Source of the DNA: a bacterium
GTDB lineage: Bacteria > Electryoneota > JAOADG01
Direction of reading: 5' to 3'
Assembly: GCA_030247525.1 (NCBI GenBank)
Contig: JAOTSC010000002.1
Location: 571-64,570 of the forward strand
Length of the DNA: 64,000 nt
A program made the translations under genes and the position numbers. The notes under the pieces were generated by a model, which had not been told where the DNA came from, did no database searches, and saw nothing but the letters and a program-made list of their open reading frames with translations. Every line of letters starts with the position of its first letter. The stretch's first letter is position 1. Positions 1 to 64,000 of the stretch are shown piece after piece.

Positions 1-4
1 GGGG

Positions 5-1540
5 ATGTACGACTGTGTGGTAACGAAATTTAATAGTGCATGTACGCAACTGCTATTTAGTACCTATCTTGGCGGGTCTTCCATGGACGCGCTGTTAGCG
101 ATGGCGTTAGCCAATGACGATGGTATCTATTTTACTGGCAGTTCCATGAGTCCCAATTTCCCCACGACGCGGAATGCGTATGATCGTACCTTCAATGGTG
201 GCGAAGGGGATGGCGACGCCATTATCGTACATCTCAATAGTAGCGGTAACGAATTGCTTGCCAGCAGCTTCTTCGGTGGCACCGACAACGAAAATTCTGG
301 ATTTATCCTTCGCAGTCCAAGTAACTACATTTACATTGGTGGTTATACCAAGAGCCCGGACTTGCCAGTTACTGCCGGTGCGTTCGATACATCCTTTACT
401 CCCATCACTAACTGCTATCTGGCAAAGTTCGATGCTTCGATTTCGAGTCTATTGGCTTGTACTTTTATCGGCGATTCTGGAGGTCAACTGCTCTTTCACG
501 CCGAGTTGTCCCGTGATGGCTCGATTCTCGCTGCCGGAACGACGACCTGTGCGGCTTTTCCCACAACGCCGGGAGCCTACCAAACCGAGTATCGTGGTAC
601 CACCAACCAAGTTATCGGCGGTGATGGTTTTCTACTCAAAATCGATTCTTCGCTGTCGCAATTGACATTTTCGACACTATTGGGCGACAGTGCTATCGAA
701 ATGATTTATGCATTCAAAGTGTTGAATAACGACGATATCGTCTGTACGGGCTATACGAACTCACTTCACTTCCCTATAACAACCGATGCTATTCAAGATA
801 CGTTTCAAGGGGGGGGGTGCGATGGGTTCGTAGTGAAGTTTAACGCAACGGGTACCCGGTTGCTATATAGTACCTACCTGGGTGGTAACAATTCCGACAA
901 CCTTTGGGGAATTTGTATCGATTCGACGAATAAGATTGCGATATGTGGGAGGACACAAAGTTCGAATTACCCGACGACCGCGAACGCGATTCAACCAACA
1001 TCCGGTGGCGGTTTCGACGGCATTCTCACCTATCTGGATAGCAGTTGTTCGCAGTTAGTAAATAGTACTTATCTCGGTGGTTTCAGTACCGACAATTGTT
1101 CACGCATAAGGCAGATCGGTGACGACGAATTTCTGGTCGTCGGCTTTACCGGAAGTCCTGATTTCCCCATTACCTCCACCGGTTACGATACAGCTCAAAA
1201 CGGTGATTGGGACGTGTTTCTCCTGAAAATTATTCTTGATCCAGTCTCGGTCGCTACGGAGGTTTCTTCTCATCCGAATGATTTTTATTTGTACCCCAAC
1301 TACCCGAATCCGTTCAATGCAACGACTCGCATTACTTACTCAACGCAGTTTCCTTCCCGGGTACGTTTGGTCGTCTACGACGTAACGGGTCGCAACGTTG
1401 CGACCTTAGCCGACACATTCCAATCGCCCGGTAAACACTCACAAGTCTTTTCACCGCATACCCTACCCTCGGGTGTCTATTTTGTCCAGCTCCAAGTCGG
1501 CAAGGAAGCGGTATCTCGCAAACTCGTTCTCCTAAAATAG
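5..1540 (+). CDS. Beta-propeller (SBBP-type) repeat protein with T9SS C-terminal sorting domain; 5'-truncated at window edge
   Basis: Repeating ~45-aa units (YLGGSS.D.., GIYFTGSS.S.NFPTT.NAYD..F.GG) typical of SBBP beta-propeller repeats. C-terminus NYPNPFNATTRITYS...VYDVTGRNVATL matches the T9SS Por_Secre_tail domain. Confidence 0.6.
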   Translation: MYDCVVTKFNSACTQLLFSTYLGGSSMDALLAMALANDDGIYFTGSSMSPNFPTTRNAYDRTFNGGEGDGDAIIVHLNSSGNELLASSFFGGTDNENSGFILRSPSNYIYIGGYTKSPDLPVTAGAFDTSFTPITNCYLAKFDASISSLLACTFIGDSGGQLLFHAELSRDGSILAAGTTTCAAFPTTPGAYQTEYRGTTNQVIGGDGFLLKIDSSLSQLTFSTLLGDSAIEMIYAFKVLNNDDIVCTGYTNSLHFPITTDAIQDTFQGGGCDGFVVKFNATGTRLLYSTYLGGNNSDNLWGICIDSTNKIAICGRTQSSNYPTTANAIQPTSGGGFDGILTYLDSSCSQLVNSTYLGGFSTDNCSRIRQIGDDEFLVVGFTGSPDFPITSTGYDTAQNGDWDVFLLKIILDPVSVATEVSSHPNDFYLYPNYPNPFNATTRITYSTQFPSRVRLVVYDVTGRNVATLADTFQSPGKHSQVFSPHTLPSGVYFVQLQVGKEAVSRKLVLLK

Positions 1541-1592
1541 GAACTAGTACAATCCAACGGCCTTAGGTGTATCAACCGAAGAGGAGCGCATC

Positions 1593-3323
1593 ATGAAAAT
1601 TGTCGTGAATCTTTTCGCATTAATCGTTCTCGTAGCTATATCTGCCGCAGTAGCAAACGCAGTGATCAATTTTCACGGTATGACTTGGAACGGCAATTCG
1701 GCATACGCACGGGCGTATGCGCCAAGTGGGTATTCTGGATTACAAACTGTAACGTTTTACAACGCCAAGTGGGAATGCGATCGTTGGTGGGATTCGACAG
1801 CGAGTGCGATGTGGGTCACCGGCACCTACGATTCACTGACGCATTCAGGCGATACGCTTCATTTGCGGTTCTATCGCGGCTTGAATAAGTACTATTACAA
1901 CATTGCCGATACCAATGCGACACCCGATTCGATTCGGCAATTTTACAACACATTGACTAACTATTACAATAATGATATAATGGATCCATTAAGGCGAATT
2001 TATTTTGTAGAAGATTCTCTGATGCTTGCTGCGATGGGTCGGGAATATGTCTGGTATCAGTGCGATATCCGCAGCATCGATTTCCTGCGATATGGGAAAT
2101 TCCGCTGGGATGTTCGGGCAAATTTCCTGAGCGATTTGAATGGCTACTTACATCCGGGATTGTGGATCTGGCATGACGATTCTATCAATACCAGTGCGAC
2201 ACCTGACGATACCATTTACTCGAATTGGCAACAAGCGCAAAACGAAATCGATTTTGAGTTTGGCGGATGGAGTCAACAACTTGGGGGATGGACTGACCAG
2301 AGTGGTTGGATGAATACGGCTGTCCAACCGTGGACCGGTCCGGATGCCGGGAATTGGGCTTGGTGGCCGGAACGCGGGAGAAATCTTCCGATCCAAGATG
2401 GCAGTTCGACTCATGAAATCACTTACCTACCGGAATCAATTCGATTCTTCAGTTACTGGGACACAACCGGAACCGATACATCCTGGACATTTCCCGATCC
2501 TCTGAACCCGACACCCCGCCGCGGCTACATCAATAATGCCGGATGGGGCGGTTTAGCCAGTGGTAAACCGGAACCCATTCGTACGGATTCATTAATTCTT
2601 GTGCCACGTTGCGGAATCGGCAATCGCGCCCGGATCGATTTATTGGATAAACTGCTCGGAACAGCAGAATATGACGATGGCGATTCATTCGAAATGGTTG
2701 TCACAAATTTCACGTGGACTGGCATCCCCGATCTTTCGTTTCGGGATACCGTTGGTGGGCCGTGGCCGTGGGCAACCGGTGAATGGCATCCATCGGGTTG
2801 GCATAAGTCGATGATGGTGACGACCGATTCGAATGTTACAACGACTACCATCAATTCAACCCATTCGTGCGATACCATCCGCTATGGTGAACGGGCGTGG
2901 GTGTATTGGGGGGTTCGTAACGTCGGAACCGCAACGATTCCGCCAAATGAAGGAATATCTACTTCGTTCTATGATAATGACGAATTACTCTTTACCCGGC
3001 AGCGCTTGGATTCGTTAGCGATTGGTGCAACCCTCTACGATTCGGTACAACTATCTTTAGAACCCGGCAACCACTGGCTGAAACTGATTACTGGTGTCGA
3101 GTATGGCGGTAGCAGTTTGGAAGAATTGCGGAAAAGCAATAACGCCGACTCAATCAAGATTAATGTCACTGTTCAGGACGCATCGTTAAAGAACACTGAT
3201 GGGAGTGGGTTGTCACTGCAGCGTGGCGCACACTGCACAGAAGCAAAGGTAACTGTGATGGGCACTCGATGTTTGTACTTCAGTTTGTTTACCGATTCAA
3301 TTGGCAGAACTCATTGTATGTAG
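1593..3323 (+). CDS. Secreted Trp-rich protein, possibly GH16-like glycoside hydrolase with C-terminal CARDB-like domain
   Basis: N-terminal signal peptide (MKIVVNLFALIVLVAISAAVANA). Motif NEIDFEFGGW resembles the ExDxE catalytic signature of GH16 laminarinase/lichenase. C-terminal ~120 aa resembles a CARDB/Ig-like domain. Family assignment is tentative. Confidence 0.4.
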   Translation: MKIVVNLFALIVLVAISAAVANAVINFHGMTWNGNSAYARAYAPSGYSGLQTVTFYNAKWECDRWWDSTASAMWVTGTYDSLTHSGDTLHLRFYRGLNKYYYNIADTNATPDSIRQFYNTLTNYYNNDIMDPLRRIYFVEDSLMLAAMGREYVWYQCDIRSIDFLRYGKFRWDVRANFLSDLNGYLHPGLWIWHDDSINTSATPDDTIYSNWQQAQNEIDFEFGGWSQQLGGWTDQSGWMNTAVQPWTGPDAGNWAWWPERGRNLPIQDGSSTHEITYLPESIRFFSYWDTTGTDTSWTFPDPLNPTPRRGYINNAGWGGLASGKPEPIRTDSLILVPRCGIGNRARIDLLDKLLGTAEYDDGDSFEMVVTNFTWTGIPDLSFRDTVGGPWPWATGEWHPSGWHKSMMVTTDSNVTTTTINSTHSCDTIRYGERAWVYWGVRNVGTATIPPNEGISTSFYDNDELLFTRQRLDSLAIGATLYDSVQLSLEPGNHWLKLITGVEYGGSSLEELRKSNNADSIKINVTVQDASLKNTDGSGLSLQRGAHCTEAKVTVMGTRCLYFSLFTDSIGRTHCM

Positions 3324-3792
3324 AATAAAAAATCTTCGTAGTTCAGGAGCTTATGTCCGGACATTGCTAATCCATCTGCTATCCATCTGCTACAAATTGG
3401 GGAAAGTACTGTGGTTCTGTTCGGAGCTACAGTGATCCATTTGAAAGCTGTTCCGTTTGGTTGGAGCCAGAAGGTCACCTCCATCGTTTCGACTTCATCC
3501 GGAACGCCGAGATCCCAGTACACTTTCTCTTACGATTGTCTACTCCATTCTACAACCTTCCGTTATCAAGCTCGTGAATTGGAGAAAGATTCTTAGTTGG
3601 GTTTCCTCTAAAATGAGAATGAGGAATTTTCCGCAATGATTGAGTGATATGACACAAGTTGAAAGTGTGGAAAGTTATGAGAAGGGTTTCTTGTTACTTT
3701 GGGCTCCACAATTCTTTTCTATGTACTGTAATAATAATTACATAGAATATCGTTGCGTTCTTTTTGCCGTATCGGGTGACTACACAAAGAAA

Positions 3793-3808
3793 CGGCACAG
3801 CTCTTGCA
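3793..3808 (+). promoter_or_regulatory. Sigma-54-type (-24/-12) promoter-like motif upstream of cytochrome cluster A
   Basis: cGGCAC-agctc-TTGCa with GG-N10-GC spacing, ~90 nt upstream of the GTG start at 3898 (RBS AGGAGG 8 nt upstream of the GTG). Confidence 0.35.
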
Positions 3809-3897
3809 CAGCTCAGGTTGTCAAAAAACCAAGCCCTACGTGAATTGGTTCACTTTGTCAAAGTTTTTATTTTACTTGTTTGTTAGGAGGATAATAC

Positions 3898-4548
3898 GTG
3901 AAGTCCACGCTCACCTTCGTGGTGGCAATCCTATGTTTCGCTGGGCTCTCGTTTGCGCAGATTAGCGGCACGCCGCACGATCTCTCTTCCGCTACCAGCG
4001 GTTCCAACGCTTACTACTCCAATCAATCGCAAATCTGCATTTTTTGTCATACGCCACACGCTGCCTCATCCGCTCGCACTCAATTGTGGAATCGCAGCGA
4101 ACCTGCTGGAACATTTCAAGTTTACTCCAGCCCGACGATGAATGCTTTTGATCCAACCGGTCCGATACCCAATGTGACAGGTTCTTCACTGATGTGTTTG
4201 TCCTGTCATGACGGTGTTACTGCATTAAACTCATTGGTCTATAACGGTAGACATGGTGTTCCTCAAATGACAGGTGGAAATACGCTTACCGGACTCGCCA
4301 ATTTGAATGACGCCAGTGGATTAACCAACGATCACCCGGTTTCGATTAATTATGCAACCGCTGCCGCAGCTGATGCTGAATTGCGTCCGATTGGCACTTT
4401 GCCCGGCTGGGCAATCAAAGATGGCAACTCGATTCAATGTTCAAGTTGCCATAATGTTCACTCTTTTGGCGCAACTTCGGACATGCAACCTTTCTTGAAT
4501 GCATCGAAGACGGGTTCCGCACTTTGCTTGCAGTGCCATATTAAGTAA
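3898..4548 (+). CDS. Periplasmic tetraheme c-type cytochrome (doubled-CXXCH family)
   Basis: Signal peptide. Four CxxCH motifs (CIFCHTPH, CLSCHDG, CSSCHNVH, CLQCHIK). CxxCHTPHaaS...LWNR module shared with the next gene and with the N-terminus of the 12-heme protein. Confidence 0.8.
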   Translation: MKSTLTFVVAILCFAGLSFAQISGTPHDLSSATSGSNAYYSNQSQICIFCHTPHAASSARTQLWNRSEPAGTFQVYSSPTMNAFDPTGPIPNVTGSSLMCLSCHDGVTALNSLVYNGRHGVPQMTGGNTLTGLANLNDASGLTNDHPVSINYATAAAADAELRPIGTLPGWAIKDGNSIQCSSCHNVHSFGATSDMQPFLNASKTGSALCLQCHIK

Positions 4549-4631
4549 ACCGGTAGTTTAGCTGCGTCCAGTTCAGTAAGACGAAGCGATCTTAAACGAC
4601 ATAGCTTTTTTTTTTACAGGGAATCAGTGTC

Positions 4632-5384
4632 ATGAAACGTCATTACGTCGGAATCCTAATGGTGGCATTAGCACTTTCTTTGTGCTGTGCGCTAGTTGCA
4701 AATGCCCAAATCGTTGGCACGAAGCACGACTTATCGCTAAACGGCGGTGGATATTGGGCTGGTAACGACCCGGCAAATCAAGTTTGTGTCTATTGCCATA
4801 CGCCCCACGCCGCATCGACGACCCAAAAGCCGTTGTGGAATCGTGCTGCAACCGCAGAAACTTTCATTCCGTACACCAGCTTGTCCTACAATGGTGGAAA
4901 TTACGCAGCCGACCCGACCGGACATCAACCCATGGGTGAATCGAAACTTTGCCTTTCTTGCCATGATGGTATCACGGCACTAAATGCATTACTTCACACC
5001 TATGGTCCCCCCATCCAAATGGTTGGTGGTTTCGACCAATTGGGTGATGTATATTACCCCGGTTCCCCTTACTCTACGGGAATGGGTGCGAACATCGGTG
5101 AAAACTTTCCCGGCGGCGCTGGTTCCGGCCATACGATCAACAACTTAGCAAACGATCACCCGGTTTCGTTTGCGTTCAACAACGCTTTGATTTTGGAAGA
5201 TGCAGGTGGCGGCGCAGCTCAACTGCAGTTACCAGCAACCGGCAGCGCAATCAAACTGTTTGGCACGAATGGCGACCAACTCGAGTGCAGCTCCTGCCAC
5301 AATGTTCACAGCAACACCAACGCACCATTCCTTGCGATGAGCAACAACGGAAGTGCGATCTGTTTAACTTGCCACATTAAGTAG
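4632..5384 (+). CDS. Periplasmic tetraheme c-type cytochrome, tandem paralog of 3898..4548
   Basis: Signal peptide. CVYCHTPH, CLSCHDG, CSSCHNVH, CLTCHIK, with the same motif order and spacing as the upstream gene. Confidence 0.8.
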   Translation: MKRHYVGILMVALALSLCCALVANAQIVGTKHDLSLNGGGYWAGNDPANQVCVYCHTPHAASTTQKPLWNRAATAETFIPYTSLSYNGGNYAADPTGHQPMGESKLCLSCHDGITALNALLHTYGPPIQMVGGFDQLGDVYYPGSPYSTGMGANIGENFPGGAGSGHTINNLANDHPVSFAFNNALILEDAGGGAAQLQLPATGSAIKLFGTNGDQLECSSCHNVHSNTNAPFLAMSNNGSAICLTCHIK

Positions 5385-5419
5385 TCTTAATCGGCTAAGC
5401 ATAGATAGAACTAAGTATT

Positions 5420-7126
5420 GTGAGTACCTCACCCTCTAATATCAGTTACCATCAGAGGGTACTGAATCAAAAAAAGTGCCACTCTCCAGACCTTTGGGGA
5501 GTGGTTCTTTGCTTGATTACATCATTTTTTTTTTGTGTCACGTCGGGAATTGCTCAGCCACGACTGGCATTTCAAGCCGAACTGGAATCCGGTTATCGGA
5601 CAACCCAGAACTTGAACGACCCTTCTTCAGGAAGTAAAGGCAGCGAATTTCTCCACAATTACGGATTTGGGTTGCGTGGGTATATCCTGTCCCCCAACTT
5701 TATATCCTACCGAGCCGGGATGCGGCTTCACCAATCCAATCGAAAGTATGGTGACACCTGGACGATCACCCGCACACTTGATCTTATTGATTTGAACACT
5801 CACGTTTTCCAAAACCGGCCGCTTTCGTTTAAGTTCAATTATCGACGAACACAATCGGACTTCACTTATGGTCGACAGACCGATCGGAAGTACGATAACT
5901 TTGCCGGAGCCGACATTCTCTATCAAAATCCGATACTCCCGTCGATTCAACTCAGTTATCTATACAACTCCACGGAATCCGATAAATATGGAACTGCCGG
6001 CTCGCACATCAGTTCGATTCGATTACAACGCTACACCGATTTGGCGACTGTTAGCGCATTTTTTCTGGATGAACAGCGCCGCGATTTGATTGGCGGTCGA
6101 TTTGCTCGTCACCAGCAAATCCAATTGGATGGACAAGCGAACCTATTCGACCGAACAACCACCTTGACCTCCAACTTCGAGTATGCCGGTTACAACAACA
6201 ATTACCGTTCCACTCGCTTTGGTACCCGGGTGTTAAGCATGCCCAATCCGAAGAACCGGGTGTTAGCACAATATGGCTTTAACACTACTCAAAGTATTGG
6301 TTCCTCAACATACTCAAATGTGCTCCAAGCGGATTACAAACGATTCTTTACCCCGGAGTTGACTGGAACAGTGCGGGGTAGTCTTTTTCGACAGATGCAA
6401 CTCACGAAAACAACCGAAGAAGAATTTGTCAATCGAAGCGTTAGCGCAGGTTCCGAGTATATTTCAGTAAAGCTGCATAACGACAAAACGATGCGCACGA
6501 TTGCCAACGGATTCTTCGATTACGACAAAAGCTCCACCACCGATGACAGGGTAGTGTTTCGCTCTGTTGGCGCTTACCAGATTCAACAACGGTTTACAAC
6601 AAAGTTTGCTTGGTCGAATATGTACACGCTTTCGGGGCGGGTATCGCGTACCCGACAATTGAATGATTACAACGTAAATCATACGTTTGAAAATCAGATG
6701 TCGTTTACCCCAATTCGCGTCGTTTTGCTTCAAAACATGATTACCTTGAAGGATCAAGAGGGGAGACGGTTCACGCGAGGATTTGAGAATCGTAGCAATC
6801 TTGCGTTACTCTTTTCTCATGGGTTTTCGGTTCGTACCGGCTTGATCACTAATGTAACAGTACAACCAGATTACCGACGGGTTGATTATTGGACGAGCAA
6901 TCTTGGATACGAAATCACAAGAAATCTGGTCTGGTCAGCCCAATCTTCCTACACGTTGGACCGGCAGGTAGATGTTGAATTCGGGAAGGTCGAATCGAGT
7001 CTTCGCTATCAATTGAATGAACTTGCACTAAGTCTTCAAGCTGAAGAAAGCATATCTCAAGATCGAAAAGATTTAACTCTATTCGTGAATGCATCGAGAA
7101 AGATCGGTGGTGGCCTTGCGAGATAA
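5420..7126 (+). CDS. Putative outer-membrane beta-barrel (porin-like) protein of the cytochrome cluster
   Basis: N-terminal hydrophobic signal region (VVLCLITSFFFCVTSGIA|Q). 568 aa rich in Y/N/T/S/Q/R/F with alternating amphipathic segments and no cofactor motifs. Sits between the periplasmic and the large multiheme cytochromes. Fold assignment is inferred, not proven; the ORF does not end in an aromatic residue. Confidence 0.4.
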   Translation: MSTSPSNISYHQRVLNQKKCHSPDLWGVVLCLITSFFFCVTSGIAQPRLAFQAELESGYRTTQNLNDPSSGSKGSEFLHNYGFGLRGYILSPNFISYRAGMRLHQSNRKYGDTWTITRTLDLIDLNTHVFQNRPLSFKFNYRRTQSDFTYGRQTDRKYDNFAGADILYQNPILPSIQLSYLYNSTESDKYGTAGSHISSIRLQRYTDLATVSAFFLDEQRRDLIGGRFARHQQIQLDGQANLFDRTTTLTSNFEYAGYNNNYRSTRFGTRVLSMPNPKNRVLAQYGFNTTQSIGSSTYSNVLQADYKRFFTPELTGTVRGSLFRQMQLTKTTEEEFVNRSVSAGSEYISVKLHNDKTMRTIANGFFDYDKSSTTDDRVVFRSVGAYQIQQRFTTKFAWSNMYTLSGRVSRTRQLNDYNVNHTFENQMSFTPIRVVLLQNMITLKDQEGRRFTRGFENRSNLALLFSHGFSVRTGLITNVTVQPDYRRVDYWTSNLGYEITRNLVWSAQSSYTLDRQVDVEFGKVESSLRYQLNELALSLQAEESISQDRKDLTLFVNASRKIGGGLAR

Positions 7127-8159
7127 GCGACATTTCGCATCGATTGCAATAACCCTGCTGGCCGGAGTACTTGTTATTTCGGTTATCGGATGCTTTTCGT
7201 CTCAAGAAGCAGTAATCCGGCAGCCATTGAGCCCGATAGTATGGCCACAACTACCGGAACAAGCCCGTATCCGTTTCGAGTATTCCTTTCAGTCGCCGGA
7301 AGAGCTTGGTGTAAAAAAGGGATTGTTATCTTGGTTAGCAGGAGATTCTAAACAGAATCAGTTGATACAACCGGTTGCCGTGGCAGTGTCCGATGATGAG
7401 ACGATATATGTGGTTGATGTGACGGGTGTATTGTCGTCTTATCAAGTTGCGACGAAAAAGTACCGTCAACAACGATCAACAAAATCGGGATTACTTCATA
7501 CACCAGTTTCGTTAACGTTGGGAAAAAACGACTCCGTGTATTTAGTTGATTCAGAGAGCAAAAAGATTACAGTTTACACAAACAAACTTCATCCCGTTCG
7601 TGAATTGGAAACCGGGTTAGATCGTCCAGCCGGGATTGTTTGGGATAAGTGGTCGAATCGGCTATGGATTGCCGATGCCAAAGGAAATCGAGTTGTCGCA
7701 TTCAATTTGTCCGGCAAAGTAGTTGCCCAGATAGGGGATGGGCTCGATTCATTAACAAAGTTGAATACCCCAACACATCTATGCATCGACTCATTGGGAA
7801 TTTATGTAACCGATGCCTACAACTTTCAGGTGAAAAAGTATTCATTTGCGGGTACACTGACACAAACGTTTGGTAAGTTAGGTACTAATTCCGGAGCTTT
7901 TTCGCGACCGAAGGGAATTGCCATTGACTCTGACTCGAATCTGTATGTCGTCGATGCATTATTCGGTAATGTGCAAATTTTCAATCCGGAAGGAAAATTG
8001 TTGCTCTTTTTCGGAACAACGGGCGTAACCGAGCCGGGCAACTTCAATCTACCGAACGGAATCAGTATCGATCATCGTAACCGGATCTACGTTGCTGACA
8101 CCCATCACGGGATGATCCAGGTGTTTCAGTATCTGGCAAAACAGGCGACGACAAAATGA
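7089..8159 (+). CDS. NHL-repeat (six-bladed beta-propeller) lipoprotein
   Basis: Lipoprotein-type signal (VISVIGC). Repeated NHL-like units (YVVD/YVTD/YVAD ... G.IQVF). Paralog of 20577..21626 (both end ...VQVFQY). Start uncertain because the ORF overlaps the preceding gene. Confidence 0.7.
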   Translation: MHRERSVVALRDKRHFASIAITLLAGVLVISVIGCFSSQEAVIRQPLSPIVWPQLPEQARIRFEYSFQSPEELGVKKGLLSWLAGDSKQNQLIQPVAVAVSDDETIYVVDVTGVLSSYQVATKKYRQQRSTKSGLLHTPVSLTLGKNDSVYLVDSESKKITVYTNKLHPVRELETGLDRPAGIVWDKWSNRLWIADAKGNRVVAFNLSGKVVAQIGDGLDSLTKLNTPTHLCIDSLGIYVTDAYNFQVKKYSFAGTLTQTFGKLGTNSGAFSRPKGIAIDSDSNLYVVDALFGNVQIFNPEGKLLLFFGTTGVTEPGNFNLPNGISIDHRNRIYVADTHHGMIQVFQYLAKQATTK

Positions 8160-8245
8160 TGAACGACTCGAAAATAAAGTTTCAGACTCGATTTCAAGTT
8201 GTTACTGTAACCGCTGTTTGTTCGTTGTCTTGTGGGGAGGAGCCG

Positions 8246-9949
8246 ATGGGACATCCAAGCAAGCTTACCATCCCGAGAATGTTGGCTCGCATCTTCCCGA
8301 TTATCGTCTCAATGATGATATCACTCGCATTAGCACAGCCGGAAGCGGTGACCAATACAAAGCACAACCTGTCAAGTTCCGGGACTGGCAACATTCGCGC
8401 GGTGGCTGAAACTCAGGTTTGCATATTCTGTCACACCCCGCACGGTGCTTCTTCGGAAACGCCGCTTTGGAATCGCAACGCAGTAACTACCACGTTCAGT
8501 ATTTATCCGTCGGGTGGTTCGATGCAATCGACGGTTGGACAACCCAACGGCTCAAGTCGACTCTGTTTGTCGTGCCATGATGGCACTGCCGCGATTGGTG
8601 TGGTTCGTAGTCAAGCGGGACCGATTTCACTATTGGGAACAACTGTTGGTGGGATGTTACCGGCTGGTACAAGTAATTTGGGGGTGTCGCTTACCGACGA
8701 TCATCCGATTTCATTTACTCCCTCATTGCTTGATCCTGAAATTCGAAATCCGCTGCCTACCGATCCCGTTCATCTTGATCAATCCGGTCAAGTGCAATGC
8801 CGAAGTTGCCACAATCCCCACAACAACCAGTATGACGACTTCTTGGTAGCGACTACAAATCGGGGGACGTTGTGCACTACTTGTCATATCGAAAGCGGAT
8901 GGGATGTCTCTTCCCATGGCAATCCACAAAATCCATTATTCAATCAATTGACAGAGCAAGCATGTAATAGTTGCCACGTCCAACATACGGCAGCATCTGG
9001 TCCAAGGTTACTGCGAGCGGTAGAAGAAAATCTCTGTTTAAGTTGCCACGATGGTACCCAAAATGCGAGTTGGGAAACTTCTGGTGCTGTGAATATGATT
9101 ACGGTTTTCCAAAAGACTAGCCGACATAGTGTTTCGATGAATGCCGGGGTACACAATCCAGGCGAAGGTCCCTTGAACTCGATACCAACTCCTTCGAGCT
9201 ATTTACCGGAAGAATCGCCGATTGCCCAACGCCATGTAGAATGTGCCGATTGCCATAACTCTCATGCATCTACAACCGAAGACCAAGTTGGACAAATCAA
9301 TGGGGCAATTCGGAATGTGTGGGGTGTATCGGCAGGCGGCACAAAAGTTGATCCTGCGATTTTTGAGTACCAGATTTGCTTTAAGTGTCATGGAGACTCA
9401 CGCAATCTCCCGACGAATCAAACGAATAAGCGGCTGGAGTTCGCCATTACGAATGCCAGCTTTCATCCAGTGGTCGCTCCCGGTACGAGTTCGGATGTTC
9501 CCGGTTTGCTTGCACCATGGACGACATCTTCGACGATGAATTGTACCGACTGCCATAACAGCGATGAAGATGGTTCGCCACGTGGACCCCATGGTTCGAT
9601 ATACAGCCCATTGTTAAAACGAAACTATTATACTGGAACACGTGAACCGGAAACTGCGTCACTGTATGCATCATGTTATGAGTGCCATGATCGAACGAGT
9701 CTGTACAATCCTTCGGTTTCTCATTTCGGTGAGCATTCTCGACATGTGGTTTCCCAACAATTTTCCTGTTTCCTTTGTCACAGTTCTCACGGCAGCGCAA
9801 ACAACCGACACCTTATCCGGTTTGATAGCAATAATTTGAATATCTCACCCTCATCGAGTGGAAGATTAGAATATTTGCCCAGTGCGGATGGGCACGGAAC
9901 TTGCTTCCTGACTTGTCACGACCATAATCATAATCCGGGTATTTACTGA
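8246..9949 (+). CDS. Multiheme c-type cytochrome with 11 CxxCH plus 1 CxxxCH motif (about 12 hemes)
   Basis: ORF opens at 8156, but ATG 8246 is preceded by a GGGGAGGAG RBS and gives a clean signal peptide (MGHPSKLTIPRMLARIFPIIVSMMISLALA). Motifs: CIFCH, CLSCH, CRSCH, CTTCH, CNSCH, CLSCH, CADCH, CFKCH, CTDCH, CYECH, CFLCH and C-terminal CFLTCH (CX3CH). Its TGA stop overlaps the ATG of the next gene. Confidence 0.8.
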   Translation: MGHPSKLTIPRMLARIFPIIVSMMISLALAQPEAVTNTKHNLSSSGTGNIRAVAETQVCIFCHTPHGASSETPLWNRNAVTTTFSIYPSGGSMQSTVGQPNGSSRLCLSCHDGTAAIGVVRSQAGPISLLGTTVGGMLPAGTSNLGVSLTDDHPISFTPSLLDPEIRNPLPTDPVHLDQSGQVQCRSCHNPHNNQYDDFLVATTNRGTLCTTCHIESGWDVSSHGNPQNPLFNQLTEQACNSCHVQHTAASGPRLLRAVEENLCLSCHDGTQNASWETSGAVNMITVFQKTSRHSVSMNAGVHNPGEGPLNSIPTPSSYLPEESPIAQRHVECADCHNSHASTTEDQVGQINGAIRNVWGVSAGGTKVDPAIFEYQICFKCHGDSRNLPTNQTNKRLEFAITNASFHPVVAPGTSSDVPGLLAPWTTSSTMNCTDCHNSDEDGSPRGPHGSIYSPLLKRNYYTGTREPETASLYASCYECHDRTSLYNPSVSHFGEHSRHVVSQQFSCFLCHSSHGSANNRHLIRFDSNNLNISPSSSGRLEYLPSADGHGTCFLTCHDHNHNPGIY

Positions 9950-11241
9950 TGGCATTTCGAATGATGAAACGGGTAGTTATCGTTGCAATCACTCTTCTGA
10001 TCGGGTACTTAACTCTATCGGGAGCTGGCTCTGCACCTTTGCTACAGGTGATGTATCCTTCTAAAAGCAAGATGGAAGTGTCGACGCCTCATCATTATCT
10101 CGTGGGAGATGTCGATACGTTTACGGTAACCCGATTGGAATTGTCGCGCACTACCGAGCGGATTGATCAAATGACAGCAAAGTCCGGTTCCATTCGTAGT
10201 GAGTTTGTGAAAAAGGTTAGTGGATTGTTTTCCCGTGATTTCCAGATTACTAATTTTGAAATCACAGTGTTTTCCTTGAAACCGAATACGAAAGAAGTGA
10301 AGCATTCGATTTACTTCCCCGCACAGAATCGAGTCAACCGGGATGCTTTTTGGCAATCACACGAGTTTCAATCGATTTATGAGAAGGTTTTTAAGGATTC
10401 GTTGTTCCGTGGTCTCAATTTTGTCGCGAAAGGTAATCTTGTTTCCCATGTCGAGTTATCAAAACGGCGGTTGCTGGACAAACTCGGTTCAAAATTTGTC
10501 ATGCGGGTCGATTTATCACCCGGACAAAATGATTATACGCTTCGTGCGATGGACAATTCCGACCGAATTTTAGAGGAACACCGTTACTCATTCCTGTATA
10601 AACCAGCAGTGAGCGAAGAAATCAAGAGTTTACCGGGATACGAAGCGGTGAAGTTTCACACGCCGGAACAAGAACAAAACTGTGCCAGTTGCCACCGGAT
10701 GAAACCGAATGCATCGGAGTTGACTTCGAATACGGCAACTGTCCGATTGTGTTATCCTTGCCATGTCTGGGTGACTGCCAGTACCAATGTTCACTATCCC
10801 ATTACCGAATGGAATTGTTTCTACTGTCACAGTGCACCAAAATCCGGTGAATCCGGGTTCGATGTTTCCGATAAACGCAAAAGCGATCAAACCTGTTTTG
10901 AGTGTCACGAAGACCTGAAGGATGCTTTGGCGAAAACCGATTTTCCCCATGCTCCTGCTGGTTCCGGTGATTGTCTTATTTGCCATAACCCGCACGGCAG
11001 CGATTTTCGCGGGATGTCAGTCATGAAGCCGAACGACCTTTGTCTTTCCTGCCATGAGAAGAAATACAGCAAGGATCACCCTGTGATGATGCATCCCGTG
11101 CAGGGCGTTCGTGACAGCAAGTCTCCGAAACAAGAACTATCGTGCGTAAGCTGCCACAATCCGCACTATGGAAGTAATGAGAAACTCTTTTATAAAGCGA
11201 CCGGAACCTTCCAGCTTTGTCAGGAGTGCCACAAAAAATGA
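9949..11241 (+). CDS. Octaheme c-type cytochrome, membrane-anchored or secreted
   Basis: N-terminal hydrophobic anchor/signal. Eight CxxCH motifs (CASCH, CYPCH, CFYCH, CFECH, CLICHNPH, CLSCH, CVSCHNPH, CQECH). Translationally coupled to the upstream cytochrome (ATGA overlap). Confidence 0.8.
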   Translation: MAFRMMKRVVIVAITLLIGYLTLSGAGSAPLLQVMYPSKSKMEVSTPHHYLVGDVDTFTVTRLELSRTTERIDQMTAKSGSIRSEFVKKVSGLFSRDFQITNFEITVFSLKPNTKEVKHSIYFPAQNRVNRDAFWQSHEFQSIYEKVFKDSLFRGLNFVAKGNLVSHVELSKRRLLDKLGSKFVMRVDLSPGQNDYTLRAMDNSDRILEEHRYSFLYKPAVSEEIKSLPGYEAVKFHTPEQEQNCASCHRMKPNASELTSNTATVRLCYPCHVWVTASTNVHYPITEWNCFYCHSAPKSGESGFDVSDKRKSDQTCFECHEDLKDALAKTDFPHAPAGSGDCLICHNPHGSDFRGMSVMKPNDLCLSCHEKKYSKDHPVMMHPVQGVRDSKSPKQELSCVSCHNPHYGSNEKLFYKATGTFQLCQECHKK

Positions 11242-13385
11242 ACGTACGTCTGTACAAACATCGAATTGATCAATGGCGCGACTGTCATTCCGTTCCGCTC
11301 AACTTGTCTATCCTTGTTTTGTTGTTGATTCTCGGTATTGTGCCAGCCAATGCACAAACCCTTTTCGGACAAAGTGGTGCGCTTTCCACTCCTTCCGCTG
11401 ACACCTATCCTGCAGGAAATTTCTCGGTTGGAAGTTACTTTCGTTCTTCATGTTTTCAGCCAGAACGGTTCGACGCTACCAGTGTTTATTTGATTACTGG
11501 ATTAAGTCCAACCACCGAAGCGAGTTTTTCTTTCCCGGGAATTTGGGGTAACAAAACACCACCTGCTCATTTTGAAATCCCGGCGCAAATCAGCTTCAAG
11601 CAAAAAGTGTATTCCTTACCGAAAAACCGCTTCCGCTTTGCGGTAGAAGGAATCATGCAACGCCGCCCGATGGGGGAAGATTCCGTATATGATCAAAGTG
11701 CAAATTGGGGTCTCGGTGTAATAGGCAGCAGTACATTTGGTCGAAATACCTATCATCTGTTTTACAGTCGCATGGTGTCTCGCGGCAACAAGAAGAGTCC
11801 ACAGGATTTTGCCGGCGCTGGATTGGATCGCTCGATTTCCGAGAAATTGGTTTTCAATTCCGATATTTATGTCGTGTCCGAGAATTTCTTTACCCAGCGC
11901 AAAGAAATCACTACGATGATGGGTTTTCGTTATCGGGTGAACTCCTATTTCCATGCAATTGGTGGCGGCGGTGTCGGTATTACCAAGGGTAGCAATGATT
12001 GGCAGTATTTCCTCGGACTTTCGTTTACAACCGACATCAAGAAATCCATCTATACAACCTTAACAGAAACGGTTCCACCCCCACCACCGCAAAGCGATCT
12101 TTACGAACAGCCCGGTTACGACATTGCCGCAGGTATTCCACCACCCGGATCACCGGAAATCATTGAAGCTCCGCATAAGAATGGCAATGGGAATGGTAAT
12201 GGCAACGGTAAGAAGAAACCACCATTTATTTTTACCCGGTTGTTCTTCGATGAGAATTCATTTGAGCTAAGTGAATTCGAGCAACAGAACCTCCAGTTAA
12301 TTTCGCGGGACATTAATAAAATCGGTCGCGACCAGTGTTTAACGGTTATCGGTCACTCCGATCCCACCGGTTCGAATCAAGAGAACTATGCCATTGCGAT
12401 GACTCGTGCGTTAACCGTTGCGGGAAAGATTATCGACAGTGCCGGGTTATCGCCGGAGAGCGTCATTATTGGCGGCGCGGGCGAAGTAATGTTGTCGGAT
12501 CGAAGAACGACATCGAATGCGTTGCAGATGAACCGGCGTGTCGAACTTCGCACCTGTAATCGGTTAAGTGTGCAATTGGACACGATACCTGAAGATAGTT
12601 GTACCATTCGTCAAGCAATTCAATGGCGTTCAGGCTCACACGGTATAGCAAAAGGTTTCAAACAGCTTTCCGTACAAATGGCGAACTGTCTGACGAAACT
12701 GGGCGAATTGCAACCAGAAGAATTCTATATCATCTCACCGAAGTGGGATCCCCAAGTTGATTATCGGACAACGGTTTACCGGACAGCGCTATTTTGGTTG
12801 TACACTGTGCAAACAAAGCAAATAGCACCCGAACGTTGTTTTCTTAAACTTCAGCCCGAATTGAATTTTGCCGGTGAAACTGAGAAGAATGCAGCATCGG
12901 AAGTTGGAATTGACGCACAACTCATTCATGTTGAAACTGGGTCAGACTCAGCGACCGTTCGGATTCGCTTTACCAATCAACAAAAAAGTGTCAAACGCTC
13001 GGTTTATATTGTAGTCACAGCGAATATCGATGGCAAACAAATTTCCGTTGTAGGTGATACACTACCTGAAGATGCGATTCCCGAGTACAATACGGGAAAA
13101 CGGTATCAATTCAAACACCAAATCGAACGAGAGTTTTCATTTCCACTTACTACGCAGGGAAGCAGTAAACCGGACTTCCAAGTGTACTTCTACGATGCAA
13201 ATGGAAAAACCCTTGGTACTACGCAAGCACTAAAATCGGAAGGGTTATCGCCACGATGGGCGAAGCGGTTTGCCGAAGCGCTTCATCTATCCGAAAAGGC
13301 AGTCGAACAACCGAGTGACTTGGAAATCAGTATTCGTAAGTATCGCAGCAACGATGTTAGAGATTTTAATACCGCAGAAAAGTGA
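11238..13385 (+). CDS. OmpA-family outer-membrane protein with NG-repeat and Pro-rich linker
   Basis: Signal peptide (LSILVLLLILGIVPANAQ). Central PPPPP and NGNGNGNGNG low-complexity linker. OmpA/MotB-like C-domain motif (LTVIGHSDPTGSNQENYAIAMTRALTV...NRRVELR). Start taken at the ATG just after the upstream stop. Confidence 0.65.
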   Translation: MNVRLYKHRIDQWRDCHSVPLNLSILVLLLILGIVPANAQTLFGQSGALSTPSADTYPAGNFSVGSYFRSSCFQPERFDATSVYLITGLSPTTEASFSFPGIWGNKTPPAHFEIPAQISFKQKVYSLPKNRFRFAVEGIMQRRPMGEDSVYDQSANWGLGVIGSSTFGRNTYHLFYSRMVSRGNKKSPQDFAGAGLDRSISEKLVFNSDIYVVSENFFTQRKEITTMMGFRYRVNSYFHAIGGGGVGITKGSNDWQYFLGLSFTTDIKKSIYTTLTETVPPPPPQSDLYEQPGYDIAAGIPPPGSPEIIEAPHKNGNGNGNGNGKKKPPFIFTRLFFDENSFELSEFEQQNLQLISRDINKIGRDQCLTVIGHSDPTGSNQENYAIAMTRALTVAGKIIDSAGLSPESVIIGGAGEVMLSDRRTTSNALQMNRRVELRTCNRLSVQLDTIPEDSCTIRQAIQWRSGSHGIAKGFKQLSVQMANCLTKLGELQPEEFYIISPKWDPQVDYRTTVYRTALFWLYTVQTKQIAPERCFLKLQPELNFAGETEKNAASEVGIDAQLIHVETGSDSATVRIRFTNQQKSVKRSVYIVVTANIDGKQISVVGDTLPEDAIPEYNTGKRYQFKHQIEREFSFPLTTQGSSKPDFQVYFYDANGKTLGTTQALKSEGLSPRWAKRFAEALHLSEKAVEQPSDLEISIRKYRSNDVRDFNTAEK

Positions 13386-13392
13386 GGATTGG

Positions 13393-13911
13393 ATGTTTTG
13401 TATCCCCCGTAACTGGATGTTTCGTTTGTTCGCTATTGTTGTTTTAATGATGACTGTAAGTATTGTGATGGCATACCCGCAGGGACATCCGATGGCGGGT
13501 GGTTTAAAGAAGTCGGCGGATAGCACGAAAAGTATGGATTCGATCCCCCAAACACCGCTCCCGACATTCGATAAAGTTTGGATTTCGATTCGGAAAAGTA
13601 ACGGCGACAGTTTAGCGCCAATGGCAATGATGCCGAATGAACTCTATGCACTAAAAGGAACCGATGTCTTGTTACGTGTTACCGATTGCTATAGTCATTG
13701 GATGATTAAAGGAAAAGCGGTAAACTACTCGAAAGAGGAAAAGAACCCGGCGGTGAAAGTCGAGATACTTAAGGGTGAGACGGTATTGTATACCCGTTGG
13801 GCATTCAAAAATATCCCGTTCTTTGGAATGAACAACATGATGGGACACACCCAATCGGGTGATAATCAACTCTATTTCACTTTGACAAAATATGAAGGGA
13901 TGAAGTGGTAA
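13393..13911 (+). CDS. Hypothetical secreted protein, last gene of cytochrome cluster A
   Basis: ORF opens at 13270 but overlaps the upstream gene. ATG 13393 gives a signal-anchor (MFCIPRNWMFRLFAIVVLMMTVSIVMAYP). No recognisable domain. Confidence 0.4.
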   Translation: MFCIPRNWMFRLFAIVVLMMTVSIVMAYPQGHPMAGGLKKSADSTKSMDSIPQTPLPTFDKVWISIRKSNGDSLAPMAMMPNELYALKGTDVLLRVTDCYSHWMIKGKAVNYSKEEKNPAVKVEILKGETVLYTRWAFKNIPFFGMNNMMGHTQSGDNQLYFTLTKYEGMKW

Positions 13912-14096
13912 TTGTAGTGGTGAATAATGCTTGAACTGCCGGTGTGAGATTTCACAATGCAGTTGGCAGTATTACACTACCACACCATTCGCGTAGTATT
14001 AAAGCGATCTTATAGCTAATCAATGCATCCTTTCCTTTGCGAAAATGATTCGAGGACTGCAAACGACGATTTGTTCTTGAATTCCCGGTTTCCGAT

Positions 14097-15587
14097 ATGC
14101 TAATAAAAAAATTCAGTTTGCGATACCGGATCATCGCCTCGATGGTCTTAGCAATGACGATACCCATTGCCATATCGAGCTGGATTTCGATGAACGAGCA
14201 CCGGGAGTTAATGATTGCACAACACAAGCGATATCAGCAGTCGCTGATACAACTCGCCTTGAACAGCGTCATGCTGTTTATGGACACCAACCACCCCACT
14301 GAAATCCACAACTCCCTGACAGGACTACGCGATGAAACCCACATCAAATCGATTCGAGTCATTTCCAATGAGGGTATAATTCGTTACAGCTCGAGTCATC
14401 ATGAAATCGGTTCTGCCGTTCCCGATTCGTTGTGGCGGCGCTTATCTAAGAAACCGATTGATATGAAGACGCAAGATGTCATCGATTTCACAAACCAAAC
14501 AATGACACTCGTTATGCGGATACCTAAGGAGCAGCGCTGTTTGGCTTGTCATGACGAACAAAGTCTCAACTTGGGTTACATAAGTATCGTCGACGACATA
14601 TCTAACATAAACACCGAGCTGAATATCCACCTTCGCGAATATTTAGTGTTATCGACCGGGATAATACTTACCGTCGTGTTGACGATATTTGGTATTCACC
14701 TCCGTTTTGTTCAGCGCAACATAAAGCACATGGGCGGCGCAATATCAAAAGTCGAGCGGGGCGATTTTCGCTCGCATATCCCGGTTGACGACTCAGAAGA
14801 GATTGGGACATTAGCGCGCTCGTTCAATGGCATGATCGATCGCTTGAATGTGATGCGCGAAGAGCTGCGGATTGCACACTTGAAGGAATTGGAACGTGCC
14901 GATAAACTTGCCAGTGTCGGGCAGTTGGCTGCGAGCATGGCACATGAGATAAAAAATCCGGTTGCCGGCATCTCCAGTGCGATGCAAGTCTTGATTGAAG
15001 ACCCCGATCAGGACCAGCAAAATGTCCAGATTTTTGAAGAAATCGCCCGTCAAGTAACACGCATTGATCACGCCGTGAATAGTTTGTTGTATTTTGCTCG
15101 ACCGAGTGAACCACGGATGTCATTCACTTCGGTTGACACCCTGTTGGAATTTTCGATGAAACTGATTCTTCAACAGGCACGACAAGCGAATGTAGTTGTC
15201 AAACAGCATGTGGATGAAAACATCCCGGAGTTGTATGTCGATCCCGGACAAATCGAACAAGTTCTGGTGAATCTTTCGATAAATGGCATTCAAGCAATGC
15301 CGTCCGGAGGTACATTAACGATTTCGGTGACATACCAAAAAGAGTCAGACAAGATATTCTTTCGAATCAACGATACCGGAGAAGGTATCCCACCCGAAAA
15401 ATTGAAAGAGATTTTCAAGCCGTTCTACACCTCCAAGCATAAGGGAACCGGTCTTGGACTATCGATTTGCACCGGTATCATTACCCGCCATGGCGGCGAG
15501 TTGTTTGTAGATAGTGTTGTAGGCGCTGGTTCAACATTTTCATTCGTTTTACCACGGGCTTCCCTTGCTTCCCAATCCAAGCTGTAG
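14097..15587 (+). CDS. Sensor histidine kinase with a c-type heme-binding motif (CLACH) in the periplasmic sensor domain
   Basis: Two TM segments flank a ~150-aa periplasmic domain containing CLACHDEQ. HAMP region, HisKA H-box (ASMAHEIKNPVAGI) and HATPase_c G-boxes (NDTGEGI, GTGLGLSI). Confidence 0.8.
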   Translation: MLIKKFSLRYRIIASMVLAMTIPIAISSWISMNEHRELMIAQHKRYQQSLIQLALNSVMLFMDTNHPTEIHNSLTGLRDETHIKSIRVISNEGIIRYSSSHHEIGSAVPDSLWRRLSKKPIDMKTQDVIDFTNQTMTLVMRIPKEQRCLACHDEQSLNLGYISIVDDISNINTELNIHLREYLVLSTGIILTVVLTIFGIHLRFVQRNIKHMGGAISKVERGDFRSHIPVDDSEEIGTLARSFNGMIDRLNVMREELRIAHLKELERADKLASVGQLAASMAHEIKNPVAGISSAMQVLIEDPDQDQQNVQIFEEIARQVTRIDHAVNSLLYFARPSEPRMSFTSVDTLLEFSMKLILQQARQANVVVKQHVDENIPELYVDPGQIEQVLVNLSINGIQAMPSGGTLTISVTYQKESDKIFFRINDTGEGIPPEKLKEIFKPFYTSKHKGTGLGLSICTGIITRHGGELFVDSVVGAGSTFSFVLPRASLASQSKL

Positions 15588-15728
15588 ATAACTTTTCCAG
15601 TAACCCCCTCTTAGCACTTGAATTAGAACCGTTTCTTATTAACTTACATTGCGAATCGGCTATCGAACTCACGATTCTTTTGAATCAGACCGATTAGCAA
15701 TGAAAGAACAATCATACAATTCCATTGC

Positions 15729-17129
15729 TTGTGGACAGGGGTGAGCGTGTCGGATTACAAAATCAAATTGTTGATCATCGACGATGAAAAGTTGATCGGC
15801 TGGTCGTTAGCCAAACAATTTGAAAAGGACGGTTATCAGACTTTTACAGCTTTGTCGGGGGAAGAAGGACTCGAAGTGTTCCGTCGGGAATCCCCGGAAG
15901 TGGTGTTCCTCGATAACCGGTTACCCAAGAAATCGGGATTGGAAGTCCTGAAAGAAATTCGACATCACTCACAATCCACCATCGTCATCTTTATGACTGC
16001 CTACGGATCTACCGAGACCGCCGTCGAAGCTATGAAACTCGGTGCCTACGATTATGTGAACAAACCGTTTCAATACAACGATGTCAATTCAATTGTCGAA
16101 CAAGCAGTTAAGGCAAACAAACTCGACGCGGAAGTTCTGGATATCCGTCGTAAGCTTATGAGCCGCTACGGTTTTTCCAGCATCATCGGCGAATCGAGCC
16201 AGATGATGCACATCTTTGAGATTATCCGAAAGATAACACATTCAGAAGCTTCGACAGTTTTGATTTATGGCGAATCCGGCACCGGCAAGGAAGTAGTCGC
16301 CCGGGCGATTCATTACGAATCAAATCGTTTCCAGAAACCATTTGTAGCGATTAACTGTGCAGCATTACCGGAAACCCTATTAGAGAGCGAGTTGTTTGGC
16401 TATGAGCGTGGTGCATTTACCGACGCCAAGCAGATGAAACGCGGACAGTTCGAGTTGGCGGAGGGGGGCACCCTGCTCCTCGATGAAATCGGTGAACTCA
16501 GTATCCAAATGCAGGTGAAATTACTTAGAGCGTTGGAAACCCGAACATTTAAACGACTGGGTGGTACACAGGACACCAAAATCGATGTCCGGGTCATAGC
16601 AGCGACGAATCGTGACCTTCAAGCAGCAATAGCTGAAGGGCGGTTCCGGCAGGATCTTTATTTTCGTCTGAAAGTCGTCACGGTGCAGCTTCCCCCTCTG
16701 CGAGAACGTCCCGAAGATATTCTGATACTGTCTACTTACTTCATTAATCACTTCAACAGGGAATTTTCCAAAAAAGTTACCGGACTTGATGAACCAGCTC
16801 GATGTGCAATGCTTGCGTACGAGTGGCCGGGAAATGTCCGTGAGCTCAAGAATGTGATTGAACATAGTCTCGTACTCGAAAATGATACCCTCATCCGGTT
16901 AGAGCATCTTCCAATAGAAATCCTTGGCAAAAAGCCTCAAAAAGTAGATCCCAGCGCTGTCCAATTAGAGTTTCCGGTCACCGGATTCCCTTTAGAGGAA
17001 ATCGAGAAGCTGGCAATCCAGAAAGCACTTAACTACGCCAACGGCAACCAATCAAAAGCGGCAGCTTTGCTTTCAGTCACCCGTGACACAATTCGTTACA
17101 AAATGAAGAAGTTCGGATTACTCGATTGA
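15729..17129 (+). CDS. Sigma-54-dependent response regulator (NtrC family: REC + AAA+ + Fis-type HTH)
   Basis: REC domain (LLIIDDE...FLDNRLP...), sigma-54 activator motifs (GESGTGKE, GAFTDA, ESELFGYERGAFT, LLDEIGEL) and C-terminal HTH. Confidence 0.85.
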   Translation: MWTGVSVSDYKIKLLIIDDEKLIGWSLAKQFEKDGYQTFTALSGEEGLEVFRRESPEVVFLDNRLPKKSGLEVLKEIRHHSQSTIVIFMTAYGSTETAVEAMKLGAYDYVNKPFQYNDVNSIVEQAVKANKLDAEVLDIRRKLMSRYGFSSIIGESSQMMHIFEIIRKITHSEASTVLIYGESGTGKEVVARAIHYESNRFQKPFVAINCAALPETLLESELFGYERGAFTDAKQMKRGQFELAEGGTLLLDEIGELSIQMQVKLLRALETRTFKRLGGTQDTKIDVRVIAATNRDLQAAIAEGRFRQDLYFRLKVVTVQLPPLRERPEDILILSTYFINHFNREFSKKVTGLDEPARCAMLAYEWPGNVRELKNVIEHSLVLENDTLIRLEHLPIEILGKKPQKVDPSAVQLEFPVTGFPLEEIEKLAIQKALNYANGNQSKAAALLSVTRDTIRYKMKKFGLLD

Positions 17130-17398
17130 GCGAGTTTTTCGGGAAAGCTGAGGATTTACGCGCAGGGAACTGGGTGATATTGCACAGTCCAATTCCGATG
17201 TGATAATTACCGGTCGATACCACCCCTTGGTATTTGCGGAAAAGAAGCATCTGAGTTGTCATCTTGGATGGTGTCGCCTGGCAAGAATTTTCAATAATGA
17301 TTTTATGTTGTTGTTATTATAGTGTTTATATTATACTAAGCTGATCATATCCCATTCGAGTCTTTCCTTCCCGGTCATCAGGTGAATTTCCGCATATA

Positions 17399-17414
17399 TG
17401 GCACACTCTTTGCC
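17399..17414 (+). promoter_or_regulatory. Sigma-54 promoter (TGGCAC-N5-TTGC) upstream of cytochrome cluster B
   Basis: Exact -24/-12 consensus TGGCACactctTTGCc, ~58 nt upstream of ATG 17472 and immediately downstream of the sigma-54 activator gene. Confidence 0.5.
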
Positions 17415-17471
17415 AATCTGTCGGTAGCTAAATAGGCTTTACCAACCCAAGGTATCGAAGGATTCCCAAGA

Positions 17472-18710
17472 ATGTTATATCACTCGAAACTCTCACGCAC
17501 CGGAACGATTTGCATCGTTGCACTCATGGTCGCCGTGACCATCACGTCTGCCCTTGCGCTTCCTTCCTTTATCCATGCCACTCGCACCCTTGACGGGATT
17601 ACCGTCCAGCCGGAGCGGGTCGCTGTAGCTCCCAATGGCATAGTTTATCTGTCCGAACCTCAAAGCAACCGGATCTTAGCTGTTTCGACCGAGGGGATCG
17701 TTGTGGGTTCGATTCCGGTTGCTAATGTAATCGCTGTTGGTGTTCTTCCGAATGGCTCACTACTTGCCAGCCACGGAACCCAAGTCGATTGCTACAATGC
17801 GAATGGCACTTTTCAATTCTCATTGGGTAACGGGATCGGCGAATTCAACAAGGCAGGCGAGATTGCTGTTGCAACCGATGGTTCGATCTATGTGACCGAT
17901 ACCCGCCAACACGTTGTCAAAGTATACCAACCTGATGGAACTTTCCGGTTTGCATTCGGCAGCCGTGGTTCCGCCAACGGACAATTTGTATTTCCGACCG
18001 GCATCGCCCTAAGCGCAAACGAAACCGAAGTTTTTGTTGCCGATCAAGGCAATAGCCGCATCAACGTATATAGCCGCACCGGCAGCTATCTTCGTAGTTT
18101 CGGCCGTGCAACCTATCAAGTCGGTTCAAGCTGGGTATTTGATGGTACGTTTACCCGCGTTCAGGGAATTTCGGTCGATCAACTGAATCGACTCTACATT
18201 TCTGATTTGTATCAGAATGATGTACAAGTTCTTTCAGCCCAAGGCGAATTCTTAGGCAGAATCGTTCCTGGAACCAGTCTTCCCTTCGCTCATCCTGCAG
18301 ATTTGGTCGTAAGTGGTAACCAACTCTATATCCTTTCGACTTTCTCGAATCAAGTGTTCGCATATTCCATCGATGGCGTTACCAGTGTCAACAATCCAGC
18401 CGCCGCGATTGTTTCGCACTTTGCGCTGAATAACAATTATCCCAACCCCTTTAATGGTACGACTCGAATTCCGTTCGCCCTTAAGCAAAACGGTAAAGTA
18501 TCGTTGACCATTTGGAACGTACTGGGTCAGCAAGTCGGTACTCTCATCAATGCGAATATGAATGCGGGATACCATGAAGTCGTTTGGAACACTACCTCCG
18601 GCAGCTACGGCGCAGTGACCAGCGGTGTTTATTATTGCAAACTTTCCGTTGTCGACGAATCCGGAACCTCTCTTTACCAGTCGACCGGTAAAATGCTCTT
18701 TTTGAAGTAA
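17472..18710 (+). CDS. NHL-repeat beta-propeller protein with T9SS C-terminal sorting domain
   Basis: Signal peptide. NHL-like repeats (YVTD..., VFVAD..., YISD...). C-terminal NNYPNPFNGTTRIPFALKQNGKVSLTIWNVLGQQVGTL (T9SS CTD). Confidence 0.7.
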   Translation: MLYHSKLSRTGTICIVALMVAVTITSALALPSFIHATRTLDGITVQPERVAVAPNGIVYLSEPQSNRILAVSTEGIVVGSIPVANVIAVGVLPNGSLLASHGTQVDCYNANGTFQFSLGNGIGEFNKAGEIAVATDGSIYVTDTRQHVVKVYQPDGTFRFAFGSRGSANGQFVFPTGIALSANETEVFVADQGNSRINVYSRTGSYLRSFGRATYQVGSSWVFDGTFTRVQGISVDQLNRLYISDLYQNDVQVLSAQGEFLGRIVPGTSLPFAHPADLVVSGNQLYILSTFSNQVFAYSIDGVTSVNNPAAAIVSHFALNNNYPNPFNGTTRIPFALKQNGKVSLTIWNVLGQQVGTLINANMNAGYHEVVWNTTSGSYGAVTSGVYYCKLSVVDESGTSLYQSTGKMLFLK

Positions 18711-18734
18711 CCGATTTTACTAAGTCTCTACACA

Positions 18735-20381
18735 ATGGAGCGATTCTCAATGTTTTTGAAAAAACATCTTTTCATAGCGATTGCGGTGGTATGCGCATTG
18801 ACTTCTGTTGCCCTTTCGGAAGTAAATGAGCTTCAAGCTCCGCACGATGCGACGAACGCGATGGCATGCGCCAGTTGCCACGTACCTTATAATACAGTGC
18901 CACAACCGGTTCCGGAGAATTGGTTAACCACTTCGGTTTGCCAAAGCTGCCATACCAGCGGTGGTGTTGCTTCCAACATGAAAACTCACGTCGCCAATGC
19001 CGATACCGTATGGTGCCAGACTTGCCACGATCCGCACATGCACCAGACGACGTATCCCCGTTGGTATGTCAAGAATCAGATCATCACTCCGAATAGCGGC
19101 GCTCGTCCGTCGGTAATTCGTGATTCGCTTGACCTGATGCACGGCGCCACTGGTGTGGTTCAACCCTATGATGGTGTTTGTGAAACCTGCCACACTACTA
19201 CCCCGATTTTCCGCAACAATGCTTCGGGTCTGCACCCGACTACTGCTGCGTTGATGACCCATGAAGGTTCGGACAAGTGCACGAACTGTCACCAGCACAA
19301 GAACGGCTTCCAGTCTTCGACCAGTGCAAACACCTGTTTCGCTTGCCACTCCGCTTCCACGAATTCAGTCCGCGATACATCGTTGCATTACACCGCGTCG
19401 AATATGTACAGCCGTTTCGATACGCTGCGCACCACTTCTCACCCGGTTCGCAAGCTCTATGACAATGGACGCTTTGTGTTCGCCAAGGTGGAAGGCAATG
19501 CCGCAATCACGACCAAACTACTTCGTACGCCGTCATGGTTTTCTGGTACATCTTTAACCAGTTCATCCATGATCACCTGTACGGATTGCCACGGTGACTC
19601 TGCCGCAACCGCTTCGAAGGGTATGCATGGCTTGAGCTATCCAATGATGGAAGAGACGACCGCAGTTGCACTTCAGTTGCGTGCCAGTTTACGCCTCGGT
19701 ATGAATCAGGAATACGGTCCCAACTACGATCTGACTGGTAACGCTCTGTGCTATGCTTGCCATACCCCGGAATACTATCGACTGAGCGCTTCTGCTCGTC
19801 CGACCGGTTTCATGCGTTCAGACTCGAATCGTTGGTCCCGTCACTATTCGCACGTCGTGTACCACAATGCGAATACTCAGGAACGTCAGGAAAACTGCGT
19901 GACTTGTCACGGTGTCCATGGTGGCGCCACGACAGCACAAGATACTACGTTCCCAATAAATCGTGCATACGGTCGCACAGGCTTAATCCGTTGGTCGAAG
20001 CAAGCAACCGGTTTGGTGTTTGAACACGGTCAGACTGGTCCGGACTCCATTACCGTTCCAGACTCTACCTTGAAGACTGCGTTAACCGGCGGTTCGCCGC
20101 AAATCGCAACTGGTTATAAATCAGCTGCGTACGGATATTTCAAGTTCAAGAACAAGACCTATGATCGCACAATTCCACCGTTGTTACAAACAATGTGGAA
20201 TCTACGAGATACCGCTATCGTGAACGTAGCTGGTGATACCATTGCTGATTACTACCTTGGCTTCTGCTACGTCAATTGCCATACTGGTAAGGATCTTCCA
20301 ATGGTTGCTGGTGACACAGTTGGTACAAAGCATCCGAATAATCACTACGGTCGCTCTGTTTCCTATCGCATTTGGCGATAA
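18735..20381 (+). CDS. Multiheme c-type cytochrome with 9 CxxCH plus 1 CxxxCH motif
   Basis: Signal peptide. CASCH, CQSCH, CQTCH, CETCH, CTNCH, CFACH, CTDCH, CYACH, CVTCH and C-terminal CYVNCH (CX3CH). Confidence 0.8.
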   Translation: MERFSMFLKKHLFIAIAVVCALTSVALSEVNELQAPHDATNAMACASCHVPYNTVPQPVPENWLTTSVCQSCHTSGGVASNMKTHVANADTVWCQTCHDPHMHQTTYPRWYVKNQIITPNSGARPSVIRDSLDLMHGATGVVQPYDGVCETCHTTTPIFRNNASGLHPTTAALMTHEGSDKCTNCHQHKNGFQSSTSANTCFACHSASTNSVRDTSLHYTASNMYSRFDTLRTTSHPVRKLYDNGRFVFAKVEGNAAITTKLLRTPSWFSGTSLTSSSMITCTDCHGDSAATASKGMHGLSYPMMEETTAVALQLRASLRLGMNQEYGPNYDLTGNALCYACHTPEYYRLSASARPTGFMRSDSNRWSRHYSHVVYHNANTQERQENCVTCHGVHGGATTAQDTTFPINRAYGRTGLIRWSKQATGLVFEHGQTGPDSITVPDSTLKTALTGGSPQIATGYKSAAYGYFKFKNKTYDRTIPPLLQTMWNLRDTAIVNVAGDTIADYYLGFCYVNCHTGKDLPMVAGDTVGTKHPNNHYGRSVSYRIWR

Positions 20382-20412
20382 TTCGCACTACTTTGTTGTA
20401 ACTTTCTAAAAG

Positions 20413-20442
20413 CAGGGTATCGGGCAACCGATACCCTGTTTT
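20413..20442 (+). terminator. Rho-independent terminator after the 10-heme cytochrome gene
   Basis: CAGGGTATCGG-gcaa-CCGATACCCTG followed by TTTTA. Confidence 0.5.
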
Positions 20443-20492
20443 ACATGGATTTGTTCCCACAAGTGATAAAGCAGTATTGATGCAAAGGAACG

Positions 20493-20508
20493 TGGGTGTT
20501 ACATTGCA
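20493..20508 (+). promoter_or_regulatory. Possible sigma-54-type promoter upstream of the NHL lipoprotein gene
   Basis: TGGgtg-ttaca-TTGCA with GG-N10-GC spacing, ~70 nt upstream of ATG 20577. Weaker match than the other two. Confidence 0.3.
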
Positions 20509-20576
20509 GTTCATGTTATGAAGGTATCGTTTCGGAGCTGACGACTCCACATCCATTTTGACGGGAGTTACTCGTA

Positions 20577-21626
20577 ATGAATCCGGCAAAGACTTTTTTG
20601 CTTTTCACCTTGTTTACCTCACTCACACTTTTTTCTGTGGGTTGCGCTCCCAAACAGGCAATCAAACCCGATTTAGTCTGGCCGTCGGCACCGGAAAAGC
20701 CAAGGATAAAATTTCTACGAAGCATCCAAGGTAAGAGCGATTTCACTACATCCAAGATGGATGCTTTCAAGAAGACGTTAGCGGGTGAAACATCATTAGA
20801 ACGGGTAGTGAAGCCCTACGGATTAGCGATTGACAGCAAGGGACGCCTACTTGTAGCTGATGCCGGAAATCGTTGTGTGTTGGTGTTCGATGAGAATGCG
20901 AAGAAATCAGGCGACATCCTCACTTATATCGGAACAAGCGGTGCCGGTCAATTGACAGAGCCGGCAGGAGTTGCGGTCGACGATGAGGATCGAGTTTACG
21001 TGACCGATGTTCGACTAAATGCAGTGTTTGTTTTCGATGCAGAAGGAAACTTACTTCGCAATATCAAAGACACAGTAGCGTTTCAACGTCCTGCAGGTAT
21101 CGCCTATAACAAAGTCACACAGGAGATTATCGTCGTCGATACGAAAGCGTATCACGCGAAATGCTTTCGGAAAGATGGCTCGTTCGTTCGGACGATTGGA
21201 ACAAAAGGAAGCCGGGAAGGTGAGTTTAATCTTCCCAGTAACATCGTTTGTGACACCGATGGGTACATTTATATCGTCGATACAATGAATTTCCGGGTAC
21301 AGGTTTTCGATAAAGATGGTAAATTTGTTTCGACCTTTGGACAAGCGGACAACGTACCCGGCAGTTTTTCGCGGCCACGTGGCATCACTGTCGACAGCGA
21401 TAACAACATCTATGTCGCCGACGCGGCTTTCGATAACATACAGATATTTCAGCGTGACGGGTCATTGCTTTTATACTTCGGGGCGGCTGGTAAAGGGGAT
21501 GGACAGTTTCAGTTACCGGCGGGTTTATGTTTCGATCAAAAAAACCGCTTGTATGTCGCCGACCAGTACAATGGTCGGGTACAGGTTTTCCAATACATCC
21601 AATACAAAGCGGAAACGGGCAAATAG
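20577..21626 (+). CDS. NHL-repeat lipoprotein (paralog of 7089..8159)
   Basis: Lipobox (FSVGC). Six NHL-like repeats. C-terminus ...RVQVFQYIQYKAETGK parallels the paralog. Confidence 0.7.
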   Translation: MNPAKTFLLFTLFTSLTLFSVGCAPKQAIKPDLVWPSAPEKPRIKFLRSIQGKSDFTTSKMDAFKKTLAGETSLERVVKPYGLAIDSKGRLLVADAGNRCVLVFDENAKKSGDILTYIGTSGAGQLTEPAGVAVDDEDRVYVTDVRLNAVFVFDAEGNLLRNIKDTVAFQRPAGIAYNKVTQEIIVVDTKAYHAKCFRKDGSFVRTIGTKGSREGEFNLPSNIVCDTDGYIYIVDTMNFRVQVFDKDGKFVSTFGQADNVPGSFSRPRGITVDSDNNIYVADAAFDNIQIFQRDGSLLLYFGAAGKGDGQFQLPAGLCFDQKNRLYVADQYNGRVQVFQYIQYKAETGK

Positions 21627-21640
21627 TCTTTAGTACTACT

Positions 21641-23017
21641 CTATTCTTCCAGTTTCTTTCGCTGTCGGGTTTGGAATAAGACCACTGTGAGACCGACCAT
21701 TAAAACGATACAACCGGCGTACACAATGGTGGTTCCCGGGTCGTAGGATACGGTAAACACCGATATTTTCGGCGGTCCGGGTATCACGCTGTATTGGTAG
21801 ATTTTCCAACCGTGATACGTTAACGGCGCGTTCATTTCGATGTCATACGCGAAGGAACTCGCCGATCCCTCATTCACCGTCACCTCACTCGAGATCCCTG
21901 CAGCGATTTTGTTGCCGGGATAATACTTCTGATTGACTTTGTTTAGACGTAGTGCAAATCCCAATTCATCGGTGTGGGAAGTCAAACGAAACAGAACATC
22001 GTTGTGGTTAGAAGCGAGTTCCGAATTCTTCTTCATCCAGAATGCATTTGATCGCCCGCCCGTAGGATCTTCGATTCGGAATTTTAATGCAAACTCGCCT
22101 TCGCCGCTTTTTGCCGGGACAAAATTCCTCATCTGCACCGCAAAACTCTCTAAGGAGCGTACCGTAACGGTATTGATACTGTCAAGTACCAGTTTCTGTC
22201 CAAGCGAAATCGGTTGCAGAATGGGCTGTGGCGCATGGACGGCGAGATAGGATAAATCGGATTCGGTTGCAACCAGTAAATAATCTGCAGGCGCTTCCAG
22301 CAGATAGGACATATCCATTTTATCGCGGGGAACAAAGGCGAACAGCAGTTTTTTGCCATTCGGCAACATGACTTCGCCATCCGGTCCATCGCCACACCAC
22401 AATTGCTTATCGACTTCTTTTCCCAGTGCTTCCAACGTTACATCAATGAGCGGTACACCGGTTGGATCGGAGACGTAGGTGAGTTTTCCCACTCCCGATG
22501 GGAGGTAGCGGAGTAGTTCGATCCGGCCTTTATTGAAGGGGAGGTCGATACGTTTCGGTCGTCCGTCTTCTGAGCGCGGAATTGTCTCAAAGCGAAGCGG
22601 TAACACCGCCGAACGACCATCGGATAACTGAACTTCCAGTTGATAAGAGTTGCGGTTGAGTAGCCTTGTTGACTCGCCTTCCGCTAACTTAATTGTTCCC
22701 TCGATACTGTATTCCCGACTGATAACCGCACCAATTAACACGACAAGTACACCGGTATGAGTCATCAACCACCCGATTTGCCCGATCCGATAGGGAAACC
22801 GTTGTACGGTACATGCGATGAGATTGACTGCTAATAAACCCAACAGAAAGTCAAACCAGATGCTATGGTAGATGTCGAGTTGTGCCAGCAAAGTTCCTGC
22901 CGTTGCTTCATACGCAGTCCCGGTCATCATCGCAAGCGCAATGACGACGAGCAGGACAATCGTCAACTGGATCGAGGCAAGAAAGCGATAAATCTTGGCA
23001 AGCAATGTTACTCCCAT
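21641..23017 (-). CDS. ResB/CcsB-like cytochrome c biogenesis (System II) protein
   Basis: ResB-like topology: three N-terminal TM helices, a large periplasmic domain, and a C-terminal TM (TIVYAGCIVLMVGLTVVLFQ). N-terminus resembles ResB (..IVLLVVIALAMMTGT...). No ccsA/resC partner in the window. Confidence 0.5.
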   Translation of the reverse strand: MGVTLLAKIYRFLASIQLTIVLLVVIALAMMTGTAYEATAGTLLAQLDIYHSIWFDFLLGLLAVNLIACTVQRFPYRIGQIGWLMTHTGVLVVLIGAVISREYSIEGTIKLAEGESTRLLNRNSYQLEVQLSDGRSAVLPLRFETIPRSEDGRPKRIDLPFNKGRIELLRYLPSGVGKLTYVSDPTGVPLIDVTLEALGKEVDKQLWCGDGPDGEVMLPNGKKLLFAFVPRDKMDMSYLLEAPADYLLVATESDLSYLAVHAPQPILQPISLGQKLVLDSINTVTVRSLESFAVQMRNFVPAKSGEGEFALKFRIEDPTGGRSNAFWMKKNSELASNHNDVLFRLTSHTDELGFALRLNKVNQKYYPGNKIAAGISSEVTVNEGSASSFAYDIEMNAPLTYHGWKIYQYSVIPGPPKISVFTVSYDPGTTIVYAGCIVLMVGLTVVLFQTRQRKKLEE

Positions 23018-23373
23018 GACGGTTTACGTCGATTCGACAATAGGTGCAGCTGGCTGCTTGGCACAAGGTCGTGATTATTTGTCAACAAATCCAGTCGCTG
23101 ATTTCACAACCAATTGCTATCAGAAGCACAGCCGGCAACGGTAGATAGGATTAGCAGATACCGTACCAAAGCTTTGTCAGTGGTTGTTTGACTCTGGCTA
23201 ATCCCGAGTTACATACGTAAACATCGGCTCGGTAGTATTTCTGCAACTTTTCGATGATTTAGCACCTCACACTGGTAAGAATCTGTGATTGCAACTTCGT
23301 TTGTGGCGAAATGTTTTTTTCTCGCAAACGGAGTTCAATTGCAATGAGAACCAATTGCAATCGTGAGGATGTC

Positions 23374-25533
23374 ATGACACACTGGATACGCTACTTAACA
23401 GTTTGTTGCATCGCGCTCGGAATTCTCTGCTCGAGCAGTTTTTCCACATCGGCGCCGTTGGGTGAGATTACCGCTTTGCGAGTCGATCACCCACCGAAAC
23501 TGGATGGGGTACTGAATGACCCAGTGTGGCAACAAGCACAGTTGGTGGGGGATTTCATCCAGCAAATGCAGAAAACCGGCGAGCCGGCGACCGAGCGTAC
23601 CGAGTTCCGGGTTATCTATACCGACCGGGCGCTTTATATCGGTGCGACTTGTTACGATAGTGAACCGGATAAGGTCACTGCCCACTCGATGGCGCGTGAT
23701 TTCAGTATTTATTCGGATGATGTCTTCGCCGTTGTTTTGGATACTTACTTCGATCACTCGAATAGTTTCTTCTTTTGCACCAATGCGAATGCTGCCTTAT
23801 ACGATGCGCAGTGCGAGCAGGATGGAAATATTGTGAATGACCGCTGGAACGGAGTGTGGGATTGTCGGTCGACCAGGCATTCCCAAGGCTTTACGCTTGA
23901 AATCGAAATTCCCTTTTCGACGTTGCGGTTTCCCGATAAACCGGAACAAGTTTGGGGATTGAACATCGAGCGGGATATTCAACGGCGTCAGGAAGTCACA
24001 ACATGGCAACCGGTATTGCCAAATGAATTTATCGCGGCAGCTTCCCGATGTGGAAAATTGGTAGGACTCAAGGACATCAAGCGGGGAGGTGATATCGAAA
24101 TCAAACCGTATGGTGTGGCGGGAATTAGCGAATTAAATACCCCAACCGGTGACGGTCAAACTACTTTGACGAAAGCCGGTGTAAATGCCAAGTTTCCGGT
24201 AACTTCCCGCATGACAGTCGATGTGACCATCAATCCCGATTTCGCACAAATCGAAGACGATCAAGCGGTTGTGAATCTAACGCGATTTCCGCTCTTTTTA
24301 TCGGAGCGACGTGAGTTCTTTTTAGAGAGCGAGGCGAACTTCGGATTCAACACCAGTAGCAACAATCCGGTGTTCTATAGCCGCCGCATCGGTTTGTACC
24401 AAGGAAAAGCGGTTCCTATCATTGGCGGCGTCCGGTTGGTTGGACGAACCGATAAGTATACGGTTGGTTTTCTCGATATGGAAACCGATAAAAAATATGG
24501 ACAGCCAAACACAAACTTCGCCGTAGCACGGTTTAAGCGGATTCTGCCAAACGGTTCTTACATCGGTATCATCGGGACGAATAAAGAGCAGCCGGAACAT
24601 TTCAACCGGACGTTTGGTTCCGATGCCCATTTCCGGTTCTGGAATGCGAATCGAACGATTGCCTATGGCGGCGGTGGGGCAGTCGCATTTTCCCATACGA
24701 ACAACATTCCCAACGAACACAATGCTTGCTATCGCGGATATCTCGAGTACCCCAACGACCGGTTGAATGCGCAGGTTTCGTTTCGGCGGGTCGAACGCAA
24801 TTACAATCCCGAATTGGGGTATGTGATTCGCTACGGCGATGCGCTTGCTGGTTCGCTGGTGCGTTCGTGGCGGCGGCAGAATTCATGGTTCTACTCGTTT
24901 TCAGTAACGCCCGTTTCGGTAACCAGGATTTGGGATCTTGACCATGAATTGGAATCGGAGAATTACTCGGTTACGCCGTTTCGTGTAACATTCAACGATT
25001 TATCGTCGTTACAATGGTCGGTTACCCGGGCGTATGACCGGGTTGATTATCCTTATCCTTTGGCGGGTTCGGTGGTTATTCCAGTTGGGAAATTTTGGTC
25101 GACCACCTCGAGTTTGAATTTCAATTCTAATGTCACTCGCACATTTTTTGGCGGATTCGGATTAGAGGGGGGCGATTTTTACGCCGGTGAGTATAAATCG
25201 TACTCGACCTATGGTGGATTCCGGGTCGATCCTCATTTCTCCTTCGATTGTTCTTATAAATTGACCGAAATCGATTTCGACGATGGGAAAGCGAACACGA
25301 TCGAAGTCACCTCCGGTGCGGCGTATGCGTTTAGTACCCATTGGCAGACGACCCTTTATTCACAATGGAACAACGAAGATAAAAACTTGGGTTTGAATTA
25401 TCGGCTGCACTGGATTCCATCGGCGGGGAACGACGTATATCTCGCTTACAACAATCGGATAACCACTGAAGATAAGTTGAAGAGTGAAGAGTCCACGGTA
25501 CTACTCAAAGCTGTGTATCGTTTTGTCATTTGA
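23374..25533 (+). CDS. Secreted DUF5916-like protein with N-terminal CBM9-like domain
   Basis: Signal peptide starting at the internal Met (MTHWIRYLTVCCIALGILCSSSFSTSA). LDGVLNDPVWQQAQ motif typical of CBM9-like/DUF5916 proteins. Beta-rich ~700-aa body. Start may be 23311. Confidence 0.45.
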   Translation: MTHWIRYLTVCCIALGILCSSSFSTSAPLGEITALRVDHPPKLDGVLNDPVWQQAQLVGDFIQQMQKTGEPATERTEFRVIYTDRALYIGATCYDSEPDKVTAHSMARDFSIYSDDVFAVVLDTYFDHSNSFFFCTNANAALYDAQCEQDGNIVNDRWNGVWDCRSTRHSQGFTLEIEIPFSTLRFPDKPEQVWGLNIERDIQRRQEVTTWQPVLPNEFIAAASRCGKLVGLKDIKRGGDIEIKPYGVAGISELNTPTGDGQTTLTKAGVNAKFPVTSRMTVDVTINPDFAQIEDDQAVVNLTRFPLFLSERREFFLESEANFGFNTSSNNPVFYSRRIGLYQGKAVPIIGGVRLVGRTDKYTVGFLDMETDKKYGQPNTNFAVARFKRILPNGSYIGIIGTNKEQPEHFNRTFGSDAHFRFWNANRTIAYGGGGAVAFSHTNNIPNEHNACYRGYLEYPNDRLNAQVSFRRVERNYNPELGYVIRYGDALAGSLVRSWRRQNSWFYSFSVTPVSVTRIWDLDHELESENYSVTPFRVTFNDLSSLQWSVTRAYDRVDYPYPLAGSVVIPVGKFWSTTSSLNFNSNVTRTFFGGFGLEGGDFYAGEYKSYSTYGGFRVDPHFSFDCSYKLTEIDFDDGKANTIEVTSGAAYAFSTHWQTTLYSQWNNEDKNLGLNYRLHWIPSAGNDVYLAYNNRITTEDKLKSEESTVLLKAVYRFVI

Positions 25534-25541
25534 GTTCCCGG

Positions 25542-25799
25542 TCACTGTAACGTTGGATGATAGGTTGAAAAAGTCGGGTGTCCTTTGTGGCAATTTTGGT
25601 GATTGGTCCGAATCACAGCCATAAAGTCACCCGGTTTTGTTAGGAACATTAATCGTGACTCGATCACTAGCCCGGTGTACTTTTGGGTACGCCAGTTATG
25701 GAAAAAGTGTTCTTTGTGATAGATACTGAGCTGTTCGATGGGGTTCAGTTCGGATGAGTGATTCGGCAGATACTTCGGTTCAATGTGATGGCATTGCAA
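25542..25799 (-). pseudogene. IS630/Tc1-mariner family transposase relic (C-terminal fragment only)
   Basis: LPNHSSELNPIEQLS matches the hallmark (Y)SP(D/E)LNPIE(H/Q)LW motif and the C-terminal tail of IS630 DDE transposases. The remaining ~250 aa are missing. Adjacent 25800-26390 is AT-rich and ORF-poor, consistent with a decayed element. Confidence 0.55.
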
Positions 25800-26393
25800 C
25801 GACTTAACTTTGTGCCATCAGCATTTGAAGACTGTAATTGCTGATGGCTTCTACCAGTTCAGTTAAATTGACATTTTCGGGGATTAATCGATCTGCCGCA
25901 TTAAGAAAGCTAAACAACGCATGTGTGATTATTAAATCACATATCGGAAAAGTCAATGTGTTATGCCAAAACCTCCAATTGAAATGCTTGCTTATCGTTC
26001 CTACTACGTATCACTATTGTAATCGATCCTCACCATTGCAAAGTTTTGAAACAAACCGCGATCGACTTTTCTAAAAGTCTCGACGAAAGAAAACGCAAAT
26101 TTTATCGAAGTCAACTAACACAAGTCAGTTGACTAAGTCGCATGAAAAGTGTATTCGCGTTCATTTCATTCTATTGAATACATAGCTCTCAAACGAAAAA
26201 TTGGCATCTATGGCATGATTTGAAATTGGGATGGTTAAATAATGGAGTAGTGTCGGTTATCGGATCTATAATCCCCTCAATAAATTCTCTGAGAAGAGAA
26301 TTGTGAAAGTGTGACTTGAATCCGAATCATCGGAATTGAGTATGTATCAAACCTATCCAACACCAACGAAGGTTAAACAATCAAGGAGAAACC

Positions 26394-26786
26394 ATGAAAG
26401 GTTTCATTAATGACATCGAAGATCTCACGATTAGTAACATCGAATTTCGCCGGGTACTCTACACGGCAAAACAAATCCAACTTGTAGTGATGACATTGAA
26501 TCCCGGCGAAGAGATCGGTGAGGAAGTTCATGAAGGAGACCAATTCTTTCGAATCGAAGAGGGTTCAGGCGATGCGGTCCTCGACCATGTCCGAACGGAG
26601 ATTAAAGCAGGATTTTCTGTTGTGATACCCGCAGGAACGAAGCACAACATCATCAATACCAGTACTGTTCCGCTGAAGGTCTACACTCTGTATTCGCCGC
26701 CGCATCATCGGGATGGTGTTGTTCACCATACCCGTGCCGACGCAGATTCCGACCCGGAAGAGTTCGATGGTAAAACAACTGAATAG
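26394..26786 (+). CDS. Cupin-domain protein
   Basis: Cupin_2-like motifs (GEEIGEEVHEGDQFFRIEEGSG ... VIPAGTKHNIINTS). Confidence 0.65.
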   Translation: MKGFINDIEDLTISNIEFRRVLYTAKQIQLVVMTLNPGEEIGEEVHEGDQFFRIEEGSGDAVLDHVRTEIKAGFSVVIPAGTKHNIINTSTVPLKVYTLYSPPHHRDGVVHHTRADADSDPEEFDGKTTE

Positions 26787-27024
26787 TCGGTTGGTAATTG
26801 CAGTACTACCATAATCCTGAAGTCGATTCAACGGGTTTCTGGTAGCTCTCGGTCTCATGTTTCGCTGCTTTGTTCAGGTAGCCGGGGCTTTAGACCGCAC
26901 TGACACCAAATTCGAGATCGCAGGCAAAAGCCTGCGGCTACCATTTGAGTCAAAGTAATTCGTTAAAGGCTTACGCCCGCGGCTACCCATTCGTGAGTGA
27001 GATATCAGAAAGGAACAAACGCAA

Positions 27025-27426
27025 ATGAAGATTGAGGTATCCAAGAATGATGTAAACTCTTACTTGAGTAAACACCAACTAACAGCGATTGAGTTGTATC
27101 TTGATTCGATTAGCTCAGAAACAGTACATTTGAAAGCGACCGGAAGTATCCCATGCGTGCCAGTAAAAATCAGTTTCAATCTGATTCTCAAAAACTTGAC
27201 AGCTACGATGAAAGATGGATTGACGGGATCTTTTGCCATGGAAATTCCATTACTCTTGCGACCGTTTCGAAGTCTGATTGAGAGTTACATCCAAGGCAAA
27301 ACCACGCTGGTGAATTTTCAGACGAACCGGTTTTCCATTCCACTACCGATTGAACTTTGGAGCTACATTACAACAGTGACAATCGCTTTGTACCCAGATG
27401 AAGTCGTTCTAACCGGTGACTTTTAG
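27025..27426 (+). CDS. Hypothetical protein
   Basis: ORF only; no recognisable motif. Confidence 0.3.
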   Translation: MKIEVSKNDVNSYLSKHQLTAIELYLDSISSETVHLKATGSIPCVPVKISFNLILKNLTATMKDGLTGSFAMEIPLLLRPFRSLIESYIQGKTTLVNFQTNRFSIPLPIELWSYITTVTIALYPDEVVLTGDF

Positions 27427-27553
27427 CGTTACTGCTTAATCAAACTTTGTAGTACTTGTCGTCGAAGGAGCTACCCTTAAAACAACATCATAGTGTTCCT
27501 CAAAACTGGTAGCTGCAATTGCTATTCTATCAATAAACGAATCGTATCGATCT

Positions 27554-28402
27554 ATGCGTAATAAATGGGACATCGCAAGAAGTAACGCTTGGTCAATTGT
27601 AAAGTTCTCGTGGAGCCGGTTTTCCGAGATTGATGGAGCGCAGCGGGCAGGTGCTTTCGCCTACTACGCATTCTTCGCGTTGTTCCCGCTGATCATCCTG
27701 ATTGTTTCGATTGCTTCTTTATTTATTGACCGGGATCAGGCTGGTCATTCTGTACTCAACTTTATCCAGAGTTACATTGCAATCAGTGGAGACATGAAAC
27801 AACAGATCATTGACAACATAACCAGTGTGATCAATGCCCGTGGGCAGGCGGGAGCGATTGCGTTTCTGATGTTACTTTGGGTGTCGACACAATTTTTTAC
27901 CACAATGATATCTGCAACGAACAGGGCTTGGGGTAGTGAAGATTACAACTGGTGGAGAATGCCCTTCCGAAGTCTCATCTTGTTAGCAGTAACAGTTGGT
28001 TCCGTGTTTATGGGTACTGGAATCCCGATGTTAGTCCGAATGGTAAAAAATTGGATTTTACCCCAGCTTGCCCAAAACTGGGGATACAACTTACTTCTAT
28101 ACACGATTTCGTTGTCAGTAGTTTTTCTATGCATGCTTATGTTTTACAAGTTAGCTCCACGCCGATACACCCGGTTTTCTGAAGTTTGGTTACCTGCATT
28201 AATCGTTACTCTACTACTTCAATTGGGAGAAGCTTTGTTCATCGTGTACTTGAACAAGTTTTCAACATTTAATGCAGTTTATGGTACAACTGGCGGCGTA
28301 ATGGCGTTACTGCTATGGATTTATTTATCGGGGTGCATCTTCATTTTTGGTGCTTGCTTGTGTGCGGCACAAGCGGAAGGGAGGATTCAAATCAATCAAT
28401 AA
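27554..28402 (+). CDS. YihY/BrkB-family membrane protein
   Basis: GAFAYYAFFALFPLIILIVSI signature and six predicted TM helices. Confidence 0.7.
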   Translation: MRNKWDIARSNAWSIVKFSWSRFSEIDGAQRAGAFAYYAFFALFPLIILIVSIASLFIDRDQAGHSVLNFIQSYIAISGDMKQQIIDNITSVINARGQAGAIAFLMLLWVSTQFFTTMISATNRAWGSEDYNWWRMPFRSLILLAVTVGSVFMGTGIPMLVRMVKNWILPQLAQNWGYNLLLYTISLSVVFLCMLMFYKLAPRRYTRFSEVWLPALIVTLLLQLGEALFIVYLNKFSTFNAVYGTTGGVMALLLWIYLSGCIFIFGACLCAAQAEGRIQINQ

Positions 28403-28674
28403 TCACATGCGCCTCACATAAACAAAAAGCGTAATCTGTCATTTTCAAAATTGGTTTAAACCAATGCCACAGATAAATTATGGATAAAGCATTAGGCCTC
28501 CGAAGGTGGTTGGAATGAGATTGCTTTTCACAGGGGGAGGTTCAGTCAAAAAGAGGGGAGAACCTCATCGATCACAGATGATCAATTACTGAAAGCTGAA
28601 ATGATTCTACGAGGGTGGATTCACTACAAGAGTTTTCATCGAATTTTCTCAATTTAGTAGAGGGAGAATGAACC

Positions 28675-29505
28675 ATGCGAATAGTAATTGCATTATTTTC
28701 AATTCTTCTCATGATTAATATATTGCATGCCCAACCGACCCTCGAGTGGACATCGCCGACTGTACCGAGTACTGGGCAAGCGGGCTGGTTCTATTATACC
28801 GTCGATACATGGCGGTTCTATACGATGGATGGCACGAATCTACGGGTGATGTCCGGCCCGGAATCGAGTACTCCCGCCTTAACGATTCCGTTGCAGACCG
28901 GGGAGTACAACGCCTACTCCTACATCGAAGTAACCGGCGACGGGATATACGACATCGTGATTTTCAAATATGTGACAGTAGGCAGTAACATCAAGTTCTC
29001 ACTCCGAATCGTCGATCAAACGAATGGCGCGAATGTCATTACGTTCGACAATGCCAATTACTCCTATTTATTGAATACCGTCCTCGACATCGATCACGAT
29101 GGCTTCACCGAATTGGTAGTGGAACGTTCCCCCTTTCCCCCGGCTTCCCCTGACAATTTCAATTTTCTGGTCTACCAAACCAACGGGACTTCGGTCGAGC
29201 AACGTGAGATTCCCACTTTGCCACAGCAAATCGGTCTCGCGAATTATCCTAATCCCTTCAATCCTGCAACCAAGATTACTCTCACGCTGTCGCAACCGGC
29301 GTTGTCACTAACCGCCACGATTTACGATGTCAGTGGTAGGCGGATCAAACAACTGATGCTGGGACAACGGGTAGCAGGTACACACGAGATTGGGTGGGAT
29401 GGTACCGACGAGAACAACCTCCCGGTCGTCAGCGGTACCTACTTTTGCCAAATCAGTGAGGGAACTACTACCTTACAGGCACGTATGATGCAACTTGTTC
29501 GGTAG
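28675..29505 (+). CDS. Secreted FG-GAP-like protein with T9SS C-terminal sorting domain
   Basis: Signal peptide. GDGIYDIVIF / DHDGFTELVV FG-GAP-like motifs. C-terminal NYPNPFNPATKITLTL...IYDVSGRRIKQL (T9SS CTD). Confidence 0.6.
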   Translation: MRIVIALFSILLMINILHAQPTLEWTSPTVPSTGQAGWFYYTVDTWRFYTMDGTNLRVMSGPESSTPALTIPLQTGEYNAYSYIEVTGDGIYDIVIFKYVTVGSNIKFSLRIVDQTNGANVITFDNANYSYLLNTVLDIDHDGFTELVVERSPFPPASPDNFNFLVYQTNGTSVEQREIPTLPQQIGLANYPNPFNPATKITLTLSQPALSLTATIYDVSGRRIKQLMLGQRVAGTHEIGWDGTDENNLPVVSGTYFCQISEGTTTLQARMMQLVR

Positions 29506-30784
29506 TTCAATGACCCTTCTCTTTATCATGATAGCAGTATTCGTAGTGTTGACATTCACTGCGAAGATTCCGCGCGGCATCGCGTTATTTCTTGCCGGCG
29601 TTGTTGGTGCGCTGCTCGGCGGTTACGGCATTCCGTTCCGCGACTTGGTCGAAGGGATGTTTATCTTCTTCGATCCGTTGCTGATTGTCGCCTCGGCGCT
29701 GCTTTTCCTGCGGATGCTGGAAGAGGCAGGCGCGCTCACCGTACTCCGTACTATATTTCTTCGCCTAACACAGAAATCTCCGGCAGCATTTCTTATCGCC
29801 ATTGTCATTTTCCTGATGCTGCCCGGCGCGATGACCGGACTCTCTTCCTCCGCCGTACTGACGACCGGAGCTCTTACCGCTCCTTTATTAATGGCATTGG
29901 GATTGGAGAAACGAAAAACCGGCGCTTTGATTGCGTTGCTGGCGATCTATGGTATGATCGCTCCCCCGATCAACTTGCCGGTAATGATGCTCGCCAATGG
30001 CGTCGATATGCCATTCATCGGATTTGAGAAACCGCTACTCCTTATTACTGTTGTTCCAGCAATCGCCACCGCTTTTGGGATGGCATATCCGACACTCCGG
30101 CGGGCAGTAAAGGAGCGAGGTACGCTCCTGCTGCCGGAATTTGCCGAACCGATTACACAACGCGCCCTCTTCTCATTACTGCCGCTAATCGTTGTTGCCT
30201 TGCTACTCGTTATCATTCGCATCATCCCGGAAAAACTGCCTGATCCGGGTGTGCCCGCCCTCTTCCTGCTTGGTACTGTGCTTGCCTTACCGTTTGTGCC
30301 TGCTGGGCGGAAAGTCGCCGCAACAGTGTTGGCGTATCGCTCGACGCTACCGGTTGCCGCAATTTTGGTTGGGATTGGAACCTTTCTGCAGATTCTTGCA
30401 CTGATTGGCGCGCGAGGTGATTTGGTCGTGACAACGATTATGTTACCGAAAGCGTATCTCCCGATAGCGGCTGCGGTAGTTATGCCTCTGTTTGGCGCAC
30501 TTTCCGCATTCGGCTCGGCAACGGTGTTGGGGGTTCCGATACTGCTCGCACTGCTGGGAAAAAACGAAATCGTGGTCGGAGCCGCCCTCTCAATGTTTGC
30601 CGGATTAGGGGATATGATGCCGCCAACAGCATTAGCAGGCACTTTTGCTGCAGAAATCGTCGGTGAATCGAACTACTTGACGCTTCTGAAACCGGCATTG
30701 CCATGGTTAGTGGTAGGCATCTTATGGGCATTGGTGATTCTCTGGTTTGCCCAGCCGGTGTCGCAGTTGTTGGGAATGCAGTAA
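29495..30784 (+). CDS. Polytopic membrane permease (DctM/ion-transporter-superfamily-like)
   Basis: About 12 predicted TM helices over 429 aa with Gly/Ala/Leu-rich repeats. No DctP/DctQ partners adjacent, so family assignment is tentative. Confidence 0.45.
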   Translation: MFGSSMTLLFIMIAVFVVLTFTAKIPRGIALFLAGVVGALLGGYGIPFRDLVEGMFIFFDPLLIVASALLFLRMLEEAGALTVLRTIFLRLTQKSPAAFLIAIVIFLMLPGAMTGLSSSAVLTTGALTAPLLMALGLEKRKTGALIALLAIYGMIAPPINLPVMMLANGVDMPFIGFEKPLLLITVVPAIATAFGMAYPTLRRAVKERGTLLLPEFAEPITQRALFSLLPLIVVALLLVIIRIIPEKLPDPGVPALFLLGTVLALPFVPAGRKVAATVLAYRSTLPVAAILVGIGTFLQILALIGARGDLVVTTIMLPKAYLPIAAAVVMPLFGALSAFGSATVLGVPILLALLGKNEIVVGAALSMFAGLGDMMPPTALAGTFAAEIVGESNYLTLLKPALPWLVVGILWALVILWFAQPVSQLLGMQ

Positions 30785-30798
30785 GTGGATAGCAAATA

Positions 30799-31824
30799 GT
30801 GTCGCATACTCATACGGTAACCCGTTGGAAACACGATCACACCTTTGGTCAGGATGTCCGAAAATCGGGTGAACTGAAGACACGAATCGTCATTGTTATC
30901 ACCGCGATTACGATGGTGGTTGAGATATTCGCCGGGGTGTATTTCGGATCGATGGCGCTGCTTGCCGACGGTCTCCACATGGGCTCCCATGCGTTGGCAT
31001 TGGGGATTGCCGCCTTCGCCTATTACTTCACCCGCAAGTATGCCAACGACCGCAGTTTTAACTTTGGCACCGGCAAAGTCAATTCATTGGCGGCATTTGC
31101 CAGTGCGATTTTACTGGTTGTTGTCGGTCTCGCGATGGCGTGGTAAAGCGTCGCTCGATTACTTAAACCGATAGATATCGAATTCGATCAAGCAATCATT
31201 GTCGCAATCATTGGGTTGATTGTCAATGGAATTTGTCTATTGATCCTTGGAGCGAAACATCACGACCATGACGTATCGACTTCCCACGATCATCATCACC
31301 ATCATGACCATGAACATGAGCATCCGCACTCCCACGATCATCATCACGACGACCACGACCATGAACACCAACCCGATACTAACGAGTTAAAACACGACCA
31401 CAATTTGCTCGCGGCGTATCTCCATGTGCTAACTGATGCCTTGACTTCGGTCTTGGCGATTGTTGCCTTGCTTGCCGGGAAGTATTTCGGGTGGGTGTGG
31501 CTCGATGCCGCGATTGGATTGCTGGGAGCGGTACTCGTCGCTAAATGGTCAATCGGATTACTCTTTTCTTCGGCGAATGTACTACTCGACAAACAGGCGC
31601 CGGCGGAAATGCACGAGCAAATTCGGTCCGCCATTGAAATCGGTGAGCAGAAAGTAACCGATCAACATATCTGGTCGGTTGGACCGAATATCTATGCCGC
31701 CGAGATTTCGATTGTCACCTCCGACCCCCGCGAACCGGAATACTACCGAGGACTATTGCCACAACATTTACGGTTGGTTCACGTTACGATTCAGACTCAT
31801 CACTGTAAAGACCAATCGTGTTGA
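30799..31824 (+). pseudogene. Cation diffusion facilitator (CzcD/ZitB-like) metal efflux gene interrupted by an in-frame TAA (31144..31146)
   Basis: ORFs 30799..31146 and 31216..31824 share one frame and together form a complete CDF: TM1-4 (..ALLADGLHMGSHALALGIAAF..), His-rich loop (HHDHDVSTSHDHHHHHDHEHEHPHSHDHHHDDHDHEH), TM5-6 (LAAYLHVLTDALTSVLAIVALLAG) and C-terminal domain. The single TAA falls where CDFs have a conserved Glu (..MAW[*]SVARLLKP.., expected ..AWESVERLL..), consistent with a GAA-to-TAA change. Confidence 0.65.
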
Positions 31825-32723
31825 CAGTCGCAATCACCGGCGCCAGTGGCTTCGTTGGTTCCGCATTACTCCGGCACCTGTCCAATTCCGGTTACCGGGT
31901 GATTCCGGTTTTGCGCAAGAAACCGATTGCGACTTCGCAAGCGATCCAATGGAACCCCTACGATATCGCTGGCACCAATCCCCAACAATGGGAGTATCTC
32001 GATGGGGTGATTCATCTCACCGGGGAAAGTATCGCTGGCGGCCGCTGGACACCTGAACGGAAACAACGGATTCTCGATAGCCGGATTCGCAGCACGGCGA
32101 CCTTGCAGAAAATTCTTGCCCGACTGCAGCATCCACCGAAAAGCGTGATTTGTGCATCGGCTACCGGGTTCTATGGTAATCGGGGGAGCGACTGGGTCGA
32201 TGAATCATCCGAGCGGGGAGTAGGGTTTCTTGCCGATGTCTGCGATGCGTGGGAACGGGAAGCCCGAACGATTGAAGCGTTGGGCATCCGCGTTGTTCAG
32301 TTGCGATTAGGGATGGTGTTGTCGATCGAGGGCGGCGCACTTGCGAAGATGTTGACGCCGTTTCGGTTTGGTCTAGGTGGGAAATTCGGCAACGGACAAC
32401 AATATATGAGTTGGATAACGCTCGAAGATTTGGTTGCCGCGTTTTCGTTTCTTCTGCGTACCGAATCGATTCACGGAGCGGTGAATGCGGTAGCTCCTCA
32501 GCCGGTCACCAACACCGTCTTCACGAAAACGCTGGCAAGTGTTTTGCACCGCCCGGCATTTGCTACCGTTCCAGCAGTAGTTCTTAAAACAATCCTCGGA
32601 GAAATGGCGCAGGAGCTATTGCTCGACGGTGTTCGGGTCAAACCCCAAGTACTTCTTGATCACGACTTTCCATTTCGCGATCCCGATCTCCGCACCGCGC
32701 TGCAGCATCTACTCAGTCGTTAA
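31818..32723 (+). CDS. TIGR01777/YfcH-family NAD-dependent epimerase-like protein (SDR fold with DUF1731 C-terminus)
   Basis: N-terminal MLTVAITGASGFVGSALLRHL Rossmann motif. ~300 aa with the characteristic C-terminal region. Confidence 0.7.
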   Translation: MLTVAITGASGFVGSALLRHLSNSGYRVIPVLRKKPIATSQAIQWNPYDIAGTNPQQWEYLDGVIHLTGESIAGGRWTPERKQRILDSRIRSTATLQKILARLQHPPKSVICASATGFYGNRGSDWVDESSERGVGFLADVCDAWEREARTIEALGIRVVQLRLGMVLSIEGGALAKMLTPFRFGLGGKFGNGQQYMSWITLEDLVAAFSFLLRTESIHGAVNAVAPQPVTNTVFTKTLASVLHRPAFATVPAVVLKTILGEMAQELLLDGVRVKPQVLLDHDFPFRDPDLRTALQHLLSR

Positions 32724-32740
32724 TTCTGTCCTCAGTTCGC

Positions 32741-33652
32741 TCACAGTCCCACCATCTGAAATGAAAAGAGGGAATCGCTCCCTTGCGCGAACCGGTATTT
32801 TCCACGATAGGTTCCGGTAACGACGTCAAAGTTGGTGAAGAAATAGGAACAGAACAGCTCGCCGCCGACCCGCAAATATCCGATGGAATCGTTGGCAGTT
32901 GCGCTGCCAGATACGCTCCACTGTCCCTCGAAATTGTAAGTAGTACTTTCCCCGGTAGTGGAGTCGCGGGATAACTCACTGGTACCGATTGCCGAATAGT
33001 CGCCACGCGGTGAGGAATAGTTAGAGCCGGTTTTCCGGTTATCGAGAAAGCTCCAGGTCAATGGAGCGCCATAGGTTATCGTCCGCGCCGGAAATCCGAG
33101 AACACTAACCTGCAATTGATACTGTACATTCATCGAACCGTTGTGGTACATTCCGCTCCGGACATTATTCAACACCGTTGCCACGGTGGTAGTCGTTACA
33201 TCGAATGTATCGGTATAGCTGAGCCGCAGTTCTTGATCGATTACATCGGGTACACCGCCCGGCAACCGGAAAGGATTGGGAGTGTACTTCCAACGTACTG
33301 CAATCGACCCACCGTATAAGGTATCGCTGGTGCGGGTGTACCAGCCATCGGTATAAACAAACCCAACTGTATCGTTTAAGGTATAGTTATCGAGCTGGTA
33401 CGCAGTTCGCCGTGCCGCAAGGAGTCCGGTATTCAACATCGCAAGAAAGCCGGGCGACGTATCGGTATCGGGGAGTGCGGTGTTAAGTCCGGCAATCTCA
33501 TGCCATCTCGACAGTGGCTGATTCGTAAAGATTTCCGTTGCGGTTGGTCCGGCATTTGGATTCGGAGTGATTGGCGTCGATTCGTCGCAACCCGAAACCA
33601 GAATGGTAGCCAACACCGCCACAGCAATTAACTGGGAAAAGTTACTCTGCAT
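32741..33652 (-). CDS. Hypothetical lipoprotein
   Basis: Lipobox (ILVSGC). T/S/N-rich beta-type secreted protein with no identifiable domain. Confidence 0.4.
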   Translation of the reverse strand: MQSNFSQLIAVAVLATILVSGCDESTPITPNPNAGPTATEIFTNQPLSRWHEIAGLNTALPDTDTSPGFLAMLNTGLLAARRTAYQLDNYTLNDTVGFVYTDGWYTRTSDTLYGGSIAVRWKYTPNPFRLPGGVPDVIDQELRLSYTDTFDVTTTTVATVLNNVRSGMYHNGSMNVQYQLQVSVLGFPARTITYGAPLTWSFLDNRKTGSNYSSPRGDYSAIGTSELSRDSTTGESTTYNFEGQWSVSGSATANDSIGYLRVGGELFCSYFFTNFDVVTGTYRGKYRFAQGSDSLFSFQMVGL

Positions 33653-33961
33653 ACGAAACCTCTCATTCCAGTACTAAGGCAATTCTCATCCTTAACTACT
33701 TGAAAATCCTTGCCGAAATCTGTCGTTTTCGTGCATTTTGTTTGTCATGATATTAACGTCGAATAAACAAAATGCTCCTCACCGAGATTTCAACGAGAAA
33801 GGCAACAACAAGCTGCCAATTACCTCGCGCTTTAGCAATATACTGTCGTAAAATTGAAAATTCTCTTGGATTGGTTTGCATAGCTTCTTACCTTTCGACA
33901 TTAGGTGAATTTTTTCTTTCACCACGGGAAACTTTGCATTGTCTATTGGAAAGGAGACGGA

Positions 33962-36028
33962 ATGAAAATTCGCGCTTTGATAATGTCCGCAGTCGCCTTG
34001 GTGCTCATGCTGAATGTGAGTGCTGAAGCGTATCCGCGAAGCGCTGTGATGATCGAAGATTACACCAGCACGACTTGAGGCCCCTGTGCGTCGGCCCATA
34101 ACTGGCTCGACCCGCTCCTCACGTCGTGGGGAACGAACGCTCAATATGTTGGTTACCACATGAATTGGCCGTCTCCCGGAAACGATCCGTGGTACGCTGC
34201 CAATCCGACCCAGAGTCTCGAACGAAGAAACTACTATGCAGTGAATGCTACGCCTACGTTTAAAGTGGACGGAGCTACTGCATCGATTTCTTCCAGTTCT
34301 ATTTCGAATTTGTACAATCAACGACGCGCCGTCAATTCACCGGTATGGTTTGATCTGAGCGCTCGGATGACCACTGGTGATTCGCTGGTGTTAACAGTCC
34401 GCGCGGTTGCCGAATCTCCGATTAGCGGCAACTATCGTCTCAAGACTTACTTACTGGAAGTCCATGAGCAATGGAGCCCCGCCGCACCCAATGGTCAAAC
34501 CAGTTTTGATTATCCGTTTGTGATGGCAGCTCCCTCGGTCGCAGGTGTTCCCTTTACTCATAGCGGTAGCACCTCCGATACGTTAATCTTCGAGTCGCGT
34601 TTTCCACCTCGCACGACCGGTCAACAACCCTACACCGTCGATAATTGCGGATTCATCGTTTATCTCCAGAACGAAACAGCAGTCGGTACAACCAAGGAAA
34701 TCGTGCAGGCGAAGTTCCTCCGGATGCCGTTAGACTTCCCAAGCTTATCGATTGCAACAACTGCTGCAGTTGATTTAAACGGGAATTTGGACGGTCGTAT
34801 CGACGATGGAGAAAATGGTAGAATCACTGCTTCTATTACGAATGGTACCTATTTCGCTCCGGCGGCGAATGCGCGTGCAATTCTTCGCACAACGGTACCC
34901 GGGATAATCATTACCGATAGCACGTCTACTTTTGGTTTGGTGAATCCGGGTGCAACGATTTCCAATGATGCCGATCCGTTCCAAATAGCTGTTACGGCTG
35001 GAACACCGGTACAATGGGCGACCTTTACATTGGTGATGTTAGCTGATGGCGATTATGTCAATTCATCTACTTTCCGGGTACGAATCGGTAGACCGGATTT
35101 GCTCCTGGTGCAAGCGGACTCTTCTTTTGACTTCAGTTCGCAATACACCACTGCATTGACCAGTTCGCTGATCGACTACGACCTCTGGGATAAAGATGTA
35201 AGCCCACTTGACGAAGTGGAAATGAATCGTTATCCCAATGTCATTTGGTTCACCGGTATGCGTTCGACAAACGTTCTCACGGTTGTCGACCGGACGATGA
35301 TAGGCGATTACATCGATGATGGCAAAAACTTCATGCTTTCGAGCCAGAATGCCTTGGAGTATCTGATGTCGGTCGATTCGGTGTGGGCACAAACCTATCT
35401 CAAGGCGAACCTTGTGATGAGCCGTTTGACGAATTACACTATGAACGGCATTGTGGGCGATCCCTTCTTCGGGAATCTGACGGTACGTACGGCAGGTGCC
35501 GGCGGTGCCGGTAACTGCGACAATGCGACGGTAATGACGCCCCGCGCTGGAGCGACTGGTATCTTAATGTACAATGGCCGTGCCGACTTCGCCGGTGTGT
35601 ACTACTACACCCCGAGTACCAGCGGTCATGTTCTTTTCCTCGGAATTCCTTTCGAAGCGATTAGTGGAGCCCAAAGCACAATGACCCGCGAATTGTTTAT
35701 CCAACGCGCGATGTTGTTCTTGAACTCGACCAACGACGCACCGGAATCTCCGACGGAACTTCCGACTTCTGTTCGCCTCTCGGAAGCATATCCCAATCCG
35801 TTCAACCCGACGTCTACGGTGAAGCTCTCATTACCGCGAACATCGGTTGTGAATGCTGTCGTTTATGACCTAGCCGGACGAGAAACAAAATCGATTACTC
35901 GCGCTCCGTTCGCGGCTGGCGAGCATACGATTGCAGTCGATCTCAACAACCAACCAAGTGGGATTTACTTCTTGCATGTGGAAGTAAACGGCGTAACGAA
36001 TATTCGAAAACTCGTGTTAATGAAGTAA
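33962..36028 (+). CDS. Candidate selenoprotein: secreted thioredoxin-fold domain (UGA-encoded Sec in T-U-G-P-C motif) fused to a large T9SS-sorted body
   Basis: ATG 33962 encodes a canonical Sec signal peptide (MKIRALIMSAVALVLMLNVSAEA). It is in frame with ORF 34160..36028, separated by one TGA (34076..34078). Read-through gives ..AVMIEDYTSTT-U-GPCASAHNWLDPLL...VGYHMNW...YYAVNATPTFKVDG, which aligns with a thioredoxin fold (beta1 -> CGPC -> helix; cis-Pro loop IPTLLLFKNG). Candidate hairpin 34086..34115 lies 8-37 nt after the TGA. C-terminus YPNPFNPTSTVKLSL...VYDLAGRE is a T9SS CTD, and the 34160 ORF alone has no signal peptide. Confidence 0.5.
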
Positions 36029-36048
36029 GAGTTTTCTTATCAGCCGAG

Positions 36049-36087
36049 AGCGAGGCGTCCTTCGAGAGGACGCCTCGCTTTTTTTCT
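36049..36087 (+). terminator. Rho-independent terminator
   Basis: Perfect 12-bp stem AGCGAGGCGTCC-ttcgaga-GGACGCCTCGCT followed by TTTTTTTT. Confidence 0.65.
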
Positions 36088-36604
36088 CTCCGGTCTAATC
36101 GATCCTTGCTCGGTCGCAACGATGAGGAGTGAAGATAAATCATCACATCTTCGGAAGTGCTTTGATGAAGCGGCTTTGCTGTCTCATCCCCGTGATTGAA
36201 CATCAGATTTACTCGTTTCTAACAGTCAGTAATTTTGCGTTTGAGGTTAAAAAGCAAAGATATTTCTCTTCGCTACGTGGAGAATTTTGACGAAAAATTT
36301 CTCATTGCCTCTTGCATTCGCGCGTAAGATGAAGTATCGTTAGGAAGTGTTGAGGATGCGTCCACATTTTCACTTTGAAGAAGAGGATTTGCATCGAACC
36401 GGAACCGGGAAATTCGCTTTCACGCTTCCGAAAACACAACCGAATCATTGTACGCGAAACCTTCCCCAGTTCGTCGACAATGCTTCGGAGCAGGGCACCA
36501 CGATCGGAAGAGGAGAGCCGGTCACGGTGATTAGCTAAAGGGGACGAGGCACCACACGGTGCGTCGCTAGTTACTGAACTGACAAACCTCGTAGGGAGTG
36601 AACG

Positions 36605-37066
36605 ATGGCAGAAATGGCAAAGAAGCCGGCAGTCAAGAAGCCCGCAGTTAAAAAACCTGCAGCGAAAAAAGCCGCGCCGAAGAAAGCCGTAGCAAAGAAG
36701 GCTGTTGCACCGAAGAAGGCAGCACCCAAGAAAGCTGCACCGAAAAAAGCCGTAGCACCGAAGAAGGCTGCGCCGAAGAAAGCTGCACCGAAGAAGGCAG
36801 CACCGAAAAAAGTAGCACCGAAGAAGGCAGCACCGAAAAAAGCGGTAGCACCGAAGAAAGCTGCACCGAAAAAAGCTGCACCGAAAAAAGTAGCACCGAA
36901 GAAGGCAGCACCGAAGAAAGCAGCACCGAAGAAGGCAGCCGCTCCGAAGAAGGCAGTTGCTCCGAAGAAAGCAGCGCCGAAAAAAGTAGCACCAAAGAAA
37001 GCTGCACCGAAGAAGGTTGCACCGAAGAAGGAAGAAGTTCCGCCTGCACCACCGCCGGTGATGTAA
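36605..37066 (+). CDS. Histone H1-like / AKKAAP-repeat nucleoid-associated protein
   Basis: 153-aa protein made almost entirely of (A/V)(A)PKK(A) repeats, as in Hc1/Hc2, BpH1 and AlgP H1-like proteins. RBS GGAGTGAA upstream. Terminator immediately downstream. Confidence 0.7.
   Translation: MAEMAKKPAVKKPAVKKPAAKKAAPKKAVAKKAVAPKKAAPKKAAPKKAVAPKKAAPKKAAPKKAAPKKVAPKKAAPKKAVAPKKAAPKKAAPKKVAPKKAAPKKAAPKKAAAPKKAVAPKKAAPKKVAPKKAAPKKVAPKKEEVPPAPPPVM
36620..37030 (+). repeat. DNA tandem repeat (units of about 15/30 nt: GCACCGAAGAAGGCAGCACCGAAAAAA...) encoding the AKKAAP repeats
   Basis: About 27 near-identical in-frame repeat units are visible directly in the sequence. Confidence 0.7.
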
Positions 37067-37088
37067 TTCGGTCGCTTCTAATTGATTG

Positions 37089-37128
37089 AACAACCCCTGT
37101 CGCTTCCGATGGGGGTTGTTTTTATTTT
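37089..37128 (+). terminator. Rho-independent terminator of the H1-like gene
   Basis: CAACCCC-tgtcgcttccgatg-GGGGTTG followed by TTTTTATTTT. Confidence 0.55.
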
Positions 37129-37171
37129 ACTTCGTGGTGTAGATTGCAGAATTGAGTTTGTGGGGATTCTT

Positions 37172-37945
37172 GTGAGTGGTTGGATTGATACGCATTGTCA
37201 CATAACCGACGCCGCATTTACAGCGGATCGTCTGCTTGCGCTCAATCGGTGCAGGGAGCAGGACGTCGCCCGCGTTGTTACCTTGGGAATTGATATCGCT
37301 ACGAGTTTCCTTGCCCGTAACCTCGCCCGGTTACACCCATCGGTTTACTTCTGCGCCGGGGTGCATCCCCATGATGTTGATCGCGAAAATGCCGAGGATC
37401 GCAAACAAGAACTGATGAGATTATGGAGTGACCCTAAGTGTGTCGCTATCGGGGAAATCGGGATGGACAACTTCCGAGATTACTCTTCTCCAATTGCACA
37501 GGAACGAAGTTTCCGCTGGCAGCTTCGCATGGCAACGGAAATCGGGAAACCGGTTGTTATCCATAATCGTTCTGCCGGTATGGAAATACTACGTATACTG
37601 GAGGAGGAAAATTTCACGAATGGTGGTATTTTTCACTGTTTCTCCGAAGACGCCGAGTATGCCGGGAAAGTTATTGCACTTGGTTTTTATGTTAGCTTTG
37701 CCGGGAATGTAACCTATGAGAATTCGCCTTTGCTTGCCGTAGCCAAAGCGATTCCGACGGAACGTATTTTAATCGAGACCGATTCACCTTGGCTGGTTCC
37801 GAAACCGTTTCCGAAACGCGACCGTAACGAGCCGTCCTATGTTGCCCATACCGGACTCTTTTTAGCAAATGCACTGGGAATCGAACCCGCTGTTTTACAA
37901 CAGCAGTTGTTTGAAAACACGATAACCTGTTTTCGGATGAAGTAG
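37172..37945 (+). CDS. TatD-family metal-dependent hydrolase (DNase)
   Basis: WIDTHCHI, AIGEIGMD, VVIHNRSA, GIFHCFSE and ETDSPWL motifs. GTG 37172 is proposed as the start; the ORF itself opens at 37082. Confidence 0.75.
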   Translation: MSGWIDTHCHITDAAFTADRLLALNRCREQDVARVVTLGIDIATSFLARNLARLHPSVYFCAGVHPHDVDRENAEDRKQELMRLWSDPKCVAIGEIGMDNFRDYSSPIAQERSFRWQLRMATEIGKPVVIHNRSAGMEILRILEEENFTNGGIFHCFSEDAEYAGKVIALGFYVSFAGNVTYENSPLLAVAKAIPTERILIETDSPWLVPKPFPKRDRNEPSYVAHTGLFLANALGIEPAVLQQQLFENTITCFRMK

Positions 37946-37984
37946 TTCTTCGATAAAACAATCAATCCTATTTCGGATCTTACC

Positions 37985-38878
37985 ATGAAACTTATCGCAT
38001 TCTCGCTCGACGGACACCAACGTCGGATCGGCATTCTCCACGATAATCTCGTTTACGATTTGCGCGATCTGTTTGTCGCATTGGCAAAGCAGCGCGATTG
38101 GCCGGTATTGCCGGTTTTCGATTTCGCCGATTTCTTTGACGCACCCACCTATGCAAACTTCGACACGTTGCAGGCTGCTTATGAGTTGTCGCAATCGCAA
38201 GGGGTTACCACCTATGAGCTTGACCGGGTAAAGCTATTGGCGCCATTTGCAAAAGGGGCAAAGATGATTGCGATTGGCCGCAACTATGGCGCTCATGCCC
38301 GCGAACTTGGCAACGAACTGCCGACCGAACCGATGTACTTTGCGAAATTAGCAAGCTGCGTAATCGCGCCGGGTGAACCGATTGTTTTGCCACCGGAATC
38401 GAATCGGGTCGATCATGAAGGTGAACTTGCCGTTGTTCTTGGAAAGCGATTGTCGAAGCCGAAATTACTCGATGAGGCATTGGCGGCGGTCTTTGGATAT
38501 ACTTGCGCCAACGATGTCACTGCCCGCGATATCCAGAAAGCGGCAGCGGCAAAGGGACAGCCGTGGACCCGCGGCAAGAATTACGATACGTTCTGTCCCA
38601 TCGGCCCCTGCATTGTTACTGCCGACTCCTATGATGCGTCGGCGGTGGATGTCCGTTGTCGAGTCAATGGTGAGATCAAGCAAGATGGTAATACCCGTGA
38701 CTTTATCTTTTCGGTAGGTACATTGTTACATTACGTATCACAACATATCACCTTGGAACCGGGTGACGTTTTGTTAACGGGAACCCCCGAAGGAGTATCG
38801 CCGTTATCGAATGGGGATATTGTGGAAGTGTCGATCAATGGAATCGGCTCGCTCACCAATCCTGTGAAAGCGTTGTAG
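37985..38878 (+). CDS. Fumarylacetoacetate hydrolase (FAH)-family protein
   Basis: HEGELAVVLGK, GYTCANDVTARD and KNYDTFCPIGP motifs of the FAH / 2-keto-4-pentenoate hydratase family. Confidence 0.8.
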   Translation: MKLIAFSLDGHQRRIGILHDNLVYDLRDLFVALAKQRDWPVLPVFDFADFFDAPTYANFDTLQAAYELSQSQGVTTYELDRVKLLAPFAKGAKMIAIGRNYGAHARELGNELPTEPMYFAKLASCVIAPGEPIVLPPESNRVDHEGELAVVLGKRLSKPKLLDEALAAVFGYTCANDVTARDIQKAAAAKGQPWTRGKNYDTFCPIGPCIVTADSYDASAVDVRCRVNGEIKQDGNTRDFIFSVGTLLHYVSQHITLEPGDVLLTGTPEGVSPLSNGDIVEVSINGIGSLTNPVKAL

Positions 38879-38879
38879 C

Positions 38880-38930
38880 GGCGTATGGCATACGCCAAGT
38901 TAAGAGGGCGGACAGGGCGTCCGCCCCTAC
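38880..38930. repeat. REP-like extragenic palindromes (GTAG + GGCGTATGgCATACGCC, then GGGCGGAC-agggc-GTCCGCCC followed by CTAC)
   Basis: The same 17-nt palindrome GGCGTATGGCATACGCC recurs at 59882..59898. GC-stem + CCCCTAC units also occur at 55576..55599, 55699..55721, 59951..59973 and 60141..60165. Confidence 0.45.
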
Positions 38931-38972
38931 TGTATGACAATTCGATAACCATCAATCAAAGAAATCTAACCA

Positions 38973-39851
38973 ATGAATCGATTTCCTTTTTGGAAACTGG
39001 AAGGTACCGGTAACGACTTCATTCTATTCGATGGAATGAATGAGTCAACTCGTACCCAATTACTTACGTTATTGACGACTGAGCGGATCGTCGCACTCTG
39101 TGATCGGCACTTCGGCGTCGGCGCCGATGGCATTATTGTTCTTACTGCCGGCACGCTTGGTAAATTCCGAATGAATTACTGGAACGCTGATGGTAGTATC
39201 TCTCAGATGTGTGGAAACGGACTGCGTTGTACGGCGCACTTTGCCCGGTTGCGCGGCTATCACACCGAAACACAAGTTTACGTCGATTTACCGAGCGGCG
39301 AACAATGCGTCGAAATCGAAACCAAAGACGAGAATATTTACTGTGTAGCAATGCCGACGGCAAAGTTTGACAGAAGTTCTATTCCGATGACAGGCATTGG
39401 CGACTCCCGCACGACGATCGCTATCGGCGACCGTTCTTTCGAGGGAATCGGGGTGAATGTCGGGAACCCACATTTTATTGTACTAACTGGCGTAACGTCA
39501 CGTACATTGGCGGAAAAATTCGGCAGCATCATCGAAACCGATCCGCTGTTCCCGGAAAAAATTAATGTCGAATTCGCAGAAGTGTTGAACCGTACCGAAG
39601 TGAACCTCTGGGTTTGGGAACGCGGTTGTGGTATCACCCTTGCTTGCGGTAGTGGTGCGACGGCAACTGCGGCGGCATTGGTCAAAGTTGGCAAACTCGA
39701 TGCCGATAAACCGGTATCCATTCATTTACCGGGGGGAACTCTTTACGTTACCGTTGCATCGAACGGGGAAACGATTTCGATGTATGGACCTGCCCGTGAG
39801 GTATTTGCCGGCGAGGTCGATTTTGACGAACTAAAAGTAGGCGGGTCGTAA
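38973..39851 (+). CDS. dapF: Diaminopimelate epimerase
   Basis: NRFPFWKLEGTGNDFILFD, MCGNGLRC, VNVGNPHFIV and ERGCGITLACGSGATA signatures. Confidence 0.85.
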   Translation: MNRFPFWKLEGTGNDFILFDGMNESTRTQLLTLLTTERIVALCDRHFGVGADGIIVLTAGTLGKFRMNYWNADGSISQMCGNGLRCTAHFARLRGYHTETQVYVDLPSGEQCVEIETKDENIYCVAMPTAKFDRSSIPMTGIGDSRTTIAIGDRSFEGIGVNVGNPHFIVLTGVTSRTLAEKFGSIIETDPLFPEKINVEFAEVLNRTEVNLWVWERGCGITLACGSGATATAAALVKVGKLDADKPVSIHLPGGTLYVTVASNGETISMYGPAREVFAGEVDFDELKVGGS

Positions 39852-40618
39852 TGGGCTATCCGTTAGGAGAAGGGGTAAAAATTCTACTCATCGCGATGGG
39901 TGGAATTTTTGGTTTGGAGTGGATTCTCAACGCCGATTGGTCGATGTTCGGTATTGTTCCGGCTTTAGTCTTACGGGGACATGTTTACCAACTCGTAACC
40001 TACATGTTTCTGCACGGCGGCTTCATGCATCTATTACTGAATGCGATGGGACTGTTTTTCTTTGGACCGACGCTCGAGATGCGGTGGGGAACCGGAAAGT
40101 TTCTGCTCTTCTTCTTTGCTTCCGGCATTGTCGGTGGTTTGACAGCAACTCTCTTGTCGCCCGATTCGTTAGTTCCGATTATCGGCGCATCCGGTTCGAT
40201 CTATGGCATATTAGCAGCAAATGCGATCCTCTACCCCGATGCGATTGTGTACCTCTACATGATTATTCCCGTGAAAGCGAAGTGGCTGGTGATTGGTCTT
40301 GCTGCGATGGAATTCTTAGGACTGTGGCGCGGCGGCGGAAATACGTCCCATGAAGCACACTTGGGCGGTTTGTTTGCGGGGACCATCTTCGTGTTGGCTA
40401 CCGAACGGTATTTCGGCTACCGGATCAAACAGTGGTTCCGGAAACGAAGCTACGAGCGGGAAGCGGCGCAGCGTGAGCGCGAATGGGAACGGACAAACGC
40501 CTTGCGCAGCGAAGTCGATGAACTACTCGATAAAATCAATCGTGAAGGAAAAGACGCCCTCTCTCCAAGCGAGCGCAAGCGGTTGGACGATGCCTCTCGT
40601 AAACTGCGCGGTGAATAG
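39851..40618 (+). CDS. Rhomboid-family intramembrane serine protease
   Basis: GASGSIYGILAA (GxSG catalytic Ser) and AHLGGLFAG (catalytic His) motifs. About 6 TM helices. Charged C-terminal tail. Confidence 0.8.
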   Translation: MGYPLGEGVKILLIAMGGIFGLEWILNADWSMFGIVPALVLRGHVYQLVTYMFLHGGFMHLLLNAMGLFFFGPTLEMRWGTGKFLLFFFASGIVGGLTATLLSPDSLVPIIGASGSIYGILAANAILYPDAIVYLYMIIPVKAKWLVIGLAAMEFLGLWRGGGNTSHEAHLGGLFAGTIFVLATERYFGYRIKQWFRKRSYEREAAQREREWERTNALRSEVDELLDKINREGKDALSPSERKRLDDASRKLRGE

Positions 40619-40676
40619 TACTTGTAACCCGAGTACAATGTTTGGTTTATAGCATTGTACTCAATATCATTAGCGA

Positions 40677-40716
40677 CTCCGCCAAAGCTCGGACTTTTTG
40701 GCGGAGTTTCGTTTTA
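40677..40716 (+). terminator. Rho-independent terminator after the rhomboid gene
   Basis: 10-bp stem CTCCGCCAAA-...-TTTGGCGGAG followed by TTTCGTTTTA. Confidence 0.55.
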
Positions 40717-40836
40717 TCGAAATATCGTAAATTCACTTGAGAAATTGTTGTAAACTCGCTTGCAGTAAGTTTGATGCAATCCTTGTAAGTAAAGATTATT
40801 TAATAAGTTGTCGATAAAGAGCTAAGCCCTGAGGGA

Positions 40837-41352
40837 ATGGAGTTTCCAGAGTACCGGCAGGGTGAGTTCAACCGGATGCGTTGGGGGCTCGCGCCCTCCC
40901 CATTGCTATGGTCTCAACGCGGGGACATAGTAATGGAACTAATCAATAACAATGCTCCTGTGGAGGGGTTCACACCCGCACAGGTGCATGCGCTAACCGG
41001 CGTTCCCCCGAATACCCTGTCACGGTGGGAACGGGAATTCCGCGATTACTTACAGGCAGCGCGTACCGAAGGTGGTCATAAACGGTATGCTCCCGAGGTG
41101 ATCCAACGAATCGAAATGTTAAAGGAGATGATCCTTGACCATGGACTTTCGTTGCAGGGGGCAAAACGTCACTTGGAAGTACCGCCGCGGGAAGCAACTT
41201 CGCAAGGGGAGATCCAATCGGCAGTGAAGTCGGTGGCGTCCGAATGGGCGCAGGGCCGTACCGAGTTGCTGGACAAACTGGCGGAGCGGATGGCAAACCA
41301 TATGCTAAAGCAATTGGCGCAAGACACGCTTCCTTCGACACCTGCAGGCTAA
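40837..41352 (+). CDS. MerR-family transcriptional regulator
   Basis: HTH FTPAQVHALTGVPPNTLSRWEREF...GHKRYAPEVIQRIEMLKEMILDHGLSLQGAKRHL. The true start is probably the internal ATG 40933 (MELINNN..). Confidence 0.6.
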   Translation: MEFPEYRQGEFNRMRWGLAPSPLLWSQRGDIVMELINNNAPVEGFTPAQVHALTGVPPNTLSRWEREFRDYLQAARTEGGHKRYAPEVIQRIEMLKEMILDHGLSLQGAKRHLEVPPREATSQGEIQSAVKSVASEWAQGRTELLDKLAERMANHMLKQLAQDTLPSTPAG

Positions 41353-41373
41353 TCAACCGGTCATGCCACTAAG

Positions 41374-41402
41374 AACGCCCAATGAAAGTTGGGCGTTTTT
41401 TA
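41374..41402 (+). terminator. Rho-independent terminator
   Basis: AACGCCCA-atgaaagt-TGGGCGTT followed by TTTTTAT. Confidence 0.55.
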
Positions 41403-41495
41403 TGCAAAGTAAAAACAACATTCCCCTCTGTAAACAAAACGCTCCCTGCCGGGGTATTCCCAGTAACCAACCATTCACCCGAGAGGAGAGTTCTC

Positions 41496-41906
41496 ATGAA
41501 ATCGTTCTATAAAATCGTCTTCGTCGCGGTTCTTATTGTCGCTATCCAAGCTCTGTGCTTAGCCGAGCCAGCTGGAGATAACGCAGTAACGAAAGCCGTT
41601 GACGAAATCATAATGCCTACCCCCGATGGCGGGATGGCGGCATTAGCCAAGCAAATCAAGTATCCCGATGCGGCGCGCAAAGAAGGCATCACCGGAACGG
41701 TGTATGTCTCCGCGGTGATTGCGAAAGATGGCACCGTTACCAAGACGACCATCGAAAAAGGAGTGAATAACGAGCTGGACGCGGCGGCTGTGGAGGCGAT
41801 AACCGCAACAAAATGGATTCCGGCGAAAAAAGCGGGGGAAGCCGTCGAAGTATCGGTTACGATACCAATTTCCTTTAAATTAGATTGCAAGGACAAAGTG
41901 AAGTAA
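41496..41906 (+). CDS. Small periplasmic TonB C-terminal-domain protein
   Basis: RBS GAGAGGAGAG precedes ATG 41496. Signal peptide, then the TonB_C fold motif (KYPDAARKEGITGTVYVSAVIAKDGTV...LDAAAVEAITATKWIPAKKAGEAV). No Pro-rich spacer or TM anchor. Confidence 0.6.
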   Translation: MKSFYKIVFVAVLIVAIQALCLAEPAGDNAVTKAVDEIIMPTPDGGMAALAKQIKYPDAARKEGITGTVYVSAVIAKDGTVTKTTIEKGVNNELDAAAVEAITATKWIPAKKAGEAVEVSVTIPISFKLDCKDKVK

Positions 41907-42019
41907 TCGCTCGATACTCGCACTCGATGTACAATTAGTGCACTCAGCGTTTGCCGCTTGGACGCTGCAAAAAAACAACGCGAAGTCTTTGCGAGTCGTC
42001 ATTCTAAAAGGATAGCAGC

Positions 42020-42538
42020 ATCCCACCACTACCGGACATCATCGCCGCCATTCTTGGCGGCGATTCCGAGCAGTATCGTAACGTCATCCGGGAATGGCGC
42101 GACGAGCTGCTGAAAACGGCGTATCATTTTACCGGTAGTTGGGACGATGCGGAAGACATCACCCAAACGACATTTATTAAAGCATATTACAACTTGGCAA
42201 AATTCGATGTGAGTCGTCCATTTCGCCCGTGGTTGTTTCAGATTCATCTGAATAATTGCCGTAGCTTTTATCGCCGGCGGCGATGGGAACTACTCTTGCG
42301 GATGCCGTTGCAGAAGGCGGAGGCGAAGCTAACTGGCAAGGCAGCAGACCCCGATAGCGAAGAGAAAATCCGTGCGCAGATTGATCGGCTTTCGTGGCAG
42401 CAACGTGCGGCATTTCTACTGCACGAAGTGGAAGGGTATCCGCCTGAAGAATGCGCAGAGTCGATGAAGTGCTCGGTCGCAACGTTCCGGGTTCATCTGT
42501 TTCGCGCGAAGCAGACCCTGCAAAAACGATTACGTTAA
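42020..42538 (+). CDS. ECF-type sigma-70 factor lacking a canonical start codon
   Basis: Region 2 (AEDITQTTFIKAYYNLAKFD...FRPWLFQIHLNNC) lies upstream of the annotated ATG 42194. Region 4 is LSWQQRAAFLLHEVEGYPPEECAESMKCSVATFRVHLFRAKQTL. Between the in-frame stop at 42005 and region 2 there is no ATG/GTG/TTG, only ATC/ATT codons, so the start is uncertain. Confidence 0.6.
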   Translation: MPPLPDIIAAILGGDSEQYRNVIREWRDELLKTAYHFTGSWDDAEDITQTTFIKAYYNLAKFDVSRPFRPWLFQIHLNNCRSFYRRRRWELLLRMPLQKAEAKLTGKAADPDSEEKIRAQIDRLSWQQRAAFLLHEVEGYPPEECAESMKCSVATFRVHLFRAKQTLQKRLR

Positions 42539-42551
42539 ATAGGTATTACCG

Positions 42552-42875
42552 ATGAAACGATGGAATGATTTTCTCGACCAGCGTCGCGCCGATGTCCCGC
42601 CCCCCTTTTCGGGCAAACGGGTCGAACGCAACGTTATGGCTGCGATTACCGGAAACCTCCGCTCTTACAAACCGCAACGTTCCCGTGCTGTTCCGTTTGT
42701 TCTGGTCGGTTCGACGCTTGTTATAATGCTTTTCGTGATAGGGTTACTCCAGCATAGACCGCGACCGCAGGAATTGAGTGCTGTCAGCGCTTATTCCGCA
42801 GTAGCGGTAACCAGCGGCGACCATACCGCAATTTGGCTCTTTCCCGAAAACACACCAGGCAAACAAGGGGAGTGA
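42552..42875 (+). CDS. Putative anti-sigma factor (single-pass membrane protein)
   Basis: Immediately downstream of the ECF sigma. One TM (VPFVLVGSTLVIMLFVIGLL). No other domain. Confidence 0.4.
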   Translation: MKRWNDFLDQRRADVPPPFSGKRVERNVMAAITGNLRSYKPQRSRAVPFVLVGSTLVIMLFVIGLLQHRPRPQELSAVSAYSAVAVTSGDHTAIWLFPENTPGKQGE

Positions 42876-42877
42876 AC

Positions 42878-43909
42878 ATGAAACATCTAAACATAAAACT
42901 ACTCTTGTTGGCACTGGGTTTGTTGCTGTGCGTTGGCTGCGAGCGCATCGGCGCTCCCGCGAAGTATCTCATTTCCGCCCGGGTCACCAGTTTCGCCACT
43001 CAAAGCGGTTCCAGTCAAATTCACTTTCCCGTGATGGCACAACGCATCGGCAGCGACGAATTGGTGCGCGAAATCGATGAAGCGGAATACTATTATAAGA
43101 AGCTGTCGGCACTCTACGATTTTAAAACTTTCGCCCTGCTTGGCACCCAATCGCTGGATACAGTTTTGCAAGGAGAAGCGTCATTACCAAACCCGGTAAC
43201 GCTACTGCCCGCCAAGTTATCGGGCACAAAAGTCACGGTGAAACTGCTCGCCATCAATGCGAAAAAGGGGGAGTTTCAGTGGTCGATGCAGGATAGCGGG
43301 AAATCGGACAAACAGTATTTTTTTCCGGTGGAAAACGGGAAATCGTCCTCAATTGGCGTCATCGTCGATTCATTGAAAAATGCTGGTGTGTTAACCGTGG
43401 TATCGTTCTGGGTAATGCCCATCGATAAGAAGACTACCCCGGAAATGGTGAAGCAGTTTCTCGCCTCCAAGAATCGCGTCAAAAACCCGGCAAATCCGAT
43501 TCTTAGCGAATTCAGCGAGACCGACCAATCTCTGCTTGATCAGTTATTCGGGGCAGGCAAACTGAATCTCCCGATGCCTGCGAGAACCGATTCACTGTCC
43601 GAAAAGGAAGTACCCTTCATTAACCTCGACCAACCGCCGCTCCCGATTGGTGGCATGAGCGCCATCGCCAAGCGGTTTCACTATCCCGACATCGCGCGCG
43701 ATAAACAGATACAGGGGACGGTTTTTCTTTCGTTACTCATCGATTCCACCGGAAAGATTGCCCGTAAAAAAATCCTCCGCGGCGTTCATCCCGAGCTGGA
43801 TCGAGCGGCATTAGCGTGTATCGATTCGGTGCAATTCTCGCAACCGAGAGCGGCGAATAAACCGGTAAACGCGTGGGTAACGCTTCCCATTTCCTTCCGC
43901 TTACAGTAA
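42878..43909 (+). CDS. Lipoprotein with C-terminal TonB-like domain
   Basis: Lipobox (LLLCVGC). C-terminal TonB_C motif (IGGMSAIAKRFHYPDIARDKQIQGTVFLSLLIDSTGKI...LDRAALACIDSVQFSQPRAANKPVNAWVTLPISFRL). Confidence 0.6.
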   Translation: MKHLNIKLLLLALGLLLCVGCERIGAPAKYLISARVTSFATQSGSSQIHFPVMAQRIGSDELVREIDEAEYYYKKLSALYDFKTFALLGTQSLDTVLQGEASLPNPVTLLPAKLSGTKVTVKLLAINAKKGEFQWSMQDSGKSDKQYFFPVENGKSSSIGVIVDSLKNAGVLTVVSFWVMPIDKKTTPEMVKQFLASKNRVKNPANPILSEFSETDQSLLDQLFGAGKLNLPMPARTDSLSEKEVPFINLDQPPLPIGGMSAIAKRFHYPDIARDKQIQGTVFLSLLIDSTGKIARKKILRGVHPELDRAALACIDSVQFSQPRAANKPVNAWVTLPISFRLQ

Positions 43910-43942
43910 AAAAAAGAGGTGCGGTCACCGCACCTCTTTTAT
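43909..43942. terminator. Bidirectional rho-independent terminator between convergent genes
   Basis: AAAAAAGAGGTGCGG-tca-CCGCACCTCTTTT, A-tract on one side and T-tract on the other. Confidence 0.6.
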
Positions 43943-43960
43943 GAATGTTCAAACCGAAAA

Positions 43961-44974
43961 TCAGTCGTTCAATGGCAATCCGAGGCTCTCATCGCCATGA
44001 AAACAGACCCGGTTCCGACCAGTTTGCTTCGCTTTGTATAACGCTTTGTCCGCCGCCTCAACCAATGTTTCAACATCTCTGCCGTCGTCGCCGAAGGTGG
44101 CGACTCCCATCGACATCGTGAGATCGCCCTGCGGCTGTTTCTCTTCGTGAGCAAATTGATATTCTTGAATCATTTTCCGTAACGACTCGGCGACTCGAAT
44201 TGCTGCATGTTTTGCCGTCATCGGAAGCACGAGCAGAAACTCCTCACCGCCGTATCGCGCCGGTATATCGCTCGCTCGTAAACGAGTGCGCATAATTGTC
44301 GCAATCGACCGCAGAACTTCATCACCTGCGGGATGTCCAAAATTATCGTTATAATGTTTAAAGAAGTCGACATCGCACATTACAATCGAAAGTGGTTCTT
44401 CAAACCGAATGACACGGGCAACTTCTTTCGATAAGATATCATTCAACTCGCGGCGGTTTGCGAGTCCTGTCAACCCGTCGGTGGTTGCCAACGATTGCAG
44501 CCGGCGGTTTTGCGTGAGCAGCGTCTTTATCTGCTGCTTCAGCTCTTCTTTATCCTCTTGCTCTGCGAGTTCAGCGTCGTGGACTTGTTCCATGTGATAA
44601 TGAATTTCCTGCACAGTGCAGATGTGTAGCACGACCTCCACTATCCGGGCAATATCGCACTTGATAGATACCAACCGACTGATGACACCGGCTTCTACCA
44701 GCGGTAGCAATTGTTGCCATTCTGAATCCTGAAACAAACAAAGCCGTTCACAAGACGTTTGTTGTGGTGAAAAGGTTTCGACAATTTCCCTGCGATACTT
44801 TTCGGCATAATCGAAAGACATTAAGATTGTCGAATAGGAAGAGTCTTTTAGACACTCCTCAACAGAATGCTCCGAACTCGGAACCACAATCGACGCTCGG
44901 TGACTCAACACTTGGTTGAGTTGAGTTCGCAATGCATCATCGGTAACTATGAGTAATATGCGAGCGGTCTTCAT
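43961..44974 (-). CDS. GGDEF-domain diguanylate cyclase with N-terminal receiver-like domain
   Basis: DGLTGLANRREL and RYGGEEFLLVLP (GGEEF active site) motifs. N-terminal REC-like domain. Confidence 0.8.
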   Translation of the reverse strand: MKTARILLIVTDDALRTQLNQVLSHRASIVVPSSEHSVEECLKDSSYSTILMSFDYAEKYRREIVETFSPQQTSCERLCLFQDSEWQQLLPLVEAGVISRLVSIKCDIARIVEVVLHICTVQEIHYHMEQVHDAELAEQEDKEELKQQIKTLLTQNRRLQSLATTDGLTGLANRRELNDILSKEVARVIRFEEPLSIVMCDVDFFKHYNDNFGHPAGDEVLRSIATIMRTRLRASDIPARYGGEEFLLVLPMTAKHAAIRVAESLRKMIQEYQFAHEEKQPQGDLTMSMGVATFGDDGRDVETLVEAADKALYKAKQTGRNRVCFHGDESLGLPLND

Positions 44975-45576
44975 GATCCAGAGCTCCTCGCTTCGGGTGG
45001 TAGTATCGCAACGTATGGCAAGTCTCGATGTTGTTCGGCATAATCCAAACCATAGCCAACAACAAAGTGATCGTCGATGGGAAATCCGACAAAATCCGCC
45101 GTCATCGGCACATTCCGCCGCGATGGTTTATCCAGCAATACGACAACATGACAAGAAGCCGGGTTCTCTTTGAGGATTTGCTCTTTCACCTTCGAGAGTG
45201 TTAGACCGGTGTCAAGAATGTCGTCGATTAGCAGCACCCGTTTCCCGGTAAGTGGTGATTTTCCCAGCCAATGCATCGTAACCTGACCAGTCGAATACGT
45301 GCCAGCGCCATAACTGGAAGCGATTAAAAACTCTATCTCCGATGAAACACCGTGTTGCGACAGTGATCGGATAAGGTCTGCCGCAAAAACAAATGCCCCT
45401 TTTAACAAAGCGACAACGACGATTGGTTGTGTTCCGAGCGTCGAAACGATTTCACCGGCGAGCGCTTTAACTCGCTGGGCTAACTCAGATGGTTCGATAA
45501 GGGGAGGGAACTGATAGTGCAAATCGGTTTCCAAGATAACTCCAACAATGCATCCCGGTCTATTTCGAGTATGCAA
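44971..45576 (-). CDS. hpt: Hypoxanthine-guanine phosphoribosyltransferase
   Basis: PRTase motif VLLIDDILDTGLTLS and the HGPRT signature FVVGYGLDYAEQHRDLPYVA. Confidence 0.75.
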   Translation of the reverse strand: MHTRNRPGCIVGVILETDLHYQFPPLIEPSELAQRVKALAGEIVSTLGTQPIVVVALLKGAFVFAADLIRSLSQHGVSSEIEFLIASSYGAGTYSTGQVTMHWLGKSPLTGKRVLLIDDILDTGLTLSKVKEQILKENPASCHVVVLLDKPSRRNVPMTADFVGFPIDDHFVVGYGLDYAEQHRDLPYVAILPPEARSSGS

Positions 45577-45816
45577 ACGAGTAATGCGGGAACCAAACTG
45601 GATGGTTGCCGCTGGTCAATATGTACTTGCGCGTTGTCACAAAGGTAGAATCGACTTTGTACTGGATTCGTCGTATTGTACATTTCCAAGATTAGAAAGT
45701 ACAATGTGAAGTAACGTCGATTAACATAGTCACTACAATAGTACTACAAACTTCTGTAGTCAAGTATTGTGACGCGATATTCACATGAATAGTGTCTTTT
45801 GTTTGAAGGAGTGACA

Positions 45817-46170
45817 ATGAAAGTATCTACCATCTGGTATTGGGTAAGCGATTTAGAGAGCATGACCGCGTTTTACCGTGATCTGCTTGGTTTTCAACTA
45901 AAACGTCTCGACGATGAAGGGGGTTGGGCAGAACTCACTTCCGATAATGGCGTAAACATTGGACTTAACCGGGTCGATGACGAAGACGAGTTGGAAACCG
46001 GAATCGGCGCGGTGCTAACACTGGAAGTTACCGATCTGGATAGTTTTCACAGCCTACTCGTCAAGAATGATATCGAAGTCACCGAAATTGAAGCGGTGCC
46101 GGGTGATGTTACCCTATTCAATTTCTGGGATCCCGAAGGAAATCCGTTGCAGGCAATGAAACCGCGGTAA
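45817..46170 (+). CDS. VOC/glyoxalase-family protein
   Basis: Glyoxalase-like beta-alpha-beta-beta-beta modules (WYWVSDLESMTAFYRDLLGF...). Start taken at the internal ATG with RBS GAAGGAG. Confidence 0.6.
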   Translation: MKVSTIWYWVSDLESMTAFYRDLLGFQLKRLDDEGGWAELTSDNGVNIGLNRVDDEDELETGIGAVLTLEVTDLDSFHSLLVKNDIEVTEIEAVPGDVTLFNFWDPEGNPLQAMKPR

Positions 46171-46193
46171 GAGCACTATTCACATACAATGGC

Positions 46194-46991
46194 ATGCTAA
46201 CACAACCATCCGATAACACGATAGCGCTTACTACCTGCGAACTTTCAAAAAGCTTCGGCGGTGTTCATGCCGTAAGAAAGCTATCGATTGAGGTACCGGC
46301 TGGTCAGATTTTCGGAATTCTCGGACCGAACGGTTCCGGGAAGACAACGCTGTTTAATTTGATCAGCGGCATTACGAAAGCCGACCACGGAGAAATCGAA
46401 ATCTTCGGTAAGCGAGTTACCGGGCTTCCTCCGCATCGAATGGCGGAAGCTGGTTTGGCGCGAACCTTTCAAAATCTTCGTCTGTTTGCCGGGATGTCGG
46501 TGTTGGAAAATGTTCTGACCGGTGGGCACCGTACCGTTCCCACTGGTTTTCTTGCCGCCGCTGGTCACACTCGGCGGCATCGAGAATCCGAAAAGGCATT
46601 ATTGCAACGCGGTCGAGAACTTCTAACAAAGGTGAGTCTCCACGATCAACAGCATCAAATCGCTTCACAGCTCCCGTATGGCGCTGCCCGCCGGTTGGAA
46701 ATCGCCCGGGCGCTCATGACACAACCCCGCTTGTTACTGCTCGATGAACCGGCAGCGGGGATGAATCCACAGGAAGCTCAGCAATTAGCGATCTTGATTC
46801 GCGACATTATTGCGATGGGAATCACCGTAATGGTCATCGAACATAATGTGCGGCTCATGGTTACGCTGTGCGATTACATCGTCGTACTCGATCACGGGGA
46901 AAAGATTGCGGAAGGAACTCCGGAAGCGATTGTACAACATCCCGCGGTGATTGAAGCATACCTCGGAGCACCGGAGGCAGTTGCCTCATGA
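46194..46991 (+). CDS. livG: ABC transporter ATP-binding protein (LivG-like)
   Basis: Walker A GPNGSGKTT, ABC signature LSYGAARRLEIARAL, Walker B LLLDEPAAG. Confidence 0.75.
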   Translation: MLTQPSDNTIALTTCELSKSFGGVHAVRKLSIEVPAGQIFGILGPNGSGKTTLFNLISGITKADHGEIEIFGKRVTGLPPHRMAEAGLARTFQNLRLFAGMSVLENVLTGGHRTVPTGFLAAAGHTRRHRESEKALLQRGRELLTKVSLHDQQHQIASQLPYGAARRLEIARALMTQPRLLLLDEPAAGMNPQEAQQLAILIRDIIAMGITVMVIEHNVRLMVTLCDYIVVLDHGEKIAEGTPEAIVQHPAVIEAYLGAPEAVAS

Positions 46992-47701
46992 GTGACGATT
47001 TACTGACAGTCGACGGCTTAACGGTCATGTATGGCGGCATCATTGCGGTACGGGACATTGCATTCACTGTGGCGAAGGGGGAAATCGTTGCCCTGTTAGG
47101 CGCGAACGGTGCGGGAAAAAGCTCCACGTTACAGGCGGTAGCCGGCGCGGTCTCCGCAACCGGTGCCGTTCGGCTTCGGAACGAAGAGATTCAGACCCTG
47201 ACCCCTGCCGAACGGGTAGCGAAGGGGATTGTGTTGTGTCCCGAAGGGCGAAGAATTTTCCCCTATTTAACCGTACAGGAAAATCTTCTTGCTGGCGCAT
47301 TTCTAAGTAAAAGTCCTAAGGAAACCGCGGAACGGATGGAATACGGGCTGTCGTTGTTTCCCTTGTTGCGCGAACGGTTGCAACAGCCGGGACGAACCCT
47401 CTCCGGCGGTGAGCAGCAAATGTTAGCGATTGCCCGCGCTTTGATGGCGAATCCTGAACTATTGCTACTCGACGAGCCTTCGTTGGGTCTTGCCCCAGTC
47501 GTAGCGAAAACTATTTTTCATACTCTCAATGCTTTGCGGGATGCCGGTGTCAGTCTATTGTTGGTAGAACAGAATGCCAACGCAGCGTTAAAGCTTGCTG
47601 ACCGTGCCTATGTGCTGGAAACTGGAATTATCACCCATAATGGCGCTGCCGATGAACTCGCCCGCAACGTCGAAGTCCGAAAAGCGTATCTTGGCGGGTA
47701 G
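46988..47701 (+). CDS. livF: ABC transporter ATP-binding protein (LivF-like)
   Basis: Walker A GANGAGKSS, signature LSGGEQQMLAIARAL, Walker B LLLDEPSLGLAP. 4-nt overlap with upstream ATPase gene. Confidence 0.75.
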   Translation: MSDDLLTVDGLTVMYGGIIAVRDIAFTVAKGEIVALLGANGAGKSSTLQAVAGAVSATGAVRLRNEEIQTLTPAERVAKGIVLCPEGRRIFPYLTVQENLLAGAFLSKSPKETAERMEYGLSLFPLLRERLQQPGRTLSGGEQQMLAIARALMANPELLLLDEPSLGLAPVVAKTIFHTLNALRDAGVSLLLVEQNANAALKLADRAYVLETGIITHNGAADELARNVEVRKAYLGG

Positions 47702-48303
47702 TTATTCATTCGATATCGGTTTAACTCCATCCTTAGCAAACCTCTCCCCTCCCAGAGTGTTAACTTCCGAATTCTGAAACTCTTAGAGCACATACCTCAT
47801 CAAATCAGCCCGCCATCCCGCTTCAGTCTGCTCAAACTGCCACTTGAAAGCGTCTCAAAACCGTCAATTTGGAAACAAAGGCAATGCCTACGTACAACTA
47901 ACAACGCAAGTGGTCGATAATGTATGCTTGTTAAGCTAACATTTTACTAACAACCACCCCTGTTTATGAGAATAAGTGTAGTTAATGTTATGTAATATCA
48001 ACTATTTATAATAAGCAGTAAGAAAACTTGCTTTTCGGTTGACTTCGATTAGCTTAGCAGGAATTCAAGGGCGGAAGAATCAAAACTCGATACTCAAAAA
48101 CGATCACTTGTTGAGAGTCTCTGTGTTTTCATTCGGCCATAACCACTGACTTTTTTCAACCATAACTACTGAATGAGTATTTACCATTCACACGAATCGA
48201 CAAAGTGTAATTGGAAGTGCGAATGGGAAGATTTTCGTTTTAGAAATACACCTAAATCGATAGCAATAAAGTAATTGAATTAGTCCTAACTTTTGGGGGA
48301 TAT

Positions 48304-50445
48304 GTGAAGAGAATGAGATTGCTTACAGCGGTTGCGCTGTTAGCGTTCGCCGGGTTGGCATTCGGGCAATTGACCGGTGCAAAGACGATTAATTTTGCCG
48401 CGCCGACCGCTGGAAATAACTACCAAACCTTTGCCGCTGCAATCACAGCCTTGAACGCTTCAGGTGTCGGTGCTGGCGGCGTTACGTTTACTGTCGCTTC
48501 GGGAACTTATGCCGAAGCAGCTTTGATAATAACTACTCAGACAGGAACCGCCGCCAATCCGATTAAATTCGTGAAGGGCAGCGGCACCGTAACGATTAAC
48601 TCCTCGGCGAGTGGTGTAGGATCCGCTGCGGTTAGATTATTCGGCGCAAGGTATGTTGAATTCGATGGTATCGATGTCAGTGCCGCAAACGCCATTTACG
48701 GTTACGAGATGCTCAACACTGCCGCAGCAGGTGCTGGTGCAAGAAATAACACGATCCGTAATTGCACAGTCACGGTGAACAAAGCAAGCGCAGCAACTCG
48801 TGTCTTGATCTCCAACTCGAATTCTGCTACCAACGCGAGCGCCATCAATCACAACAACTCGTTTATCAACAACATCGTTCATAACGGAGTTGGTGGTATT
48901 CGTCTTACCTCCGCTCCCGGCTTCCTTCAGACCGGAAATGTCGTAATGGGAAATCAAGTCGGTGTTGGCGTAGCCAACGACATTAGCGGTACCAGCTATG
49001 TGAAGGGTATTCACGCCGCGTACCAAAATGGCGTCACGATTACCGACAACATCGTTGCCAATGTAACGACAACTTCGGCTGGCGCAGCTGCCGCAATTGG
49101 TCTCGAAGATGCCGCTGGTATCCATGTCGAATTATCGAGCGGTACGATCACCATCGCGCGAAATGAAATCTCGGCGATTTCCTCCACTGGTAACAACTCT
49201 TTCCGTTCGACCTTTGGAATTATTGCTGTTCCGAATGTCGGTGGCGGTAACGTTGCCAATATCTACAACAATATGATTACTGGTATTACGCACAGCCGCA
49301 ACGTCGCTACCTCGACGTTTTCCGGTGCGCCGACTAACACGAACCCGGGTTATGGTTGCTTCGGCATCTATGTAGCAACCGGTACTGCCAACGTCTATCA
49401 CAATAGCGTTTTAATGAATGGCTCCAACTTGGTGTCGTCGGCCGCTTACTGGAACGGTGGCGCAACAGCCAATGTTCGTAACAATATTTTCGCGAACATC
49501 GTTGCCGCCCAACTGACACCGAAGCACTACGGCTTCTGCCGTACTGCCGGCACAGTAACCGCCGATTACAACAACATCTATGTAGTGAACGCCAACGGTT
49601 TTGTCGGTCGCGATGGTACCACTGACAAGGTGGACGAAATTGCTTGGAATGGAACTGGTTACGGCGCGAACAGCGTTTACACGGATCCGTTGTTTATCAG
49701 CGGCACTGACTTGCATATCCAAGTCGCGAGCGATTCGCCAGTATCGAATGCCGGTGTCGATCTTAGCGCAACCGTTGCCGACGACATCGACGGTGATGTT
49801 CGTACGATCACGCCGGATCTGGGTGCGGATGAAGGTGAATTCAGTGTCGTACTTCCAGTTGAATTATCTTCTTTCCTTGCTACTGCCACGGCAGAAGGTA
49901 TTGAGCTACGCTGGCGAACCGAAACCGAAACCGATAACGACCACTTCGTCCTTGACCGCTGGGTTGATGGCAACGAAGAAGATATTCAAACGGTTTCGAT
50001 TTCAAGCTTGAGCCGGAATGGAAACAGCAGTGTCGCATTGAATTACTTCTACCGCGATACTCGCAACTTACTTCCCGGCAACATCTACCATTACCGTTTA
50101 TCGGATGTCAGCCTTTCCGGTGACCGTCGATTGTTGCAGGTGATTACTGTCAACAATTCCGCCACCGAAATCGTTGTCCCCCGTGGGTTTGGTTTAGTGG
50201 AAGCGTTCCCGAATCCATTCAATCCGACTTCGACGATAAAAGTGCAGTTGCGTAATCCCGGTTTAGCCACGGTAGCTGTCTACAATGCCGCTGGTCAATT
50301 GGTACAAGAACTGTATCAAGGCAAAATGGGTATCCAACCCATGAGCTTCCAGTTCGACGCCAGCAGCCTTGCTACCGGCGTATATCTGGTACGGGTGACC
50401 AGCAGCGATTTCTCCACCCAGAAGAAAATTGTCTTAATGCGATAG
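48304..50445 (+). CDS. Secreted right-handed beta-helix (pectate-lyase-fold) protein with T9SS C-terminal sorting domain
   Basis: Signal peptide (MRLLTAVALLAFAGLAFGQ). Parallel beta-helix repeat signatures (NNIVHNGVGGIRL, GNVVMGNQVGVGV, ITDNIVANV). C-terminal AFPNPFNPTSTIKVQLRN...VYNAAGQLVQEL. Confidence 0.65.
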   Translation: MKRMRLLTAVALLAFAGLAFGQLTGAKTINFAAPTAGNNYQTFAAAITALNASGVGAGGVTFTVASGTYAEAALIITTQTGTAANPIKFVKGSGTVTINSSASGVGSAAVRLFGARYVEFDGIDVSAANAIYGYEMLNTAAAGAGARNNTIRNCTVTVNKASAATRVLISNSNSATNASAINHNNSFINNIVHNGVGGIRLTSAPGFLQTGNVVMGNQVGVGVANDISGTSYVKGIHAAYQNGVTITDNIVANVTTTSAGAAAAIGLEDAAGIHVELSSGTITIARNEISAISSTGNNSFRSTFGIIAVPNVGGGNVANIYNNMITGITHSRNVATSTFSGAPTNTNPGYGCFGIYVATGTANVYHNSVLMNGSNLVSSAAYWNGGATANVRNNIFANIVAAQLTPKHYGFCRTAGTVTADYNNIYVVNANGFVGRDGTTDKVDEIAWNGTGYGANSVYTDPLFISGTDLHIQVASDSPVSNAGVDLSATVADDIDGDVRTITPDLGADEGEFSVVLPVELSSFLATATAEGIELRWRTETETDNDHFVLDRWVDGNEEDIQTVSISSLSRNGNSSVALNYFYRDTRNLLPGNIYHYRLSDVSLSGDRRLLQVITVNNSATEIVVPRGFGLVEAFPNPFNPTSTIKVQLRNPGLATVAVYNAAGQLVQELYQGKMGIQPMSFQFDASSLATGVYLVRVTSSDFSTQKKIVLMR

Positions 50446-50468
50446 TTTTCGCCTTATGTGCAATCGGG

Positions 50469-50497
50469 AAAGGAGCGCAGCAATGCGCTCCTTTTTC
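50469..50497 (+). terminator. Rho-independent terminator
   Basis: AGGAGCGCA-gcaa-TGCGCTCCT followed by TTTTCAT. Confidence 0.6.
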
Positions 50498-50588
50498 ATT
50501 ATCTGCATTCTTGGACTTACCTCGTAATCCATGTGGAATTCTGATCGTACCGAGTGTGTCTTTCCTCTCTCACCAACTATATTACGGC

Positions 50589-51734
50589 ATGTCGAATATC
50601 GCCTGGGATGCACTGCATCCAAATGTCCGCAAACTGTTCCAATGTCAATCGCGCCCTGTGCTTGCGCTCGCGCCAATGGAGGATGTTACAATCCTCCCGT
50701 TCCGACGCATCATGAAGCGGAACGGCGCTGATCTGGTGTATACGGAGTTCATCGCCGCCGCCGGATTGGTGCGTGAAATTGCCTCCTGTATCAAGAAACT
50801 CGAGTATGAAGAATCCGAGCGACCACTCACCGTTCAAATATACGGCTCCAATCCCGATGAAATGGCGCGGGCGGCTAAGATGGTCGAACGCTTAGTACAG
50901 CCGGAATTCATCGATATCAATCTCGGTTGCCCGGTGAAGAAAATTGCCGGGCGTGGTGATGGCGCCGGTCTCTTGAAACCCGACAGTTACAATTCTCAGA
51001 TTCATACTGGAGCCCCCACTGACCTCCCACCCAAAAACCTCGAAGCGGTCGTCTGCTCTGTGGTGGATGCAGTATCGACCCCAGTTACAGTGAAAATGCG
51101 GCTCGGTTGGGATGAGCGCACGATCTATGTGGTTGAATCAATGCCGTGGTTTAAGTCGTGGGGTGTGCAATTCATTGCACTTCATGCACGTACCCGCGCA
51201 CAAGCCTACACCGGAAAAGCCAATTGGGACTATGTGAAATTGGCTAAAGCGGCAAGCGAGCTTCCCATCATCGGAAATGGTGATTTAGTGTCGGCTGAGT
51301 TGATTAAACAACGGTGGGAAGAAACCGGTTGCGATGGATTGATGATTGGTCGAGGGGCGATAACGCAACCGTGGCTGTTCCGTGACGCTGTGGCGTTGTT
51401 GGAAGGGAAGCCGTTACCGCCAGCGCCGACATTGCGCGAACGGGTGGAGCAGTACATTGGAATGATTGTCGAATCGATTCCAATGAAAGGGGAGTTCAAA
51501 GCTGTTATCGAAATGCGGAAGTACCTCCCCGGCTTCTTGAGTGGAGCGTACAACGCCGCCCATGTTCGCCGTGAGATTGTCCAGATGAATACTCTATCCG
51601 AAGTGGAAACGAGATTATTTGCCTACGTTACAGAACGGGAAACTGATCAAGAACATCAATTTCAGGCGCACCTCGCCCGCGAAATTGATGCTGAGTTTCA
51701 GCAGAAATTCTTCACGTCCCATTGCAGTGGGTAG
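50589..51734 (+). CDS. tRNA-dihydrouridine synthase (Dus family)
   Basis: PVLALAPMEDVT, IDINLGCPVKKI and VTVKMRLGWD motifs of the Dus TIM barrel. Start taken at ATG 50589. Confidence 0.7.
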   Translation: MSNIAWDALHPNVRKLFQCQSRPVLALAPMEDVTILPFRRIMKRNGADLVYTEFIAAAGLVREIASCIKKLEYEESERPLTVQIYGSNPDEMARAAKMVERLVQPEFIDINLGCPVKKIAGRGDGAGLLKPDSYNSQIHTGAPTDLPPKNLEAVVCSVVDAVSTPVTVKMRLGWDERTIYVVESMPWFKSWGVQFIALHARTRAQAYTGKANWDYVKLAKAASELPIIGNGDLVSAELIKQRWEETGCDGLMIGRGAITQPWLFRDAVALLEGKPLPPAPTLRERVEQYIGMIVESIPMKGEFKAVIEMRKYLPGFLSGAYNAAHVRREIVQMNTLSEVETRLFAYVTERETDQEHQFQAHLAREIDAEFQQKFFTSHCSG

Positions 51735-51999
51735 CCGATTTATTGCATTGTTTGGTGATTTTTCGCAACGTAATTTGCAAATAACTTTATGTAAATTATT
51801 AAATTACAATGCTACTATCTATTGTGATATGCGTAAACACATACAAAGAATCACTGAGCTACGGTAAAAAAAACAATTAGGAAGGCGCTCTCGAATTTCG
51901 CTTGCCCGAGATTTGACAACTGCCAAAACTGATTACAATCGATTTAGAATCGATTCAGTTTGAAAACATTACCGGCTGCGTCATAAATTTAATGTAATA

Positions 52000-53109
52000 T
52001 TAAAATGATCTACTAATTAAAAACTCCGCCCAACTTCGAAGCAGTGACCGGTACTGGGTGTCTGGTAGCGCATTGAGCAACGGCAGAGCTTCCTTGATAT
52101 AACCATTCGCCAAATCGAGGGTATATTGCACGCCGCCCGAGGCGATGAGCCACTCCGTGACCGCTTGAACATCTTCCGGGGTCGCTTGACTATTGCCGAG
52201 TACGCGATCCATCCGGTTCCGTTGCTCGAATGATGCTCGATGATAGGCATAGCTCGCAATCGTCGTCCGCTTCCCTTCCCGTAAATCGCTGCCGACCGGC
52301 TTCCCAAGTTTTTTCTCATCACCTGTGATGCCAAGAATATCGTCCTGCAATTGGAAGGCGATGCCACACAACGAAGAAAAGCGTCCGAGTGCATTGACAG
52401 ACGGATGATCCGGCTCATGCTTCCCAAGACCAATCAAGGCGCCGGCTTGGGCACAGAATTCGTATAACACGCCGGTTTTCCGCCACAACATATCAACGAT
52501 TTGCTTTTCATCGACCTTTTCGATGGGGAGGTGAGAGAATTGGACATCGAGGACTTCCCCCTCGACCAGAGTATTCAACACCCTTGTATCGAGCAGGTTG
52601 ATGAGATGCAACGTGGTAAGTGGGTCGACCCCGTTTCGGGTCGTCAACTCGGTCATCATCGAGATGCCCCAGCCATGTTGCACATCGCCGGCGAGGATTG
52701 CAATCGATACGCCATAGTGCGCCGCTTCGTTACTCGAGAGCGGGTACTGCGGACGCATATTCATGCTTTTGCGGAATCGCTCGTGTACGGTATCTTCGCC
52801 ACGGCGCGTCCCGTCGCGGTCGATAATATCGTCGTGAACAAGCGTCCACGTGTGGAATACTTCGACGGCGGAGGCTGCCGGGATTGCGAGTTTTTCATCG
52901 CCGCCAACCGCGCCACAGGAAAAGAGAAGAATTGCCGGACGCAGCCGTTTTCCGCCATAGCGGATATACGCGGCGACCCCCTCGCGGATATCGTCGGGCG
53001 CGAATCGCGAAAGAAAGCGATCCTGTAGTAAGAAATCTTGAATCCATCCGACCCGCTCATCGAGTGCGGCGAAAAAATTCTGTTCGTTGGTTAGGGAAGT
53101 TTGTGTCAT
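52000..53109 (-). CDS. Polyprenyl diphosphate synthase (trans-isoprenyl diphosphate synthase family)
   Basis: First Asp-rich motif LVHDDIIDRDGTRRG and second motif FQLQDDILGITGDEKKLGKPVGSDLREGK. Confidence 0.8.
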   Translation of the reverse strand: MTQTSLTNEQNFFAALDERVGWIQDFLLQDRFLSRFAPDDIREGVAAYIRYGGKRLRPAILLFSCGAVGGDEKLAIPAASAVEVFHTWTLVHDDIIDRDGTRRGEDTVHERFRKSMNMRPQYPLSSNEAAHYGVSIAILAGDVQHGWGISMMTELTTRNGVDPLTTLHLINLLDTRVLNTLVEGEVLDVQFSHLPIEKVDEKQIVDMLWRKTGVLYEFCAQAGALIGLGKHEPDHPSVNALGRFSSLCGIAFQLQDDILGITGDEKKLGKPVGSDLREGKRTTIASYAYHRASFEQRNRMDRVLGNSQATPEDVQAVTEWLIASGGVQYTLDLANGYIKEALPLLNALPDTQYRSLLRSWAEFLISRSF

Positions 53110-53278
53110 AATGCGGGTAAATTAACACAATTTCTTCGAGAAAGTAAACAGGAATGGTCGTAACGCATTTCTGAGATTTGGTTCGGGATCGTGTTGAGTA
53201 TGTAGAAATATCGCATCGATAATAGATTAAAAGAGGGATGGGGAGTGTTCGCTATGAAACACCCCCCGTCCTATTCGA

Positions 53279-54268
53279 TTACTGTATATGGGACAAATAC
53301 TCTTGTAAACAATCTAAGTGCGAGTGCGCGCCTTCGATTGCGTGGAATTGTGTCACCACTTCGTCGCGCTTTTCAATGGTTGTGAACACCGAGTGCATCG
53401 TCAATTTGGTATCGGCGCCGTGATCCTCCAACGTCATCGTAACAATGAAATCGACATCCGCTTCCTCGTCGCAATTGTGTGAGTAGACCAATCGCTCATT
53501 CATAACGACTTCCCGGTACGCAACATAATTTTCGTAGGTTTCGCCGGCTGGACCATACATAACAAACCGCCACACTCCACCGGGTCGAACGGTCATGTTC
53601 CGATTGGTTACGGTATAACCTTTCGGACCCCACCAATTCACGACATGATTCGGATCGGTCCATGCCCGATAGACTAATTCCCGTGGCGCTTTCAGAATTC
53701 GCGTCACGATGATGCTGCGGGCGGCAAACTCCGCTTCTGTCTCATCGCTGCGTTTTGCAAATTCGCCGGGGTCTCTCACTGATTTCCGCTCGGTTTTCAT
53801 GCTGGCGTTCGCCAATTCTTCGGCACATTCCGCAAAGTGCAGCATCAGGGTCGACCAACCTTCGCGTTGTTGCTCCTCACTATGGGTTGCTTCCAACATC
53901 AGTATCAACGTGAGTCTTGTTTTTCCCGCAATCTCCTCAAAGGCAGTAACAAGCGCTCTGCCATCGGCAAGCACATAGTAAAGAAGCGCTGGTTCCCGGA
54001 TGTCGTGATAGACCCCTTCATATACAAAACTATGGGCATTCTCCGGTGACGCCATGCCAATGCGAAACGTGCCGCCGGGACGAACATCGGTTTCCGCAAA
54101 CGGCACCGTCCAGCCATCGGTAGCGTAATGCCATTTCACGATGTGCTTCGGATCGGTAAATACTTGATACACCAACTCCCGCGGTGCATCGATGTCCCGG
54201 GAGATGACAATCACACGATTGTCTACTCCCGACGGTTGTGGTTGATTTGCTTCCAAGTTTCCCCCCAA
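53279..54268 (-). CDS. Tandem SRPBCC / AHSA1-like (Activator of Hsp90 ATPase homolog) domain protein
   Basis: Two ~150-aa repeats each with the AHSA1-like signature (I.R.IDAPRELVY..FTDP..I.KW...G). Confidence 0.65.
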   Translation of the reverse strand: MGGNLEANQPQPSGVDNRVIVISRDIDAPRELVYQVFTDPKHIVKWHYATDGWTVPFAETDVRPGGTFRIGMASPENAHSFVYEGVYHDIREPALLYYVLADGRALVTAFEEIAGKTRLTLILMLEATHSEEQQREGWSTLMLHFAECAEELANASMKTERKSVRDPGEFAKRSDETEAEFAARSIIVTRILKAPRELVYRAWTDPNHVVNWWGPKGYTVTNRNMTVRPGGVWRFVMYGPAGETYENYVAYREVVMNERLVYSHNCDEEADVDFIVTMTLEDHGADTKLTMHSVFTTIEKRDEVVTQFHAIEGAHSHLDCLQEYLSHIQ

Positions 54269-54338
54269 AAATATCCTGATTACGTGATACGACCGGAATC
54301 GCGAAGAAAATCGCGCAGGATACTGTTGCGCGACGTAC

Positions 54339-54692
54339 TCATTTAAGCTCGTTCGTCTGTAATGATTTTAGATATTCCTCAAGCCGGTCCAGTCGTTGTT
54401 CCCAAAACGCACGGTACTCGTCCACCCAACTTGCGACATCCTGTAATGGCTTTGCCTCGAGTCGGCAGGGACGCCATTGTGCATGGCGGCTTTGGGTAAT
54501 GAGTCCTGCGCGCTGGAGCACTTTCAAGTGCTTCGTTACCGCTGGCAGCGTCATGTGAAATGGCGCGGCGAGTTCGGAAACCGTCGTCTCACCGGATGAG
54601 AGGCGTTTCAGAATCGCGCGGCGGGTCGGGTCGGCGAGCGCCGCGAACGTATTACTCAGTTGATCCGTTGGCATCGTAGTAAACCGATTCAT
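54339..54692 (-). CDS. ArsR/SmtB-family transcriptional regulator
   Basis: LADPTRRAILKRLSSGETTVSELAAPFHMTLPAVTKHLKVLQRAGLI winged-HTH signature. Forms an operon with the SRPBCC gene. Confidence 0.8.
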   Translation of the reverse strand: MNRFTTMPTDQLSNTFAALADPTRRAILKRLSSGETTVSELAAPFHMTLPAVTKHLKVLQRAGLITQSRHAQWRPCRLEAKPLQDVASWVDEYRAFWEQRLDRLEEYLKSLQTNELK

Positions 54693-54825
54693 TAATTAAC
54701 CATACGGTAAAATAACAAAAACAGAGATGCTTGTCAAGTATTGGCAATGAGGTTTTGTTCTTACAAGATGGTGCGTATTTTACGACTAAGGATATTTCAA
54801 CGAATAGTCTATCGGTTGGTGCAAC

Positions 54826-55542
54826 ATGAAAGAAAGATTCAAAAAGAGTTCGTTTATATGGTTAATACGCATTAGCATCTATTGCGTAATTTCTTTGGTT
54901 CTATTCCAGGGTTGTGACAATCTTACTACATCAAAAAAATACCAAATCGTGATTGACGATAGTAATGTTGGAGGTATTAACGTTTGGAAAAAATTCTTTT
55001 TGATGAAGAATGTCGAGAACGCAATCGATAGAGTAACTCAATATTTTGAAATTCCCCTTAAGGATGCATTTTATGTTATTATATTAAATAGTAAAAAGTA
55101 CGAAGGGGGAAGGAAGGCAGTTTACTTAGACAAAGATGGTTATAATAAAAAAAGTATGATTGTGCACGAAGTTACACATGCCCTACTCAAACTGAAAGAA
55201 CACAATTTCGAACTGGAAGGGATAGCAATGTTAATGGAATACAAGTTTATCAATGATACAAAAGTGGAAAAGGAACGATACATAAGATTCAGAAACAGAA
55301 ACGATTGTGATACCTATCCCATCCAATATTTGATTGAAAACGATCAATTATATTACCCTAATACAAAAATCGGGCGAAGTGTATATATGCAGTCTGGTCT
55401 ATTTTATCTTTTCTTGGATGAAAAATATGGAAGAAAGAAAATGCTCGAATTCTACACACAAGGAGTTCGGAGAATCGAATCGGTTTATGGGGTTCCACTT
55501 GATAGTTTAGATGCCGCTTGGCAAAAGTGGCTATTGCAGTAG
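54826..55542 (+). CDS. AT-rich gene for a putative HExxH (zinc-metallopeptidase-like) lipoprotein
   Basis: Lipoprotein-like signal (..VLFQGC). HEVTH motif. Noticeably lower GC than the flanking genes. Confidence 0.45.
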   Translation: MKERFKKSSFIWLIRISIYCVISLVLFQGCDNLTTSKKYQIVIDDSNVGGINVWKKFFLMKNVENAIDRVTQYFEIPLKDAFYVIILNSKKYEGGRKAVYLDKDGYNKKSMIVHEVTHALLKLKEHNFELEGIAMLMEYKFINDTKVEKERYIRFRNRNDCDTYPIQYLIENDQLYYPNTKIGRSVYMQSGLFYLFLDEKYGRKKMLEFYTQGVRRIESVYGVPLDSLDAAWQKWLLQ

Positions 55543-55547
55543 TGTAG

Positions 55548-55721
55548 GGGTTCGATTCATCGAACCCGACTCAAAAGGGCGCAATGAATTGCGCCCCTAC
55601 GAAAGAAGATGAAAATTACCTTCGATGAGCCCTTCGGGTGTTGCCACGTCGCTACGGTCGCACAAGGTTGTGATCAGCTCTCCACACAACGACAAAAAGG
55701 GCGGCTGCCAGCCGCCCCTAC
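55548..55721. repeat. Cluster of REP-like palindromes (GTAGGGG + GGTTCGA-ttca-TCGAACC; GGGCGCAAT-ga-ATTGCGCCC CTAC; GGGCGGCTG-c-CAGCCGCCC CTAC)
   Basis: Three GC-rich hairpins each flanked by GTAG/CTAC. The third is the same palindrome as 59955..59973 with the central base inverted. Confidence 0.45.
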
Positions 55722-55798
55722 TATGAAACTTCGGGCTTGGAGCCCTAACCACCAACCATCTATCACCTATTCCTCAGCACCCAAACCCAACACCAACA

Positions 55799-58381
55799 TC
55801 ACCCCATCGCTTTCGCCCAACGTACGAGATTACAATCGTGGCGGTGTGCAAGTTCGGGATGGCTCGGTACTACCCGCACCGAGAAGCCATGACGACCGCT
55901 CTGAGTACACGTTAACACGCTACGATATAAATAGGTGTTGTCGGGGAGTTTCGATTCGAGTCCCATCGACATTGCTTCCCCTTGATGCAATTTGCCGTCG
56001 GTATTCACCGCGCCGAAGAATACTTCGATCGCGACATCTTCCGGAGTCAGCCCATTCAAATTGACCCGCGCCGAAATCGAAATCGGATCGTCGACGATTA
56101 GTTCAATCGTCGGATCGGCAGAGATTTTGAGAATCGATACGCCATCCCATTGCCGCCGTACCCGCTGTTTCCATTGCGATAGCGACCGCAACTCGGCCAT
56201 CCCATTGGCGCTAAGCTTTGCCATGTGCTCCCACGCCGGCTGGTAATACTTCTCGGTGTAGTCGCGCACCATCCGGTTCGTATTGAACATGCGCCCCAGT
56301 GTTTGCATCGAGTGTTTCATTTTATTCACCCAATCGCGCGGCAGACCGTCGTTGGTGCGGTGATAGAACAACGGAATGACGTCTTTCTCGAGCAAATCGT
56401 ATAACGCACGCGACTCGACATAATCCTGATAAGCGGAATCGTCGTAATCCTCCCCGGCGCCAATTGCCCAACCGGTATCGGGCTGATATCCTTCGACCCA
56501 CCAGCCATCGAGAATCGAGAGGTTGATACCACCGTTGAATACGACTTTCATACCGCTGGTGCCCGATGCTTCATAGGGGCGGCGCGGATTGTTGAGCCAA
56601 ACATCGACCCCTTGTACCATATACCGGGCAACGCCCATATCGTAATCTTCGAGGAAAACAAACCGGCGGCGGATATCCAAATCCCGGGTAAAGTGGACAA
56701 TCCGTTTGATGAGTTCTTTCCCTTCGACGTCGGCGGGGTGCGCTTTCCCCGCAAAAATAAACTGGACGGGACGGTCGCGATTCGTGAGAATCCGCTTGAG
56801 CCGGTCGGGATCGTGCAGCAGTAAATCGCCGCGTTTATACGTAGCAAATCGCCGGGCAAATCCGATGGTGAGAATCGAACCGTCGAGTACTTCGCGCGCC
56901 GCCTCGATTTCCGATTTCGGTGCGCCGCGGCGATCCAATTGCGTCCGTAACCGGCGCCGAGCGTAGGCAACGAGCCGTTCCCGCCGTCGCTCGTGGGTTC
57001 GCCAGAGCTCCTCGTCGGGAATCTCATGAACGGCATGCCAGGTATCTTCTTCAGTCTGCTTATTCTGCCAATCGAGTCCCAAATATCTTCCCAATAACTC
57101 GTGCATATCGCGGCTTATCCAAGATGGAGCATGAACACCATTGGTGATGTGACCGATTGGTACTTCATCGACCGGAAGCTCGCTCCAGATGTTATGGAAC
57201 AATTTCCGCGACACTTGCCCGTGCAATTCACTCACGCCATTGGCACGGGTCGACATCCGCAGGCAGAGTAATGCCATATTGAATTCGCCATCGAATTGCC
57301 CCTGCCAACGGCCAAGACTCAAGAATTCCTGCTTGGTAATGCCGAGCGGTCCATACAAATAGGAAAAGTACTTTTCGACCAACGATTCGGGGAATTGATC
57401 GATCCCTGCCGCCACGGGGGTATGCGTCGTGAAAATCGTACTGTGACGCACCGCTTCCGCGGCATCGGCAAAGGTGACCCCTTGCCGGCGCATGGTGAGA
57501 ATGCGCTCTAATGCTAAAAATCCGCTGTGCCCTTCGTTCATGTGATAGATGGTGGGGTGAAATCCCATTGCATGTAATGCCCGTACGCCGCCCATTCCCA
57601 ACAGAATCTCTTGCTTGATCCGCATTTCCTTATCGCCGCCATAGAGCTGGTCGGTGATGTCGCGATCTTCCGGCGAGTTTTCCGGGATATTGGTATCGAG
57701 CAACAGCAGTGTCACCCGTCCCACATTAGCGACCACGACGCGCGCTGTGACCGTGCGGCCGGGATACTCGACCTCAATTTTAATCCATCTGCCATCGGGT
57801 CCGTGGGGCGGTTCAAGTGGTAATTGGTAAAAATCGTTGTTGGGGTAACTTTCCTGCTGCCAACCGTCGGGATTCAGGTATTGATGGAAATACCCCTGTT
57901 GATACAACAACCCGACCCCCACCAAGGGAATCCCCATATCGGAAGCGCTTTTCAGGTGATCGCCGGCGAGGATACCCAAGCCGCCGGAATAAATCGGGAG
58001 CGATTCGGTCAATCCAAATTCGGCGGAAAAGTAGGCAAATTGCGGCCCTTCGGTAACACCGAATTTTTTCTCATACCATTTCGCTTCGGTGAGATAGGAA
58101 CGAAGAGCGTTTCTCGTTCGTTCATAGAGTAAGAGGTACCCTTCGTCGACGGCGGCTTCATTTAATTTCTTTTGGGAGATTTCGCCCAGCATCCGAATCG
58201 GATTACGGCCGACTTCATCCCATAAGTTGCGGTCAAGGCGGCGGAAGAGATCGATGGTGTCGTGATTCCAGCACCAATGGAGATTCAACGCCAGATCGCG
58301 CAATCCAACCAGTTTTTCCGGCAGTCGCGGGATAATATTGAACGTCAGCAATGTGCGATTCATCTCGGCAGTAGTAGCCAT
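55799..58381 (-). CDS. glgP: Alpha-glucan (glycogen/maltodextrin) phosphorylase, GT35
   Basis: 860 aa. YFSAEFGL...LPIYSGGLGILAGD, FTTHTPVAAG, FARRFATYKR and EASGTSGMK (pyridoxal-phosphate Lys region) motifs. Confidence 0.85.
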   Translation of the reverse strand: MATTAEMNRTLLTFNIIPRLPEKLVGLRDLALNLHWCWNHDTIDLFRRLDRNLWDEVGRNPIRMLGEISQKKLNEAAVDEGYLLLYERTRNALRSYLTEAKWYEKKFGVTEGPQFAYFSAEFGLTESLPIYSGGLGILAGDHLKSASDMGIPLVGVGLLYQQGYFHQYLNPDGWQQESYPNNDFYQLPLEPPHGPDGRWIKIEVEYPGRTVTARVVVANVGRVTLLLLDTNIPENSPEDRDITDQLYGGDKEMRIKQEILLGMGGVRALHAMGFHPTIYHMNEGHSGFLALERILTMRRQGVTFADAAEAVRHSTIFTTHTPVAAGIDQFPESLVEKYFSYLYGPLGITKQEFLSLGRWQGQFDGEFNMALLCLRMSTRANGVSELHGQVSRKLFHNIWSELPVDEVPIGHITNGVHAPSWISRDMHELLGRYLGLDWQNKQTEEDTWHAVHEIPDEELWRTHERRRERLVAYARRRLRTQLDRRGAPKSEIEAAREVLDGSILTIGFARRFATYKRGDLLLHDPDRLKRILTNRDRPVQFIFAGKAHPADVEGKELIKRIVHFTRDLDIRRRFVFLEDYDMGVARYMVQGVDVWLNNPRRPYEASGTSGMKVVFNGGINLSILDGWWVEGYQPDTGWAIGAGEDYDDSAYQDYVESRALYDLLEKDVIPLFYHRTNDGLPRDWVNKMKHSMQTLGRMFNTNRMVRDYTEKYYQPAWEHMAKLSANGMAELRSLSQWKQRVRRQWDGVSILKISADPTIELIVDDPISISARVNLNGLTPEDVAIEVFFGAVNTDGKLHQGEAMSMGLESKLPDNTYLYRSVLTCTQSGRHGFSVRVVPSHPELAHRHDCNLVRWAKAMG

Positions 58382-58696
58382 TGTCGGTACCCTCAGACTT
58401 AACGATTGAATTTACAAGATACGTGGTACGTTCGGGTAGCGAAAGGGGAACGCTTAACCCAATCGATTTGCTGTTGCAAGAGTAGCAACAGCATTCCTAT
58501 CCTTGCCTCTTTCCATCGGGAGAACGACTCGAACTCCCAAGTCCACAAATTGTTAGAAAGGATTCGTTCCACCTTGCAAGGGGAGCACGGTTTTCGTATC
58601 ATTTTATGATGAAGAGTTCATTCACGGTAGCCACCCCGTTTTGCAATCTCCCCTACAGTCCGCTGCGTCAGTGCTGTTCCGATAACACCAATTGGA

Positions 58697-59785
58697 GTGC
58701 TTATGTACACGTTTAATCCCTTAGGGATTATCGATTTCGACCACATTCAGTTTACCGTTCAAGATGCCACCGCCATCGATGCTTCGTACGATGCGATGGG
58801 ATTTACCCGCACCGAAGTAAAGGTTGCAAGAGGTTACTCCTCTCATCTATTCAAACAAGGGGCAATTCGGGTTATTGTAAGCGTGAATGCACCGTTAGAT
58901 TCGTTTCCCGGGAAGTACCGGGAAGAGCATGGAGACGGTGTTTGTACGATTGGCTTTCGGGTTCATTCAGCGGAACATGCGCTCCAAGAGGCAGTGCACC
59001 GCGGAGCGAAAATGGCGGAACCGGTATCCGAACGAAATGTCAATGGCGCATTGTATCGAACTGCCTCAATTCAAGGCTTCGGAGCAGTCCGAAATTTATT
59101 CGTCGAACGCCCTGATGATGGCGGTCCCGTATTTCTGCCGGGTTACACTCACCTACACCACCCAATGGCAAAACAACCACTAAAATTTGGACTCGAGCGG
59201 ATCGACCACATGACCAATAACGTCCCTGAAGGGGAGATGGATGTTTGGGTCGAGTTTTACAAACGGATTTACGGTTTTGAAGTCGTTCGCGATTTTGATA
59301 TCAAGGGTCTCGAAACCGGGTTGTTAAGCAAAGTAGTAGCAAGCCACGACCGGAAAGTGATTATCCCGATTAACGAACCGCAGAAGATGAGCGGTAAAAA
59401 AGGGCAAATCGAGGAATTTCTCGATATGAATCACGGACATGGGGTACAGCACGTCGCGTTCCGGACAGCTAATTTGATGTATGTGATTCAGACCTTACGC
59501 GAGCGCGGTCTCGTTTTCCTCGATGCACCGCCGGACACCTATTACGATACGATTCCAAACAGGGTACCGGGCGTCCGTCAACCACTCGATGAATTGAAGG
59601 CGTTAGGTATACTGGTCGATGGCGATCCCGATGGATACCTGTTGCAACTCTTCACAAAGTATATGGTTGGACCGCTCTTCTACGAATTCATCCAGCGGGA
59701 AAAACATGATGGATTTGGCGAGGGGAACTTCCAAGCGCTCTTCGACTCCATCGAAGCCGACCAACGACGACGTGGTGTATTGTAA
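58697..59785 (+). CDS. hppD: 4-hydroxyphenylpyruvate dioxygenase
   Basis: Two VOC modules. HPPD signatures (NHGHGVQHVAFRT, GYLLQLFTK, FYEFIQREKHDGFGEGNFQALFDSIE). Confidence 0.85.
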   Translation: MLMYTFNPLGIIDFDHIQFTVQDATAIDASYDAMGFTRTEVKVARGYSSHLFKQGAIRVIVSVNAPLDSFPGKYREEHGDGVCTIGFRVHSAEHALQEAVHRGAKMAEPVSERNVNGALYRTASIQGFGAVRNLFVERPDDGGPVFLPGYTHLHHPMAKQPLKFGLERIDHMTNNVPEGEMDVWVEFYKRIYGFEVVRDFDIKGLETGLLSKVVASHDRKVIIPINEPQKMSGKKGQIEEFLDMNHGHGVQHVAFRTANLMYVIQTLRERGLVFLDAPPDTYYDTIPNRVPGVRQPLDELKALGILVDGDPDGYLLQLFTKYMVGPLFYEFIQREKHDGFGEGNFQALFDSIEADQRRRGVL

Positions 59786-59830
59786 GTAGCTCAGACAATC
59801 TTGTCTGAGTCATTCGTTCCGTCTCCCATC

Positions 59831-60090
59831 CGTACGTTGGACATTCTTGTCCAACGGGCGTTAAATAGCATTGGACGGGAGGGGCGTATGGCATACGCCC
59901 CTTCTTTTTTTGGGGGAGTCGTGTGGTGGTTACGGGCTTCCAAGTCAGTTTGTAGGGGCGGCTGGCAGCCGCCCGTGAGTAAGGGCGAATCTTGTGTTCG
60001 CCCTTTTTACAGGTCTGGAGACCTGTCAGTACCCGAACCATAATAAACTCATGTACTCATCTCGCCCGTTGGACAAGAATGTCCAACGTA
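59831..60090. mobile_element. MITE-like element: 260 bp bounded by perfect 29-bp inverted repeats, full of REP-like hairpins
   Basis: GTACGTTGGACATTCTTGTCCAACGGGCG at 59831..59859 and its exact reverse complement at 60062..60090. Interior holds GGCGTATGGCATACGCC, GGGCGGCTGgCAGCCGCCC, GGGCGAATCttgtGTTCGCCC and AGGTCTggAGACCT. No ORF. Lies between convergent genes. Confidence 0.45.
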
Positions 60091-60161
60091 CTGAAAAATG
60101 CAACGGGCTTGGAAGCCCGTAGCCACCATCTCTGATTTTCGGGGTGCAAGTGTCTGCGCCC

Positions 60162-60653
60162 CTACTTGATATCAAACCAGAGGTCGTTGTTCATATCGCT
60201 TAGGAATTGGTCGCGGTCGCCTTGTTCCTTGATTTGTTCGACGGAATGCAGTGCGAGTTCGCGCCACTTCAGTGCTTCGTCCCGATTCCCCGCAGCCGCG
60301 TACGCTCTTGCCATTCCTTCGTAAGCATACCCCAAATCGAAGTCGGTGAAATGATGTTCCATCGTCAAATCGTAACAGCGTTTCGCATGGTGCAGCGCTT
60401 GCTCGGGACGCTTTAGCACTGCCGCGACATGGGAAATCATCCATTCGCCGCGTTGTGTGTTGAGGGTCGTACCGACATAACTCCAGTGTTGTGCCGAAGC
60501 ATAAGCGAGCCGTAATGCGGTCTCCCCATCTTCGATCTCCTTCGATGCGACATATTTATCTAAAAAGTCCCACGACTGATTGAAGAATTCAATCGCATAA
60601 TACTTGTGCATCTCTTCTTTGGTCGGCACTTTTTTCTCGGGTTGCTCACTCAT
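60162..60653 (-). CDS. Hypothetical helical (TPR-like) protein
   Basis: 163-aa ORF, helical composition, no specific motif. Confidence 0.45.
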   Translation of the reverse strand: MSEQPEKKVPTKEEMHKYYAIEFFNQSWDFLDKYVASKEIEDGETALRLAYASAQHWSYVGTTLNTQRGEWMISHVAAVLKRPEQALHHAKRCYDLTMEHHFTDFDLGYAYEGMARAYAAAGNRDEALKWRELALHSVEQIKEQGDRDQFLSDMNNDLWFDIK

Positions 60654-60655
60654 GT

Positions 60656-61279
60656 TTATCCTTTCTTTTCAACACCTTTCCAACGCAAAGGGCCCTCAAC
60701 AAATCGCCGATACAAGTTCTTCAAGGTTTCCCCATTTCCCCACGCAAACAATTGATACACTTTATCAAATTCCGGTTTCGCCTCCCAGCCGCACATCGAG
60801 ATTATTACTTTAGTATTATTCGCATCAATGGGATGAAACTCGATAACCGTTGCGATTTTTGCTGCGACTTCCGGATTGGGAAAACCGGGCGGGGTGCGTT
60901 TTATCCGAATCGAAAGCAATCGCTCCGGGACAAACGATAGCACTTCATTCTGGATGTTTGTGGTATCACCGATGCGGTGGGTGGGGTCGTAACTCGCTTC
61001 CCAGACTCCTCCAACCCGGAAATCGATTTCGACAACCGGCGCGACAAAGGAACGCAACCCTTCAGTCGTTGTAAAAGCATTCCAAACTTCTTTGACTGAG
61101 GTGGGTATCACCGCTTCGTGTTGCAGCAGTTTTCCGGTGGCGTGTTGAAAGGAGGTGTTTTTTACGACCGAGTCCGGCAGTGTAAAAGCGAACAAAGAAC
61201 TTGCTAATGCGAGTAACGTGAGCAATCCGAGCCCTACCGCTCTTATTGACATCTTCCTCCCCCCTGAAAACCGAATCAT
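60656..61279 (-). CDS. Secreted SRPBCC-like protein
   Basis: Signal peptide, then EVWNAFTTTEGLRSFVAPV..DFRVGGVWEASYDP, resembling SRPBCC/AHSA1-type ligand-binding domains. Confidence 0.45.
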   Translation of the reverse strand: MIRFSGGRKMSIRAVGLGLLTLLALASSLFAFTLPDSVVKNTSFQHATGKLLQHEAVIPTSVKEVWNAFTTTEGLRSFVAPVVEIDFRVGGVWEASYDPTHRIGDTTNIQNEVLSFVPERLLSIRIKRTPPGFPNPEVAAKIATVIEFHPIDANNTKVIISMCGWEAKPEFDKVYQLFAWGNGETLKNLYRRFVEGPLRWKGVEKKG

Positions 61280-61280
61280 A

Positions 61281-63947
61281 CTACTTCAATAACAGTACTT
61301 TCCGGGTTTGTTCAATTTTTCCGGATTGCAATCGTACGAAATAAACCCCGCCTGCACAAGCATTCGGACGCCAAGTCAACGAATGATTTCCCGCCCGCAT
61401 CGGTTGATTCACCAAAGTTGCCACGGAACGTCCGGTAACATCATGGATGGTCAACGATACTTGTTCGTACTGCGGCAATGCGAACCGAATCGACGTCAAT
61501 GCATTGAACGGATTCGGATAATTTCCCAGCAATCCGAATTCATGAGGAATCACGGAAAGCGTCTCAATCGCGCGGTTGATAATCAACTCGTAGAGTGCAA
61601 ATTCATTCGGTTCGATGTTGCTGTTTCCTGTCACCGGGGCAGGGATTTGCGAAACCAGTGCGCCACCATCGTTGGTTTGGTACGAGGCGAATGCCAGCCA
61701 TATCCGTTCACGGGTACCACCCATTTCCGCCGTGAGGTTGAGCGCTCCTTCCACCACGTTTCCTGCTGCAACTCGCGCGTTCGCATTAGCAGCTTGATTG
61801 AACCAACCAGCCCAGTTATTGGAGCTCTCGTTGCCGATATATGCCGCGGATTGCATCACTTGTCCCTGCTTCGCCCACGGTGCCGCGACCATAATGCTGG
61901 TACAATCGCCGAGCATGAGGAAATGATCGCGTCCGTGGCTGCGAGCACTGGTCGCCGCGATATACAATTCCTCCCCGTTCCAATCGGCGTATAACGTAAC
62001 CGAATCGCGGCTGCCGATGGTTGTTACCCATGATTCGAGTAGTCCATCCATTACATACTCGCGCGTCCCGCCGCCGCCGCCGCCCGTAACCGGTACGTTC
62101 CAATTTTGACCGTTGTTGTTATCCCACCGGTTTTGTGCATCGCGGAAAACGAAGTTCACCGAAACAGCATTCGCGGGAATGATGTAACGATACCACCAGC
62201 GATGAGCGCCGGTGTCCGGTTGCATGGCGGGATCGGGTGTAATAGTTCCCTGCCAGTTGCTATGCCCGATATGGATATATACCGGATTTGTTGTATCGGC
62301 TAATGCACCAGCAACCGCATCGTAACGAATGGTGAGAGTGTCGCCAACCTGTGGCGCTTGCGGAGTCCATGTGACGGCATTTCCACTGCCGCTTCCCGTA
62401 CCATTTCCGATATAGGTGTGCTGCAGCGGGGACCGTTTCGTAAAACCAAGACTATCGATTGCCTCGACATAATAATCGATGAGCACATTACCGCTATCGG
62501 TTATAGCGGGATCGGTCACATGGAGATAATACTCGTCGGCAATGGCTTGTGGCAGCTCGAAGAAATTGATTTCCGGGCTATTGAAAAAGTTTCCACTCGG
62601 AAAGATTCTTCGTGTCATCGGTCGGGTTACCCAGGTCCCGACTTCATTCCCGTTGGCATACACTTCGTTCTGATTGCTGCTTAACGGATTTACACCATCC
62701 TGGTCGATCCGGTATTTGAAATTCACCGTTTGGATACCGGATACATCGTATGCGAAGGTCCATATCCAGAAATCGCGATTATTCATTACCTGCCGATACC
62801 CATACTGCGGTCCGAACCCAATGCTGCCTGGATTATGCGGATACTGTTGCGGCAACCAAATCGTCGGCGGTGTTTGATCGATACCGGAATTTATCACTAT
62901 GTTCGCATGTTCGATCGCGTTGTTACAGGTAATCGTCGCTTTGACTTCCATATCGAGCGAGGCGCCATAGTACATGAAATCACTGGCAGTGCCGGGAAGG
63001 AAGAAGTGCCAAGCTAGTTCGGCATGAGTCGCATTGTTCGCAATCGGATCGCGAATCGCTTCGATCCGGACATTGCCCGCAATCTGTTCCGCGGTTTCGA
63101 CGTGATTTTGTGCCGCCGTAATCACAGCCCAATTCCGTTCATCCTCCGCCCAGCCATTCGCGATATCGATTTGTCCGGTTGCATTCACCAGCGGCCAATT
63201 CCAATTGATGTAATCGGGGGAACCGAAATCCCCATCGGCATTCACCCATGCACCATCCTCGACATGGATGACATCGTTTTGCGCAACTGGATATTGCGTG
63301 AGATAGGTTTGGACTGTGGTCGGGACATGCCCTGCCGCCACTGCCGCCGTCGTAAAATTATGGACACTCTCCATGTAGTAGGAGTAGCCGCCACCATAGG
63401 CATTATCGCCATCGTGTCCGAGTACGATGAGCATAGGATGATTCGGCTCATTCGCTGGTGCGATGGTATTGATATCGGTGATCCCGTAGGATTGATAACC
63501 ATCGACCCAACTCATCGCCATCTCGACTGGTACGACGATAATCCGGTAGACCGTTCCGCTATCGGGATCGACATACTGCGCATAGTGTGGACGCATTGAA
63601 AACGGATACGCATTGCGGGGGGTACACCCCCGGTCGATAGTGCGGGCAAACCAATTCGTTTGCGAAGGATTGATTTGATCGGCACGATTCGGTGGATCGC
63701 AATTCTCACCGCCGGTGCCGAAAACCATTGGGAAATTCTCGCAGGCACGGGAGAGATGATTGTTTGCGACAAAGACCCATTGCACTCCGGCTTGCACAAG
63801 CGCTTTAATGTTCCGCTCACTGAATGCAAGTTCGGGCGGCATCAATCCATTGGAATGGGCAGGGGTGTTTCCCCAAGCAGCCGAATAACCACTCTGATAC
63901 AACTGTACCGATTTTATTACGGTAGCTTCATCAAGCAACGGAATCAA
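61281..63947 (-). CDS. Large secreted protein with T9SS C-terminal sorting domain (possible glycoside-hydrolase-like N-terminal region); N-terminus may extend beyond the window
   Basis: C-terminal NYPNPFNALTSIRFALPQYEQVSLTIHDVTGRSVATL. TTG-initiated ORF is still open toward the window edge. No signal peptide within the annotated start. Confidence 0.55.
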   Translation of the reverse strand: MIPLLDEATVIKSVQLYQSGYSAAWGNTPAHSNGLMPPELAFSERNIKALVQAGVQWVFVANNHLSRACENFPMVFGTGGENCDPPNRADQINPSQTNWFARTIDRGCTPRNAYPFSMRPHYAQYVDPDSGTVYRIIVVPVEMAMSWVDGYQSYGITDINTIAPANEPNHPMLIVLGHDGDNAYGGGYSYYMESVHNFTTAAVAAGHVPTTVQTYLTQYPVAQNDVIHVEDGAWVNADGDFGSPDYINWNWPLVNATGQIDIANGWAEDERNWAVITAAQNHVETAEQIAGNVRIEAIRDPIANNATHAELAWHFFLPGTASDFMYYGASLDMEVKATITCNNAIEHANIVINSGIDQTPPTIWLPQQYPHNPGSIGFGPQYGYRQVMNNRDFWIWTFAYDVSGIQTVNFKYRIDQDGVNPLSSNQNEVYANGNEVGTWVTRPMTRRIFPSGNFFNSPEINFFELPQAIADEYYLHVTDPAITDSGNVLIDYYVEAIDSLGFTKRSPLQHTYIGNGTGSGSGNAVTWTPQAPQVGDTLTIRYDAVAGALADTTNPVYIHIGHSNWQGTITPDPAMQPDTGAHRWWYRYIIPANAVSVNFVFRDAQNRWDNNNGQNWNVPVTGGGGGGTREYVMDGLLESWVTTIGSRDSVTLYADWNGEELYIAATSARSHGRDHFLMLGDCTSIMVAAPWAKQGQVMQSAAYIGNESSNNWAGWFNQAANANARVAAGNVVEGALNLTAEMGGTRERIWLAFASYQTNDGGALVSQIPAPVTGNSNIEPNEFALYELIINRAIETLSVIPHEFGLLGNYPNPFNALTSIRFALPQYEQVSLTIHDVTGRSVATLVNQPMRAGNHSLTWRPNACAGGVYFVRLQSGKIEQTRKVLLLK

Positions 63948-64000
63948 TGGATGATGATAGGGGAAGAGAACTAAATCGAGGCGGGGGAGATTTGCACTGG

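Follow-up and report, generated by a model that had tools for sequence, protein, structure and literature searches.

The locus analysed here raises the question of whether a TGA codon lying between two open reading frames (ORFs) of the same phase is a stop codon, or whether it is read as an amino acid within one longer gene. The window, that is, the whole stretch of 64,000 nucleotides of bacterial DNA (contig JAOTSC010000002.1) that was analysed, is listed as containing one ORF at 33905..34078 and another at 34160..36028 (622 aa), with no ORF bridging the two. Direct reading of the sequence confirmed the observation of the initial annotation that a 38-codon ORF ends at TGA and that the same frame continues into a 622-codon ORF. 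Counted from the ATG at 33962, 38 sense codons precede the TGA at 34076-34078, which is the sole interruption of a 688-codon frame ending at the TAA at 36026-36028. The read-through product contains ..VMIEDYTSTT-U-GPCASAHNWLDPL.., ..YHMNWPSPGNDP.. and ..VNATPTFKVDG... On the evidence described below, we conclude with a probability of roughly 0.86 that 33962-36028 is a single gene encoding a 688-residue selenoprotein, exported by type IX secretion (Table 1). This gene represents a branch, so far without annotation, of a selenoprotein superfamily that has been known since 2008, and not a new kind of selenoprotein.

Table 1. Coordinates of the features assigned to the predicted selenoprotein gene (positions in the window)
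Feature	Position	Strand	Remarks
Shine-Dalgarno-like AGGAG	33952..33956	+	5-nt spacer to ATG 33962; read directly
Full gene, predicted selenoprotein	33962..36028	+	688 codons including one selenocysteine codon, plus TAA
Sec-type signal peptide MKIRALIMSAVALVLMLNVSAEA	33962..34030	+	read by eye
Thioredoxin-like domain and Omp28-type beta-sandwich	34031..34735	+	residues about 24-258
UGA, predicted to be read as selenocysteine (U39)	34076..34078	+	recurrence in homologues; Cys counterparts
U-G-P-C redox motif	34076..34087	+	second Cys invariant in all selenocysteine and Cys forms
Hairpin A	34090..34111 (+15..+36); 34086-34115 with lower stem	+	loop CAUAACU
Hairpin B, candidate SECIS apical hairpin	34116..34132 (+41..+57)	+	UCCUCAC-GUC-GUGGGGA
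Annotated start ATG, Met67	34160..34162	+	inside conserved YHMNWPSPG motif
Second beta-sandwich domain	34745..35089	+	approximate; transferred from P0011 model
Alpha/beta domain, class-I glutamine-amidotransferase-like / ThuA-like fold	35102..35722	+	boundaries approximate
T9SS type A C-terminal sorting domain	35789..36016	+	PF18962, TIGR04183
Intrinsic terminator	36046..36089	+	17-bp stem, then T run

If the TGA were a true stop, it would be a nonsense mutation, the mark of a pseudogene or a sequencing or assembly error in a gene that normally encodes Cys at this position. Such a change requires a single base substitution from TGT or TGC, most homologues carry Cys there, and the public annotation treats the codon as a stop. 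However, 13 distinct genes carry TGA at the identical codon (the window gene, L002–L007, the second gene of L010/L015/L064, L023, L065, L066, L073 and L076). They come from different assemblies and samples, have 28–60% identity and conserve the protein on both flanks; each also encodes an N-terminal signal peptide and a C-terminal T9SS sorting domain. Recurrence in 12 distinct genes besides that of the window places the TGA beyond chance. An independent assembly of the same organism (L001) has the TGA as well (1 mismatch over 5022 nt), and the gene is also carried by a complete genome (CP070707.1), by the MAGs GCA_026417415.1, CAZPUW01 and CAXXQY01 and by the 939-kb contig Ga0265314_10000004. 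Whole read-through products were obtained for the window gene and L002–L007, and read-through ORFs of 672–809 aa with the same layout were found in seven of the homologous selenocysteine genes examined; the full frames examined showed no other lesion. Examination of L064, L023, L065, L066, L073 and L076, together with one Cys paralogue, revealed a single TGA, a signal peptide and an end resembling the C-terminal sorting domain (CTD).

The flanks of the codon were also informative. Over the 12 codons past the TGA, pairwise differences at codon positions 1, 2 and 3 numbered 67, 52 and 135, respectively; as judged from these comparisons, the sequence past the TGA shows the evolutionary pattern of a coding region, which argues against a true stop, as does the conservation of structured RNA specifically 3′ of the TGA forms (see below). 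It had been proposed that a sense codon or an indel in orthologues would reveal a sequencing error or a pseudogene, but diverged orthologues retain the TGA instead. Because the TGA recurs, its reading as a true stop is effectively refuted.

Cys-containing orthologues, which had been suggested as a test, are indeed present, and their Cys aligns with the TGA: approximately 49 further homologues have TGT or TGC at this codon, within the motif TS(S/T)T-C-x-x-C, and in one genome a Cys paralogue stands in tandem with a selenocysteine (Sec) paralogue. The motifs of the Sec forms are UGPC, USYC, USPC, UAPC, UPFC, UPGC, UPAC and UGGC. Recurrence of the UGA, conserved protein on both sides and aligned Cys homologues, three of the criteria for a selenoprotein gene, were all observed.

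Gene callers predict exactly two genes here, that is, a 38-residue leader peptide ending at the TGA and a separate 622-residue protein starting from ATG 34160. The protein sequence encoded by the 27 codons between the TGA and this ATG is nevertheless conserved, and its homologous counterpart in the Cys forms is internal, while Met67 falls in the most conserved motif of the family. [quoted passage not shown] Judged by eye, an N-terminal Sec-type signal peptide is present only when the TGA is read through; the hydrophobic leader and a following (Y/F)(P/D/E)R are conserved in both Sec and Cys homologues, and cleavage is predicted after AEA, before YPR. At the other end of the protein, the T9SS sorting domain noted in the initial annotation exceeded both curated cut-offs for the Por_Secre_tail (PF18962, 34.5 bits against a cut-off of 27, E 2.5e-8; TIGR04183, 37.9 bits against 23, E 1.3e-9), and four other CTD proteins are encoded within the window. 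We consider the division into two genes extremely unlikely.

The public annotation uses the downstream start. The NCBI product (P0007, 622 aa) starts at Met67, and eight homologues are truncated at the same place. When truncated representatives were checked on DNA, six of eight carried TGA and the other two (P0184 and P0268) were Cys forms, so that a truncated start is approximately 75% reliable as a proxy for Sec. Truncation may concern about one fifth of the 150 closest family clusters, an estimate that was spot-checked. With the start at Met67 used in GenBank and by gene callers, this gene and its relatives lose both their signal peptide and their active site. Neighbouring genes shared with the orthologue loci encode TatD, an FAA hydrolase, DapF and a rhomboid protein, and gave no functional clue.

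We then consider which residue enters at the UGA. TGA terminates 14 of the 46 long ORFs of the window and is therefore an ordinary stop codon here, in agreement with the initial annotation; when the window was scanned for further genes read through a TGA, nothing convincing emerged. Neither selA, selB, selD nor the tRNA-Sec gene was found in the window or in approximately 603 kb of related loci, a result that is uninformative, as it is expected in so small a sample. ARAGORN detected no tRNA-Sec in the window or in any of the related loci, an Rfam search of the window at gathering threshold gave no match, and tblastn with Escherichia coli SelD, SelB and SelA-fragment queries, a weak test, gave no match in the window or related loci. 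It has been proposed that a few bacteria naturally recode UGA to Cys by means of SelB-like factors and tRNA-Sec-like tRNAs. Insertion of Cys or another standard amino acid, either by a tRNA-Sec-like tRNA charged with Cys or by SECIS-independent suppression, is compatible with the lack of sel genes in the sequences searched, and sequence comparison alone cannot tell which residue enters at the UGA. Against this, TGT or TGC suffices for encoding Cys and is so used by the paralogues in the same genome, and GOS_C, a related family, has been accepted among the selenoproteins. Moreover, Sec/Cys pairing at the nucleophilic position of CxxC, combined with downstream hairpins, is the classic signature of a bacterial selenoprotein (PMC13188914, PMC2398784). 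Recoding to a standard amino acid is thus very unlikely, and selenocysteine remains the preferred reading of the UGA.

The RNA downstream of the UGA was analysed for a bacterial SECIS element, for which the bSECIS model specifies a loop of 3–9 nt with G within its first two positions, a spacing of 16–37 nt and an MFE of -7.5 or lower (PMC13188914). The hairpin described in the initial annotation (hairpin A) was recovered by RNAfold at the expected position, 8–37 nt past the UGA codon, as the structure (((.(((((((.......))).)))).))) at +11..+40 from the U of UGA (dG -11.4 to -12.6), with a spacing of 18 nt after the UGA. Its earlier drawing, with an upper stem of 8 bp and an AUAACU loop, was not reproduced; the upper stem given by RNAfold has 7 bp and a single bulge, and its loop is CAUAACU. 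The loop does lack the required G, as had been pointed out. All Sec genes have a hairpin whose apex lies at +22..+31, although it is made from differing sequences, and uninterrupted stems of at least 6 bp were found at hairpin A in 6 of 14 Sec sequences, compared with 0 of 49 Cys sequences.

A second hairpin (hairpin B) follows, with a G-first loop, GUC, a dG of -9.4 and a distance of 44 nt from the UGA. In the alignment, 89% of the hairpin B cells pair, and two base pairs show compensatory changes although the encoded amino acids differ. The covariation score was 0.207, compared with 0.112 in shuffles, and none of 500 shuffles reached this value. Stems of at least 6 bp with the loop centre at +47..+51 were detected in 11 of 14 Sec and 6 of 49 Cys sequences (p=5e-6); the Fisher p-values for the hairpins are optimistic because the Sec sequences are phylogenetically related. 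Folding energy was abandoned as a discriminator between Sec and Cys genes: Sec genes folded better in raw MFE (p = 2e-5), but no difference was observed in z-scores against dinucleotide shuffles (p = 0.14), and some Cys genes show chance hairpins. Position-restricted stem counts were used in its place. A long-range stem pairing +7..+14 with +49..+56 around hairpin A was likewise rejected, with 76.6% of cells paired and a covariation score of 0.105, compared with 0.104 in shuffles.

Like the consensus bacterial SECIS (bSECISearch model; E. coli fdhF type), the hairpins of this family lie inside the coding sequence directly 3′ of the UGA, and four family members satisfy every rule of the model. 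The window gene differs in that the hairpin at the right distance (A) fails on the loop G, whereas the hairpin with the G-first loop (B) fails on spacing, lying beyond 16–37 nt. It is possible, if somewhat doubtful, that hairpin A alone is the SECIS and that hairpin B is unrelated, for example a translational pause element or a case of seeming covariation. Hairpin A has canonical spacing and acceptable energy, and its counterpart meets every bSECIS rule in L003, L023, L065 and L066 (loops GGU, GUUG, AGGU and CGUGUU), in which hairpin B is either weak or missing. In L073, L076 and the window clade, however, the A loop is without the required G (CAUNNNU, AACUAC, AUCC) and the B loops are G-first (GUC, GGC, GGG, CGGGU, CGAUU, GAG); furthermore, the sole compensatory changes are in hairpin B. 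This complementary pattern of the loop G among family members suggests that hairpin B took over the loop function, and hairpin A is probably not the whole recoding signal.

We therefore favour, tentatively, a two-hairpin recoding signal in this clade, in which hairpin B would be the hairpin bound by SelB, 43–44 nt after the UGA and outside the range of 16–37 nt, while the folded hairpin A would act as a spacer that shortens the path and brings the loop within reach. Under the same tentative proposal, no selenoenzyme before this product would have been shown to reach the bacterial cell surface via the T9SS; a literature search found no paper linking selenoproteins with type IX secretion. The natural Sec/Cys pairs with two hairpin layouts provide a test set for the maximal SECIS–UGA distance, which bears directly on SECIS-based gene finders.

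The fold of the protein was assessed on the AF2 model of a Cys orthologue, P0011 (49% identity), and not of the window protein, with pLDDT of 65–80 near the CxxC loop. The model shows a strand at 28-34, C38xxC41, a helix at 48-55, the invariant P98 and a strand at 99-102, the layout of a thioredoxin fold, and its segment 266-380 is all-beta with pLDDT above 90. The best fold-search matches were HBP35 and DUF1223. The thioredoxin-fold claim of the initial annotation is thus supported by structure prediction and fold search on this orthologue, and the UGA occupies the first position of U-x-x-C after strand beta-1 of the thioredoxin-like domain.

From the established bacterial mechanism, SelB with Sec-tRNA(Sec), recruited by the mRNA hairpin just downstream, would insert selenocysteine at the UGA. 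The pre-protein would then cross the inner membrane via the Sec translocon, with its leader cut after AEA, and the C-terminal sorting domain would direct it through the T9SS to the cell surface or the medium. Outside the cell, the selenol/thiol pair may serve, by analogy with HBP35, as a thiol-disulfide oxidoreductase or as a thiol- or metal-binding centre, while the beta-sandwich and amidotransferase-like domains presumably hold a substrate or partner. If a selenol is exposed outside the cell, one may ask what reduces it and what its target is.

HBP35 of Porphyromonas gingivalis (PDB 5Y1A; PMC2907840, PMC3120885) reduces insulin via C48/C51 and has a T9SS C-terminal domain (PMC2907840); it also binds haemin. 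Unlike the window protein, it has Cys in place of Sec and has neither the second beta-sandwich nor the amidotransferase-like domain. Structural-alignment identity to HBP35 was 10–12%, and profile searches of PDB did not retrieve HBP35 even at E up to 10, indicating no detectable sequence similarity. DUF1223 (PF06764; PDB 2AXO) is among the best structural relatives by fold. Structural and profile similarity to the Omp28 structure PDB 2R2C was also present, and the window protein scored 18.4 bits against Omp28 (PF11551 / NF033782), below the Pfam gathering score of 34.9; Omp28 proper differs in being a lipoprotein. Other exported UxxC selenoproteins of thioredoxin fold (DsbA-like, DsbG-like and thiol:disulfide interchange protein; PMC13188914) resemble the window protein in being extracytoplasmic proteins of the thiol-disulfide oxidoreductase type with Sec for the nucleophilic Cys, but belong to other families and reside in the periplasm instead of being T9SS cargo.

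The initial annotation regarded a secreted selenoprotein of this type as unusual. It is less so than thought, given that an Omp28-related UxxC family has been recorded since 2008, namely, GOS_C, with a predicted thioredoxin-like fold and UxxC (Zhang & Gladyshev, PMC2398784; table in PMC13188914). GOS_C (‘hypothetical protein GOS_C’) corresponds to NCBIfam NF045500, ‘Omp28-related selenoprotein’. A literature search pairing Omp28 with selenoprotein returned nothing relevant. GOS_C and the window protein share the predicted thioredoxin-like fold, UxxC, many Cys homologues, Omp28 relatedness and a SECIS-like hairpin after the UGA. The NF045500 match spans residues 26-113 of the window protein, UxxC included, at 19 bits, below the cut-off of 200; orthologues and Cys homologues scored 15–51 bits. 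The window protein has about twice the length and, in addition, a further beta-sandwich, the amidotransferase-like domain and the T9SS sorting domain. With it, the Omp28/GOS_C selenoprotein superfamily comes to include long T9SS cargo of several domains in uncultured FCB-type bacteria. The sources also differ: marine surface water for GOS_C as first described, and MAGs of unclassified ‘bacterium’ for genes of the window type.

The open reading frame of the window gene passes through TGA 34076-34078 and meets no further stop until TAA 36026-36028, giving 688 sense positions in total. The initial annotation had described a leader ORF, a TGA and an uninterrupted continuation ending in a T9SS C-terminus; the sequence reads as it stated, and the last 76 residues score above the curated cut-offs for the T9SS sorting domain (PF18962, 34.5 against 27 bits; TIGR04183, 37.9 against 23 bits). 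The mechanical ORF list cuts the gene into 33905..34078 and 34160..36028, and the 622-aa product of the latter is the NCBI MAG protein 'T9SS type A sorting domain-containing protein [bacterium]'. As also claimed, TGA is otherwise a stop in the window, where it ends 14 of the 46 long ORFs and where a scan detected no other convincing read-through candidate, indicating that the host organism uses the standard code.

Features of the window gene, its homologues and the surrounding DNA (hairpin positions count the U of UGA as 1)
Feature	Position	Strand	Detail
AGGAG	33952-33956	+	5' of ATG 33962; read from sequence
Start and leader	ATG 33962	+	MKIRALIMSAVALVLMLNVSAEA/YPRSAVMIEDYTSTT, then TGA 34076-34078; read from sequence
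Terminator	36046-36082	+	17 bp; 3' of window gene
Hairpin B, window gene	+41..+57		UCCUCAC-GUC-GUGGGGA
L023 hairpin	A site		CUGAUCCA-GUUG-UGGAUCAG
L066 hairpin	A site		CUGAUCC-CGUGUU-GGAUCAG
L065 hairpin	A site		CGCCGC-AGGU-GCGGUG
L003 hairpin	A site		CAAGCCGC-GGU-GUGGCUUG
L073 hairpins			AUCGUC-AACUAC-GGCGAU plus UCCUUG-CGAUU-CAAGGA
L076 hairpins			GAGCG-AUCC-CGUUC plus GCCCUACA-GAG-UGUAGGGC
Signal peptide, P0011	N-terminus		structure model
Alpha/beta domain, P0011	25-130		beta1 28-34, C38xxC41, invariant Pro98 ahead of strand; structure model
Beta-sandwich, P0011	133-258		structure model
Second beta-sandwich, P0011	266-380		structure model
Alpha/beta domain, P0011	385-590		structure model
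Sorting domain, P0011	610-691		structure model
Multihaem c-type cytochromes	3898-4548, 4632-5384, 8156-9949, 9949-11241, 18735-20381		
NHL beta-propeller proteins	7089-8159, 17472-18710, 20577-21626		interleaved with cytochromes
OmpA-domain protein	11217-13385		
Putative sensor kinase and response regulator	14097-17129		by look of N-terminal sequences alone
ResB	21641-23017	-	
Four further proteins with T9SS C-terminal sorting domains	5-1540, 17472-18710, 28675-29505, 48304-50445		

The Logan assembly of run SRR20819803 contains the same locus with the same TGA (one mismatch in 5,022 nt). When the 622-aa part of the window protein was used to search for homologues, it retrieved orthologues of about 50% identity (P0008, P0009 and P0010) and a more distant set whose C-terminal half differs (P0014-P0016); every one of them starts at the same Met, within the motif YHMNWPSPG. 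Two other homologues exceed these in length by about 65 residues, with TSSTCPPC in P0011 and TSTTCAPC in P0013. The DNA of each of the six short proteins encodes a signal peptide in frame ahead of the TGA, followed by YPR(T/A)VLLEEFTS(T/S)T, TGA and xxCAxAHxWLDP. Downstream of the gene, loci L002 and L004 have the same TatD, FAA-family hydrolase, DapF and rhomboid genes as the window, indicating that they are true orthologues. Scans of metagenome and genome collections added 65 further loci, with TGA at the active-site codon in L023, L065 and L066 (CP070707.1, a complete MAG chromosome), and in the second gene of L010/L015/L064, which follows a Cys paralogue of the same genome; the other genes have TGT or TGC, in TS(S/T)T-C-x-x-C, and are the Cys versions that the initial annotation had anticipated. 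A full-library search with residues 67-259 yielded 473 relatives; among the best 150 clusters, 43 have their start at the HMNWP motif or shortly ahead of it. Eight such representatives were checked at the DNA level: six carry TGA (window, L006, L007, L023, L073 and L076) and two (L075 and L077) are Cys forms whose starts were miscalled.

Instead of the sense codon or indel that the initial annotation had set against its own reading, the loci of P0008-P0010 keep the TGA, which is present in 13 distinct genes in total. Seven genes (the Sec genes of L064, L023, L065, L066, L073 and L076, and one Cys paralogue) have 672-809 codons, a signal peptide and a CTD-like end, and are otherwise intact; the read-through product has 684-731 residues in the six Sec genes with a complete 5' end, and L005 ends at a contig edge. 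Pairwise differences in the 12 codons after TGA numbered 67, 52 and 135 at codon positions 1, 2 and 3, indicating that this stretch evolves as coding sequence. A sequencing error, a pseudogene and two independent genes are excluded by these findings.

Contig Ga0265314_10000004 (939 kb) carries intact Cys (TGT) and Sec (TGA) paralogues of 738 and 745 codons in tandem, 2.4 kb apart (L015 3112 and 5575, corresponding to L064 4107 and 6570), and also encodes P0011. In L077 (region 7000-7170), in-frame stops (TGA 7000 and TAG 7015) lie immediately 5' of the LFESFTSSTCGPC block of the Cys-form homologue P0268, and the gene before P0268 has its end at 7106; a frameshift, a fusion and a miscalled start are possible explanations.

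The window protein matched Omp28 in Pfam weakly (18.4 bits against a cut-off of 34.9) and likewise NF045500, 'Omp28-related selenoprotein', in NCBIfam (19 bits against 200; residues 26-113, UxxC included). As its orthologues and Cys homologues scored 15-51 bits, also far under this cut-off, it is a distant relative of NF045500 and not a member by NCBI's rule. NF045500 is listed as 'Hypothetical protein GOS_C', motif UxxC, in a 2026 review of prokaryotic selenoproteomes (PMC13188914). The Cys orthologue P0011 (49% identity to the window protein) was modelled from a 36-sequence alignment with a mean pLDDT of 84.7, and its first alpha/beta domain has the strand, CxxC and Pro layout that the initial annotation had proposed, with the TGA at the first CxxC position. 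The second alpha/beta domain is amidotransferase-like. HBP35 of Porphyromonas gingivalis, also a T9SS cargo, is a characterized Cys analogue that takes the same route out of the cell; the recombinant protein reduces insulin faster than Escherichia coli thioredoxin, and its C48S/C51S mutant is inactive (PMC2907840). The model layout supports the thioredoxin fold that the initial annotation had proposed.

RNAfold reproduced the hairpin reported just 3' of the TGA (hairpin A; core +15..+36), with the loop CAUAACU, which lacks the canonical G. With a second hairpin (hairpin B), the A+B model paired 88% of cells in eight sequences of the window clade, with a covariation score of 0.207; shuffles gave 0.112, and none of 500 reached the observed score. 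Hairpin B shows compensatory changes at two pairs (U-A/C-G/G-C and G-C/A-U/U-A), and the peptides encoded across it differ (LLTSWG, LLAAQG and LLSGTG). A long-range stem enclosing hairpin A was no better than shuffles. Distant members form hairpins at the same two places with unrelated sequences, at least five unrelated solutions being found for hairpin B. Raw folding energy, with composition controlled, did not separate Sec from Cys genes; position-restricted stems (uninterrupted, at least 6 bp, by loop-centre position) do, with p-values that ignore shared ancestry and are optimistic: at +47..+51 (hairpin B) in 11 of 14 Sec and 6 of 49 Cys genes (p = 5e-6), or 11 of 13 and 2 of 20 for sequences with at least 50% G+C (p = 3e-5), and at +22..+31 (hairpin A) in 6 of 14 and 0 of 49 (p = 4e-5). 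The Cys paralogue of the tandem pair keeps a 7-bp hairpin at +36..+56.

Under the published bSECIS rules (PMC13188914), the loop has 3-9 nt with G among its first two positions, the hairpin lies 16-37 nt from the UGA, and the MFE is <= -7.5. Hairpin A passes every rule in L003, L023, L065 and L066, where hairpin B is weak, absent or without G, and hairpin A alone as the SECIS of the window gene is a serious alternative. Its loop lacks G in the window, L002, L004-L007, L015, L073 and L076, and in these same genes the hairpin B loops are G-first (GUC, GGC, GGG, CGGGU, CGAUU and GAG), with a UGA-to-B spacing of 43-44 nt. Within the first 60 nt after TGA the pattern is complementary across Sec genes: a G-first A has no good B, and a G-less A always has a G-first B. 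Based on this pattern, we propose hairpin B as the SelB-binding hairpin of the window gene, with folded A shortening the path from UGA to B. This would possibly constitute a non-canonical two-hairpin SECIS, with 44-nt spacing, on a surface-delivered selenoenzyme.

Neither tRNA genes nor Rfam families were found in the window, nor tRNA-Sec in the homologous loci, and approximate SelD, SelB and SelA-fragment queries had no match in about 603 kb of window and related loci. Recoding of UGA to Cys in place of selenocysteine keeps a small residual probability, as computation does not identify the inserted amino acid. For selenocysteine, established pathways suggest SelB-dependent insertion at the UGA, export by the Sec translocon with the signal peptide cleaved off behind AEA, and passage through the T9SS with the C-terminal domain being removed; by analogy with HBP35, the product would act as a thiol-disulfide oxidoreductase at the cell surface. 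The conserved neighbours have housekeeping roles and offer no clue to function.

One gene combines a conserved recoded UGA at the first UxxC position, a T9SS sorting domain and conserved hairpins 3' of the UGA, with a modelled thioredoxin-like fold in its product. The view that a secreted Sec oxidoreductase would be unusual holds in part: thioredoxin-fold UxxC selenoproteins related to Omp28 (GOS_C/NF045500) and exported DsbA-like and DsbG-like forms are already known, whereas no link between selenoproteins and type IX secretion was found in the literature searched. New, as judged from sequence, are a distinct long multi-domain subfamily missed by the curated NF045500 model and the T9SS cargo status of a predicted selenoprotein; also new are the systematic entry of family genes as N-terminally truncated proteins and, possibly, the SECIS layout.

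Four further CTD proteins in the same 64 kb indicate a heavy reliance of the organism on type IX secretion. Between the selenoprotein-gene terminator and TatD, a 153-residue ORF (36605-37066, +) consists almost wholly of KKAAPKKA-type Lys/Ala/Pro repeats and resembles histone H1/Hc1-like basic proteins; orthologous loci have small unannotated ORFs at this position (L002 5935-6330 and L004 3528-3896), and the antisense ORF 36302-37093 probably arises as an artefact of these repeats. The cluster of multihaem c-type cytochromes at 3898-23017, with a doubled CXXCH motif, looks like an extracellular electron-transfer module. Within a 2-kb stretch of short ORFs only (25.5-27.5 kb), an 85-residue ORF (25542-25799, -) contains LPNHSSELNPIEQ, which we take to resemble the C-terminal end of IS630/Tc1-type DDE transposases, and is probably a transposase remnant. 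In a DmeF-type CDF metal efflux protein (31216-31824, +), His and Asp are highly abundant in the N-terminal stretch (HDHDVSTSHDHHHHHDHEHEHPHSHDHHHDDHDHEH). The listed ORF aligns with positions 130-308 of the 309-position DmeF model, its C-terminal half only, so the gene may be truncated or translation may start further upstream than listed.

Follow-up and report, generated by a model that had tools for sequence, protein, structure and literature searches.

Introduction

The palindromic repeats of the GTAG REP superfamily have stems of 6-13 bp, short loops and an unpaired terminal GTAG, and their sub-families are set apart by complementary changes in the stem (PMC3733652). They are usually present in more than 100 copies dispersed through the genome, lie mainly downstream of convergent or unidirectional ORFs, often no more than 20 bp past the stop, where the TAG can be the stop codon, and form clusters as well as head-to-head dimers ('HH', with the tags outside) and tail-to-tail dimers (PMC3733652). 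Degenerate tags listed for the superfamily are GYAG, GYRG, GTRG, GTMG and GTGG, and a 2013 survey reported GTAG repeats for Proteobacteria, Cyanobacteria, Chloroflexi and the PVC group only (PMC3733652). Mosaics of REP-type units are called BIMEs and have been linked to RAYT transposases (Nunvar et al. 2010, PMC2817692). The TnpA(REP) enzyme of S. maltophilia cleaves in vitro a 23-nt REP with a 4+8+3+8 build (Corneloup et al., PMC8266576). When the tag was GTAC, binding by this enzyme was kept and cleavage was abolished, and in Marinomonas the same tag redirected cleavage to GA/GT (PMC8266576). Other repeats, the self-complementary TIR repeats of TIRYT genes, flank a tyrosine-transposase gene, and many of them share GGGGWSAS (PMC3733652).

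Here we describe a spacer between two convergent genes in a 64-kb window, by which we mean the whole stretch of 64,000 nucleotides that was analyzed. A preliminary description of this DNA had singled out 260 bp of the spacer, bracketed by perfect 29-bp inverted repeats, and had suggested a non-autonomous mobile element, a structured non-coding RNA or a large cruciform. Our analysis indicates that the spacer is probably a BIME-like cluster of GTAG-type REP units and not a demonstrable miniature transposon.

Results

The spacer (59786-60161, 376 nt) separates the gene for HPPD (58697-59785, +; Pfam Glyoxalase_5/Glyoxalase) from a 163-aa ORF without a family (60162-60653, -; MDK9698626.1, OEM52_00555). 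We found that the whole spacer is a mosaic of about ten short hairpins, most of which carry an unpaired GTAG, GTAC or GTAA tag (Table 1). All units of the family are short palindromic stem-loops, in which the stem measures 7-10 bp and the loop 2-7 nt. These results agreed with several points of the preliminary description. The setting is convergent as it had stated, the four GC-rich interior hairpins were recovered (59880-59902, 59956-59974, 59981-60005 and 60009-60026), and the interior described as ORF-free holds only mechanical ORFs that have no Pfam match. Likewise, the repeat reported at 38880 is a second copy of GGCGTATGGCATACGCC (38880-38896). The hairpins also run past the 260-bp stretch, up to both stop codons, which that description had not mentioned. 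It had likewise not noted the GTAG-type tags of most hairpins, a second inverted repeat of 27 nt and a diverged third arm hairpin, all of which are described below.

Table 1. Hairpin units and predicted terminators of the spacer, and units of the same family elsewhere in the window
Feature	Position	Strand	Composition
h1, GTAG-tagged hairpin	59786-59809	+	GTAG-CTCAGACA-ATCT-TGTCTGAG
Unit A, left arm	59832-59860	+	GTAC tag, 9-bp stem, 4-nt loop (CGTTGGACA-TTCT-TGTCCAACG), then GGCG
HPPD intrinsic terminator (predicted)	59877-59912	+	GC-rich stem containing GGCGTATGGCATACGCC, then TTCTTTTTTT
Unit B, degenerate copy	59924-59950	-	hairpin remnant and GTAACCACCA tail
REP23	59952-59974	+	GTAG tag, 8-bp perfect stem, 3-nt loop (GTAGGGGCGGCTGGCAGCCGCCC)
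GTAA-tagged hairpin	59979-60009	+	GGGCGAA-TCTTGTG-TTCGCCC, then TTTTT
7-bp hairpin	60009-60032	-	ACAGGTC-TCCA-GACCTGT, with GTAC-TG before it on the - strand
Unit A, right arm	60063-60091	-	exact reverse complement of 59832-59860; extension to 60094
Unit B, intact copy	60102-60128	+	hairpin ACGGGCTT-GG-AAGCCCGT and AGCCACCA
GTAG-tagged imperfect hairpin	60140-60165	-	GTAG-GGGCGCAGACACTTGCACCCC
Head-to-head heterodimer	55544-55600		GTAG-GGGTTCGATTCATCGAACCC ... GGGCGCAATGAATTGCGCCC-CTAC
REP23 with third unit B copy	55699-55768		REP23 55699-55721 (-), unit B 55730-55768 (+)
Head-to-head heterodimer	38875-38930		GTAG-c-GGCGTATGGCATACGCC ... GGGCGGACAGGGCGTCCGCCC-CTAC

The 29-nt arm, which we call unit A (GTACGTTGGACATTCTTGTCCAACGGGCG), and its exact reverse complement on the other side were present as first described, at positions one base higher at each end than had been given. 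The arm pair had no match in 100 dinucleotide shuffles of the window. The palindrome TTGGACA-N4-TGTCCAA that had been reported inside each arm was also found there, with two matches in the window against 0.02 expected. At 97% the arm repeat lengthens to 32 nt (59829-59860 / 60063-60094), the imperfect extension of the left arm reaching 59829, and the right arm lies just past the T-run of the terminator of the 163-aa gene. Since the HPPD terminator is predicted at 59877-59905 plus a T-run, the left arm is placed inside the HPPD 3' UTR, upstream of the terminator. The tags of the two arms face outward, and a 202-nt spacer lies between the arms. Apart from the two arms, the arm hairpin was not present anywhere in the 64-kb window. 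The arms themselves carry GTAC in place of GTAG, and the closest members of their class carry GTAG. One of these is h1, a diverged third copy of the arm hairpin that has the same core (GACAWTCTTGTC) and begins at the base right after the HPPD stop codon (TAA, 59783-59785).

The remaining units of the spacer are of several types. The stem of the HPPD terminator has 10 perfect pairs, or 13 in the scan count, in which G-T is allowed; its GGCGTATGGCATACGCC 17-mer is without a GTAG tag here and is GTAG-tagged at 38880. The GTAA-tagged hairpin would serve as a second + strand terminator, and its loop has AATCTTGT in common with h1. The loop motif AWTCTTGT is common to three or four hairpins of the spacer. 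REP23 recurs as an identical 23-mer at 55699-55721. Unit B is a small hairpin followed by GTA(A/G)CCACCA, and when its intact copy is read on the - strand the hairpin (60120-60103) is followed by TGCATTTTTC, which the consensus scan predicted to be the terminator of the 163-aa gene. We take unit B with its CCACCA tail to be unrelated to the linker motifs of E. coli BIMEs. Two further resemblances were considered and dropped, namely a tRNA-like 3' end in unit B (GCCACCA), for which there was no T-arm geometry, and a sigma-54 box in the TGGCA loops, for which there was no -12 element.

We scanned the window with all 256 tetranucleotides placed directly before a perfect stem of at least 8 bp. GTAG preceded such a hairpin six times against 0.31 expected (P = 8e-7; 2e-4 after correction), and the only heads of 8-bp stems that were comparably frequent were A-rich, being the reverse side of terminator T-runs. 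The sequence GTAGGGGCG occurred five times in the window as compared to 0.38 expected. GTAG tags begin at 59786, 59952, 60165, 55544, 55600, 55721, 38930 and 38875, which amounts to about eight units in 64 kb at three loci; the GTAC tags are those of the two arms, and a GTAA tag begins at 59979. All the strong tagged units were located in three 3'-end spacers, two of them convergent and one unidirectional. They are extragenic and near a stop codon, beginning 0-1 nt after it (59786 and 55544, the latter 1 nt past the stop of a 238-aa ORF) or supplying it with the TAG of their own tag, as in the FAA-hydrolase gene (38876-38878, left tag) and the 163-aa ORF (60162-60164). The pairs at 38875-38930 and 55544-55600 are head-to-head dimers with the tags outward, and the composite of REP23 and unit B at 55699-55768 matches 59924-59974 in inverted orientation. 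A T-run was missing from most of the tagged hairpins.

The nearest relative that we found, through the neighboring phosphorylase gene, was the locus L025, where the phosphorylase is 70% and HPPD 73% identical and the divergent HPPD-phosphorylase pair is retained. L025 has nine GTAG-tagged hairpins in 22.5 kb, and the same subtypes are among them. One unit, GTAG-GGGCGCAAT.tg.ATTGCGCCC, differs from the window unit at 55600 by a single loop base and is paired head-to-head with GTAG-GGGTCGCAT..., so that the two unit types are those of the window dimer at 55544-55600. Another, at 15699 of L025 (GTAG-GACAGACA-TTCT-TGTCTGTC), belongs to the arm class and has its core GACAWTCTTGTC. When h1, the arms and this unit were compared, the inner stem and loop were invariant (GACA-WTCT-TGTC) and the outer 4 bp had fully compensated changes (CTCA/TGAG, GTTG/CAAC and GACA/TGTC). 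All 32 of 32 cells pair, and four of the eight pairs were changed on both sides in what is a small sample. Compensated stem changes of this kind would be the pattern of a repeat family selected as hairpins, as far as so few sequences can indicate. A 142-aa ORF called in L025 is a spurious call over such a repeat cluster. In L025 the HPPD gene is followed, 5 nt past its stop, by a plain terminator (AGGCGGAA-CTGC-TTCCGCCT and T8) and then by a different downstream gene. Since this 3' flank has the plain terminator only, the cluster was not ancestral at that depth, and the flank offers no precise empty site. As for control loci, no GTAG-tagged hairpin was found in 60 kb from three loci, of which one was unrelated and two came from further relatives at 69% with a GC content of ~38%, and eight unrelated genome loci, 64 kb in total, had two tagged hairpins at a looser 6-bp-stem cut-off.

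These recurrences bear on whether the hairpins could have arisen in place, by local duplication, inversion or template switching, and have been kept only as terminators or RNA stabilizers with neither a transposase nor dispersal. The loop motif that several hairpins of the spacer share suggests local duplication, and two of the hairpins qualify as canonical intrinsic terminators. In addition, none of the collections searched had the arm sequence anywhere but here, and a transposase was not found nearby. On the other hand, tagged units that are identical or nearly so lie in unrelated spacers at distances of 4 kb and 21 kb, and another genome has them too. Although an unpaired GTAG plays no part in termination, its enrichment is strong, and the lack of a T-run in most tagged hairpins also argues against a function restricted to termination. 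We consider a purely local origin rather unlikely, and some of the spacer hairpins may simply be terminators.

We also assessed the proposal of a MITE, that is, a 260-bp non-autonomous element with 29-bp TIRs that is moved by a DDE-type transposase encoded elsewhere. The perfect 29-nt arms, the length of about 260 bp and the absence of a credible ORF all favor it. However, the proposed boundary is straddled by a second inverted repeat (59924-59950 / 60102-60128, 27 nt, 89%), whose right partner is outside the 260-bp element. With one arm in and one arm out, the 260 bp is not a closed unit. The modules on the right are in the same order as those on the left and each is flipped individually, so that the arrangement is not one large inverted duplication. 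The interior is a mosaic of independently repeated units. The arm folds on itself and is tagged, and other hairpins of its class are found singly elsewhere. The target-site duplication suggested as a check was not recognizable, since the flanks (...ctcccatcc and tgaaaaatgc...) share no direct repeat; a TA duplication could hide in the palindromic outer GTAC, where it is not scorable.

No second copy of the full 260-bp element was found in the window, in 185,579 representative genomes, in the JGI metagenomes (two sets to which the source MAG does not belong) or in plasmids and phages, where a BLAST search with the entire spacer returned no match. The arm hairpin with a free loop gave eight single matches in the same 185,579 genomes, again without the source MAG, which is about chance level. 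All eight were in unrelated genomes and none had the flanking sequence of the arms, and there were no matches in viral contigs or in the JGI metagenomes. The 23-mer REP23, on the other hand, was found in eight unrelated metagenome contigs with a GC content of 50-74%, one of which had a second GTAGGGGCG hairpin 63 nt off; such a spread fits a widespread, partly convergent repeat type. An orthologous spacer was sought through the 163-aa ORF, the best homologues of which were 45-47% identical, and the two contigs that were checked were not syntenic. None of the 53 window ORFs had a Pfam match to a transposase, a RAYT (Y1_Tnp), an invertase or a recombinase, and the precomputed Pfam listing of called genes of L025 likewise had no RAYT (Y1_Tnp), other transposase or recombinase. 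One RAYT gene per genome is expected, and its absence from 64 kb therefore says little. The window does encode at least six Por_Secre_tail (T9SS-sorted) proteins, from which we infer that the host probably belongs to the FCB group. Given the crossed boundary, the mosaic interior and the lack of another copy in the collections searched, a discrete MITE is improbable.

Assembly data from SRR20819803 were compatible with more copies of the arm. Two Logan contigs that approach from opposite sides both end in ...GTACGTTGGACATTCTTGTCCAACGGGC (...CCAACGGGC), 28 nt into the arm, and other contigs of the same accession cross the tagged clusters at 38.9 kb and 55.6 kb without a break. No Logan contig over 59861-60062, sought by the partial ORF across the interior, was on record. 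The two arms share 29 nt only, which is too few to branch a k=31 graph. Illumina sequencing has an error mode that follows an inverted repeat and then GGC. The contig stops could reflect extra arm copies in SRR20819803, which would also suit a MITE, or systematic Illumina error after the hairpin and GGC. Symmetric breaks at perfect inverted repeats of inverton-typical length also raise the possibility of an invertible segment, whose 202-nt interior, carrying two + strand terminators, would be flipped when the arms recombine by a site-specific or a homologous route. With such an inverton, k=31 unitigs would be expected to stop after the 29th arm base and not after the 28th. Moreover, the window has no invertase or recombinase, the interior has no clear promoter, and a switch between convergent 3' ends has little regulatory logic. 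We judge this explanation very improbable.

The spacer folds with a z of about -11.5 relative to shuffles, as RNA on either strand and as DNA. Energies that are equally low on both strands mark palindromy at the DNA level. The very low energy is what would favor a structured non-coding RNA or 3' UTR element, with the two arms forming a long-range helix. In the minimum-energy fold of the + strand, each arm is a local hairpin and the arms are not paired together. The predicted terminators of both genes separate the arms, which would be on one transcript only through read-through of the two terminators. The Rfam/Infernal scan proposed at the outset gave no match at the gathering threshold in this region; a permissive E-value threshold gave seven matches, all far below gathering scores, the top one being c4-a1b1 with 19.9 bits against 46.7. 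No homologous sequence that could reveal covariation across such a helix was found in the collections searched. An RNA with this long-range structure is hardly credible. A large cruciform in duplex DNA, the other structure proposed at first, is unlikely on general grounds with a 202-nt spacer; in single-stranded DNA, fold-back is possible.

Equally implausible are paired operators, in which a dimeric regulator would bind TTGGACA-N4-TGTCCAA as a 7-4-7 palindrome and the DNA would loop between the two sites at a distance of 232 bp. The geometry is typical of operators, and the inner half-sites GACA/TGTC are invariant across the class. However, the pair lies where two genes converge and there is no promoter for it to control, and the GTAG-type tag and covarying outer stems point to hairpin formation and not to duplex recognition. 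Integron attC sites have RYYYAAC ... GTTRRRY core sites in an imperfect palindrome of 57-141 bp and form a cassette array next to intI. GTCCAAC/GTTGGAC in the arms fit the core, but the span is 227 nt and the window has neither an array nor an integrase, and this candidate was rejected.

Discussion

REP-type units are short perfect or near-perfect palindromes with an unpaired GTAG-type tetranucleotide at one end, and the spacer would be built of such units. Several observations point in this direction: the tagged hairpins recur where other genes end, both in the window and in a related genome, the stems of the arm class have compensatory changes, and some tags supply stop codons. The apparent 29-bp TIR would be a head-to-head homodimer of one REP unit (GTAC tag, 9-bp stem and TTCT loop), the unusually long 202-nt spacer of which would have been filled secondarily by other units and the HPPD terminator. 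By analogy with the published family, on RNA the single hairpins may act as 3'-end structures, that is, as intrinsic terminators and 3' exonuclease barriers, for the converging genes. On DNA, a HUH tyrosine transposase of the RAYT/TnpA(REP) type, encoded elsewhere, may have seeded the units and may turn them over; it would recognize the folded single strand with the tag as guide, as in the described systems. Several observations stand against a REP cluster: the tag of the arms is GTAC and not GTAG, their spacer is 202 nt as opposed to the 20-100 bp typical of REP dimers, the arm hairpin has no further copy in the window and matches above chance neither in the 185,579 genomes nor in the JGI metagenomes, and no RAYT was found in the window or in the gene listing of L025. 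The in vitro effects of GTAC suggest that the arms could be immobilized units or units with a shifted cleavage site.

The idea of a mobile element in the preliminary description is therefore partly borne out. REP and BIME material is thought to be non-autonomously mobile, mobilized in trans by RAYT transposases, which gives that instinct some basis; the discrete 260-bp MITE with 29-bp TIRs was not supported, and it is unlikely that the 260 bp transpose as a unit. Its structured-RNA option fared worse, given the absence of Rfam matches, the strand-symmetric folding and the terminators of both genes between the arms.

A more specific and tentative possibility is that the unit-A doublet belongs to a REPIN-like family that is still active, is specific to its lineage and has exchanged the GTAG tag for GTAC. 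The host would be an uncultured T9SS-bearing lineage, probably of the FCB group, that has no described REP/RAYT system. If so, the shift would retarget cleavage by the guide logic of the Marinomonas TnpA(REP), and more copies in the source population would explain the two contigs that end at the same arm base.

If the spacer is a REP/BIME-like cluster, the perfect inverted repeat, striking as it is, belongs to an ordinary REP/BIME landscape, and an annotation as MITE or ncRNA is unwarranted. GTAG-tagged REPs would then appear to be present in a T9SS-rich lineage, with sub-families common to genomes that are ~70% identical at the protein level. The GTAC sub-class would carry a naturally occurring change of the guide tetranucleotide, one for which the consequence for RAYT cleavage was measured in vitro. 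Annotation of such clusters calls for caution, as spurious ORFs are called over them and stop codons are supplied by the tags.

In comparison with known systems, the 260-bp stretch resembles bacterial MITEs (Correia/NEMIS, ERIC) in being intergenic, foldable, 100-300 bp long, bounded by terminal inverted repeats and devoid of an ORF, and it differs from them in that a target-site duplication is missing, further full-length copies were not found in the collections searched, the interior is a mosaic and the boundary is crossed. REPINs are REP doublets that form hairpins (Bertels & Rainey 2011, cited in PMC3733652). Like them, the locus has two identical inverted REPs able to fold into one long hairpin in single-stranded DNA. 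REPIN spacers, however, are short and conserved and the doublet is repeated, whereas here unrelated modules fill the 202-nt spacer and a second doublet was not found. TIRYT-associated TIR repeats likewise are longer inverted units, some of them self-complementary, that form dimers and clusters in moderate copy number; neither their flanking tyrosine-transposase gene nor GGGGWSAS is present here. With the BIMEs of E. coli and others, the locus has in common an intergenic REP mosaic at 3' gene ends, with alternating orientation and interleaved short motifs, but its spacing is irregular and several unit types are mixed. The closest match is the GTAG REP superfamily, which includes the S. maltophilia SMAG repeats (Di Nocera, De Gregorio & Rocco 2013, PMC3733652). 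The host is outside the groups listed for that superfamily, the GTAC of the arms is not among the listed degenerate tags, and no cognate RAYT was seen in the window. Features in common are units of 20-25 nt with a perfect stem of 6-9 bp and a loop of 2-5 nt, GTAG at one end, sub-families set apart by complementary stem changes, location at 3' ends, TAG stops, head-to-head dimers and clusters. REP23 matches the REP cleaved by S. maltophilia TnpA(REP) in its 4+8+3+8 build.

Assembly breaks at the 29-nt arm

We noted that two independent Logan contigs from run SRR20819803, L001 and L018, approached the convergent spacer from opposite directions and ended on the identical base of the 29-nt arm, at positions 60064 and 59859 of the window, respectively. 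The remaining REP clusters of the window were read through without a break by two other contigs of that run, L021 and L022. Possible causes of the stops at the arm are additional copies, heterogeneity of structure, or a sequencing artefact arising past a hairpin and the GGC that follows.

Repeats accompanying the GTAG units

Unit B is a second repeat family that accompanies the GTAG units, the REP-type short hairpins with an unpaired GTAG tag (see table). In the related locus L025 this family is represented by a 29-nt tail element in two copies. A head-to-head GTAG dimer of L025 lies within a called 867-aa T9SS ORF, indicating either a miscalled start or an intragenic REP, and a called 142-aa ORF, probably spurious, overlies five or more clustered tagged hairpins. 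The spacer 3' of the HPPD gene of the relative also contains a tandem direct repeat. In three contigs of metagenome Ga0123353 (L011, L014 and L016), the 23-mer GTAGGGGCGGCTGGCAGCCGCCC was found inside a longer repeated unit, roughly at least 100 nt in length and common to all three, that reads …gcccctctgtgccggggcggg…cttactttgc… / …gttgctttttgcctttttaatatgaattgctgc… and is partially repeated inside L016. Here the same REP is the core of a separate repeat of larger size.

Coordinates of repeats, hairpins and genes
Feature	Sequence	Position	Description
Unit B	Window	55730-55768, 59924-59950, 60102-60135	Small GC hairpin, then C/A-rich tail TAACCACCAACCATCTATCACC
29-nt tail element	L025	13007-13035, 15848-15876	CCAYCCACCATCCACTATCCACCATTCAC; copies at 97%
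GTAG dimer	L025	13284-13333	
142-aa ORF over tagged hairpin cluster	L025	15499-15927	
Tandem direct repeat	L025	8540-8620	Two copies of ~36 nt, ATGCGAAAATTCCATNATAAGCCGNTTACTCTTT
Untagged hairpin	Window	36049-36079	Strongest of its kind in the window; 13-bp GC-rich stem AGCGAGGCGTCCT-TCGAG-AGGACGCCTCGCT
AHSA1/SRPBCC-family ORFs	Window	53279-54268, 60656-61279	
Cytochrome cluster	Window	3898-23017	Multihaem c-type
Paired_CXXCH_1/Cytochrome_C7 genes	Window	3898-4548, 4632-5384, 8156-9949, 9949-11241, 18735-20381	

Other features of the window

The strongest untagged hairpin, located 20 nt past the stop of a gene for a T9SS-sorted protein, is probably a terminator. The 163-aa ORF matched no Pfam family, and its nearest homologues were only 45-47% identical; directly upstream of it is one of the two AHSA1/SRPBCC-family ORFs of this neighbourhood. 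Interspersed among the clustered cytochrome genes are those for NHL beta-propeller proteins, an OmpA-like protein, a histidine kinase with a sigma-54 activator and a ResB-like protein, and the cluster has the appearance of a locus for extracellular electron transfer or metal respiration.
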